Positions 1 through 64,000 of a stretch of DNA of 64,000 nucleotides are shown here, piece after piece. The notes under the pieces were generated by a model that saw only the letters and a list, made by a program, of their open reading frames with translations, searched no databases and was not told the origin of the DNA. The stretch is from the NCBI GenBank assembly GCA_043228905.1, contig JBHGNT010000010.1:14942001-15006000 (forward strand), in the 5' to 3' direction. Source of the stretch: Azolla caroliniana (taxonomy: Eukaryota > Plantae > Polypodiophyta). How positions within the stretch are numbered: the stretch's first letter is position 1; the number at the start of each line of letters is the position of its first letter. The translations under genes were made by a program, and so were the position numbers.

Positions 1-3000
1 CATGAATTGTGAGGTATGGAGGGACACAATCATGTAAAAACATTTGTTCTACCTGGTGCTCATTGACATTCCAAGTAGTAAATTGTTCCACGGAATTGGT
101 TGTCTAACATATCACCACCCATGATCCTAGAGTTTTATCCATACTGTTGTCTATACACATTCATTAAGATGCATTGTAATAAGTTGTTGTTTTCTTTGCA
201 CCATGATATATGGAAGATCAAAGAAGCAATAATGTATGTAAGAGTCAATTGTTGCACAAATCTTAGGTTCATCGATCGTTGGAAATGTTGGGAATGCAAT
301 TTAGACAAGTAAAATAAATGAGAATAATTTATTTTCTTTTTGAAGGTGTCAAGAAACCCGAAGTGCAGAATGCTCGTGCTGTAAGTATGGGAATTAGAAA
401 ATTGTTTGAGTCTCCTATTGGAGCGGAGCTCAGAAGGATTCATGCTTTAAGCACACTTGATACTGCTATGCGTTTGATACAACATTACAATGAAATCTTT
501 GAAAGCCTTGAAGCACATGGATTCAGTGAAAAGTAAAACTATGTGAGCGTACTTTCAACTTTGCTCTTCAGAAGGGTTCCGATTTCCAATCATTTAGGCA
601 AGAGATTGTGCACACATTCTAATAACTTATCCACGCTCGGAATTAATGCCTATACGAAGGGTAACAGGGTAACGTTGCTAAATGGGTGGACGAGACAGTG
701 AGATTTTTTCCAACAAAATGAATGAAGAATATAGTGGAACTGAGATCTCTAGAGATGGCTTCTATGGTAGATGGTTCTTTGTCTTTATCTGCAAAGTTGT
801 AGAGGATTTCCTTGAAAGGAATTATCATTGAGCGGACGAAGGAGGGTCATATTACCACAATGGCTTAATTGATTTTTTACAATTTTCACAGCTATTGGCA
901 CATCTTAGATTTTGTTAAAAGGAATGTGTATGTGCGTGCCATAGTTGGTACGCCTTGAAACCACATCGAGAAGAGATATACGTGTTAAAATGGGGGCATC
1001 AGATAGTACCTTTATATGGCTAATATTCAACTGGTTTTAACAAATGGTTTGAGATGCAGCCTCTTTTTATACACACACCACACACATACATATCACCTTT
1101 GTATGATCTATGGGCTTGTCACAATATAGAATGGTTTGAATTGCAACCTAATTCTTTCTCAACAATTTATATCTATAAATAACGTGGCAAAATAATCAAT
1201 TGAATTGCATGCAAGAACATCTATTATTGTAGGAAAATTCAGGTTTGACTATTTTATGTTTAATGCTTACCAATCTATGTTACTATTAGTATACTAGTTC
1301 ATTAGTCATACACGTTAAATGATATAAAATGAAGCAACTACAATGATCTAAGGAATTGGAAAATGGTGGTGAGAAGGGAGAGTTGGGCTTTTGTTCTAGC
1401 ATAAATGTTTGATAGGCACGCAAAGTAATGAGTAGGAGAATTTGGATGCAATGCCAATGTTGAAATAAGGGACTTTGCAAATGTTGCAACAACATGAGAG
1501 CATGGGACTAAATTGCAAAAGTTTGGTTAAGACAAAAGTGACTCTCGTTCCCAATCTTGGTCTAGGTGAATGAAGTTTGATGAACCATAACATGATGAGG
1601 TACGGCGAAGCCAACAAGGTATTTGGGGTAATCAACTATGCCATCATGTTGCTAGTGTCCTTCTCATGGTTTGTGTGACATATTTGAACACAACATTTTT
1701 GGTGTATGAACAACAATCTCCAAAAGATTTAATAGACAAAAAGTGAAGAAATGCTCAATATTGTTTAAGCAACAAGAAAGAAGCAATTCCAATTCTAAGA
1801 GAGGGAATGTACACTCTCAACAAATTTACTACTTAATTAAGCTACTACTTGGTGTGGGGAAACAAGAAAACAAAGAAAAATCACCACACCCTTGTACATG
1901 AACCAAGGGTTTATATAGAGAGAGGTGGGGAGGGAAAAGTGAATGTTTAGTCTCCTTTGACACTACAATGTCATCTATATGCCCCTTGTTTGGATGACCA
2001 ATGATATGTACAAAGAAACTACTACAACGATGTAAATGATTGGGAAATAGTGTTCTAGTATAATGTTTGATTGTCATGCAAAGTAACCAAGATCTACTAC
2101 AACAATGAAATAATTGTGACATAATAGTGAAATATTAGTGACAAGAGATATTTGGATGTAGCTACTAGCACCCAAGTTTAGAGAAAGGATTTTGCAAATG
2201 TTGCAATGATGTGAGAGTATGGGACTAGAATCGTGAAAGTTAAGAATAGGGGTTTGGTTTATCTCAATTGGGTGAGAGATTGTAATGGTGGATGATTTCA
2301 AAGGTTCAAGAAGATGTAATTTGGCAAGGAGTAGTTACATAAAAAGTCATGGCCCTTTCTAACCATATGTTGAACTAAAAGATTAAGCTCCTATGTCTAG
2401 CTATTCTTGTATTAAAATTAACCACTAATGCATAGTGCTACACTTTGCACAACTTGCTTCCATGTCTCGCATATTCTTGGGTTAAAATGACTAGTTTATA
2501 AAAACAACTCATTACCAATGAAAGCAAATATGAATGAATTGCCTTTGTAAATTACATAACTAAACTTAGCATAACCGATTGCTTACTTATAACTCGAACC
2601 TACATTACATTAAATTTTAATTTTAATATAGAAAAATGACTAGCCTTGAACTTATTGGCTCACTTCTTCAAGCATGGTCTAGTATTGTGTTTTGAATTGT
2701 TTGAAGTCATATACACTAATAGATTTCTCCTAAAAATGGGTTTACAATTACCTTCCACATCCAAGGGTTGAAAAAGATAGTAATGCCTTAGAAAAAGCAA
2801 TTGTCACCAAAGGTTGAAAAGCATATAGTGTGATCCAAAGGTTGGAAAAGATAGCGCCACCTTACAAATGTGAAGTACTTATATGTTAAGTACATATGGC
2901 ACATTCCAAAAGTCGAAAAAGCTAGCATTCTCTTTCATTGGGAAATTCTTACAAAGATTGAAATCCAATAGTGTGAGGTACTTATATGCCGAGAACATAT

Positions 3001-5210
3001 ATCACATTCTAAAGGTAAAGAAAGGTAGCATTCCATTATGAAAGCTAACAAAGGTTTACACCTATATAGTGCAATACAAACAATGAAACATGCTAGCAAA
3101 GGTTCAAATCCATGTAATGCAATCCAAAGCCGTGAAGAATAACACTCCCTTATAAGAGGCAATGAAAATAAATCGAGTTAATTAGGAGTTGAGAGCATAA
3201 AGTCACATCTACTCATATTACAATTAGAGATCTCATGAAATGTTGAAAACCCACATTGGGTTCTAACTATTTAGAAGAAAATGATGCAAGTTTTGCTCAT
3301 TGGGAAACTAGGATAAAATGTTGCATCGTATGGTTTTTGAGAGTTGGGTTACTTCTTAAAATTTCATATTATGGAATTGACATAAAGCCATAGATAATGG
3401 TACATAGGGTTGATCGAGGTTTGCCAATAAAATCTATTTCTAATGTGAGCTTGTATATGTGAAAATAATCACACAAGGTATAGTTCATGCAAAAAGTATA
3501 GTTTTTGTGGTTTAATTATATCAATTTTGACATGTAAACAATTTTTTATGCCATGTCTTTCACAAAGCTAGGCATTTCTTGATATGGGCAATGAAGTTGT
3601 TTTGAGAGCATATTGAACATTGCGATTTAGTTGCTAGCTTTAGAAGCTAAGGTCAATTGAGAAGTCTACACTAAAATTGACATATATCTAATAATGTCTA
3701 CCTCCATTGCAAGATTTGTACTCAAATTATAATCTTTGTGCACATTTTTTTAATCGAGACGCATCCAATGTGCACTTGTGTGAGAGATCAATGATGTTTA
3801 CATCCATGATTGTGTATGATCGTTTAGAAGTAGAAAATCCAAGGTACTAATGTGAAGCTTATCAAAGTGATCGCCTTTAAGAAACCCCACTTTGTGCAAA
3901 TCTATCATGCCATTTTTCTTGAAGAATATTTCGAAATTTCACGTGCCATTGAGAACATGTTGGAGGGGGGGGGATTGCATATTACTCAATTGTCCAGAGC
4001 CTCAAGGGTTAGAAAAGGTAGCATTGCATTATGAAAAGACAATGTGAAACAAGATATATGTCCAAAAGGAAATATGTTGAGGGCAAAAAGATCTGTGTGC
4101 ACTTTTGCTGCATCGAGCATGCTTAAACTTGGAAAAATAGAAAGGAATGTTTTTGAAGAAAAGGAAATGAACTCCCATTGTGTTAACAAATTGTGGATAC
4201 ACACCACCGCACACATATGTCAACAATTGATGAATTACTTTGTCTACGACTTTGTTCAATTCTCAAATAATTCACGTTTCAAACTTGGTCTAAAATAATC
4301 GACGATGATAAATAAGGGCTTAGTTGTGCTTGGCATTAAAAGTTATAGTCATAATTTATTGTTCGATCGGTTTATGCAGAAAAGTGTTGCTTTAATGGTT
4401 TGTTGCAGAAAATGACATATGACCAAACTTTTAATACCATTATCTTCCATCATGCAAGGTCTTTGCGATTTCCAACAAGTTCTTACTGTTTGTTTTTATT
4501 ATTATTGCAGATCGAGTCCATCGACGTGTTTGCATCAAAAGTATGATCCACCTAGCTAATTTTCACCTCCACGAGGAGATTTCACTAAAGAATAGTGAAT
4601 TCTTTTGAATATCTTTATCAAGTTGATTTGAATATGCATGTTGGCAAGGAATTAGTGATTCGACGTGCGTATCCCATATTGCAAACGTGTTTTAAGATGA
4701 GAATTACATAGATGATAATCTCACATATTATTACTCTTGTAATTTTTTTTTCTAAATAACTAGACTTAAAGGTGGTGGCACATTGACTGATATATTTTAA
4801 CGGATTCAGAAGTTAGCAATTGGGATACTGTAAGTACATTCCCCATGGTCGATATCCCCGTAATGACTATATGATGATTCAAGAATCTACAACTTGAGAT
4901 TTACGACCAGAAGGCTACCTCGGGGGATTCCTTTTACCATCATCACCATAATCGATCGAGATCTAAGGAGTTCTATCTACTCACAAAATGATGGCTCCAA
5001 AATCATTTCCATGGCCTTCCTCAAAATTTTCCATGACACAAAATGATTTGCCCTTCCTATCTTTGACCTTGGAGCACGACCCCCAAAAAACTCACGCTAA
5101 TGTTCAGTACCATGTGAAAATACTCTGGAGATTGTGTCCTAAATTGTTTTTTTTAGTTTTCCATAATTATCATCACATCAACTCCTCCCATTAATGCCCA
5201 CCGTACAATT

Positions 5211-6009
5211 AGGCGAACTGAAATCAATCACGTACTCTTGGGGGTCTCGGTGGAAGTTTTATTGTAGTTGAGCACTAGGAACTTCCATCCCACCCTTGAA
5301 GTCTTGGGTTGTGTATATGTATTTGTAGTCTTTCTTTCTAGCACATATATATATTCGACATAAAATTTGATAACAATAAAAAGCATAATTTGACCACTAA
5401 AGGACTAACTACATATTTACACAACTTTACCATATTGTTTTCATCTCACCATGTGAATAGAGAAGTAAGGTTGACCCAGACGAACTAAAATCAATCACAT
5501 ACTCTTGGGGATCTCGGTGGAGGTTGTATTGTAGTTGAGCACTATGGACTTCCATCCCATCCTTGGGGTCTTGGGTTGTGTATATGTATTTCTAATCTTT
5601 CTTTCTAGCAAAGATATATTCGACATAAAATTTGATAACAATAAAAAGTGTAATTTGATCACTAAATGACTAACTACATATTTACACGACTTTGCCATAT
5701 TTTTTCATCTCACCTTGTGAATAGAGAAGTAAGCTTGACCTAGGCGAACTAAAATTAATCACATACTCTTGGGAATCTCGGTGGAAGTTGTATTGTAGTT
5801 GAGCATTAGGGACTTCCATCCCACCCTTGGAGTCTTGGGTTGTGTATATGTATGTATTTCTGGTCTTTCTTTCTAGCATAGATATATTCAACATAAATTT
5901 TGATAACATAAAATGAGTAATTTGATCACTAAAGGACTAGCTCCATATTTACACAACTTTACCATATAGTTTTCATCTCACCATGTGAATAGAGAAGTAA
6001 GCTTGGCCT
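5211..6009. repeat. Tandem triplication of a ~265-bp AT-rich unit
   Basis: Unit 'AG(G/A)CGAACT..AATCAC.TACTCTTGGG...GTGAATAGAGAAGTAAG' starts at 5211, 5478 and 5742; copies differ by scattered substitutions and small indels. Confidence 0.9.
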
Positions 6010-6149
6010 TATTCCTCGGCTTATTTCCCTTCATCAAAGAGCATTGTGCTCCTATTCTCAAAATAGAGTGATCCAACTATTCTTTATATCATCATTGAAC
6101 CTTCATATATTTTAGGCTAGTGACAAATGCATGAAATCCTACGATATGT

Positions 6150-8220
6150 ATGACAAATATTGCGTCACACTTCAAGATCACGTTTAGGAACTTGAGGAAT
6201 CCAATATTGTGGCAATCTTGGATGTTTTTTTATGCTCCCATCTTTTTCTTACTTTTCTTTCTTTGACAAGTGGTTTATTCCTTCCCAATTACCCATAAAC
6301 TTTGATACCATGTAACCATCTGATACGGTAGACAAAGACTCAAGCTGAGATATTTCTTGAGTGAAACTAGATCCCTCCCCATTGCTAGATGGAAGGTTGA
6401 TGAAGTTTGCGATTGTGCTTAGTTGTGCAATCTTGATAAAAAGGTTTCATTAATCTCAATGATCCTACGTATATGTAGGCATAATATCCTTGACATATAT
6501 CAACATGTTATAGAATAACATACATATAATGGCTCCATGGCTTGTATGAACAAATTGCATTGTGCTTCAAGATTGAAATAAGGATGTAAATGCGGAATGC
6601 AAAGGGATTTTACCATATGTAGAAGGGTCTCTAAAGACTAGGAGATCCATGAGATTGTCATCATGTTCTCCAAGCTTTCACACTTATTAAGTTAGATGTG
6701 ATGGATGTAGGTTTAAGATTCTCCGAAAAAGTTGGGCACTTACCTTTTTCCTAGGAACATTAATTTTATCTTAATTTCATCACATATTTCAACAAACATA
6801 TTCAATTAGTAATGACAAAATAATAACAATTAGTTAAACTTTTCCTCTTTAATTATGCTCAAGTGTCATGATGTTGGTGCCTCATCAAATCAAAGTCAAT
6901 GTTGCAAGGCTAATGCACTCGATCTAAAACATGTTTCTCAACTTTTATTTTTTCTTGTGCCTTTTCTAAGAAGTAAGGAAGCCAATGTTATCATATAGTG
7001 TTTACATGCTACTTATATCATATCATTCCAAAACCTAAATCGTGAAAGGTAATCTAAACATGTTATAAGAGGTAACTGAGGACTTACGCAAGTAGATAAC
7101 AACAAACCAACACCACTTCATTGGATAACCCTCATTGTTTTTGTGCTACAAACAACCCTAACCAAAGAGGACTATAAAATGTCGTAAAACGAAACTATTT
7201 AGACGGGCATGGAATTAACGAGGGGCGATGCACCACTAAAATGTGGTGTGTTACCTTTGTTGACAACAATATGAGGATGGAAAATCACATATTTTTTTGC
7301 CAAAGTTGTGGCATTGGACACACATAAAAATTGAACTTTCCTAGTGTAAAATTGCACAACTGATTCATATAGATATGTAATGAATTAAATGAAAATGTGA
7401 TTGCTACCATGTTACTCCATTTCCTCTTTAATTGGTATGTTACTCTCCATCACCTCCTGAAGAACAAAACATTTCGAAACATCAACATCCCCTTCCAGAG
7501 TACAATGTGAATTCTTGTCTCTAAAGAGATGAGGTTTGAAGTCAACATTGATTGAGCAACAATATTCAGGTACACTTGAGAAGCATAACATTTATAGAGA
7601 CTTACAAATTGATGACCATCATGAAAGCACGTTGTAAAGCACCATGTGGCAAACAATGATTGTTTCGGCAAGAATGTCTCCTTAGAAGTTGGCAATTACA
7701 TCTAGGTAGACTCTACATTAAGAGGCTATCCATTCTCATGAATGAAGAATGGCAAATTGGTAAGAACTTTGTCGATGGATTTGTCTTATTCATCAACCAT
7801 CTTAAGAATGGGCCCAAATCTACGAATGTGTTTCTAAAAGACCACATAAATATGACTGGAAAAGATTGTAGGTAAAGCCCAACTTTTGATGTCGATACTT
7901 TAATTCTGAAACCGTAGATAAAATTAATATCCGACTCACTATTCTAACATTGACAAAATTTCTCAGTTCGAACAATTCTCACATTTGGTTAAAATGCCTC
8001 ATATTCAAGGAGATATATCTTTGTAAGGCATCACTTTCGTTAGACAGTTTGAGTGAAGGTCACTATCTAAAACTTTGCATAAGAAAAATAGGTTATTCTT
8101 TATGTACCAAAAGGTTGTAAAGGGAAGATAAGTGATACAATCAAACAACAGTTAGCGCACAACACATCCTTTATTCATGATCACCATGGGGCATGCTTAC
8201 AACATGAATGCTTGAAAATA
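6150..8220 (-). mobile_element. Highly decayed hAT-like (DUF659-type) transposase remnant
   Basis: Minus-strand fragments lie in the expected order: 'FIHENG*PLNV' (~7750, cf. FFYENGIPFN), 'PLVNSM' (~7215, cf. RPLINFM), a weak HxF*xxC-like stretch (~6930, cf. HIFWTPC). No intact ORF or TIRs found; motif matching is from memory. Confidence 0.35.
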
Positions 8221-8827
8221 AGCGAAGTTTCGTGAAATTCTCACATACAACATTCAAAACCCACCCATCCTCTCTAGTTCAAAACAATGAGGCCAAATAC
8301 CATACATGCATGCATGCATACATACAAAGAAATTCTTTAAGGGCAAGACCTTCACGACCACGAGAATGATGCCGCCTCTGGGGTGAATGATCAAGCGAAA
8401 GCATGTTCTTATTGGGGGGTCTACTACACATCTTGATCATGCGTGCATGACTGTGTGGCGAAAGTGACATCTCTCAAGGGAAGAGGTGATCTTCATGATA
8501 ACGAGGTGAGACTTGGGGAGTGGTGGAAGGAAGGCGCATCAAATGAATGGATGAATGGAGAGGGTGAGTGAGTGAGTATGGAGCTAACTATAGCTAGCTC
8601 TCACTTTCCTTAACTTTGTACACACAAACAACCACACACACACTATGTTTAGAGGGAATGGCCACCACTACCACTATCTAAAGGAAGTAGAGGAGTTAGT
8701 TACTCCCCATTCTTAACACTAACTTTACTTTAAAAGCTTTTATTCTCTTCCTACCCTCTCCACTCTCTTCTTCATCCTCCTCTTCTTTTACTTACACCAC
8801 CATCCCAACAACAAAACCAACTTACTC

Positions 8828-8977
8828 TACTACTACTACTACTACTACTAGTAGTGCACACATTGTTACTTCTTTCTCTCTCTCTAGAGACACTCACTAT
8901 CTTTAGTGACAAACTCCCCCCCCCCCCCCATTTTGATTGTACCACAACTCATCAAGCTTTGTTTTTAGACATACACA

Positions 8978-9009
<32 letters not shown>

Positions 9010-9021
9010 CTATCATCACCA

Positions 9022-9071
<50 letters not shown>

Positions 9072-9126
9072 CATAGGCCCCCATTGACTAAAAACACACA
9101 AAAATACATATGTTATGTCTTTTCCT

Positions 9127-9167
<41 letters not shown>

Positions 9168-9198
9168 CCCTTCTTCACCACCACCACCACCACCACCA
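8828..9198. repeat. Microsatellite cluster in the cyclin promoter/5' leader: (CTA)n, polyC, (CAT)n, (CT)n(CA)n, (GA)n, (CAC)n
   Basis: Directly visible simple repeats; they account for the spurious ORFs at 8854-9401. Confidence 0.95.
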
Positions 9199-9311
9199 GA
9201 GTAGGCTACTACCACAACACTTCACCACCATTGCTAAAAAAAAAGCTTCATTTTGTGTTCAGCTTTCCTTCTTCTGCTTTTCTTTCTTTCTCTCCTATCC
9301 CACCACTAATA

Positions 9312-9401
9312 ATGCAAATGGAATCATATACTTCTTCTTCTTCAATTGCTTCCTTGATGCCACTCACACCTTCTTCTTCGAAAATGCCCATATTATACTA
9401 G
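9312..9401 (+). other. Putative upstream ORF (29 aa, MQMESYTSSSSIASLMPLTPSSSKMPILY) in the cyclin leader
   Basis: ATG at 9312 to TAG at 9399-9401, four in-frame ATGs, out of frame with the cyclin CDS, ending 107 nt before ATG 9509. Transcription start unknown. Confidence 0.35.
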
Positions 9402-9508
9402 CACCAACATCAAGCAAAAGCAGAGGAAGAGGAGCAGAGCAAACATACAGAGTCTCCAAAAGGAAGGAAGGAAGGAAGGAAGAAGAAGAACAGAGCAATT
9501 CCCAAAAG

Positions 9509-10099
9509 ATGAGGAAAGCACCTCCAAAATCAGATGGGATCAATTCAAAATTAGCCATGCATCATGCCATGGATGGTGGTAGGGAGAGGAGAGATGATGT
9601 TAGGTTGAAGAGAGAGGATGTCAGGTTGCGGAGGGACGATGCCAGGGAGAAGAGAGATGATCCGAAGATGAAGAGAGATGATGGTCGGGTGATGAGAGAC
9701 GATGTTAGGGAGAAGAGAGATGATATGAGGCTGAAGAGAGAGGATGTTGACGAGGTAAGGCTGATGAGCGATGATGTTAAGGAGAAGAGAGATGGAGATG
9801 GAGATGGAGATGGAGATGGGGATGGGGATGGGGATGGGGATGGACATGGAAATGATGAGAAAGACCACGCTATTATTATCAGAAAATATCATATTCAATT
9901 TGATGAAATGAATCAAACTAGGGTAAATGATGATGATGCATTTGAGAAGGAACAGAGGTCTCCATTAGAGCTCCAATCTGCATTTTCTGTTTTATTTGAG
10001 AGAGAGAAGTTGTATATGCCACACGCTCATAAGCTGGAAGGGAATGAATTAGGGATTGATCCAACCTCAAGAAAGAAAGCCATAAGATGGCTCTTAAAG
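9509..10099 (+). CDS. CYCD: CYCD exon 1 (start codon uncertain)
   Basis: Open frame ending ...WLLK, followed by GT donor at 10100. Confidence 0.8.
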
Positions 10100-12951
10100 G
10101 TACACAAAAATGATAGACAATACTAATGATAATACTACATCAAAGCCTAATCCTAACCCTAATGGGAGCTAGTTGTTTCTCTTGACATAAAACCCTAAAA
10201 TCCCTAATGGGCTTATGGTTACATTCATCTCTTTCGGAGTAAACCTTACATACTAATGATCTTAAGCACATGATCAAATGAAATGGCCCATGAAATGGGA
10301 GTCACATATGTACTGTATAAATGTGGCATCATTGCTTATCTGATTTTTTATGTGTCTTTCCAGATGCAAGCATTCTTCAACTTCTCGCTCCATACAGCCG
10401 CTCTATCGATCAACTATCTTGACCGATTCTTGACTGAGAGACAGATTACAGTATGCATCTTCTCAACCTAACTCATAATGTATGCATAGCTAGTATGCAA
10501 ATGTATGTATAATACGTAAAATGTACATGTATGTATGTACAATATCCAAAATCTCTGTGTGTGTGTCCATATATATATATATATATATACTTGGAAAATC
10601 TATAATGTGTACATATATACATGGAAAATGTATAATATGTAAAATATACATGTACTATGTACAATAACTAAACTGTGTACATACATACATATATATATGT
10701 ATATACCATTGAAAATGTAACCATGCATATGTATGTAAATGCATATCTGTATGTCTGTAAAATGTCTATGTGTATGTATAAATAGATCATGTATATACTT
10801 TGTATATGTATGTGTTTGCAGACATGAATTCAAATATGCATAGAAAAAACTATGGTCCGAAATATATGGTGTTGTTTTAATCCCTCAAACCTTGCATTCT
10901 AAATGCTTGTAGAATGGGAAAGCATGGGTGATGCATCTCTTATCAGTGGCATGTCTCTCTTTGGCTGCCAAAATGGAGGAGATTGAAGTGCCACTATTGC
11001 TAGATCTTCAGGTACTTCTTCCCTTTCCTCATTTATACTTAAGTCATTGGTTTGGTCTTTGGCTACTAGTATGGTTGTTATTAAATCCTCCAGATGCATA
11101 TATAATTGAAAAAATGGTGCAATCTTTCTTGAAAATCTTTTGATTTGGCTGTAACATGGTAGGTTGAAACTCACTTCTTTTTCGAGTCTTCGACGATCCA
11201 AAGGATGGAGCTATTAGTTTTGAGCACACTAGGATGGAGGATGAGCTCTATCACACCCTTCTCTTACACACATTTATTCATGTCCATACTTCATCCCTTC
11301 AAGTTTAACACAAAAAACGCATTATCCGCAAGGATTAATGACCTAATCTTTGAATCAATCCAAGGTAATCCCAATCCCTCTCATTTCATTTCTATCTCTT
11401 TTGTGTGCAAATGCACATTCTCTTTTACACACTAATGTGCATACATAAGTGAACGCCTAGGGCTGATGTTGTGCATATGGACATGGGATTCATTTAGGAT
11501 TATGTTGTGTCGATATTTGAGGTGTAGGGTGATATAATGGGTATACAAGTAAGGTTCGGGACCTAGATTTTGGGTTTTTTAGGGTTTATGATGTTTTGCA
11601 TACATATAGTGTTTAGGTTTTATAATGGTGTGCATCTATTTAAGGGTTTAGGGCAGTGTGTGTACATTTAAGGTTTAAGGCTTAGTCTTATGCTGTGCAT
11701 CCTTGTAAGATTTAGGGTGGTATTACGTCCATGTTTGTTAGATTTAGGGTTATACATGGAAGCTTCCCACTAGTAATATATGTATTGCTAAAGAACAAAA
11801 AAGATTTAGGGTTATCTTGTTCATATATGTAATGTGTAGGAGTATGTTAGGCATATATGTATGTTTAGCATTATATCTTTGCTCCCGAGCTTTTGGATTA
11901 AGGTGTTAGGGTTATAGTCATGCTTATATAGAAGGTTTAGGTCCTAGAATATATTGTGCATATTACACATGAGGTTTATGTTTTCGGGTTATATTGTGTG
12001 TGCATGTTAAGTTTTAGGGTTGAATGTTTTGGGTTATAGCATGCATAAGGTCTAGTGTTTTGGGGTATATAACAATATTTCTTTTTAAGGTTTTTGGCTC
12101 TTGGGTATGTGTATAGATTGTGTCGGATTGTCTTTGTATGCATAATGCACGTATAATCACCTGCATATGTACATGTATCGATACTCCCACTTTTAAATAC
12201 ATTCGTACATAGATGCCTATCCATATGTATGGGTATGCCAACAAGGGTATATGCGTATCAATTCGGTACATCCCATTGTTAAGTTGGGACCATTTGTGAA
12301 GGTATGCTTGTGTATATATAAGTGTACAACCGATAGAGACAACTTATACCGAGCTCATTATCCCAACATCTCCATTACTTTTAATTAACACTAATAGGTT
12401 ATGGTGATTAATTTCATATATGCACAACTTCAAACATTTAGTTATGTGTTGCCTTGTATGACTTTTTTTAAAATACATTTGTAGATCCAAGGTTCCTTCC
12501 ATTCCGACCCTCTTCTATAGCAGGGGCCGCCATTATTTGTGCACTTGAGGAGATGCATCCTACTCAATTCAATGATCAAAAGGCTCTACTTCTTTACATA
12601 CTACCCCTACAAGCAAAGGTAATCAAATGCCATTCCCATGGTTTCAATCTAAACGATGTTTTGTCGACCCTCGTACACACTTACAACACATGTTTTTTTT
12701 GTTTTTGAATATCTTTATTACAGGTCGAGCTAATGAATTGTCATGCACTTATGATGGAGCTATATTCTATCGAATGTGCCACGACCAAAGATGGGGATTC
12801 GGAATGTTCGGCACCCCGGAGCCCTATGGGGGTTCTCGACGCATCATTTAGTAGCAGTAGCATTACTAGTTGCATTAACTCCCAGACGAGTCAACCTATT
12901 TCATCTACTTTCTCACCCACAAAGTGGAGAACTGATAATGAATTGTCGTAG
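9509..12951 (+). CDS. CYCD: D-type cyclin, 6 exons: 9509-10099, 10364-10450, 10913-11011, 11163-11364, 12485-12618, 12724-12951 (~446 aa if started at ATG 9509; an in-frame ATG also exists at 9110)
   Basis: All five introns are GT-AG and the joined frame is open. Cyclin-box motifs: 'SRKKAIRWLLK', 'TAALSINYLDRFL', 'WVMHLLSVACLSLAAKMEEIEVPLLLDLQ', 'FESSTIQRMELLVLSTLGWRMSSITPFSY', 'FRPSSIAGAA', and the CYCD C-terminal 'PRSPMGVLDA'. Internal exon lengths of 87/99/202 bp are typical of plant CYCD genes. Confidence 0.95.
9581..9846 (+). repeat. Coding minisatellite: ~10 copies of a 21-bp/7-aa unit (consensus R-[LE]-K-R-D-D-V) followed by a (DG)n hexamer repeat
   Basis: RERRDDV RLKREDV RLRRDDA REKRDDP KMKRDDG RVMRDDV REKRDDM RLKREDV..., then (GATGGR)n. 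Confidence 0.9.
10364..10450 (+). CDS. CYCD: CYCD exon 2 (87 bp)
   Basis: TTTCCAG acceptor; MQAFFNFSLHTAALSINYLDRFLTERQIT; GTATGC donor. Confidence 0.95.
10913..11011 (+). CDS. CYCD: CYCD exon 3 (99 bp)
   Basis: TTGTAG acceptor; NGKAWVMHLLSVACLSLAAKMEEIEVPLLLDLQ; GTACTT donor. Confidence 0.95.
11163..11364 (+). CDS. CYCD: CYCD exon 4 (202 bp)
   Basis: TGGTAG acceptor; VETHFFFESSTIQRMELLVLSTLGWRM...FESIQ; GTAATC donor, phase 1. Confidence 0.95.
11570..12035 (+). repeat. Dispersed telomere-like TTTAGGG/TTAGGG motifs in CYCD intron 4
   Basis: Repeated TTTAGGG(TT) and variants near 11578, 11647, 11711, 11743, 11804, 11907 and 12013, all on one strand and not in tandem. Confidence 0.6.
12485..12618 (+). 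CDS. CYCD: CYCD exon 5 (134 bp)
   Basis: TTTGTAG acceptor; DPRFLPFRPSSIAGAAIICALEEM...LQAK; GTAATC donor. Confidence 0.92.
12724..12951 (+). CDS. CYCD: CYCD exon 6 (last coding exon)
   Basis: TTACAG acceptor; VELMNCHALMMEL...PRSPMGVLDASFSS...NELS*. Confidence 0.92.
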   Translation, partial: VELMNCHALMMELYSIECATTKDGDSECSAPRSPMGVLDASFSSSSITSCINSQTSQPISSTFSPTKWRTDNELS

Positions 12952-15050
12952 CCTTTGGTTTTGTAAATTCTCGTTGATGTGCCAATTGTTTTGATGATGA
13001 GCCTCTATATTCCTACATATTTATTTGTGCATTCTCTTCTTGACATATTTGTTCCTTATGTTTTAATAGATGATTCCTCCATCCCACGTTACCATTGTCA
13101 CTCTCAACACTAGCATACATGTTTCCCTTGTAGTAGCATGGTGTAACATTGTGTTTTTAACAAAATGTTTTTAACAAAATGTTTTTAACACAAATTTAAA
13201 AGCAAAGTGCGCGATTATGTGACATATATTGTTTGGTCACCACAACTCATTGCAAAAAATCTCAATGTTTCAAAACCTCAAGAGCACTTGGTTTGTATTT
13301 CTCGAAGTATATTGCATTGTCGACTTTAGAAAAGCATCTTTAATGATGCAAAAATGGTGACTCGGATTTTTGTTTAATGAGCTAAATGCATCGAGTCTCG
13401 AGGGAGCTTTAGAGGAATGGCATCGTTTCCGGACAAGATAAGAGGTTTTCTATCTTGTGAATGAAATTCCAATGTTCCAAATTTTGTGCTAGAGTGCAAA
13501 GTAAGTGTTTGGCCACTCATGATGTAAAAACCATTTGAATGGTCTTCTAGTAGAGGATACATAATGATTACACTTGATTATTATTATTATTAGTTTTTTT
13601 GATTATATTTTGGTCAAAGTGAAATGTAAGTATGGTTACTTTTCCAAGGTTTATTTGAATAATGTTGATAATGTGGGTGCAATGTTTGGGAACTTGTCTC
13701 CTTAACCTTTTCCACACCATACATACATTTGTACTAGGATTACCTATTTACTACTATTGAAAGGTTTTTTGGGCGCGACAATCAAAAGGTGACATTTTAT
13801 CAAATCATCACACCCACATGTAATGGTGTGTCTCATAGAAGAACTTCATTGTTTTGTTAACATACATATCTCATGTAATGATGAATGATCTATTTAATAA
13901 TGTTATATTCAATGCATCGAATGGGTACATTTCCTAGCTGGTCGACAAGACGTTTGAATTTTTCCTGGCACCCTAGAAATCATTGGTTTGGGTAGTGTGA
14001 TAATTGATTTCTCAAACACACTTTATGGATAGCAAAAGGATATTTTATATCCATATTGAGTCAAATCTCACCTTTTTTTTATTTTGCATATCCAAGGCTT
14101 GAGATAAATCATTGTGATCATGTTGTTAACGACATGAGTGAAGGTAGTAAACCAAACCTATAAGTAACCTTTAGGGTTCGTTTGGGATATCTATGTATTA
14201 ACAAATCATTCTCGTCCCTTCTCACTCTCGTTTACAAGTAACATGTTAAATTTTCACGTGTAGAATATGTGTGGATATTTGAATTTCCTCTTTCATGCTA
14301 CTTGTTTCTCGATCAACGATTTTTTTGTCCCAAATATTCTATGTGACTCATCTTGCATTTTGTGTGTGGTCATTAAATATGATATATGTCTGGCTATTGA
14401 ATTCTTTGTAGGTAATGCACCTTCGGGATTGACTATGCCAAAAACCTACCCTTATACCTCCACACACTTAGGTGTGTTGTTTTCACAGTTACATAAGAAA
14501 AGAAACTCGTAACTACAAGCATATTCTCTCGTCCCATTACATACATTGTTCTCTCTTCCCCTTTATTTCTAGCAAGAGTTAGTCTGGATTTTTGTGTTAT
14601 TGGAATTTGAGCAAATGTTTCATTTTAACATTGATTCTCTTTACAAGTGATGACATTGGGGAATCCTTAAGTGTCCACGTCAATGCTCCCAGTGAATTTA
14701 GAGGCTGATATCTGTAAAGACAAATTACGATAACTTCATGTCTAGGGCATGAAGTAGGTTTACTATTGGTAATGTGACTTGAGATGGTTTTATGAGCATT
14801 CTAACCGTATCACTAAGTTCTACGAGCATCTTGACCTCATAGGAGTTTCCTTTATGTCATGTTTTGCTTGCCAAAGTATCTTTATGGCATCAAGTCATGC
14901 ACCATTGCAAGGGTTTAACTCGCCCTAACATCGTCATATTTACTTAGGGACAATATAGGGATATTGTATTCTCTTTGATGTTTTAATACATATAAAACTT
15001 TTATGGGGAAAAAGAGATATTTTTCATTTGTCATTTTGTGTTTACATATG

Positions 15051-15110
15051 CACACACACACACACACACACAGACACACACACAGACACACACAGACACA
15101 CACAGACACA

Positions 15111-15182
<72 letters not shown>
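15051..15182. repeat. Compound (CA)n/(CAGA) microsatellite
   Basis: Directly visible. Confidence 0.97.
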
Positions 15183-15183
<1 letters not shown>

Positions 15184-15898
15184 GCTTCTCTACACACAAG
15201 TCACTACTCTTCCATCATCATAGGAACATGAGTTAAGATGATGATTGACACTAGGTTCGTCCCCACATAACACACCTTCCAATGTATCCTTGCCTCGATC
15301 TTCATTCGCATTCCACACTTTAATGTATGATAAATCTCCATACACTTTCCCTAATATGAGAGACCACATGCAAGATGCCCATTTACCAACTTTAGTATAT
15401 CTAATGTCAACTATGATGCATCAATGCCCTCCGCCCTCCTGAACCCATGATTGCAGCCCCCCTTCCCCTTCTCGAGCTATACTTATTGCTTGAATTAACC
15501 TTGACTTGTCTCGTATGTTAACCTACACCCTCCTCCTTGAGACGAGATCGCTTCCCATTGAGATCATGGCCATGGAAAGGGTTGTTGAATACATGCTTAA
15601 GGTTCAAAAAAGCCCCTCACATCGACTTCCTAGAATTGCATGGGAAGCAAGCAAAAAGATCCAAAAGACGCATAAAAGCAAAATTTTGTGTTCCGGTTGG
15701 ATGCACGATTTAGAAAAATGGTTTGGTAGATGGGATGCAAGACACTTGCTTCATGATGCGTCACTAGATTTCTCTGTAAATGAGGCCTTTTTGCAACGCC
15801 AATGTATCATGACATGGGACAAATGTGGTGGCTCACGCTTCACACATTATACTACAAATGTTGCACCTAACTACGAAACCATATTCTTCGCGGAATGG

Positions 15899-16546
15899 TG
15901 TCGTGGAGAAAACCGTCCCTAGGAGGAATCGATGAATAGAGAGTGCGAACCGGCCCTTACATGCGGGCACATGTTTTGATGTATCGTGCATAGTTAGGTA
16001 CAGGTCGGCAATGTGAATATCCTAGGTAGCACATATGCATTAGGTAGGGAATCGAGGAGTATCTCCATCCAAAAGGACAGAAAATAAAAGTGATGTAACA
16101 GATTATAACGTCTCTCTCTCCTTGGGCTATAAAAGGGGAGGAAAGGGGACTGAGTGGGGATCGCGTTGTGGAGGACGAAGTGCTGTTGGACTAGGACCGA
16201 ACTCTTCTCCTCTGTCTTTCATCGTTCTCTACAGGTTTTGGGAGGCTTCCTTTGCTTCGTGGAAAGCCTGAGTGCTTCCGGTAGAGGCTCCATCTCGCGT
16301 TGTCCGTGTGCGTTGTGTGAGTTGGTGTCAGCGCGTTGACGCTTACCGGCTAGCTGGCTGTAACTTTGATCATAAGTATATATTTGCCTTATTCGTAGTT
16401 CGATCTTTGTTGTGAGTTCTCTGTGTATTTGTGCGTGCGGCTCGACCGCGGTTTCGTGTCGCTCCTCCCTCCGTCCGGTTATTCCCCGGTTCAAGGCCCC
16501 CGCTGTCCTGCCTTGGTTTCTCCTGCGTGTGCAGAATAACACGACA
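15899..16546 (+). repeat. 5' LTR of Gypsy A
   Basis: Direct repeat of 33604-34252; TG...CA ends; TATAAAA at ~16128. Confidence 0.95.
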
Positions 16547-16550
16547 TATT

Positions 16551-16568
16551 TGGTGAACCCGATGTGAA
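16551..16568 (+). other. Primer-binding site of Gypsy A, complementary to tRNA-Trp 3' end
   Basis: TGGTGAACCCGATGTGAA versus the plant tRNA-Trp 3' end ...GAUUCACGUCGGGUUCACCA (recalled); element B has GATTCACGTCGGGTTCACC at 46806-46824. Confidence 0.8.
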
Positions 16569-16589
16569 ACAAGGCGGTAGGAATCGAGG

Positions 16590-18715
16590 ATGAGGGGATC
16601 AGAGCTCGCCGAAGCCATGGCGGCAACAGTCGATCGGATAGTAAGTGCTCGCGAGGGCACGGACGCCCTTGACAGGGCCATTGAAGCAATTGTCGGCACA
16701 ATAGGCCGATTTGATGGGAAGGACGCCACGAGTTATTTGGTGGCCTACCGAGCCGAAATGGTGATGAGGGATATCCCGGAGGAAAGGCGTCTAGCTGGGT
16801 TCCCTCGAGTGGCGACACCGGGCATCCATGCGGATGTGCTCGAGGTGCAGGCTGGATGCCAGACTTGGGGAGAATTCGAAGCGTGGTTCCTCAAACGGTA
16901 CGGGCTTGATGACGTGCTTCGGTTATCGAAGCTAGACTTCATGGATTGGGTGGAGAGCCCCGGAAAGGGGATGAATGCGTCGGCGCTTCTCTGGGAGTTT
17001 GAAGAACGACGCTTCGCGCGACTCTCGGCACTGGACAGAGCAGTGCTGGACACGAGCCGCGTCTTGTTGTTTGTCAAATCTGTGGATGCATGGGATCGAG
17101 ATCAGGTGGGTCTCCTATTGGAGCTGGATGATGGGCTGACGACCGATTGGGCCTTGGTAAAGAGAGTCTGCGACCGTTTTGACAAATGACGTGAGTGGGT
17201 CGACAAGGGCTCATTGGGGGCAGGAGTGGCTACGGCAAGAAAGCTCGAGGGATCCCTGCCGACGGAAAGGGAGGAAACCCGGGATTGGCTTGAGACAGGC
17301 TCGACTTCGACCAGCGTGGTCAAGAGCCCGTCCGGAGGAGCGGCTCTGGAAGAGCTGACGCAGATGGTGCGAGACCTCTAGATTGCACAGGCAAGGAGGG
17401 ACGATGGTGAGCAGTTTCGCGACTGGAGGCCTCCGGGTGGGCATCAGTGCTTGTGGTGTGACGCGGTCGGTCACATCCGGAAGGACTGCGTGGACTTCGC
17501 AGAAGTGATAAGGGCTAACGTGGTGTACCTGTGGAATGGGTGGGTGCACGCTAGCGAGACCTAGAGAGCCCTGGAGCTGAATATTGGACGCGGAGGAATG
17601 AAGCGGCTGATGGAAGAAGTAGTGACGCACCATGCAGAGACCATCCACTACTCAACATTGGCAAGAATCCGGGTTGGGTGTGACGAAGGCCGGAGGACGA
17701 AGAACTCCGGGTTCTGGCCGTTGGTGCTAGAAGGCCTCGCCGGCGTGCAGTTGAGGAAGGAGGAAGCGGACCGTGCGGAAAGGTGGGTCCGGGAGGTCAC
17801 CGGGTGGGACGACCCGGTCAAGGAAATGTCCGGCTTCGTGGAGGCCGCGTGCCAGAACTACGAGGTTCTGGTAGAAGACAAGCATGCGGGGAAGGCCGGA
17901 GGGGCCGGACCCTCGCAACGGTACACCTGGTTCGGGCTGAAGCAGAATGACGTCGGTACTTCTAGCACGCCGGATAAAACAAAGAAAGCCGGTTACCGGT
18001 TGAGCACGGAGATAGAAAGAACGACGGACCTACGGAAGGTCCTTGAGGAATGAATCCTCGACAACAAGGTGGAGCTGTCGCCGAGGGAAGTGCTTGGGAT
18101 CGCCAAGAAAGAATTCCATGACTCCATCATGGACTTGGTGAAGCGAAAAAGGCTTTCGACGGAGCCGGAGTCGAAGAAGCTGGTGGAGGTGCGAACGACG
18201 CACCTAGAAGATATGACCCTGGAAGAAGAGTTGGCGGAAAGCCGCTATTCGAAGCTGCACTGGGCAAGAGCCACTACGGAGACCCTGGTTCGGATCGGAG
18301 ACGTCTAGGAGTTGGTGGTGGTGTTGGTAGACCACGGTTCGGAGATCAACCTGATGCCTATGGACTTCTACAAGAAGGGCAAGTGGCCGATCAACACCAA
18401 GCATGGGTGGAAAATACGAGCGACGACGCGCGCCACGGAGGAACTACACGGGACCTGCCCAAATGTACGAGTAAAGATCGGCGATGTCGAGATTGATCAA
18501 CTCTTCTTCGTGCAGGAGACATCCTCGCACCAGTGATCCTCGGCGAACCGTACATCACGGTGGCACGCATGGAGACGAAGGTGCTGGATAACGGGTCGGC
18601 GTATGCATGCGTGAAGAGCCAAGGTGGGCGACACTTCGTCCAATTTCTGACGGTGCGACCGAACCACGAGCGCAACTGTGAGGCCCTCGGCGGTAATAGC
18701 CGAGGGGATGTTTAG
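16590..18715 (+). pseudogene. Gypsy A gag-protease ORF (several premature stops)
   Basis: MRGSELAEA...; zinc knuckle CLWCDAVGHIRKDC (~17447); aspartic protease motif VLVDHGSEINLM (~18320). Confidence 0.85.
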
Positions 18716-19335
18716 AGAGGGCTATCAAGGCGTGGGGCCACGGTAGTCCAGACACCCCGGAGAAACCCCACACGTGTACCATAGGAAGGAAACCCTGTAC
18801 TATAGACTAGAAATTTTGGTTCTCCGACAACGGAGGCTGTACAATAACCGGCATTAGCGGCCAGGAGAAGAACCGGGTGTAGGAACATCTCAGGGCGTGC
18901 GGAGTCCTAGGCCCTGACAAAGTGATAGGCAGTGCCGTGGAGGCGGTCTCTTTCGACGATACCTTGGGAGATCTGAGGAACGTGCTCCAAGAAGGCCTCA
19001 GTGAAGATCGGACAATTCCGGTTAGTTCGGAACGGATGTACGAAGTCATCGCCGACTTCGGGAAAGGGGTCGAGTTGGATCGGACGGCCCGTGTGGATAC
19101 AAGGTACAAGAATGTGGACCGGAAGGTGAGGCCAGTTGTGGCACCCTTGCCGGAGGGCAGCGAGTGTTGTCCGGTCGACGATTACTATTTTGCCGACATA
19201 GTATAAGACGAACGTTCGTATTGAACGTTCTATCAAGAAGTTGTGGTTAGACGAATAGATACGAATTATCTGTAAACTTATCGGTGATAACAGACACCGA
19301 GATCATGACTTATGTAATATAGTTTAGGCAGAAAT

Positions 19336-19929
19336 TGTTGGGAGACAGGTCCCTCCGGATGGGAAGGGAGAAGAATAGTACTGATGAACAAACTCGATCG
19401 AGGCCGAAACCGGATGAGGAGTACCCGGCTACGGAGAGCCGGATGGTGCAGACCCGGTGAGAAGTGCTCACCGGATGAAGAGACATATTCGTAAATATGT
19501 TTCTGAGAGTCCATCGTGGCTATATTTGTAAATAGCTGAAAAGTCATATTAGTATAAATATGACTTAGGGCAAACTTTTAGTTGATGATTGTTATTCTTG
19601 TTGGTGCAAGAAGAGAGATAGCGCGTAATAGTGTACAGAGAGATAGAGAGAGAGGAAGAGGTCGCTGCCTCTGTTGTAACCGCCGCCGTTGGCGAAGATC
19701 GTGAGCACGAGGTCGTTGCCTCAGCGAACTCACTATTGTACATTCTAGCATAGTGATAGTTTGCAGCATGTGGGCTGCCGTGGTTTTTCCCTAGTTTGGG
19801 TTTTCCACGAAAACATCCTGTGTACTCTTCTCTTCTTTGTGTCGTGCGTTTCATTTCCCGTTTTCTGTGTATGATTCTAAGCTTGGTTGTGGCCGAGAGT
19901 GGCGTATAAGGAGCATGCGGTTCCCGTCA
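19336..19929 (+). mobile_element. Solo LTR (Copia family related to elements I/J) inside the 3' LTR of Gypsy C
   Basis: TGTTGGGAGA...CCCGTCA with a perfect GAAAT TSD; absent from the sister LTR at 29436-29882; homologous to 32666-33326 and to the I/J LTRs. Confidence 0.93.
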
Positions 19930-20286
19930 GAAATAAATAGATGACAAGAAGCAATCCGTACACAGAGATTTCCTAACCAAACTTTATATTACTAAATACA
20001 ACGATAGGTTTTTACAATGCCTTCGGTTCCTTTTATAGGTAACCCAAAGGTCTTTTCTCATCAAGAAATCCTATTGCCTATAATTATCAAGAATTACAAA
20101 ACTTCGTAACTAACTATGTCCTATTCGGCTCTCTGCTGAGTCATCGATCCGAACTGTTGATCCGACTCTGACTCTGACTTCGAACATCCTTCCGACTCTG
20201 GCGTATCTACACTGGTCCAGGTAACACTTGGCATGCCCGTGGGCTAGGACGTTGTCTGGCGAACCCACGGAACCCTTCTACTCCTG

Positions 20287-23198
20287 CTACTCGGAGGAAG
20301 GATCTTCCTCCATCTCCAAATCATCGTCGGCGTCGTCCTGCAAAATGTCGAATAAGGAGGGTTCTGCTTCCTGTGTTGCCACGCCTACGTCGTCTTCATC
20401 TTTATCTTTGGTGTCCTCCCCATTGTTTACCTGGCCGGCTTCTTCAGTCGATGGTCTTGGCTCTGCTGACTCCGGTGCTCTGAGTTCAGGTGTTTTGGTT
20501 ACTCTTTCGGCTTCGATATTGTCTAACTTGACCGATGTCTCGACATCATGCTTGTCGAATTCCTACATGACTCGGTTAATTTCTTCTTTAAAATAAGCCG
20601 CCCTTTGGTGTCCTCCCCATTGTTTACCTGGCCGGCTTCTTCAGTCGATGGTCTTGGCTCTGCTGACTCCGGTGCTCTGAGTTCAGGTGTTTTGGTTACT
20701 CTTTCGGCTTCGATATTGTCTAACTTGACCGATGTCTCGACATCATGCTTGTCGAATTCCTACATGACTCGGTTAATTTCTTCTTTAAAATAAGCCGCCA
20801 TGTCGTATAGGTCCTTAGCAATATCTTCCTGAACTATTGCCATTGCTTCCTCTAACATCTTGAGGAAGCCTTTGCCCTGAACTTTCCTATTTTCTCTGTC
20901 GGCTCTTAATAGTTGAAGCTCGGCAGCTTGTGCCAACCATGTTTGCCAACCCTTCTCCAGCGATTCATTGACCAATTTTAGGGTGTTAATTTGGTGACGT
21001 CTAATGATCGCTTGAACCCTGTCCTGAGTCATTCTAGCCTCAAATTGTGCTGTTGCCAATGTTTTCCGTAAATCAATGATTACCGCATTGGTATGTCCTT
21101 CTGCATGCATCAATTTAGCTTGTGCCACTAAGAGGTCAAGTCGCGGTTTCTCGGAGATTGTTTGAATTTCTGCACATCTGTTTTCCAGCTTCGCTTTCTC
21201 TTCATTCCAGTTGTTCTGCTGCTGAATTATTTTTCCGATGATTTCATCTATCAATTTGTCTTTACCAGCCAACTGTGTTGTAAAACAAGTCTCTTGGCTC
21301 TTAAAATACTCTTCCAGTTCCTCGACTTGTTGCCTTGTAGTCTCTTGCTGTTGGGCTAACTGTTTGTGTAAATCTTGTATTACATTATCCTTTCCCCCCA
21401 AACATCTGTCGGCCATCGTTTTTGCCGACTGTAATCGAGCCTCCATTTCCCTGAACTTGTCCTCAGTCTTTTTCGCCTTAATTTCTGCCTCTCTTCGTGC
21501 TTGTTCAGCTTGGTTCAACCTCTTTTGTAATTCCGAATCCGTCTCCAAAGGTTGTCTTTGTGACTCTGGTTGGAATATCTGTTCTCTCGCTTTTTCTAGA
21601 GCCACTTGTTCTTCTTGCAGTTTATTTTTCAACTGCTGATTTTCTGCCTGCATCTGTTTATACTATGCATTAAGCACATCTACAGTAGATGTAGCCTATT
21701 TGTATAATTCAGCCATATCCCTGGCCGCTCTGCTAGCCTTTTCATATTCTCGGTGTACTTCCACTAGTGCCTCATGTAATGGTGGTATTTGAATGGCTTC
21801 ACCTCTATTTTTAGCATGTCATTGTCGACCAATTCTATCCACTTCCGCTTGCTCTTTTGGTTCGATAGCTCCACATAATGACTTTTGGATCATTATTTGA
21901 TCTTTGTGCTCTTGCGCCATTCTTTCCGACACTTCTTGCAGTCTTTTAGCTAACCATTCTACCAGTTCATATGATGTTCCGAACTGCAGAATGGCAACTA
22001 GCTCATGTGCTGCTGCCGGGATGTCGGAAAAACCGAGTGCCTCTTGCACCGTTGTCGTTGATGCCTGCCCCTTTTGAACTTGTGACGTGTCATCTGGATT
22101 GACACGAGGTATTTGTGCGCTTTGGGTGGCTTGATAGTTAGTTCTTTTTTCCTTATGCGCAGGTTGTTCTTGTTCTGGTCTAGAGTATCTTTGGGGCTGT
22201 TGTTTCACCCTGCGTTGCTTCGGTGATTGCTGGTCACTGTCAACTCGTCTTGATTCCTTCAGCTGTGATTGTTGGTCGTCTGTCGTCCCTCGTTGTTGCA
22301 TCCTCTATGGTTGAGACTCCGGCGGTTGAGTCGACAATTGTTGGGTAGGTTCGGGTTGCGGTATCGACAGTTGAGACTGCGTCGGCTGTTGTTGTTCCGA
22401 TTCTTGTTGGTGCCTTGGTTCCGGTTGGTCAAATTCGGTCTGAGTGGTATTGTCCTACGTTGATTCTTCTTACCTCCACTCTTCTTGTTGGACTTGTCAT
22501 CGGGTTCGGGATGACTGTACCTGAGGCGGCCGACGCACCTCTGATCGGTTTTCCGACTCTGAAGTCGGAAATAATACCGATAACCAATGAGCAAAAATTG
22601 GCTTCATTGGTTTTCCTTTCTGAACTCCATTCAGTTGCTCTCTTAGAGCATCTGCCAACAATAGACCCCAATCGAAAGCTTCACCCTTATAAGCGGCAAT
22701 AATAAATCCGGCCCTCTTTTTGGGCATACAGTAGAATCTGGGACTAACAAACCCTACTTCCAATAAAATTTTTGCAACTTCATGAAAAAACATGTCCCTA
22801 CCTCCTTGTGTCTAATACGCTTTGGTAGAGGGCAAATATTCACCAAAATAGGACCGCAAAACATCCTTTGTGACCTTGTTGATAGCGTCGAACCCACCTC
22901 TTGGCATCTCCAACAAGACCCTTACCTTCTTATTCGTGATCGTCGAGACATCAATTTCTGCCAACAGAGCTTCCACGTTCGGGTGCGGCTCTGTTTCTGC
23001 GACTTTCAAAAATCCCTGTAACTTATTGCGAACAAGCCAGCGATGCAAGTTGTCAGATACGACAATCGGCATGTTGTCGTCGTCGATTAACAGATCGTCA
23101 CTTAGTGATGGCTATGAGAAACGTTGTGGGCTATGGCGACAAAAATCAAAAAACCTCTGACCTCGAATGTGTTTCTGCTTCTGTGGTGAAACAATCAT
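20287..23198 (-). pseudogene. Extra ORF of Gypsy C (~900 codons): globular N-terminus with DWG motif, Q/P/E-rich linker, long coiled coil, acidic tail
   Basis: ORF-track pieces 22812-23072, 22497-22793, 21819-22301 and 20760-21653 all lie in one frame starting at ATG 23198. It is broken by single premature stops and a 197-bp duplication. Confidence 0.8.
20406..20799. repeat. 197-bp tandem duplication
   Basis: 20406-20602 matches 20603-20799, with no differences seen by eye. Confidence 0.95.
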
Positions 23199-23342
23199 TA
23201 CAGAAATAGGATTTAAGAGATTAATTTTTTGCATGCTGCCTAGGGAATAAAAGTACTATTAATGTTGTAATGACTAGGTGTACTAGTGGAGTGACGGCTA
23301 GAAATAGTAATAATGACTAATAGAAATATGCCTCCACTACTT

Positions 23343-26300
23343 TTACTTATAGCCTTTTGAAATTACTCCAAGAATCTCTTCGTGAGAGTTAGTTATGATT
23401 TGGCAAGAAAATATTCTATAGTTAGTTTTTTGTTTACTTTTCTTCCGATTCATCCTTGAATGGATTTTTCGGCATGTGTCCACGATATGGTTTAAGCTGG
23501 AAACCATTGACCCATTTCGGTAAAATCTCACTGATAGGGTTCCCAATTGATACGTACCATTTTTACTGTTCATGATCCAAACTGGTCCCGTCCATCTAAA
23601 CCGAAGTTTTCCTGGCATCGCCCCCATCTTGGTCTAGAAAACCAGTACTGGTTTCCCGATTCTGAATTCAGATTCGGTTTTCCGTCGGTGTTGATTTACA
23701 AATGCCTTGGTTTGCCTTTGCTTGTGCTCTAAAGCTGTCATAGCTTGTAGTCGGTCTTCTTCTAACAACAATAAAGATTCTTTCCGAATTTGCTCCGACT
23801 GTAGTTCATTTAATTTTTCGGTTGCTTGTATTCGGAGTGTCGGGATCTGGAATTCGATTGGCATCACTGCCTCCAATCCAAAAGCCATTCGGAAAGGTGT
23901 TGATTTAATAGATGTTTTGTACGACGTGCGATATGCCCATAAAACACTATGCAACTTTTGATCCTAGTCCGTACGATTCTTATTTACTATCTTCTTGAGT
24001 ATTGTCTGGAGGGTTTTGTTTGTCGACTCCGCCAATCCATTCGCTTGTGGATAGTAAGGAGTGCTTTTCTTATGAACCACTGCATAGTAGGTAGACAATT
24101 CATGAACAAGTTTGTTAATGAAATGCGTACCTTGATCGCTCACTAATTCTATTGGGCAACTGAATCGACACCATATACTTTCATACAAAATTTTTGCTGT
24201 TGAAGCTACCGTATTATCCCTAAGAGCTTTAGCTTCTACCCACTTCGTACAGTAGTTAGTAGTCCGTACGATTCTCATTTACTATCTTCTTGAGTATTGT
24301 CTGGAGGGTTTTGTTTGTCGACTCCGCCAATCCATTCGCTTGTGGATAGTAAGGAGTGCTTTTCTTATGAACCACTGCATAGTAGGTAGACAATTCATGA
24401 ACAAGTTTGTTAATGAAATGCGTACCTTGATCGCTCACTAATTCTATTGGGCAACTGAATCAACACCATATACTTTCATACAAAATTTTTGCTGTTGAAG
24501 CTACCGTATTATCCCTAAGAGCTTTAGCTTCTACCCACTTCGTACAGTAGTTAGTAGTCCGTACGATTCTCATTTACTATCTTCTTGAGTATTGTCTGGA
24601 GGGTTTTGTTTGTCGACTCCGCCAATCCATTCGCTTGTGGATAGTAAGGAGTGCTTTTCTTATGAACCACTGCATAGTAGGTAGACAATTCATGAACAAG
24701 TTTGTTAATGAAATGCGTACCTTGATCACTCACTAATTCTATTGGGCAACTGAATCGACACCATATACTTTCATACAAATTTTTTGTTGTTGAAGCTACC
24801 GTATTATCCCTAAGAGCTTTAGCTTCTACCCACTTCGTACAGTAGTTAGTAGCCACTATAATATATCTATTGCCTGTTCTTACTGCTGCCGGTTTGAAAG
24901 GGCCTACAAAATCCAACCCCCATTTCTGGAAAGGTTCAAGAGGTAACACCGCTTGAAATGGCCTTCGGTCCCTTTCTGTCGGTTGTCCCATACGTTGGCA
25001 TAAATCACATTTTCGACAATATTCGACTGCATCCTTCATCACTGTCGGCCACCATAACCCACTGTTCCATATTTTTCTTGCTGTGGTTTCCCCAGCATAG
25101 TGTCCTCCTGCAATTCCACAGTGTGATTCCCGAAGAATGACCGATTTTTCGAATTGTCGTATTGTTCTTCTCCAAATACCATCTGCTCCTTTATGATACA
25201 GAGTGTCATTCAAAAGACAAAAATTACGACCCCATACCGCCAACCTTTTCCTTTCGTCTGCCGATAGATGTTCGGGTGGTAACCCTGTTGTAAGAAAGAT
25301 TGTCATTTCTGAGATCCAACCATCCTCACTTTCTTCATTTACACCCTGTGCATTTACTGCTTCCTCTCGAAAAAGTTGACCATCCGGAAAATCATCCTTG
25401 ACACCCGTGCCTTCTTCTCTTGACTCTAGTTGACTGAGATAATCGGCCACTGCATGCTGTACTCTTGGCCGATGTAAAATGTCGAATTTGAATTCTTGGA
25501 GTAGAAGAGTCCATCTTGCTAACTTGCCAGTTAACTCTTGTTTCGAGACCAAATAAAGAAGAGCCGAATGATCAACATGAAATGTAAACTTTTTCCCCAA
25601 AAGATAGTGTCAAAACTTATTGACACTATAGATCATTCCTAAAGCTTCCCTCTCAGTGGTAGAGTAATTTCTTTCTGCTGTCGAGAGTTTCCGACTAGCA
25701 TAGTAAACTGGCCTGTACCAATTCAGTTCGGTTAACTGCATTAATACACTCCCAATTGCGATGTCCGATGCGTCGACAAAAACATGGAATGGCTTATTCC
25801 AATCAGGTGGTTGAACAACTGGAACTTTGGACAACATTTTCTTCAGACAATCATATGCATCCTGTTCCACAGTTGTCCACTGAAAAGGAACGTTGTGTAC
25901 TGTTGTATGTAAGGGAATGGCGATATCCGCAAGATATCTTATCATTCGGCTAAGCCATCTTATTTGCCCCAAAAACCGACTGAGAACTTTAGCATTTGTG
26001 GGTGCCGGTGCTTCCAGTATGGCTTTAACCTTGTCAGAGTCCACTGCAATTCCTTCCTGACTGACAATATGGCCTAATAATGTGCCACTAGTGACCCCGA
26101 ATGCACATTTAGCTAGATTTAAACTAAGCCGTCCTTCCCGACATTTCTCCAAACATAGTCGTAAATGCTCAAAATGTTTGGTTTTCTGACTATAAATAGC
26201 AAAATCATCCAAAAATACTTCCATAAAGGCAGGAATGTAATTCCCAAATATTTCCTTTATCACTCTTTGAAATGTCGTCGGAGCGGTCTTCAAGCCAAAC

Positions 26301-29200
26301 ATCATTACTACTGCTACAAACACTCCCCATTCTGTAACAAAAGCTGTCTTTTCTTGATCTTCCGGATTCATCCGAATCTGATTATAACCACTAAAATCAT
26401 CTAGGAAACTATATACTTCATGGCTAGCTACCGCATCCAATATACCATCCGTAAATGGTAATGGAAACGCATCCGTAACGGTAGCCGCATTTAGTTTCCG
26501 GTAGTCGACACATACCCGAATTTTGCCATTCTTTTTCGGAACTACGACGATTGGACTTAACCATGTCGATTTTTTCACCGGACGAATAAACCCTACTTTC
26601 AAAAGTTTATCTATTTCTTCTTTAACTTTAATAGCATAATTAGGATTTAATGGGTACCTGCGTTGTTGAACTGGCTTTGCATCCTTATGCAAGTTGATTT
26701 GATGTTAACAAAAAGTTGGATCTAGTCCCTTCATATCTTCAAAAGACTAGGCAAAGACATCCTTATATTGCTTTAATAATGCTGTTAACCTTTGTTTGTC
26801 CGCTTCTATCATATCCTTAGCAATGAGTACTGTTTTCAACTCATTGTCCCCATCTTCTTTTGCCAAATTTATTTCCTGCAATGCTGAAGGTTGAACTCGT
26901 TGGGACACCTTCATCTCTCTATCGGTAGCTTCTTGTTGGAGTCGTATCTCCTTCATTGCTTGCTCATCTATTGGCAATTCCTCCTGGGAATCCACATACG
27001 GCATCAAGGCTTGTAAAATATCTACTTCGAACAAAGGAATGATTTTCGGATTATCATCAAAATACTAATTTTCTTCGACCTCGTCTAATCCTTCCATCAT
27101 ATTGACAGACTCAACATACACAGGCAAACACTGTTTGCTTGTCGCAACCTTGTTCTGTGTTGAAACCCGGATTTTCGTTTTGCCTTTTCTGAATGTTAAT
27201 TGATTCTGATTCCAATTCTGCTTGATGTTAGCAGTCTTTAACCACGGTCGCCCTAATAACAAAGGATATGCACCAGGAGCTTCCAAATGAAGAATGACTG
27301 CTGATATCAAAAAACTATGACCACCCAATACCACCTCTAATTGGTGGAGTAAACCAATTGGTCGTACCCTAGTGGTATCCGCCATTCTTAGCCAAAATGG
27401 GCAAGCTTCCCATTTAGTAATTCCCAACCTATCACAGGTGGTTTTATTAATGACATTCACTCCTGAGCCCCCATCGATAATCGTATTTTCAATTTCCTGA
27501 CCCTGAATTATTACTTTAATTGATGGATTTTGCTCATCCATGATTGAAGGGCTGGTGCTCGGCTGACTATAATGTACCGATACTTGTTCTGACCCCTTTT
27601 GGGCAATCAATGTTGCCACTTTTTCTGTAAATCTAGGGTCCAACTTCAGTAATCCGGTCAGTGGTAATGATACTTGGCAATCTGCCAAGAGCTTCCAAGT
27701 TTCATCTTGTTCTGGTACAACAATAACTCTTGGTAATTCGGTAGCTTGGTTAATTTCATTGTCTTGGAGCATCCGGTTTACATTATTTTTGTTTGCTTCC
27801 TCTACCCATTCCTTGGCTGCTTTCCGGATTGCTTCTTGAATCTCCAACTCCGATTGTTTACTTTTGCTTCTAGTGGTTACTTGCTGTATTTCCGGTATAA
27901 CCATATTAACCGCTGGTCCTTTTCCTTTAGCAGGACATTGATTAGCATAATGACCAGTTTGACGGCAAATATAACAAGTAGGAACAAATGTTCCACTTCC
28001 CTCTCCTTGCTCAAACTGACTAGTCCCATCATTTTGCATAAATTGTTGACCATCATCCGAAGATTCCTGAAACTGTCGTGAGGCTTTCGGTTTGTAGAAT
28101 CTTTTATTTTTATACTGGTTCTGCTTAAACCGTCCTCCATCCGGCGATTGCTGAAATTATCGTGAGGCTTTCGGTTTGTAGAATTTTTTATATTTATACA
28201 AGTTCTACTGATTCATATTCGGTGTTACCGAGAATTCTTGATTTTGTTGAAAATTATTTTGTTGAAAATCTTGATTGTGCTGAAAATTATTTTGTTGAAA
28301 AGTTGGATTCTACTGGAATTTATTTTGTTGAAAGGCTTGATTTGTTTGAAAATTATTTTGTTGACTTTGTGGAAAACTCTTTTGTTGGTATCCATTACTG
28401 AACGAATTGTGGTTATTGTGGTACCCGTTTTCCGGAAAAATTTGTCTTACCGGAGCCGTCGTCTTATTGAGCAAATTATACTCACATTGCTCGACCGAAT
28501 GAAGTTTAGAATGACATATTGTGCAATGTGTACACAGACTACATTCGATCGTCGAATGTCCGGTATTTAAACAAGTAGTACACTGAACTGCTTGTCAAAA
28601 TTGCAACTCCTCCATCATTTGTAGTGTACGATTTAACACTGACATATCCATACTTCGTACATTTATCGGCTGTTGGCCCATAACGATTGCCTTATCAATC
28701 ACTTGCTCGATATTCTGATTCCCGAAATCGAACACCTTCAGTGTTGTTCGTAATGGTTCACGAATTGCTTCAAGGAATACATCCTTCAATTCATCGTCCA
28801 GAATAGGCCTAGAAATTTGCAGTTGCAAATTCTGAAAACAAATCACAAATTGCGACACCGTTTCCTGCTACTCCTGATACAACGCATAAAATTGCGCTAT
28901 CAAATCTTTTTGAGGTATTTGACGATGAAATAATTGCAGAAATTTACTGTTAACTTGTTCGAATGTTTCGAACCCATGGAGACCATTTTGCGCAAACCAA
29001 TTAGCGGAATAACCCTCCAATGACAAAACGAACTCATCAATCTTTGACTTATCTTCGGTTTCCGCCGACAATCTCTGAGCTCCATGATTAATCTCCCATG
29101 TTGTCAGAAAATCCCTCACATGCACTTCTGCATCAGCTCCCTCACGAAACTTCGAGTACGGATAAGGCATATTGTCCTCACTCCATATATCGTAAAATGA
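23343..29200 (-). pseudogene. Gypsy C gag-pol polyprotein (decayed)
   Basis: Zinc knuckles (CTTCLNTGHSTIEC, CTICHSKLHSVEQC, CYICRQTGHYANQC); PR IIDGGSGVN; RT YSFLDDFSGYNQI...FLDDF; RH FVDASDIAIG...ERNYSTTEREAL; INT HHCC, WGLDFVGP, SDQGTHF, YYPQANGLAE, WTGP. Confidence 0.92.
23965..24849. repeat. 295-bp unit in three tandem copies within the integrase core of Gypsy C
   Basis: Units start at 23965, 24260 and 24555; near-identical; TAG(T) microhomology at the junctions. Confidence 0.95.
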
Positions 29201-29435
29201 TACCTCTTTCGGCTGATTTTCGTCGGAAGACTGGCTATCAGTTAAATCAGGAAGTACCAACCAACTTCTAATTGTTTCCGGCTGTAATCCCTCAATCGAT
29301 TTTGTCTCTAGCGTCTTTGTAACAGAACGCGTACGAGGATGTTTACAACTGACTGGTGTATTCGGACCATACGACATCCATTCGTCTTGTTCTCTGCTAT
29401 GTGCAGATGTAACCGGGCGTGCCAAAATTATACTG

Positions 29436-29882
29436 TATTGTTCAGTCGACGATTACTATTTTGCCGACATAGTATAAGACGAACGTTCGTATCAAACGTT
29501 CTATCAAGAAGTTGTGGTTAGACGAATAGATACGAATTATCTGTAAACTTATCGGTGATAACAGACACCGAGATCGTGACTTATGTAATATAGTTTAGAC
29601 AGAAATAAATAGATGACAAGAAGCAATCCGTACACAGAGATTTCTTAACCAAACTTTATATTACGAAATACAACGATAGATTTTTATAATGCCTCTGGTT
29701 CCTTTTATAGGTAACCCGAAGGTCTTTTCTCATCAAGAAATCCTATTGCCTATAATTATCAAGAACTAACTATGTCCTATTCGGCTCTCTGCTGAGTCAT
29801 CGATCTGAACTGTCGATTCGACTCCGACTCCGACTCCCAACATCTTTCCGACTCCGATGTATCTATACTTGTCCGGGTAACA
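29436..29882 (-). repeat. 5' LTR of Gypsy C
   Basis: Matches 19165-19335 plus 19935-20226. Confidence 0.92.
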
Positions 29883-29887
29883 ACGAG

Positions 29888-32800
29888 TTATGGATGAAAG
29901 GGGGCGCGTCGGACCCAAGTTTATGAGATCTGGCTGGCATAGGACACCGGTTCACCGACATAACGCTACGAGAGCTCAAGGTCAGTAGGGATGGCTTTCT
30001 ACTGCCGGTGGAGGAGGAACGGTTTCAGAGAATGCTCGGGAGGCACGGGAAGGCCTTCACATTCTCATCGGAAGTGATCGGGTGCGTAGACCCGACGGTC
30101 GTTGAGCCGACGATTATCTTCATGGTACCGCATGTGCCGTGGAATCTCAAACCAATTCTAGTACCTAGAGCTCACATCTTGAAGCTAATGGAGTTACTGA
30201 AGCAGAAGGTGGAGATGGGCATCCTCGAACCGTTGAGTGCCCCATACTTGAATTGGTGGTTTACCGTGCCAAAGAAGAACGACACGTTGCACTTTATTCA
30301 AGACCTGCAACCGGTCAACAAGGTGACCATTCGGAACGCAGGAATCGGACCGACCATTCTCGAGTTCGTGGAGGCCTTCGCCGGAAGGTCAATTTACTCG
30401 GTTGGGGATCTGTACTCGGGGTACGACCAATTACAACTAGCCGTGGAGAGCAGGGATATTACGACAATGCGGACTCCTCTCGGCCTAGTGCGGATGTGTA
30501 CCCTTCCGCAAGGGGGGACAAACTCGGTAGCGCACATGGTGAATGTGATGAATAAAGTGCTAAGGGACTACATCCCGGAAATCACCATGCCGTTTTTGGA
30601 TGACATTCCGATCAAGGGATGTCTGGTGGAGGATAAGAACGAAACGGTTGGACCGGACGAGTGTCGGAAATTTGTCTCGGACCACATCGGAGACTGCGAG
30701 AAGGTGCTACAAAAGCTGGAAGGCGCATGACTCACCTTCTCCGGGGAGAAATCGAATTTCAGACAGTCGGAAATCATGGTCGTCAGACACCTGTGCGGGC
30801 CTTATGGCCGGAAATCGTCTCCGGCTAAGGTGGAAGCTATCTCCGTGATGAAGGAAGACTGTAGGTCGGTTACAGAAGTCCGGAGGTTCTTGGGAGCTTG
30901 CGCGTTCTACTACATTTGGATCCCACATTATGCCCATATCGCGGAGCCGCTCTATAGGTTGTTGAAGAAAGGGCGCAAGTTGGAGTTGGGTGGGGAGCAT
31001 GTGGAGTCAGTCTGGAAAATGAAAGAAGTGATTGCCGTGGCACCGACACTCCGGAAAGCGGTCTATGGTAAACATGTTCCAATTTATGTAACCGTAGACA
31101 CGAGTCCGATCGGAATCGGATGGGTGATCAACAAGAAGGATGAGAACGGCACGAGGTTCCCCATCCGGTTCGGTGCGAAAGTACTTAGCGAGCGACCACG
31201 AGGATACACCCAGGTTAAACGCGAACTTTGGGGTATCGTTTCGGCGGTCAAGGCCGACAAAGACTACCTGATAGGGACGAAGGTAATAATAGAGATGGAC
31301 TGGCTACTGATTCTCGGTATGGTTTCCGAATGCGCGACGCCAGACCTAACAATGCTCAGGTGGATAGCGTACATTAAGTCCCTGAATCTGTAGATTCGGC
31401 ACATCTCTGGGAAGGACAACGCCATGGCCAACATGCTTTCGAGCGCGAGGTTTGATGACGAGGGCGGCATGGTTTTAGAGGACGAGGAAGTCGGCGTGGA
31501 CTTCTTCGAGACGGCTTACGTGACAACGAGAAAGGGGGGCAACGAGGTCGATGAGAGCAATTACGACGGGGAGTGGCTCTAGATCGGTGGGTTCCTGAAA
31601 ACGATGACGTCGGACAACGTGGACAAAGGAAGAGGCTAACCGGATCCGGAAGAAAGAGTACCGATTCTTCCTACGGGACAGAAGCATATGGAAACACCTG
31701 AAGAAGCGAGATGGCGTCCCACTTCGGGTAGTGGTGAGGAAGGAGGAGCAAGAAGCATTGTTGATGGCGTACCACGAGAGTCCTTGGGTTGGACATCAGG
31801 GGACATGGGCCACGTTCGAGAAGCTGAAGGAGAAGTACTGATGGCCATGAGTAAAGATATACCGGGACGTGCATCGGTTTGTAACGACTTGCGAAAGCTG
31901 TTAGATGCATTCACTTCAAGTGGATCGTGGATCTGGTAACGATGCCGATGGGGGTAGGGCAGATGAGATACCTGGTGCTAGCACGGGAGGACCTGATGAA
32001 CCAGGTGGAGGGCCGAGCATTACCGAACAAGACGACTGCGGCCATGTGCCGGTTCTTGATCGAAGAGGTGGTATGTCAGTACGGGTGCATAGGGAAGATC
32101 GTAGCGGACCGTGGAGAACTGGATGCACAAGAGGCAGAAGAGCTATTTGATCGGTTAGGGGTTAAACTCTCGTTCACCACGACGTACAATCCAGAGGCAA
32201 ACGGGAAGGTGGAACGCGGACATGGGCCAATCGTAAAGGCGTTCGTACAAGCATGTGAAGGCCAAGTCGGGAATTGGCCGTGACTCCTACCTTACATGTT
32301 GTGGGTGCACCGAACTACGCATAGTTCGGTAACCGGGTTCATGACAGCGGAGTTGATCTACGGGCAGAAGCCGATCATGACGATGGAGCGAACGATCTCC
32401 TCATGGGCCGCGTTGGACTGGAGAGACGAGATGAGCCGGGAGGAGCTGTTAGCGGTGCGAATCCGACAGCTCGAGCGATGACCGGAGGACGTGGAACGAG
32501 CAATGGCGAAGCTGCGTGCGGCAAGGACAAAGAACAAGGGGTGATTCGACTGGACTCACCGACTACAACCGAAGAAAATCGAGGAAGGAGACTGGGTTCT
32601 GGTCTACGACAGCTGCCTCGACAACTAGCACAAGGCGATGCGGAAATTTGCGAAGAGGTGGTTCGTGACGTGAACTCAAGGCTCCTTTTGCACAACGCTC
32701 GGCCACAACCGAGCTTAGGATCATACACAGAAAACGGGAAACAAATGCACGCGACACAAAGGAGAGAAAAGGTACACAAAATGTTTACATGGAAAACCCA

Positions 32801-33525
32801 AAGAGGGAAAAACCACAGCAACCCACAGACTGCAAACTATCACTATGTTGGAATGTACAAAACAGTGAGTTCACGGAGGCAACGACCTCGTGCTCACGAT
32901 CTTCGCCACAGGCGGCGGTTACAACAGAGGCAACGACCTCTTTCTCTCTCTCTCTCTCTGTACACTGTTACGTGCTCTCTCTTCTTCTTGCACCAACAAG
33001 AAAATAACAACAACAGTAACTAAAAGTTTGCCCTAAGTCATATTTATACTAATATGACTTTTCGGATATTTACAAATATAGCCTCGATGGACTCTCAAAA
33101 ACATATTTACGAATATGTCTCTTCATCCGGTTCTCACCGGGTCTGCACCATCCGGTTCTCCGTAGCCGGGTACTCCTCATCCGGTCTTCACCGGGTCTGT
33201 ATCATCCGGCTCTCCGTAGCCGGCTACTCCTCATCCGGTTTCGGCCGAGGCCTATCGGCCTCGGCCGAGCTTGTTCATCGGCACTGTTCTTCTCCCTTCC
33301 CATCCGGAGGGACCTGTCTCCCAACAGTTCGGGCCTTATGGGGTGATAAGCACCAACGACAACGGCACCTACCATCTCGCGGAGCTCGACAGAACGAGAA
33401 TAGCTGTGCCGGTGGCTGGGAAGAGGATCAAGGCGTTCAAGAAGGGGCACGAGGACGAACCGGATCCAGAGGACATGGATAGCGACGACAACCGGTTAGG
33501 AGCGGATGGTGTCAGGAGATCGTAA
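29888..33525 (+). pseudogene. Gypsy A pol (RT-RNase H-integrase), decayed
   Basis: DLYSGYDQ, LPQGGTNSVA, PFLDD, VTVDTSPIGIG, DLVTMP, ADRGELD, YNPEANGKVERGH, WFGPY. Confidence 0.92.
32666..33326 (-). mobile_element. Solo LTR (same Copia-type family as 19336-19929) in the integrase of Gypsy A
   Basis: TGACG...CCAACA on +, perfect GTTCG TSD; removal restores RWFGPY. Confidence 0.93.
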
Positions 33526-33603
33526 GATAAGTGTGGGCCGGTCTTCTCCGAGAAAGGTCTATTCTGGCGCATACCGATGGATGCTTGGTTAGGTGGGGGT
33601 GGA

Positions 33604-34252
33604 TGTCGTGGAGAAAACCGTCCCTAGGAGGAATCGGTGAATAGAAAGCGTGAACCGGCCCTTACACGCGGGCACATGTTTTGATGTATCGCGCATAGTT
33701 AGGTACAGGTCGGCGATGTGAATATCCTAGGTAGCGCGTATGCATTAGGTAGGGAATCGAGGAGTATCTCTATCCAAAAGGATAGAGAATAAAAGTGATG
33801 TAACAGACTATAACGTCTCTCTCTCCTTGGGCTATAAAAGGGGAGGAAAGGGGACTGAGTGGGGATCGTGTTGTAGAGGACGAAGTGCTATTAGACTGGG
33901 ACTGAGCTCTTCTCCTCTGTCTTTCATCGTTCTCTGCAGGTTTTGGGAGGCTGGCTCTGCTTCATGGAAAGCCCGAGTGCTTCCGGCAGAGGCTCCATCT
34001 CGTGTTGTCCGTGTGCGTTGTGTGAGTTTGTTGTCAGCATGTTGACGCTTACCGGCTAACCGGTTGTAACTTTGATCATAAGTATATATTAGCCTTATTC
34101 GTAGTTCGATCTTTGTTGTGAGTTCTTTGTGTATTTGTGCGCGCGGCTCGACCGTGGTTTTGTGTCGCTCCTCCCTCCGTCCGGTTATTCCCCGGTTCAG
34201 GGCCCCCGCAGTCCCGCCTTGGTTTCTCTTGCGTGTGCAGAATAACACGATA
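33604..34252 (+). repeat. 3' LTR of Gypsy A
   Basis: Follows the PPT; direct repeat of 15899-16546. Confidence 0.95.
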
Positions 34253-35189
34253 ACGGGGAAGCCGTACACATCGATACATGTTAGAGCCCATCCTGATATC
34301 TGGCATTTGAACCATTGCATCCATGCGACTTAGCTTGCACACATTGAGATGTGAGACGGGGTGTTGGGGCACAAGTGATGAGAGTGGCCGACCATGCACA
34401 CTTTGCCCTAAAAAAGTTGGAGAGTCTGAGTATCACACTTTGATACAATGCTCTGCCTTTGATCATATTCGACCATGCTCTCCACATCTCTTCGATCGAG
34501 CCCAATCCTTGCACAAATTTCTCTCACAATCACGATGTGCACTCTCGATTGCAACATTCATTGGTAAAGTTCTTGAACATCGAGAGTTGCTACTCACCTT
34601 CACACGTATCACGTGAAATGTAATATTTTTGGTCTCATAGGTCATATTTGACCTCCGAAGACGATAATATAATCTATCTATCTATCTATCTAACCACATG
34701 CATAGAAACCACCTTGAACTCCTCATATAATTGCCCGTACACTCTACCCAAAACATCCTTGACTTCATTCTCTCCTAAGAAGAGTTCACCTTCAACCTAT
34801 GGAACTTCGACTCATAGCCATTAACTCATTAGGTCATGGGGATCTTAAATGCCTACCATTTTCTACATTTCACTACCTTCCAAAGGCAAGGACACAGACA
34901 TAGGTGCCTAAAAAAACAAGTGTCTCACAAGTTTAAAAAAGAGGCATGAGAGGTAACAAAGGAAATAAGACTCATTAGTGACTTAGGTGTCAAAAGGCCT
35001 ATGGGTAAGGTACTTTGTGAGAAATATGATGACATGTTATTTAATGAGCATGATGGTGTGTATCATATTCAAATTTCCACTAAGAAGGGTGATCACATAG
35101 TGTATGCATTATTTTCACATTGAGAGTTTTTACTATGGAGTAGTAATCTGCCTTCTTAGGAAGGAGTCACATACAAGATGATATGTTAA

Positions 35190-35480
35190 TTTGGTCCCAT
35201 AGGTCAAAATTGAGCCCATCATTGTTACCGATAGATATTGTGAGTGGAAGCAAGGAAAAAGATCCAAAAGACACATCAAAGAAAATGTTGGTGTTCCGAT
35301 TGATGAATGATATGGAAAAATGGTTTGGAAGATGGGATACAACACATTTGCTTCATGATATATCTATTGATTCCTTCTTCAACACCAATGTATCATGACA
35401 AGGGAAAAATGTGTCGCTTCAAACTTCACACGTTTTGTCATATATGTTGCACCTAACTACAAAAACCATATTCTTCGTCA
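35190..35480 (+). mobile_element. Second, rearranged fragment of the same LINE family
   Basis: 'DMEKWFGRWDTTHLLHD...YVAPNYK' parallels 15650-15890; a 3'-UTR-like piece GGTCCCATAGGTCAAAATTGA lies at ~35192. Confidence 0.75.
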
Positions 35481-37713
35481 TTATGAAGCAATTGCTTCAC
35501 TATATAATAGCAAGTTCAAATATCATCAAGTAACATTGGTGAAACTTGAACCCATAACCTTATTCATTAAGTTTAGAGTACATAGTTGGATAGTATGCAT
35601 GGATAGTTGGATGGTATGCATGCATTGCATATAATGCATGTGCGCCAAATGGCGGTCATGCATCACATGCATTGCATGCAACCTCACATCAATATATGCA
35701 TGTGAGCACCTATATAAAGAGAGGGAAGGGAGGCATCAAGCAAGGAATCAAGGAATCAAATAAGAAAATCAACTAATTAATTAAGAAAAATAAGTTAGCT
35801 CATTTTTTAACAAACACTCTTAATAACTCATAACCTTAAAGCCTTAAATGACAACACCTCCTATGAAATGTACATAGGCTATATATTAGTATGAAATATA
35901 CTAATAGACTTAACTTTAATATTTAATCACTTGTAAATTAAGTTTAAAAACAGAACATCAAGTAATCACACAAGAATATTACCAAATGAATCTTTCACTA
36001 AAATACACGCATCCACCATGTTCATGAGGATGTTACAAAAAGGTTAAATAGACTTGAATAAACCATGGTAAGCTCAATGAGAAAGATTAAGGAAATAAGG
36101 AGGTTAGGGAGCTCTAGCTTAAGGAGGGAGAGAGAGATCTAGTCAAAATTGAAGAGACAAAAAGAAGAAGTATAAAAAGGTACGACACTACTGTTAAACA
36201 CTTCTCTTTTACAAATTTTGGTTATTTACATTTTTGCCGAGCCGTCTTTTCTCTAGCCTATGCTCTAAAGTTGTATTGTATATAAGTTGAATTTTCTCGT
36301 GCTTCTCATTGTTGGCTTCCTACCCGATGGTGCCTCCTAGTGTAACATCCTCATTGACATAATGAATGCATTCTCTTGGGTGTACCCACCACGTTGGAGG
36401 ATTCTTGGAATGATGGTTGTGGTAAGAAGGTACACGGTGAGAAGAAGATGAAGGAGGGAGGCAGAAGAGAGTAGAACGTAGGATTTCAATGGCAAGAGAT
36501 GGAAGGATTACTTGTTTTCTATCAATCTAGATGAATTAGGAGATTTTAGATATGGTTTGTATAAAGTTGGGGGATAGCTCACTGAGATGTGAAGGATGAT
36601 AGGTGCTACCCAAATTCAAAGAAAGGTGGAATAAACAATAAGTCCACCAAAGTTTGAAAATCTTGGAGGTATGGTAATGGAAGTATTTGAGTGCGACCCT
36701 AGATATTTGCATTAAAATCATTTGGTCCTCTGTAGGAGTTTTATCGGGGAGTGGGGATAGCAATAGCTAGTTAAATAACAATGTTGTGCTTTTAAAGAGA
36801 AAATTTTCCATGGCCACCATCTTGGAAGTGGTTAGCAAGTAAGATTTGTACAAATCCAAGAAGGGGAAGATGCCAATTTATTTTGAAATATTCAGTCATT
36901 GAAAGCGCCAAGGTAGTTAGAGTCCAACTGGCCCGTTGTGATGTGTGGAGTATGCGGGAGGAAGTCAAACTTAGGATATAAGAAAGGTTGAGTGATAAGA
37001 AAAATTATGACAAGAAGGAAATGTGATGGATATATCTTAAAGATGAAAAGATGTAGTGTAGTTGGCAAGAGCACACTCTTAAAATTATAATGTCAAAGAT
37101 TGAGATCTTGTTCAAACCATGGTAGGCAAATGTTACGTTATGTGAACTTTAATGGATGCACATGGTGATTGATATTTTGTTCATATGATGTGCCATGGGA
37201 AGATTAGTATAGATGCATGCCAAAAGAAGACCTACTATTTTTATTTGCATGAGGAGCTCCAAAAGCCTATAACAGGGAGAAGAGAGCTCATTGTTAAGGC
37301 TCAGAAAATTTGATGCTAGATGGAAGTTCTATTTAAAATTTACCCAAGGTTAGGATTGCGAAGCAAGAGGGTGTTCAAAATTGATGATGACAAATAAAGT
37401 TGTTGTTCATGGTCTCTTAAAGAAAAACTTGAGGATTTACTCTATTGCTACTTCGTCATTGCTGTGACCACCTCTATTGCTACTCTGCCTTGCCTACCAT
37501 CATAACCTGTAGTCACCTCTAGTCACTTATTGAAACCTGTTATTGAAACCACTTATTGAGACTTGTTGGTGGTTTTAACTTGTTTATGTTAGTGGGTGGA
37601 TATAGTTTTGTTATATATGAACACATATTAAAACTCCTAAGACATGATAGATATTTGAACCCATAACCTCTTTAGAAAGTATTTGTAAACTTAATAATCA
37701 AGGTATATTATAT

Positions 37714-38187
37714 TGTTAATAATTAGCTAATTAACTAAGGGTTAATTAATATCTAATTATGTGAATAATTAATCGCGTATGTGACTAAGCAACGGAAGGT
37801 TATGTGATGTGTGCGTATGTGTGAGTATGAGAGGAAGAGAGAAAGAACACTTATGAACAATAAGATAAGATGGGGGATGATTAACAAGAGTGTAGCTAGA
37901 TGACCAAGTTCTCTATAGTAATAAGCATAATCAAGTTACAAAAATACCCACAATGAGGTATATATAGATCTTATATGCAAGAGTGCGCATGTGTGAGGAG
38001 AATATAGGTACAAAGATGTAAGTCCTATATTAAATGAACATGTGAGTCGAGGATCTAGAATGTATCCCACTCAACTACAAAATCCTATAGGCTTTAAGGT
38101 CAACACACTAACTAGATTCTATTAGGTAACTATTAAGTTACGTGGTTAACTAAATGGCTAAACTTAGTTGAGCTTGATATCTCAACA
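37714..38187 (-). mobile_element. Probable AT-rich solo LTR (474 bp)
   Basis: TGTT...AACA termini with TATAT on both sides; no partner in the window, and the AT-rich TSD is weak evidence. Confidence 0.6.
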
Positions 38188-41092
38188 TATATTAAATATA
38201 TAACTTTTTATATACTTGCTTGTGTTGATTTTGTGCACCTCATGGAAGCACTTCTATCAATCAATGGAGTTTTGCATCCCATTGATGTTGTTTGCTTGGG
38301 GATTAGATTGGCGTATGTCCTATTGGTGGCGAACCAAGCAGCGGTAGTTGTCAAATATGTTCGAGCCGCTAACTCACTTAATGATATGTGATTAGTACTC
38401 ATATCTCTCTCTCTCTCTCTCTCTCTCGCTTACTCTCTTAAACAAAGTGAAGACAAAGAATATGTTTTATTTTACCCTCTTACTAAGAGGTTTAGCACCA
38501 ACAAAGGAGAGAGATTAACATTTATTTACTAAACAATATTGTTAATCTCACTTGAGCTTTTGCTTCAAGGAGAGGAGGCTTAGAGTTCTCATCACTAGGA
38601 GATTCTCAAGAATGAAGAAGAAGCTAAAAAGTCACCACAAGGTGGTTTTTATAGCTTTTACATCATAAGTATGGTTGTTTCTCACCTATTGGCTTGCTTT
38701 TCACCCTATTGGCTATTTCTACTCCCCTTTTTTATGTTGGCATAAAAGGCCAACTCCTTCCACCTTGTATCCTAGTGTGAACTCATCTAAAAGTTAGGGC
38801 TTAATATATAAGCAATAACCTATCGTTGTAAGACAATAACTTCTTCTTCTTCTTCTTCTTGTACATCAGGTCTTTGAAGAGAGAGAGAACGAATTGAGTA
38901 ATAGAGCTTCCATTAAAGCTGATATCACGTCTACTTTCTGTTCGATACTTCTGTGTTGTTTGTCGAGCACGAATCTACAGATTCTCAAATAGGTTTCCGC
39001 ATACACATACGCTATCGTAGTGTATTTCGTACACTACGTGAAAAACGTATATAGTACTAGATTCAATAAATATGAAGAAATAGAAGAAAATATAAAAATA
39101 TATACTACATGCATAGGGCAAGATTCAAAGCTTACCATTACACTAACACATCATGAGTGTTAGAAAAGCAGATATCCCATATAGAAACGTTTTCTCACGC
39201 ATATTAACTAGGAAAAAACTTTAGTTAGAAGAAAAATGTATGATAGAAATAAAAGCTACACATGCACATCTAGCGTGCATAAACACTATAGTCGATAAAA
39301 AACGCATGAGGTTAGAAAAAGCATGATCACTTTTAGAAAAAAAACATGTCAGAGAAAGCATATAGTCTTTAGATAGAAAAAAAAAGCATGGAGTTCATAG
39401 TTAGAGGAGAAGCATGGCTTGTTAAGACTCTCTCATCACTATATAAGGATGTAGAGCACAATATAATAAGGGGGAAAAAAATAAACAAATAAATTATGGA
39501 TTAATTATTAGGGTCTAAATATTGATTAATATAATACTCGTGGGATTCATGAGGTTTTCGATTTCTCTTTTCCAATCCATTCCTATTGATTCCAATCTAT
39601 TTTGAAGTATAATTCTAGGGTTAAATATTAATAAAACTAAAAAAAACTATATTCGTGGGATTCATGACTTTCTATTTCTCTTTCTTACAATCTATTCATA
39701 ACTATACTCGTCTCAAATTCTTCCTCCTAGTCCAAAACCCTAGTGGTTCCCACCTGACTCATGCAATGATCCGGCGCCGAAAGTCACGACAACGCTTCAA
39801 TTGGTATCAGAGCGACATGCTGCTCGACGACAACAGACAACAGAAAAGGTTGAAAGAAAAAGACCAAGTTAGTAAATCTCACTTCCCAAAAGAATCATGG
39901 CATCAACATCCGGTATAGGAGTTGAGATCCAGAAATTCGACGGCAAAAACTTTGCCCTATGGAAGGACATGATGTAGGACGTACTGATTATTCGAAGATA
40001 GGTCGAGGCCATTCGACACAGCGAAAAACTTGCTTCAATGACAGCCGATGAGTGGAGATCAATGGACGAAATTGCACGATCAATGAACACTGTCGTCTCT
40101 TTTGCCATACTGAAGTAGACGACAGTGTTCTCATTGTGGGAGAAGTTACAAGCCGTGTATGAGAAAAAGTTTTCATCTTCAAAAGTGATATTGATCAAAC
40201 AACTGTTCAACATGAAGATGAGAGAAACCGATCCAGCTACCTCTCACATCAACACCTTCAGCCGGGTAGTGTCAGAACTCTCCTCACAAGGGATCAACTT
40301 CGAAGAAGAAGTTAAAGTCCTTGCCCTCCTATCGAGCTTGCCGGCGAGTTGGGAGGTATTCTGTATGACATATGCCAATAGCCGACTAATCCTGAATCTG
40401 GATGAAACGATTGGCCAAGTCCTCACCGAGGACATTCAACGAAAATCGATGGGACTGACCATCGATGAGTTAGCAGAAGCCCATCACTCGACTGAATCGG
40501 TCGACTGACAATGTCGACCGAGAGGACAAGCGGTGTCACGAAATTACGCGAACGTGTAAGGAACGAAGGCGGGACCCAGGACCGAGGAGTGTGAAAAAAG
40601 GGGAAAAGTGAAACAAAGAGTGCGTGTCGGGCAAGCGTTGGATGCCAGCAAGCACAGAGCTCAACCGGCTCGGTCGATATCAGATTGATGCAAGAGACAA
40701 TTAGAAGAGAAAGAAACCCACAATCGATTAAGAATGGATTACGACCGGCTCACCGGTAACTGAGCCACTACTCAATCAACAACCCACATGCACACACCAA
40801 AGACGAGATACAACGTGGAGCCTCTATCGGGAGAACCCGAGTTTCCCACACAAACAAAGGCGTCCGACAAAAGAACTCCTGCAGAGAACACCGATACAGA
40901 ACGAGCGCTTGGTCCCCAGTCCGACAACACTCTGTTCTCCCCAAAATGCGATCCCCCTCTCAGCCCTCTCTCCCGACCTTTATAGGTCCCTGAGGGAGGA
41001 GCCATCACATCCTTTAATTACATCATCTTTATTCTCTATCGCTTCAGACAGAGATTAGTTTTGATTTGTTAATCTATTTAATGTGTCTATAT

Positions 41093-41347
41093 GGGTGAAA
41101 GCATGGGAATGGAAACACTATTATAGCTAGCATGTAGCTAAAATGACCACAACTAAGTTTTTTTTTTATAGCTAATTTTTAGTGGGAAAATCTTGAACAT
41201 ACATAAAATTTATTATGGGGAGGGAAATATTATTATTTATTTGAGATCACATTGTGATAATCCCTAAAATTGCCAAAATATGCAAATTACATGCAGCTTT
41301 TTACATAGCTAATTAGCTTGTGTCCTTAGACTATGTACAAATCACCC
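41093..41347. mobile_element. 255-bp AT-rich MITE-like insertion in the 3' LTR of Gypsy B
   Basis: Absent from the 5' LTR; GGGTGA...TCACCC termini; ATAT duplicated on both sides (or TA with TGGGTGA termini). Confidence 0.7.
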
Positions 41348-44300
41348 ATATCAAAGTCTATCCACATCACGCCGACCTATTCTTAGACTATGTACAAATA
41401 ATTTACAACTGTGTGCATCCGTGCATGCTGTGGTTCATGCGCTCAGGTCTTCGTTTCCGCTCGTAGCCGGTTTTCCTCAGGACATCCACCCCCACCAAAC
41501 CGCACATCCACTGGTATGTGCCGAGAGGGAGAGAGAGATATCAAGGGAAACTGGCCTGCTCTCAACCGTTTCTCTCCAATCCGTCGTGCGCCCTGTCCTC
41601 GTCTGTTTAGCCTAGGTTGTTGCTTTCTTCTGCGCACCCTGGATCCGGCTTGTCCTCGTGCCGTTTCTTGAATGCCTTGATCCGCTTTCCCGCAACCGGT
41701 ACTGTTATCCGCGTCCCGTCAAGCTCCGCGAGATGGTAGGTGGAATTGTTGTTCGTGCTGGTCACCACATAAGGCCCGAATCACCTCCTCGTGAACTTAC
41801 GTGTTGCCTTGTGATGATTGTCAAGGCTACTATCGTAAACTAGAACCCAATCGCCTTCCTCGATCTTCTTCGGTCTCAGCCGGTATGTCCAGTCGAACCG
41901 GTCTTTGTTCTTCTCCCTTACTGTGTAAAACATAGCCTTTGCCCGTTCTACGTCCGCTGGCCTCCGCTCAAGCTGTCAAATCCGTGGACCATGCCGTCAA
42001 CAACTCTTCTCGTTCGTCCAGTCGATTTCCACCCAAGAGGAAATCGTCCGCTCCATCGGCATGACTGGCTTTCGCCCGTACATTAACTTTGCCGGCATGA
42101 ACCCGGTCACCAAACTGTGCGTAGTTCGGTCCGCCCACAATCTGTAAGGTAGGAGCCGCGGCCAATTCCCGACTTGCCCTTCGCACGCCTGTACTAACGC
42201 CTTTACGATTGGTCCGTGTCCACACTCTATCATCCCGTTCGCTTCCAGATTGTATGCCGTAGTGAGGGAGAGTTTTACCCCTAACCGGCCGAACAGTTCT
42301 TCGGCCTCTTGCACGTCCAACTCTCCCCAGTCAGCCACGATCTTCCCCACGCAACCGTACCGGCAGATCACCTCCTCGATCAGGAACCGGCACACGACCG
42401 CATTCATCTTGTTCTGCAACGCACAACCCTCCACCTGGCTCATCAGGTCTTCTCGCGCAAGCACCAGGTACCACATCTGCCATATTCCCATTGGCATCGT
42501 CACTAAGTCCACCATCCATTTGAAGTGGATGGTCGGCGGGTGGGTCAGGTGCAGCTCATCTCGGTGCCGAATCCCAGAATGCATCTGGCAACAGGTTGTC
42601 ACGAACCGGTGCACATCCCGATACATCCCGGCCACCAATATTTCTCTTTTAACTTCTCGAACGTGGCCCATGTCCCGCGGTGTCCGGCCCAAGGACTCTT
42701 GTGATACGCGGATAACAGCTCCTCCTGCTCTTCCCTCCTCACTACTATGTGGAGTGGAACGCCGTTACGCTTCTCCGGGTGCCTCCATATACTCCCGTTC
42801 CACAGGAAGAACCAGTACGCCTTCTTCCGGATCCTGTTCGCCTCGTCCTTCGTCCATGCTGCGTCTGGCGTTAACGTTTTTAAGAACCTGCCGATCCAGA
42901 GCCACTCCCCGTCGTACTCGTTCTTGTTGAACTCATTGAGTGACAGAGTGCTCCCCTCCCTTGCTGCTATGCGAGCCGACTCGAAGAAGTCTATGCTGAC
43001 TTCTTCATTTTCAGAAACCATGCCGTCCTCATCGTTAAACCGCGCTCTCGAAAGCATATTGGCCATGGCGTTGTCTTTCCCGGAGACGTGTTGTATCTCT
43101 GGATTTAGGGACTTGATGTATGCGATCCACATGAGCATAGCTAGGTCCGGAGTTGCACATCCGGAAACCATACCTAGGATAGGTAGGTAGTCCGTCTCGA
43201 TTATTACCTCCGCCCCGATCAAATAGTCTTTGTCAGCCTTGACACCCCAGATTTTGCGTTAAACCTGGGCGTATCCGCGCTGCCACCCACTCAATATCTT
43301 CGCCCCAAACCGGATAGCGAACCTCGCACCATTCTCATCCTCCTAATTGACCGCCCATCCGATCCCGGTCAGGCTCGTGTCCACGTTCACATAAACCAGG
43401 AGACCCTTTCCATAAACCACTTGCCGGAGGGCCGGTGCTGCGGCTAGCGCCTCTTTTAACCTTCAGACCGACTCTGTGTGCTACTCGTTCCATTTGATCT
43501 TATGCCCCTTTTTCAGCAACCCGTAGAGCGGTTCCACGACGTGTCCGTAATGCGGAATCCATATGTGGTAGAACGCGCACGCACCCAGGAACCTTCAGAC
43601 CTCTATAACCGACTTGCATTCTTCTGTCATCACGGAGATGGCCTCCACCTTTGTCGGAGACGGTTTCCGGCCGTAAGGCCCGCACAAGTGTCCAACCCCC
43701 AAGATTTTGGATTGCTCGAAAGCCGACTTCTCTCCGGAGAAGGTGAGTCGCGCACTCTCAAGCCTTCGTAGCACCTTCTCGCAGTCGTCGATGTGGTTTG
43801 CCACGAACCTCCGGCATTCATCCGGCCCCACCGATTCATCCTTATCTTCCACCGGAAATCCCTTGATCGGAATGTCCTCCAAGAATGGGATGGTGATGTC
43901 CGGGATGCAGTCCCTCAACACCTTGTTCATTGCGTTCACCGTATGCGCCACCGAGTTGGTCCCCCCTTGCAGCAGGGTACACATCCGCACTAAGTCGAGG
44001 GGAGTCCGCATTGTCGTAATATCCCTACTCTCTACGACTAGTTGGAATTGGTCGTATCCTGAGTACAGATTGCCAATCGAATAGATTGACCTTCCAGCGA
44101 AGGCTTCTATGAACTCATCAATGGTCGGCCCAATTCCCACGTTTCGAATGGTCACTTTATTGACCGGTTGCAGGTCTTGAATGAAGCGCAGCATGCCGTT
44201 CTTCTTTGGCACCGTAAACCACCGATTTGAATACGGGGCACTCGACGGCTCGAGAATGCCCATCTCCACCTTCTTCATCAATAGCTCCATCAGCTTTGGG

Positions 44301-44944
44301 ATGTGAGCTTTGGGTACCGGAATTGGCTTGAGGTTCCACGGCACATGCGATACCGTGAAGATAACAATCACCTCCACGATCGTCGGGTCCACACACCCGA
44401 TCTCCTCCAGTGAGAATTCGAAGGCCTTCCCGTGCCTCCTGAGCATCCTCTGAAACCGGTCCTTCTCCGCCGATAGTAGAATGCCACCCCACCGATCTTG
44501 AGCTCCTGTAGCATCTCATCGGTGAACCGGTGCCCTATGCCAGCTGGTTTCCGCAAACTTGGGTTTGACGCGACCGCTTCATCCGCTCCTTGCTGCCCTC
44601 CGACAAGCCTCACCTTCCAGTTCACAATTTTGTACCTCAGCTCCATGTGGGCCGTCTGATCCAACCCAACCTTCTCCCCGAAGTCCGCAATGACTTCGTA
44701 CATTTCCACGGAACCGATCGGAATCACCCGGTCTTCACTCAGGTCTTCTTCGAGAACCTTCATGATCTCTTCAAGGGTGTCGTCGAACGAGACCGCCTCC
44801 ACGGCGCCACTAATCTCATCGTCGGAGCTAAGGTCCCCGCATGGCCTAAGACACTCCTCGACCCTCTTCTTTTCCCAGCTGCTAACGCTAGTTATCGTAC
44901 AACCTCCGTTGTCGGTGAACCAAAATTTTCTACCTATGGTACAT

Positions 44945-45012
44945 GTGTGGGGTTTCTCCGGGGTGTTCGGACTATCGTGGCCCCACACCTTGATAGCCCT
45001 CTCTAAAAATCC
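44945..45012 (-). promoter_or_regulatory. Putative -1 ribosomal frameshift signal (G GAU UUU + 6-nt spacer + H-type pseudoknot) between gag-PR and RT of Gypsy B
   Basis: GGATTTT then TAG; stem 1 GGGCTATC/GATAGTCC; stem 2 GTGTGGGG/CCCCACAC; the -1 frame is open (ORF 44368-44988); homologous site in A at 18706-18773. Confidence 0.75.
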
Positions 45013-46241
45013 TCTCGGCCATCACTGCCAAGGGTCTTGCGGTTGCGCTCACGGTTTGGTCGTACTGTCAAGAATTGGACGGAGTGATGCCCGTCCTGGC
45101 TCTTCATCAATGCGTACGCCGAACCATTATCCAGCACCTTGGTCTCCATGCGGGCCGCCTTAATGTAATGTTCGTCGAGTATCACCAGGTGCGAAGATGT
45201 CTCCTACACGAAGAAGTGTTGATCTATCTCAACGTCTCCAATTTTAACACGCACATTCAGGCATGCTCCGTGTAGTTCCTTTGTAGCGCGCGTGGCCGCG
45301 CGTATCTTCCATCCATGCTTTGTGTTGATCGACCATTTCCCCTTTTTGTAGAAGTTCATTGACATCAGGTTTATCTCAGAACCATGGTCTATCAACGCCA
45401 CCACCGGCTCCTGAACGTTCCCGATCCAGATGGGGGTCTTTGTAGTAGCCCTTGCCCAATGCAACTTGGAATAGTGGCTCTCCGCCAACTCGTCCTCCAA
45501 GGCCACGTCTTCTAAGTGCGTCGTCCGCACTTCCACGGGCTTCTCCGGCTCCGGCTCCGTCGTGATCCTTTTACGCTTCACCAAGTCCACGATGGAATCG
45601 TGGAACTCCTTGGCGATTCTGAGCACTTCCCTCAACAACAGCTCCACCTTGCAATCGAGCATCTGTTCCTCGAGGACCTTCTGCAAGGCCTGCTTTGTTC
45701 TATCTGGTACGTCGGAATTACCGGCGTCGTTCTTTTTCGGCCCATACCACATCTCGTACCGTTTCGAGGTTCCGGCTCCTCCTACCTTCCCCACTCGGCT
45801 GATGCCGAATAGTGGATGGCTTCGGCCTGCCGCGCCGCAACCTCTTCCATCAATTGCTTCATTTCGCCGCACCTGATATTCTAGTCCAGGGTTTCTAGGT
45901 TTCGTTCTCGTGCACCCGCCCATTCCAAAGGTACACTACATTGCTTCTGAGTGCCTTCGTAAACTCCGCGCAATCTCTTCGGTTGTGGCCCACCGTGTCG
46001 CACCACATGCATCGTTGTCCGGCCAGACGCCTTCAATCGCGTGTCTGTTCTCCACATTCTCTCCTGGCCTGTGCGATATGGAGATCGTGTACCATCTCGG
46101 TTAGCTCTTCTAGAGCTACTCCCCCGGATGGGACTTTAACCACGCTGGTCGGGGTCCTGCGGCCGACGGGCCCTCTTCTCTCCACTCACACCGTTTGTCG
46201 AAATGGCTGCAGACCCTTTTTAGTACAGCCCAGTCGGCTGT

Positions 46242-46649
46242 GAGCCCATCGTCAATCTCGAATAGGGGACCCACCTTCTCCCGATCCTACGCGTCCAACG
46301 CCGAGAGACGGCTCGTGTCGAGCACGGTCTTGTCCAACGTTGAGAGATGAGCAAACTGTTTCTCAAAGTCTTGGACAATCATCTGTCCTCCGGAATGTCC
46401 CTCATTATCATTTCAGCCGGGAAGGCCCCAAGATAACTCATCGCAGAGCCCATCGTCAATCTCCAATAGGGGACCCACCTTCTCCCGATCCTACGCGTCC
46501 AACGCCGAGAGACGGCTCGTGTCGAGCACGGTCTTGTCCAACGTTGAGAGATGAGCAAACCGTTTCTCAAAGTCTTGGACAATCATCTGTCCTCCGGAAT
46601 GTCCCTCATTATCATTTCAGCCGGGAAGGCCCCAAGATAACTCATCGCA
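46242..46649. repeat. 204-bp tandem duplication in gag of Gypsy B
   Basis: 46242-46445 closely matches 46446-46649 (two substitutions seen). Confidence 0.95.
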
Positions 46650-47634
46650 TTCTTACCTTCAAACCAGCCTATTGTGCCAACGATCGTTTCGATGGCCCGG
46701 TCGAGGGTACCTGTACCTTCACGAGCATTCACTAGTCGGTTTACAGCTGCCGCGATGGCCTTGGCGAGTTCCGTCCCCCTCATCTTCAGAATCCTTTGCT
46801 GCCTTGATTCACGTCGGGTTCACCGAATTATGTCACGAAATTACGTGTACATGTAAGGAATGAAGGCGAGACCGTGGGGGTCCTGGACTGAGGAGTCTCT
46901 CCGGTAACTGAGCCACTACTTGGTCAACAACCCACACGCACACACCAAAGACGAGATACAACGTGGAGCCTCTATCAGGAGCATCCGAGCTTCCCACACG
47001 AACAGAGGCGTCCAACAAAAGAACTCGTGCAGCGAACACCGATACAGACGAGCGCTCGGTCCCCAATTCAACAACACTCTGTTCTCCCCAAATCGCAATA
47101 CCCCTCTCAGCCCTCTCTCCTGACCTTTATAGGTCCCCGAGGGAGGAGCCATCACATCCTGTAATTACATCATCTTTATTCTCTGTCTCTTTGGACATAG
47201 ATTTGTTTTGATTTGTTAATCTATTTAATGTTTCTATATCAAAGTCTGTCCACACCACGCCGACCTATTCTTAGACTATGTACAAATAATTTACAACTAC
47301 GTGCATCCGTGCATGTTGTGGTTCACGCGCTCAGGTCTTCATTTCTGCTCGTAATCGGTTTTCCTCACGACAACGGATAGAACCGGTCGACACTATAGTC
47401 GATCAAAAACGAGGGAAGACCGACAATGGTAGAAGTCCAGAACAGGCCGATCAGGCAAATTCTACACACATTGTAGGAAAGTTGGCCTCAACATTTCTGA
47501 GTGCAGGTCAATCAAGAGGAAAGAGAGTGGCCGACCATCCGTGCGGAATCAAGGACGACCCGACTCGGACCACTCTCTAGTCGGCAACGAAGTTAATGTT
47601 GTCGACACCCGATACAGAGAAATTCTCTCTTTAG

Positions 47635-50600
47635 TGTTGAATGCGGGTCTCTAATGGACGTATTCACATTGTCTCCCTTTGTACGCACTAGGTTTAGGCT
47701 ATTTATGTAAATAGTGAGAAGGGCAGTCGCCCTATGTTAGTTAGTATATAAACTGACCTTGTAACCTAGTTTCAGTGGTTGAAATATAGTTCGTCTTGTG
47801 CCTAATCGTCTCTCTCTTGCGTTCTTGTTGGCTCTTGTTTCTCTGTTTCTGTTTCTAATGCCATCAATCCACTTATCAACCTCACTTGAGAAGAGTGTTG
47901 ATTTGTTCCGCACGAAACGGCAACGTTCACAACATCTGGTATTAGAGCTTGGTTCTCTCGATTCTGTTGTCGCCGTGTACTTTGTCTCCATCAACAAATC
48001 TTCTTCTGTACACCGTGAAGATCTTGGTTGGCAACTCTATACAAGATCATTTTCGTGAAGAGAGACACCGGCAAAATCTGCATTGTACCGTTCTAAATCA
48101 CCATTGAAGTGAGACAATCGGCTGCAATTCACCCTTGTGATTGTAGCCGCTCGGAGTGAGATTTCGCTTCAAAACATCTCTGCCTCAGTTGTACTACATT
48201 GGATTAGACAACAATCGAATAGGCCACATGACGCTAGTCATTGGCTTGTCGTAATCACTCATAGTTGTCTGGGCTCTAGAAACAAGCCCCTTCCGTGCTT
48301 CATTCAGCGAGACGACATTCGGAAAGATTAGCTAAATCTGTTCTTCTCATTGTCATAGTCACCTGAAGCAAGATCGATCTGGATAATCGGCACATACTTT
48401 GTGTTCGGAAATCTCGAAAATTGACATTCGAAATCTATTCGACATACTCGGGTCCAACTCGACTAGGCTAGTCAGCCATAGTCACTTCGGATCGAGTCTC
48501 CCGAATTTGGAATCAGATTCGGCGTGTGTTCAAACTCGGCTAGAATGAATTCGGGTGGGCCAGTCTGATACACCCAACCACTATTCGTAGCCAACCCCGA
48601 ACAAAACCTCCCAAATTCGACACATATGGCATCAACATCTGGCTCGTCCGAGATGAGTCTAAGGAAGTTCGACGGATCGAACTTCAAGTTCTAGAAGGAG
48701 CAGATGCAAGACTATTTAATAGTCAAGGGGCAAATCGACCCCATCGAAAATGAAAATGCTTCAGAAGGATACAAGTCCCTTGAATGGGAGAAGCTCGACA
48801 GAATTGTCCAAGCCACTATTCAGATGCACCTATCGGAGTCCATGTACTTTACAGTGCAATCGTGTTCGATTGCCTTCCAACTATTGAAGACACTTTCAGA
48901 CACTTACGAAAAGAAGGTCGCCGCCACGAAGATATATTTGATACAACGCCTCTATAACCTTTGGATGAAAGAATCTGATTCGGCCAAGGCACACCTCAAA
49001 GAGTACGAAAGTCTAAGCTCCCAAATTTCAGCTCAGGGGACGACTATCGAGGAAAAACTAAGAGAAATTTTGCTTATGAGTAATCTCCCTACTTTATGGG
49101 AAACTTTTGTCACAACCGTGTGCAACGCATCGACTACGTCTGTTAAATACTCCACAGTCACGAGCGCAATTCTGATTGAAGCAGCTCGGAAGAAATTGTT
49201 TGCAAATGATTCGGCCAATAATGCGTATATAGTACAAGGTTCGACCAACCGATTGAATAGCCGAGGAAGAGGTTCTTCATGGCAACTGAACAACTAGCGA
49301 AGTCGGAGCAAGTCCTGGGATAATCGAGTCTGCACCTACTACAAGAAACCCAAACACATCAACATCGATGGCCTCGCAGTCAAGGCTAAAAACAGAAAGG
49401 TTTAGCGAGCTGATCAAAAGAGTGGCTAGCATGAGGATCTCAATTATGTCGGCTCTTCGGCCGAAATATTGTCGAGCGACTCGAACATACTATCCATTGA
49501 GAACCTAATCGAATAAAAAAATTTGCTTACAATAGAGGAATTGAGCACACGGTTCTTGGATTCGGGTGCGTCCTTTCATGTGACCCCTCATCGATCCTAA
49601 TTTCGGCAATACTCGACCCGACATTCCGACTCAATCCGAGTTGGAAATTCACACCAGTGGGCGACTATCGGAATTGGCACAGTAGAGCTCAACCTTTCGG
49701 ATGGCCCTACATTGGTACTACATGATGTCCGACACGTACCCGAGCTCTCAAGACCTTTGACCTCAGTCGGACCACTGAACGAAGACTATATCTGTGTCAG
49801 CTTCTCATCAGTAGGGTGGAGACTCCAAAGGGGGAATCTCCTACTTGCTCGGGGACCGAAAGTACACTCGTTGTACCTGTTATATGTCACACTCAAAGAG
49901 GGTGATTTATTCTTGGTCGACATTCCCGTGTCATCTCCTTGGCATGGACGACTTGGACACCTCAGCAAGGCCAACATCACGCATTTATCTAGAGCCGGAT
50001 ACATCCCTAAACTCTCCTTCTCTGATCATCAGTTCTACGAGCATTACCAGTACGGAAAACATATAGCCGCATCACATTCGACATCAGCACCAAGAGAATC
50101 CAGTCCCCTCGATTTGGTCCACTCGGACATTTGTGGTCCTATGCCACATCAGTCTCTCGACGATGCCTTGTATTTCGTCAGCTTGATTGATGACTCAACT
50201 CGAAAGGTGTGGGCTTACCCAATTAAAACAAAAAGATTTTTTCCGATTCGCAGTCTAGCTTGCGTGTGGAGTGGCGTACCACTATGGTTGAGAATCAGCC
50301 TAGCCGAAAACTGAAGAATTCGTCAGATTCTGCCGGCATACGACGTGAATTTATAGCACCATATCGTCTGGAGCAGATTGGAATTGCCGAGCAAATGAAT
50401 TAGACAATTCAAGAAAGGATAGTTTCCATGCTCCAACACTTTGAACTATCAGATGGAATGACAGCAAGCCGAATTACAGCAAGCTCAGGATTTTCGGGTG
50501 CGAGGCATACGCCCTCATACCGAAAGAGGATCGCCGCAAACTTGCACCAAGGTCCAAGAAATGCATTTTCCTCGGTTATGGACCAGATGAGGAAATCGGC

Positions 50601-51687
50601 TAACAACTCTGGGACCCCAAGCACAGACAGATCGTCTGAAGTTCGGATGTAGTGTTCAATGAGTCAACCATGCATCAATCGGCCGAAAAGTCGGTCGAAG
50701 TTTGAAGGGTGCCAACCCTTCATGAAGGCTCAACACATAACACGAGATCACCTTCATGGGTAGCATCCGAATCGTCGGCATCTGACTCGTCACAACCGAA
50801 TATTTTGGCTTCGGACCATCCGACTTTGACACCCGATGTGACCAGTCCAGTCATACCTTGAAGATCCGAGAGACTGTCGCAACCCCAGGAGAGATACTCT
50901 CCTGGTATCTTCTTTACGGACGTCGGAGAACCGACGTCACACAAAGAAGCATCGGCATCAACCGACTCGACCACTTGGCAAAAAAAACTTGAGACCTGGA
51001 TGAATTACCGATGAATCGATGTGCTCTCCCATGCAAGTGGGTCTACCGAGTTAAGGAAATGTTTGATTTGGCCACCCCAAAATTCAAAGCCAAACTAGTA
51101 GCTAAGGGTTTTCGACAAGAATACGACATGGATTTCGACGAAATCTTTTCACCGGTAGTGAAAATGACAACCCTTCGATTTAGCTAGATGTCAAAACGGC
51201 ATTCCTCCATGGTGATCCAGGCGAAGAAATTTATATGGAGCAGTCGAAAGGCTTCGTCGCACCAAGCCAGGAACATCTAGTCAGCCGGCTCAAGAAGAGT
51301 CTTTACAGCCTGAAACAGGCACGACGGTGGTATAAGAAGTTGAATGACTTCATTCAGTTGGTGGGCTTCTCGAAGAGCGATGAGGACCACTGTCTCTTCA
51401 CGAAAACAACTCGAGATGGGTCACCCATCTTCCTTATCATCTAAATGGACGACATGCTAATCTACGGTCGGCAAGATGGAGAGCTTGCCAAACTCCTTCA
51501 ACAATTGCAGTTGAAGTTTGCGATGAAGAACATTGGTCCAGGAAAACACATTCTCGGCATGAAGACTAGTCGGAATCGAAATCGAAGACAATTGTTTCTG
51601 TCCCAATCCAACTATATTACATGTTTCCTCAAACGCTTCAACATGCAATCGGTTAAATTTGCTTCGAACTTGCTCCCCATTAGCCTT
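47635..51687 (+). mobile_element. Ty1/Copia element E, decayed and 3'-truncated
   Basis: 300-bp LTR 47635-47934 (TGTTG...CAACA); PBS TGGTATTAGAGC at 47937; gag from 48626; PR FLDSGASFHVT; INT LDLVHSDICGP; RT LDVKTAFLHG, LKKSLYSLKQA, *MDDML. Confidence 0.9.
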
Positions 51688-51774
51688 TGTGAAAACAACA
51701 ACGTGCGGAAGCAACAGAGAGCAGAACGTAGGAAAACATAGGTTCAATGGAGAGCTTGAACACACACAGTATGC

Positions 51775-51829
<55 letters not shown>

Positions 51830-52156
51830 CGTCAATACACACAACTCTATTTCAAAAACTAATACTCAATCTGTACATAGAATGTGCTCAGTGAGCACTT
51901 TTATACAAGTCCATACGGTGTCGCATTGTTACGCGTGTGCGTGGAGAATGAGGCGGGACCACCGGGGTCTTGGACCGAGAAATAGCTGAGGAGGAGGAGA
52001 ACGGAAGGGCAACCGACGCACTCGCACACGCACAGACACGGGAGCACACAGGAATCACAGTCCAACAACACAGCAAAACGAGACGACTAGGAGTCCGAGT
52101 ATATGAACACGTATGTATATAAATATATATATATATCAAGACGGTTACAACTAACA
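51688..52156 (-). mobile_element. Solo-LTR-like segment G with non-matching flanks; contains (GA)n at 51777-51827
   Basis: TG...CA termini (TGTGAAAAC...CTAACA on +); TATA-rich and CT-rich parts on the minus strand; left flank is Copia E RT (GCCTT), right flank is a Gypsy F LTR (TGCCG). Confidence 0.65.
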
Positions 52157-53365
52157 TGCCGGCAAGGCAAACATCGACGCCTATTCACTCACACAAAGAA
52201 GAGCGAGATGGAGACTCTGCAGGAAGCACACGGGCGTTCCACGGAGCAGAGTCAGCCTCCCGAAACCCTGCACAAAATGGCTATGGAGAGTGGTAGAGGA
52301 GAAGGGCTCGGTCCTAGTCCGGCAGCATTTCGTCTCTCTAACGCGCAATCCTTTTTCATTCTTCTCCCTCTCTTTTATAGACCAAGGAGGGAGGCCGTTA
52401 TCATCCGTTACATCATATTAATTCTCTGTCCTTTTGGATAGAGATACACCTCGATTCTCTCCCTATTGAATGCGTGCTACCTAGGATTTCACCTCAGCCG
52501 ACTTGTACCTACCTACTTACTATACAACGAAAGATGCGCTCGCGTGTAAGGGCCGGTTTACATACGCTAAACTCGGTTTCTACCTAGGGACGGTTTTCTT
52601 CACGACATCCGCCCCCACCTAACTGCGCATCCACCGGTATGCGCCAAAATTGGGCTCTTGCAGGAGAAAACCGGTCCATGCTTTACTCCTCGTCTTCCAG
52701 TTCGTCATCCGCCTCGGACCGCCCGTCGTCGCCGTCCATGCTTTCCAGATCCGGCTCGCACTCGTGTCGTTTCTTAAACGCTTTGACCCTCTTCCCCGCT
52801 ACCGGTATTATCATCCTCGTATCGTCGAGCTCCGCAAGATGGTAGGTCCCGTTGTCGTTGGCACCTATCACCACGTAAGGCCCGAACCACCTCCTTGCAA
52901 ACTTCCGGTTGCCCTGTGCTGGTTGTCGAGGCTGCTGTCATACACTAGGACCCAGTCGCCTTCCTCGATTTTCTTCGGTCGCAGTTGGTGAGTCTGGTCA
53001 AACCGCCCTTTGTTGTTCAACCTTGCCAACCGAAGCTTCTCCGCGGCTCGTTCCATGTCCCCCGGCCTCCGCTCGAGCTGTTGAATCCGTGCTGCCAGCA
53101 GCTCCTCTCGGCTCATCTCATCTCTCCAGTCCACCGTGGCCCATGAGGAGATCGTCCGCTCCGTCGGCATGATCGGCTTCTGTCCATACATAAGCTCCGT
53201 CGGCATGAACCCGGTTACCGAACTGTGCGTAGTTCAGTCCGCCCATAAGGCATAAGGTAGCAGTCATGGCCAGTTCCTGAATTGGCCTCCACACGCCCGT
53301 ACTAGCGATTTGACTATCGGCCCGTGTCCGCGCTCCACCTTCCCGTTAGCCTCCGGATTGTACGT
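52157..53365 (-). mobile_element. Gypsy F fragment (A/B family): integrase C-terminus, PPT and partial 3' LTR
   Basis: YNPEANGKVERGHGP, RPKKIEEGDWVLVYD; PPT GTTAGGTGGGGGCGGA at 52608-52623; LTR begins TGTCGTGAAGAAAACC at 52607 (minus). Confidence 0.88.
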
Positions 53366-53450
53366 TGTCGTGAAGAAAACCGGCCATAGGCGGAATTGGA
53401 GAGAAAGCGCGTAAACCGGCCCTTACACGGATGAACGCGTGACTGGATAC
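53366..53450 (+). mobile_element. Start of another A/B-family Gypsy LTR (element H), interrupted by Copia I
   Basis: TGTCGTGAAGAAAACCG...AACCGGCCCTTACAC matches the LTR starts of A and F; preceded by ACGT. Confidence 0.75.
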
Positions 53451-54086
53451 TGTTGAACACAGTGCTCGGCCACAACCGAGGAATAGGATCAACTCACAGA
53501 AAACAGGAAATACAAAATGCACGAAGACAATAGAGAGAAGAGTACATAGGATGTTTTACGTGGAAAACCCTAAATGGGAAAAACCACGGGAGTCCTCAGA
53601 CTCCAACTATCACTATAAACAGAGATGTACAATGGTGAAGCTACAAGGCAACAACCTTGAGCTCACTGTCTTCGCCACAGGCGGCGGTAATACACAGAGG
53701 CAACGACCTCTTCGTCTCTCTCTCACTCTCTCTCTCTCTCTCTCTCGGCTGCTCTCTTCACTCTTGCACACATAAGAGTGACAATACACAATAGGCAACA
53801 ACATACAGCCAGCAACACTAAACAGTTTGCCCTAAGTCATATTTATACACATATGACTTTCGGACTATTTACAAATATAGCCTCAAAGGGCTCTTGGAAA
53901 ACATATTCACAAATATGTCCCCGCATCCGGATCTCTCTCCGGGTACATTCGTCATCCGGCTCCGTAGCCGGGGTCTTCATCATCCGGCTCCAAGTACCGG
54001 GTACTCCTCATTCGGGTCTTCATTCCCGATTCCCGGACATCCGACCATCCCATCCGGAGGGACCGTAATCCCAACAAACTCCCCCT

Positions 54087-57000
54087 TCACTTCGGCATGG
54101 GATGTCTTTCCAGTCCGACCCTCTTCCGGCACGCTTCCAGCTTGTCGGGTGTGAGCACTTTGGTCAACATATCTGACCCGTTCTCTTCCGTGTGGATCTT
54201 CGTCAGCACGAACTCCTGGTCTTCTATCCTTTCCCGGATCCAGTGATATCTTCGCTGGATGTGCTTCGTCCGGGAGTGATAGGCCGCGTTCTTCGCAAGG
54301 TGGATGGCACTCTGACTGTCGCAGTAGAGTCGGTACTCCTCCTGCCGGATACCGAGCTCTCTAATGAAGTCCTTCATCCATATTATTTCCTTGCCGGCTT
54401 CAACAGCCGCCATGTACTCCGCCTCCGTGGTTGACAACGCAACCGTCTTCTGCAGCCTCGACTGCCACGAAACAGCTCCCCCTGCATACGTCATCACATA
54501 CCCTGATGTGGACTGGCTGGTATCTGCATCAGCCGACATATCCGAATCGGTAAAGCCGTCGAGTTCGGGCTTACCGGAGCCGAATCGGAGGCACACGTTT
54601 GCCGTGCCCTTCAGGTATCGGAGTATCCACTTGGCCGCGTTCCAGTGCTCTTTGCCGGGATTGCTCATGTACCGGCTCACCACTCCGACTGCATATCCTA
54701 TGTCCGGTCTTGTACACACCATTGCGTACATCAAGCTTCCGACGGCAGAGGAATATGGTACTTTCGTCATGTCCTCCTTCTCAGCCTTTGTCTTGGGGCT
54801 TTGCTTGCTGGACAACCTGCAGTTTGCCGGGAGGGTTGACCCGACCGGTCTTGCTTCCGACATGTTGAACCGGTGAAGCACCTTTGTCACGTACTTCTCC
54901 TGTGACAGCCACAACTGCTTCTTCTTCCGGTCCCGGATGATGTGCATCCCTAGTATTTGCCTCGCCGGACCCAGGTCCTTCATTGAGAAGGTTCGGTGAA
55001 GCGCTTTCTTCAGCATTCGTATCTTGACTTGGTCCCGTCCGACGATCAACATGTCGTCCACGTACAGGAGGAGTATTAGAAAGTCTCCTCCTTCGAACTT
55101 CTTCACAAACACGCAGTGATCGGACTGCGTTTTGTGGTACCCTTCGTCGGTCATGAAAGAGTCGAACTTCCGGTACCATTGCCGGGGAGCCTGCTTCAGT
55201 CCGTAAAGGCTCTTCTTCAACTGGCATACCAGGTGCTCCTTCCCTTTCTTCTCGAATCCTTCCGGTTGCTGCATGTAGATCTCTTCTTCGAGGTCACCGT
55301 GAAGGAATGCCGTCTTCACGTCCATCTGTTCTACCTCGAGGTCCATGCTTGCCGCTATGCTCAGCACCGTCCGGATGGAGGTCATCTTCACTACCGGGGC
55401 AAATATCTCGTCGAAGTCGATGCCCTTCTTCTGCTGAAACCCCTTTACCACGATCCTGGCTTTGTATCTCGGGGGGTTTCCGGCATCTCCCGGTTTCAGC
55501 TTGAACACCCACTTGTTTCGAAGTGCCCGTTTTCCTTTCGGCAACTCCACAAGTTCATATGTGTGGTTCTCATGCAGGGAATCCATCTCGTCCTGCATGG
55601 CACTCAACCACCTGCGGCTCTGGATGTCATGCTTTGCTTCTTCAAAGCTCTCCGGCTCCCCCTCGTCGGTTAGCAGCACGTGCTCTGGTTCCGGAAATCT
55701 CCGGGGGGGCCTTCTCTCTCTTAGAGGATATCTCCGTTCCGGAGCTTCGGTAACCGGCTCCTCCGTTTCCTCTTCATCCGAATCCATTTCGGGATCGGGG
55801 CCGGTTCCGGTATCAGTTTCGTCTTCCTCGGCCGGTTCTGTTTCTTCACCGTCTTCGGCCGGATCCTCGAGTGCTAACCGGTCCCTTGCCGGTCGGGACT
55901 GCTCCTCGTAGAGTTGATCCTCACCGGTCGACTTGGAGCTCTTCATTTTCTTCTCCGACTCCCAGTCGGCGAGTGTCTTGTTCTCCATGAAGATGATATC
56001 ACAACTCCGGAATATCTTCTTGTCGACCGGGTCCCATACTCGGTAGCCGAACTCGTCATCGCCGTAACCGAGGAATATGCATGGCCGGGTCTTTGGATCT
56101 AGCTTTCCTCTCCGGTCCTTAGCCACATGCACATATGCGAGACACCTGAACACCTTCAGATGCCGGTAGGATACTTCCCTGCCGGTCCACACTCTCTGCG
56201 GCGTGTCTCCGTCCAAAGGTACTGAGGGTGATCTATTTATCACATATGTCGCCGTCGACATTGCCTCAGCCCAAAATCCCTTGGGTAATTTCGCATGTGC
56301 TAGCATACTCCGGACCCTCTCCATTATGGTCCGGTTCATCCTCTCGGCCAGCCCGTTCAGTTCCGGCGTCTTCGGCACAGTAAACTCGAGCCGGATTCCC
56401 ATCGAACGGCAATACTCCTCGAATTGCCCTCGGTATTCTCCTCCGTTATCCGCTCGTAGTGCTTTCAGCTTCTTGCCGGATTCTCTTTCCACTCTCGCAT
56501 GGAGTTCTTTGAAGACGGACAATACTTGGTCCTTTGTCTTCAACGGTGCCGTCCACAGCTTCCGGCTATTGTCATCTATGAATGTTACGAAGTACTGGGC
56601 TCCGCCATGTGACTTCGTTTCTACCCGACACACATCAGTGTGTACCAACTCCAATGGTACACTACGTCTCATCGGTGGTCTTGAGCGGAAGGAGGTCCGG
56701 TTTTGCTTACCGGCCAGACAGTCGGTACACTTCCCCAGGTGTACGTGCTTTACCGGTATCAGGTTGTCTTCGGCAAGCCTCTTCATCCCCTTCTCGCTCA
56801 TGTGGCACAGTCTCTTGTGCCACAGCTCACCGGTAGTGTCAGCTGCCACGTTCAGCTTCTCCGGACATAGCCGGGAATTCAGCAGGTACAGTGTGTTGAC
56901 CTTCCGGGCCCGAGCCACTATCAGGCTCCCTTTGCTGAACTTCATGACACCGTTCCGGATGCTACCCGTGTAGCCTTCATCGTCTAGCCTCCCGGCCGAA

Positions 57001-60000
57001 ATCAGGTTCAATCGAACCTCCGGAACGTGTCGAACATCCTTCAGCAGCATCTTGCATCCGGTTGATGTCATCAGCCACACGTCTCCTATGCCGGCAATCC
57101 GGCATGTACCTTCATTTCCCATCTGGACACAGCCGTGCTCACCGGCTGTGTAGGATGAGAAGTATTTCTTCTCCGGGGTCAGGTGGAACGACGCTCCGGA
57201 ATCGACCACCCAGGTCATCTCTTCACCGGCAAGGTTCAGCTCCCTCTCTTCGGTAATGAGCATTATCTCTTCTTCACTTGCCGCGAGTGCCGTCGTTCCT
57301 TTCCGGTCCTGCCCTCGCCGATCCGGACCTCTCCGGTCCGTGGCTCCCCGGTATGCACCGTTTCGCTCCGGTGACTTCTTCGAATCGGTACCGTCGGTTC
57401 CGTTGTCTTTCCGGAAATGCCGACAGTTCTTCTGGAAGTGCCCCGGCTTCCCACAGTAGAAGCATGTAGGTCTTCCCCTCGACTGCGACCGTGTCCCCGA
57501 CTTCTCCCGTCTTTGCGGACTCCGGTTCCGTTGTCTTCCCCGTTCCGATTCGGTAAGCAGCGCCTTCGAGTCGGAGGCCGGTTCTTTATCTCTCCGACGC
57601 GCTTCTTCATTTAGAATACTTGTCTTTACCGTTAGTAAAGACAAGTTCTCTTCCTTACAGGAGGTGCTGAGAGTAACTACCAAGTTCTCCCAGCTCTCCG
57701 GAAGGGTACACTGTTGGGATTACGGTCCCTTCGGATGGGATGGTCGGATGTCGGAGATGAATGATTACAAGCCCGGTTGCGGTTTCGGAACCGGATGATG
57801 AAGATCCCGGTTACGGAGCCGGATGACGAATGTACCCGGAGAGAGATCCGGATGCGGGGACATATTTGTGAATATGTTTGCCAAGGGCCCTTGAGGCTAT
57901 AGTTGTAAACAGTTTTAATGTTGCTACTCTTTTTTTCTGTTTTTCCACTCAAGAGGAGTGAAGAGAGAGCAGCCGTGAGAGAGATAGAGCGTGAGAGAGG
58001 AAGAGGTTGACGCCTCTGTGTAATTCCGCCGCCTGTGGCGAGGACAGCGAGCTCAAGGTCGTCGCCTTGCAGCTCGCCATTGTATATTTCTCTGTGCATA
58101 GTTTTGGTTCGGAGTCTTGTACTCCCGTGGTTTTTCCCGTACAGGGTTTTCCACGTTAAATCGTGTGTCCACTCTATTTTTTCGCATTTCCCATTTTCTG
58201 CAACAACGATTCGTGTGTTTCCTTGGTTGTGGCCGAGAGGTGAAGTTTGGAAAGCGACGATTATTTCCATCAATTTGGTATCAGAGCGAGCTGCTGCAGA
58301 AAACGGAAGGCGGCGGCAGCGGGCAGCCGGGGATGATGGTGCTGAATGCGCAGAATTACGCCGACTGGAAGATCAAGATGGAGGATCTTCTGATTGTTCG
58401 GGACCTGTACGAACCGATTGACAGGTCGGAAATACCGAAGGGGGTACTTGAGTCGGAATGGAGGCTTCTGAACCGGAAAGCCGTTGCAACCATTCGGCAA
58501 TACGTCGACGTGAGCGTTCTACAACATGTGGCGAACGACACCAACGCATATGAGATGTGGCGGAAGCTGTCGGGCCTCTACGAGAGGAAGAATGCGTTGA
58601 ACCGGACCTCCCTGATGAGGAAGATAGTGAACCTCAAGTACCGGGACGGCGAGAGTATGGTGGAACACGTAAGCACGTTCATGGGATTCGTGAACCAGCT
58701 TGCGGCGATCAAGTTCCCGTTGGAGGATGCAATGCAAGCCATCATCCTGATGTGTACATTGCCGGAAAGCTGGGAGAACCTGGTGGTGACTCTCAGCACC
58801 TCCTGCACCGAAGATAACTTGTCCCTACAAATGGTAAAGACAAGTATTTTGAACGAAGAAGCGCGTCAGAGAGATAAAGAACCGGCCTCCGATCCGAAGA
58901 TGTTGTTTACCGAATCGGATCGGGGAAGACAACGGAACCGGAGTCCGCAAAGACGGGAGAAGTCGGGGACACGGTCGCAGTCAAGAGGAAGGCCCACATG
59001 CTTCCACTGTGGGAAGCCGGGGCACTTCCGAAAGAATTGTCGGCATTACCGAAAAGACAACGGAGCCGACGACACCGATTCGAAGAAGTCTTCGGAACGG
59101 AACGGGGCTTACCGGGGAGCCACGGACCGAAATGGTTCGGATCGGCGAGGGCAGGACCGGAAAGGAACGACGGCACTCGCGGCAAGTGAAGAGGAGATCA
59201 TGCTCATCACCGAAGAAGGTGAACTAAACATTGCCGGCGATGAGACTACCTGGGTGGTCGATTCCGGAGCGTCGTTCCACCTGACCCCGGAAAGAAGATA
59301 CTTCTCATCCTACACAACCGGTGAGCATGGCTGTGTTCGGATGGGAAATGAAGGTACGTGCCGGATTGCCGGCGTAGGAGACGTGTGGTTGACAACCTCG
59401 ACCGGATGCAAAATGCTGCTGAAGGATGTCAGACACGTTCTGGAGGTTCGATTGAACCTGATTTCGGCCGGGAGGCTAGACGATGAAGGCTACACAGGTA
59501 GCATCCGGAACGGCGTAATGAAGTTCAGCAAGGGGAGCCTGATAGTGGCTCGGGCCCGAAAAGTCAACACACTGTACCTTATGAATGCCTGGTTGTGTCC
59601 GGAAGAGTTGAACGTGGCAGCCGACACTGCCGGTGAGCTGTGGCACAAGAGACTGTGCCACATGAGTGAGAAGGGGATGAAGAGGCTTGCAGAAGACAAC
59701 CTTATTCCAGTGAAGCATGTGCACCTGGAGAAGTGCACCGATTGCCTGGCCGGTAAGCAGAACCGAACCTCCTTCCACTCAAGGCCACCGACGAGACGTA
59801 GCGCACCATTGGAGTTGGTGCACACTGATGTGTGTCAGGTAGAAACGAAGTCACATGGCGGAGCCCAGTACTTCGTAACATTCATAGATGATCATAGCCG
59901 AAAACTGTGGACGGCACCGCTGAAGACAAAGGACCAAGTGTTGTGCGTCTTCAAAGAACTCCACGCGAGAGTGGAAAGGGAATCCGGCAAGAAGCTGAAA

Positions 60001-63000
60001 GCGATACGAGCGGATAACGGAGGGGAATACCGGGGGCAGTTCAAGGAGTACTGTCGCTTGAAGGGAATCCGGCTCGAGTTTACTGTGCCGAAGACGCCGG
60101 AACTGAACGGGCTGGCCGAGAGGATGAACCGGACCATAATGGAGAGGGTCCGGAGTATGCTGGCGCATGCGAAATTACCCAAGGGGTTTTGGGCTGAGGC
60201 AATGTCGACGGCGACATACGTGATAAACAGATCACCCTGAGTACCTTTGGACGGAGACACGCCGCAGAGAGTGTGGACCGGCAGGGAAGTATCCTACCGG
60301 CATCTGAAGGTGTTCAGGTGTCTCGCATATGTGCATGTGGCTAAGGACCGGAGAGGAAAGCTAGATCCAAAGACCCGGCCATGCATATTCCTCGGTTACG
60401 GCGATGACGAGTTCGGCTACCGAGTATGGGACCCGGTCGACAAGAAGATATTCCGGAGTCGTGATATCATCTTCATGGAGAACAAGACACTCGCCGACTG
60501 GGAGTCGGAGAAGAAAATGAAGAGCTCCAAGTCGACCGGTGAGGATCAACTCTACGAGGAGCAATCCCGACCGGCAAGGGACCGGTTAGCACTCGAGGAT
60601 CCGGCCGAAGACGGTGAAGAAACAGAACCGGTCGAGGAAGACGAAACTGATACCGGAACCGGCCCCGATCCCGAAATGGATTCGGATGAAGAGGAAACGG
60701 AGGAGCCGGTTACCGAAGCTCCGGAACGGAGATATCCTCTAAGAGAGAGAAGGGCCCCCCGGAGATTTCCGGAACCAGAGCACGTGCTGCTAACCGACGA
60801 GGGGGAGCCGGAGAGCTTTGAAGAAGCAAAGCATGACATCCAGAGCCGCAGGTGGTTGAGTGCCATGCAGGACGAGATGGATTCCCTGCATGAGAACCAC
60901 ACATATGAACTTGTGGAGTTGCCGAAAGGAAAACGGGCACTTCGAAACAAGTGGGTGTTCAAGCTGAAACCGGGAGATGCCGGAAACCCCCCGAGATACA
61001 AAGCCAGGATCGTGGTAAAGGGGTTTCAGCAGAAGAAGGGCATCGACTTCGACGAGATATTTGCCCCGGTAGTGAAGATGACCTCCATCCGGACGGTGCT
61101 GAGCATAGCGGCAAGCATGGACCTCGAGGTAGAACAGATGGACGTGAAGACGGCATTCCTTCACGGTGACCTCGAAGAAGAGATCTACATGCAGCAACCG
61201 GAAGGATTCGAGAAGAAAGGGAAGGAGCACCTGGTATGCCAGTTGAAGAAGAGCCTTTACGGACTGAAGCAGGCTCCCCGGCAATGGTATCGGAAGTTCG
61301 ACTCCTTCATGACCGACGAAGGGTACCTCAAAACGCAGTCCGACCACTGCGTGTTTGTGAAGAAGTTCGAAGGAGGAGACTTTCTAATACTCCTCCTGTA
61401 CGTGGACGACATGTTGATCGTCGGACGGGACCAGGTCAAGATACGGATGCTGAAGAAGGCTCTTCACCGAACCTTCTCAATGAAGGACTTGGGTCCGGCG
61501 AGACAAATACTAGGGATGCACATCATCCGGGACCGGAGCAAGAAGCAGTTGTGGCTGTCACAGGAGAAGTACGTGACAAAGGTGCTTAAACGGTTCAACA
61601 TGTCGGAAGCAAGACCGGTCGGATCGACCCTCCCGGCAAACTGCAAGCTGTCCAGCAAGCAAAGCCCCAAGACAAAGGCTGAGAAGGAGGACATGATGAA
61701 AGTGCCATATGCCTCTGCCGTCGGAAGCTTGATGTACGCAATGGTGTGTACAAGACCGGACATTGGATACGCAGTCGGAGTGGTGAGCCGGTACATGAGC
61801 AATCCCGGCAAAGAGCATTGGAACGCGGCCAAGTGGATACTCCGATACCTGAAGGGCACGGCAAACGTGTGCCTCCGATTCGGCTCCGGTAAGCCCTAAC
61901 TCGACGGCTTTACCGATTTGGATATGTCGGCTGATGCAGATACCAGCCGGTCCACATCAGGGTATGTGATGACGTATGCAGGGGGAGCTGTTTCATGGCA
62001 GTCGAGGCTGCAGAAGACGGTTGCGTTGTCAACCACGGAGGCGGAGTACATGGCGGCTGTTGAAGCCGGCAAGGAAATAATATGGATGAAGGGCTTCATT
62101 AGAGAGCTCGGTATCCAGCAGGAGGAGTACCGACTCTACTGCGACAGTCAGAGTGCCATCCACCTTGCGAAGAACGCGGCCTATCACTCCCGGACGAAGC
62201 ACATACAGCGAAGATATCACTGGATCCGGGAAAGGATAGAAGACAAGGAGTTCGTGTTGACGAAGGTCCACACGGACGAGAACGGGTCGGATATGCTGAC
62301 CAAGGTGCTCACACCCGACAAGCTGGAAGCATGCCGGAAGAGGATCGGATTGGAGAGACATCCCATGCCGAAGTGAAGGGGGAGTTTGTTGGGATTACGG
62401 TCCCTTCGGATGGGATGGTCGGATGTCGGAGATGAATGACGACAAGCCCGGTTGCGGTTTCGGAACCGGATGATGAAGATCCCGGTTACGGAGCCGGATG
62501 ACGAATGTACCCGGAGAGAGATCCGGATGCGGGGACATATTTGTGAATATGTTTGCCAAGGGCCCTTGAGGCTATAGTTGTAAATAGCCCAAAAGTCATA
62601 TGTGTATAAATATGACTTAGGGCAAACAGTTTTAATGTTGCTACTCTTTTTTTCTGTTTTTCCACTCAAGAGGAGTGAAGAGAGAGCAGCCGTGAGAGAG
62701 ATAGAGCGTGAGAGAGGAAGAGGTCGACGCCTCTGTGTAATTCCGCCGCCTGTGGCGAGGACAGCGAGCTCAAGGTCGTCGCCTTGCAGCTCGCCATTGT
62801 ATATTTCTCTGTGCATAGTTTTGGTTCGGAGTCTTGTACTCCCGTGGTTTTTCCCGTACAGGGTTTTCCACGTTAAATCGTGTGTCCACTCTATTTTTTC
62901 GCATTTCCCATTTTCTGCAACAACGATTCGTGTGTTTCCTTGGTTGTGGCCGAGAGGTGAAGTTTGGAAAGCGACGATTATTTCCATCATACACATCAGC

Positions 63001-63443
63001 ATGATGGCTTGCATTGCGTCATCCAACGGGAACTTGATCGCCGCAAGCTGGTTCACGAATCCCATGAACGTGCTGACGTGTTCGACCATGCTCTCGCCGT
63101 CCCGGTACTTAAGATTCACTATCTTCCTCATCAGGGAGGTCCGGGTCAGAGCATTCTTCCTCTCATACAGTCCGGACAGCTTCTGCCACATCTCATAGGC
63201 GTTCGTATAGTTCGCCACATGTTGCAGAACACTTACATCGACATATTGCCGGATCGTCGCTACGGCTTTCCGGTTCAGGAGCTTCCACTCCGACTCTATT
63301 ACACCCTTGGGTATCTCGGCATTGTCGATCGGTTCGTATAGGTCTTGGACGATGAGAAGGTCTTCCATCTTTATCTTCCAGTCGGCGTAGTTCTGTGAGT
63401 TCAACACCATCATGCCCGGAGGCCCACTACCGCCGCCTTCCAT
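54087..63443 (-). CDS. Copia I gag-pol polyprotein (1357 aa when rejoined: 63443-62990 + 57706-54087), disrupted only by insertion of J
   Basis: Frame rejoins as ...IMLMC-TLPESWENLVV...; CFYCGKPGHFQKNC, WVVDSGASFH, LELVHTDVC, ADNGGEY, MDVKTAFLHG, LYVDDML, ALSTTEAEY; no stops. Confidence 0.93.
57712..62989 (+). mobile_element. Full-length Ty1/Copia element J, nested in gag of I in opposite orientation
   Basis: LTRs 57712-58272 and 62387-62989 (3 substitutions plus a 42-bp deletion); perfect TACAC TSD; PBS TGGTATCAGAGC at 58276; PPT GAAGGGGGAG before 62387. Confidence 0.98.
58303..62376 (+). pseudogene. Copia J gag-pol (start ATG>ACG at 58303; stops at 60238-60240 and 61897-61899)
   Basis: Collinear with the I polyprotein; TCA>TGA and GAA>TAA relative to I; no frameshifts. 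Confidence 0.93.
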
Positions 63444-64000
63444 TTTCTGTGTTAACCTCGCTCTGATACCAGTTTGCTGAACACAGTGCTCGGCCACAAC
63501 CGAGGAATAGGATCAACTCACAGAAAACAGGAAATACAAAATGCACGAAGACAATAGAGAGAAGAGTACACAGGATGTTTTACGTGGAAAACCCTAAATG
63601 GGAAAAACCACGGGAGTCCTCAGACTCCAACTATCACTATAAACAGAGATGTACAATGGTGAAGCTACAAGGCAACAACCTTGAGCTCACTATCTTCGCC
63701 ACAGGCGGCGGTAATACACAGAGGCAACGACCTCTTCGTCTCTCTCTCACTCTCTCTCTCTCTCTCTCGGCTGCTCTCTTCACTCTTGCACACATAAGAG
63801 TGACAATACACAATAGGCAACAACATACAGCCAGCAACACTAAACAGTTTTCCCTAAGTCATATTTATACACATATGACTTTCGGATTATTTACAAATAT
63901 AGCCTCAAAGGGCTCTTGGAAAACATATTCACAAATATGTCCCCGCATCCGGATCTCTCTCCGGGTACATTCGTCATCCGGCTCCGTAGCCGGGGTCTTC

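Follow-up and report, generated by a model that had tools for sequence, protein, structure and literature searches.

Element C occupies the minus strand from 29882 to 19164 of the window (the whole 64 000 nt stretch of DNA analysed here) and is a decayed Athila-like Ty3/gypsy LTR retrotransposon. Its 5′ LTR (29436–29882, minus strand) is 447 nt long and begins with TG, with a decayed final dinucleotide. It is followed on the same strand by an AT-rich spacer of 11 nt (29425–29435) and by a primer-binding site (PBS; 29412–29424) of 13 nt that complements the tRNA-Arg 3′ end. The 3′ LTR (19164–20226, minus strand) starts at 20226 with TGTTACC, as defined by its alignment with the 5′ LTR from the first base, and is split by a solo LTR of another family (19336–19929), which has its own 5 bp duplication and a close relative at 32666–33329. 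The two LTRs of element C are 94% identical: 27 of the 447 aligned positions differ and 24 of these differences are transitions. A 5 bp target-site duplication (TSD) at 19159–19163, to which no strand applies, is identical to 29883–29887 at four of five positions. Two LTRs, a TSD and a PBS after the 5′ LTR, the features by which a Ty3/gypsy element is recognized, are all found. Element C itself sits inside the pol region of another gypsy element.

The gag–protease–RT–RNase H–integrase region (23343–29411, minus strand) is interrupted by stops and frameshifts and contains a 295 nt triplication in the integrase. The order of the domains identified by Pfam is zf-CCHC, gag-asp_proteas, RVT_1, RT_RNaseH, Integrase_H2C2 and rve, and RNase H motifs are present in the translation. 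The named RT relatives are hypothetical proteins of Adiantum (up to 56%) and Riccia (46–48%), which suggests that the host is probably a land plant without seeds. An additional 3′ open reading frame, ORF2 (20278–23111, minus strand), is preserved in pieces and encodes a coiled-coil-like, acidic product that matches no Pfam family; the stop codon of the family is located at 20280–20278. Near-perfect tandem duplications within the coding regions (98–100% identical) comprise three copies of 295 nt in the integrase (23965–24852) and two copies of 197 nt in ORF2 (20406–20799), which could be recent duplications or assembly artefacts. Elsewhere in the window (53451–64000), two copia elements with internal regions that are 93% identical are nested or overlapping in opposite orientation.

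The internal region of element C ends in a compact module that resembles part of a tRNA. The first-pass annotation had placed a mimic of the 3′ half of a tRNA-Arg, ending in CCA, on the minus strand at 20270–20227, 2 nt before the 3′ LTR, and our analysis locates it exactly there, with TGTTACC following at 20226. In the sense orientation (minus strand throughout), the 5′ strand of an outer stem and a few T-loop-like bases (20260–20270; CC-GTGGG-TTCG) match the T-arm of tRNA-Arg. An inner hairpin (20244–20259) with 6 bp, a 3 nt loop and one bulged T substitutes for three tRNA bases. The segment formed by CCCAC, the acceptor 3′ strand and CCA (20229–20243) is one base shorter than in the tRNA and constitutes an inverted PBS on the plus strand; a 2 nt spacer (AG; 20227–20228) separates it from the LTR. 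The inner hairpin had originally been described as an enlarged T-loop, a description that we replace, as the enlarged part covaries as a hairpin in its own right. For the element C copy taken alone, the stem fold does not exceed the chance level (z = −1.55, with 17 of 200 shuffles folding just as well), and the structure is supported instead by the alignment. ARAGORN detected no complete tRNA cloverleaf and Rfam gave no tRNA match at E values up to 10 in 19000–30500, and a covariance model found no second copy of the module in the 64 kb window.

The internal region is thus bracketed by inverted PBS-like motifs at both inner LTR edges, as previously noted; the true PBS is separated from the 5′ LTR by 11 nt, and the inverted motif from the 3′ LTR by 2 nt. 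Exact matches to TGGCAYGCCCG occur in the window only at 20229–20239 (plus strand) and 29414–29424 (minus strand), with one match containing a single mismatch at 52231. Since 0.8 matches per window are expected by chance when up to one mismatch is allowed, the 11-mer alone is weak evidence, whereas its placement and conservation are not. The 10-of-11 match between the two motifs is present, and its single mismatch (20234) is decay specific to the element C copy; the PBS-matching base accounts for 78–97% of the summed contig depth at this position in all four DNA runs.

A local rearrangement of this one copy does not account for the module, as other copies also carry it instead of a polypurine tract (PPT) in contigs of DNA runs, at metagenome junctions and at unselected LTR starts. 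When contigs of four DNA runs from four studies were placed on 20100–20400, the summed depth was highest over the module and loose contig ends were found at both of its edges (20220 and 20269–20270); therefore, other families have the module in common with element C but differ in the flanking sequence. Among the 24 loose ends listed (of 204), none indicated a PPT at the junction. Metagenome contigs were scanned with a pattern that prescribed GTGGG, CCCAC and most of the tail, so that the loci were chosen by the module; this gave at least 121 matches in at least 120 loci. Among the 121 matches listed, 99 have an LTR-like start after the CCA, at a distance of 2 nt (91 matches), 4 nt (five) or 5 nt (three), all from one numbered series of 16 assemblies that may reflect a single host. 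The other 22 consist of 16 from unrelated collections, three inverted junctions and three junctions that are cut short or mutated. These 16 matches lie outside the main assembly series and were discounted as chance matches; an LTR start 2–5 nt after the CCA is missing from all of them (four were read in context).

The loci that share the module are diverse. The 97 junction matches with 100 nt of upstream sequence form 21 clusters at a score of 0.65 and 34 at 0.75 (shuffled maximum 0.43). Integrase pieces in module loci are 50–85% identical to element C, and ORF2 pieces are as low as 33%. Short non-coding LTR families (L011, L018, L019, L026, L036, L043, L048 and L079), with LTRs of about 330–420 nt and internal regions of about 2 kb, keep both the PBS and the module; a tandem arrangement of some of them could be genuine or could result from collapse in the assembly. 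With L018 as bait, the module was recovered from organisms C (34 contigs), D (288 contigs) and B (879 contigs), its flanks differing between contigs. Contigs under four organism labels carry it with varied flanks, the distance between these organisms not being evident from the labels. Organisms C and D share almost none of the sampled words of element C. A search of sequencing runs listed no RNA run with the sequence. In run X13, which is RNA only by guess, the module is present in ten contigs, a count that is no measure of expression. Viral contigs contained no match for the integrase, the module or the tRNA pattern. We also considered whether the module could be the real PBS of an element on the opposite strand and rejected this reading: among the 35 of 120 loci with element-protein matches, these matches lie upstream in sense orientation in 28, upstream in antisense in three, at inverted junctions in two and only downstream in two.

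The spacer between the 5′ LTR and the PBS is 11 nt in L002, L012 and L016 and 10 nt in L051. Overall, this AT-rich spacer measures 8–11 nt in coding families (L002, L012, L016, L051 and L061) and 2 nt in non-coding families, so that the integrase would need to trim overhangs of very different length. On the other strand of L090 (296–353), which comes from an unrelated metagenome, an LTR-end-like sequence and a 7 nt spacer lead into a long PBS of the Arg type and an open frame; this probably represents a normal 5′ junction belonging to a different plant element.

Priming of the plus strand from a PPT is regarded as a core step in the replication of retroviruses and LTR retrotransposons. The first-pass annotation reported such tracts in other elements of the window, which is borne out for the two that were checked (33604 and 62387), where a purine-rich run adjoins the LTR. 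Element C has no purine tract adjoining its 3′ LTR, as a canonical PPT-primed element would. A purine run slightly farther upstream (20273–20292), earlier suggested as a possible plus-strand origin, was rejected as a PPT; it consists of the last codons of ORF2 and is not conserved. ORF2 ends 9 nt before the module in element C and 2–9 nt before it in all five relatives translated, leaving no room for a PPT. Purines make up a fraction of 0.6 or less of the 15 nt preceding the LTR in all 99 junctions, and within 60 nt of the LTR the longest run of purines measures 3–8 nt. Because these loci had been chosen by the module, LTR starts that were not picked by the pattern were also examined. None of these 12 sites has a PPT: five have the module, one a split module and one an inverted PBS, two are 5′ LTR flanks and three are not junctions.

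With respect to known lineages, element C resembles PPT-primed Ty3/gypsy elements such as yeast Ty3 (PMC5371799) in the order of its domains, in having LTRs, a tRNA PBS and RNase H, and in a primer end defined immediately before the 3′ LTR, and differs from them in having a copy of the tRNA-Arg T-arm and acceptor strand with a covarying hairpin at the position of the purine tract. Its 5 bp TSD, 3′ extra ORF and length of about 10 kb recall the Athila clade of non-chromovirus OTA elements, as characterized by Neumann et al. (2019; PMC6317226). As in Athila, there is no chromodomain and no additional archaeal-type RNase H, as judged by Pfam on pol pieces of a decayed copy that could hide a weak domain. 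The Athila PBS is of the Asp (72%), Asn (12%) or Ala (4%) type according to the same source (PMC6317226), whereas that of element C is of the Arg type and is accompanied by no PPT; the dominant PBS tRNA of Athila is a dominant trait rather than an absolute criterion. Element C is therefore Athila-like by architecture and is not filed as Athila, since its PBS type differs and the assignment is one by architecture. Tat, Ogre and Retand elements are described as having an additional RNase H domain, and none was found in element C. The 4 bp TSD, Trp or Ala PBS and lack of an extra ORF given for Phygy and Selgy are all unmatched by element C.

The identity of the tRNA was assigned by comparison with tRNA genes. 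A pattern for the uninterrupted T-arm and acceptor strand, partly based on the tRNA end given in the first-pass annotation, matched 17 prokaryotic loci, and ARAGORN, from which the Arg identity is taken, classified all seven of the loci submitted to it as tRNA-Arg, one of them as TCT. Real tRNA-Arg genes thus have the same T-arm and acceptor strand, as the annotation had anticipated for the host, although these are bacterial stand-ins and not the host's own. Relative to the bacterial genes, the module corresponds to the 3′ third of the tRNA with three bases exchanged for a hairpin of 16–19 nt and one base missing. The three exchanged bases are positions 58–60 in the standard numbering, the site of m1A58.

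The two parts of the module evolve differently. Five of the six pairs of the inner hairpin change on both sides among 44 distinct sequences. Double-changed cells number 49, compared with 17.5 ± 3.1 in shuffled alignments, none of which reached this count in 500 trials, and with no more than 12 in slid controls, counts that may be inflated by relatedness; the number of covarying pairs alone is not above the shuffles (216 of 500). RNAalifold predicts 12 of the 13 pairs of the module. The outer stem is invariant, in part by construction of the search pattern, and across the four runs (80% likeness) neither of its strands nor the final 8 nt of the tail has a listed variant of 3% or more, a listing in which clipped contigs may conceal variants. 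The T-loop positions vary, with CG in 70 of the 99 junction matches. A variant in which the first T of TTCG is replaced by A (L018, 1307; L037, 962–1013) accounts for 17% of the depth in run X4, showing that the T-loop is not strictly fixed. Among the variants listed, a sense G-to-A change at 20236 makes up 41–97% of the depth in three of the four runs, the same change at the next G makes up 25% in X12 and that at the G after it 45% in X13; L002 contains such a G-to-A module variant beside an unchanged PBS. Conservation, proposed at the outset as a check, is thus found together with covariation of the inner hairpin, and we conclude that the module is a real, conserved and structured signal of many gypsy families and not an accident of the element C copy.

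The module almost certainly marks the start of the plus strand, as judged from its sequence context. The start of the LTR is set by the end of the plus-strand primer, as established for Ty3 and retroviruses (PMC5371799), and the CCA lies at a fixed short distance from it; the primer therefore most likely ends at the CCA. The spacing of 2 nt in 91 of the 99 junctions is the geometry expected of a primer end. From the position, conservation, tRNA-Arg identity and hairpin covariation of the module and the absence of a PPT, we infer, as the best guess, that the plus strand is primed 2 nt outside the LTR by host tRNA-Arg, which would anneal at a split site on the minus-strand DNA, a reading to which we assign a probability of roughly 0.5. 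In this gypsy lineage a conserved copy of the tRNA-Arg 3′ third, interrupted by a small hairpin, stands in place of the PPT, and according to this model the complement of the module on minus-strand DNA would serve as a second primer-binding site. After minus-strand synthesis and clearing by RNase H, the minus DNA would expose 11 nt complementary to the acceptor end and, beyond a 1 nt bulge, would offer the T-stem, the looped-out hairpin and then the T-arm 5′ strand, a bipartite site that would resemble the extended PBS of Ty1 and Ty3. The CCA of the tRNA would then prime, RNase H would remove the tRNA as at the other end and the integrase would trim an overhang of 2–5 nt. The sense hairpin in the genomic RNA may also hide part of the module from the PBS.

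Ty1 and Ty3 have split primer sites for which pairing with the acceptor end as well as the T-arm of the primer tRNA is predicted (PMC5371799, PMC3592414). Those sites, as described there, are located on the genomic RNA and serve minus-strand priming, whereas that of element C would be located on minus-strand DNA as a plus-strand origin. The combination of fixed tRNA-identical parts with a drifting, compensated inner hairpin fits an unchanging outside partner, and the G-to-A variants in the acceptor part would give G–T wobbles with the tRNA. In co-folding with a tRNA-Arg(TCT) gene (L129), a bacterial stand-in for that of the host, the acceptor and the T-arm both pair with the antisense strand in all 43 module types. 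The mean binding energy (RNA parameters) is −23.2 kcal mol−1, compared with −17.5 kcal mol−1 when the upstream part is scrambled, and binding is stronger in 39 of 43 types. Since pairing with a tRNA is automatic for a tRNA copy, this indicates feasibility and not use. We also count in favor of tRNA priming the retention of both PBS and module in the non-coding families and the inverted junctions (L008/L016, L061 and L037), which show that the two sites are exchangeable. Against it stands a conserved one-base gap: none of the 43 module types at normal junctions contains the additional base needed for a full tRNA match, which the pattern permitted, and the gap costs tRNA binding and lengthens the sense-strand stem instead. 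RNA primers on DNA are also usually extended poorly by reverse transcriptases, with the exception of the PPT. In its wider form, in which a successful plant gypsy lineage that has lost the PPT may use a single kind of host tRNA-Arg to prime both strands from a pair of outward-facing sites, such that the internal region can flip between the LTRs, the model falls a little short of an even chance.

Of the three mechanisms put forward in the first-pass annotation, priming by a host tRNA and priming in cis both stay viable. In the latter, which we regard as a serious but distinctly less probable possibility, RNA of the element itself would be cut after the CCA by the RNase H of the RT, with the hairpin protecting or positioning the fragment, and would prime the plus strand without any need for a second tRNA. 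The one-base gap speaks for such a primer, as it extends the 7 bp sense stem together with pyrimidines at positions −1 and −2. The sense strand folds better than the antisense strand in 32 of the 43 module types and the base directly 5′ of the module is a pyrimidine in 59 of 60 contexts, although the fold advantage and the 5′ pyrimidine fit the tRNA-priming model as well. RNase H, the motifs of which are present in the translation, already cuts the tRNA off at its CCA, and the RNase H of Ty3 RT cuts 10–12 bp downstream of a distortion (PMC5371799), a rule that is consistent with the end of the T-stem 10 nt before the CCA end. However, an RNA of the element always matches its own cDNA, which leaves unexplained why tRNA sequence is kept in the T-stem and tail across 21 clusters and four organism labels, and the wobble-type departures in the inner helix (12 G–U and 11 A–C cells) show no strand preference.

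The third mechanism, pairing of the module with the PBS in the genomic RNA for circularization or strand transfer while the plus strand is primed otherwise, is improbable and, on its own, disfavored by several observations. The module and the PBS are complementary over 10–11 nt, and long-range pairing of this kind is needed by Ty1, the CYC5 and CYC3 sequences of which likewise complement each other from the 5′ end and the 3′ end of the internal RNA (PMC3592414). CYC5 lies beside the PBS and is not the PBS itself, and that account, as far as it goes, gives no sign of CYC elements replacing a PPT. In element C, the predicted binding of −12.8 and −13.8 kcal mol−1 compares with −19.3 kcal mol−1 for the tRNA on the same PBS, the pairing would block the PBS, the amplified G-to-A variant with an unchanged PBS would result in an A–C mismatch, and the plus strand would be left without a primer and the fixed 2 nt spacing and the T-arm without an explanation.

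Least of all do we credit a relic, an old inverted tRNA copy from aberrant strand transfer that is either passive or serves as a Pol III B-box, the actual PPT being a cryptic one in the vicinity: the module does look like a tRNA copied past the usual stop and inverted junctions do arise, but the compensatory changes of the covariation analysis (49 cells, far above the shuffled mean) largely refute this reading, the module is kept between diverged flanks and in non-coding families, the purine runs near the LTR are only 3–8 nt at their longest, and the insert breaks the B-box-like word, as judged against the B-box consensus, in a module that is located outside the LTR. tRNA-derived promoters are known in the LTRs of Helenus TRIMs, which share with element C a tRNA-derived sequence within an LTR element (PMC10886601). 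In Helenus, as reported there, this sequence lies inside the LTR as a Pol III promoter, the PPT is kept and there is no complementarity to the element's own PBS; in contrast, the tRNA copy of element C lies outside the LTR, matches the PBS and stands in for the PPT.

Priming by host tRNA-Arg, the preferred reading, and priming in cis both depart from textbook PPT priming, and under either of them the second priming step can be rewired, with a high-copy lineage using a tRNA-shaped signal in place of the PPT. A literature search, which covered mainly titles and the openings of abstracts and few subscription papers, found no description of a tRNA-like replacement of the PPT, and a tRNA-derived route of plus-strand priming would be new for LTR elements. 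The module offers a 45 nt substrate for testing primer choice by RT and RNase H. Annotation tools that require a PPT would overlook or down-rank elements of this kind.

The symmetric ends are also a possible route to the inverted and chimeric copies seen here. In L008 (145–198), L016 (264–317) and L061 (382–430), the LTR end, spacer and PBS are joined to the reverse complement of the hairpin and 3′ region of another family; L008 and L016 are probably one locus in two assemblies. In L037 (about 2670–2715), an LTR start is joined to an inverted PBS and 5′ region. These are the two types of junction expected should the internal region flip between the two motifs; they come from short-read assemblies and are compatible with both tRNA priming and a cis primer. 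About 480 nt downstream of the module in L027, the final 8 nt of the module and the LTR start of another family come directly after a C-like LTR end, as if one element had inserted into the module of another.
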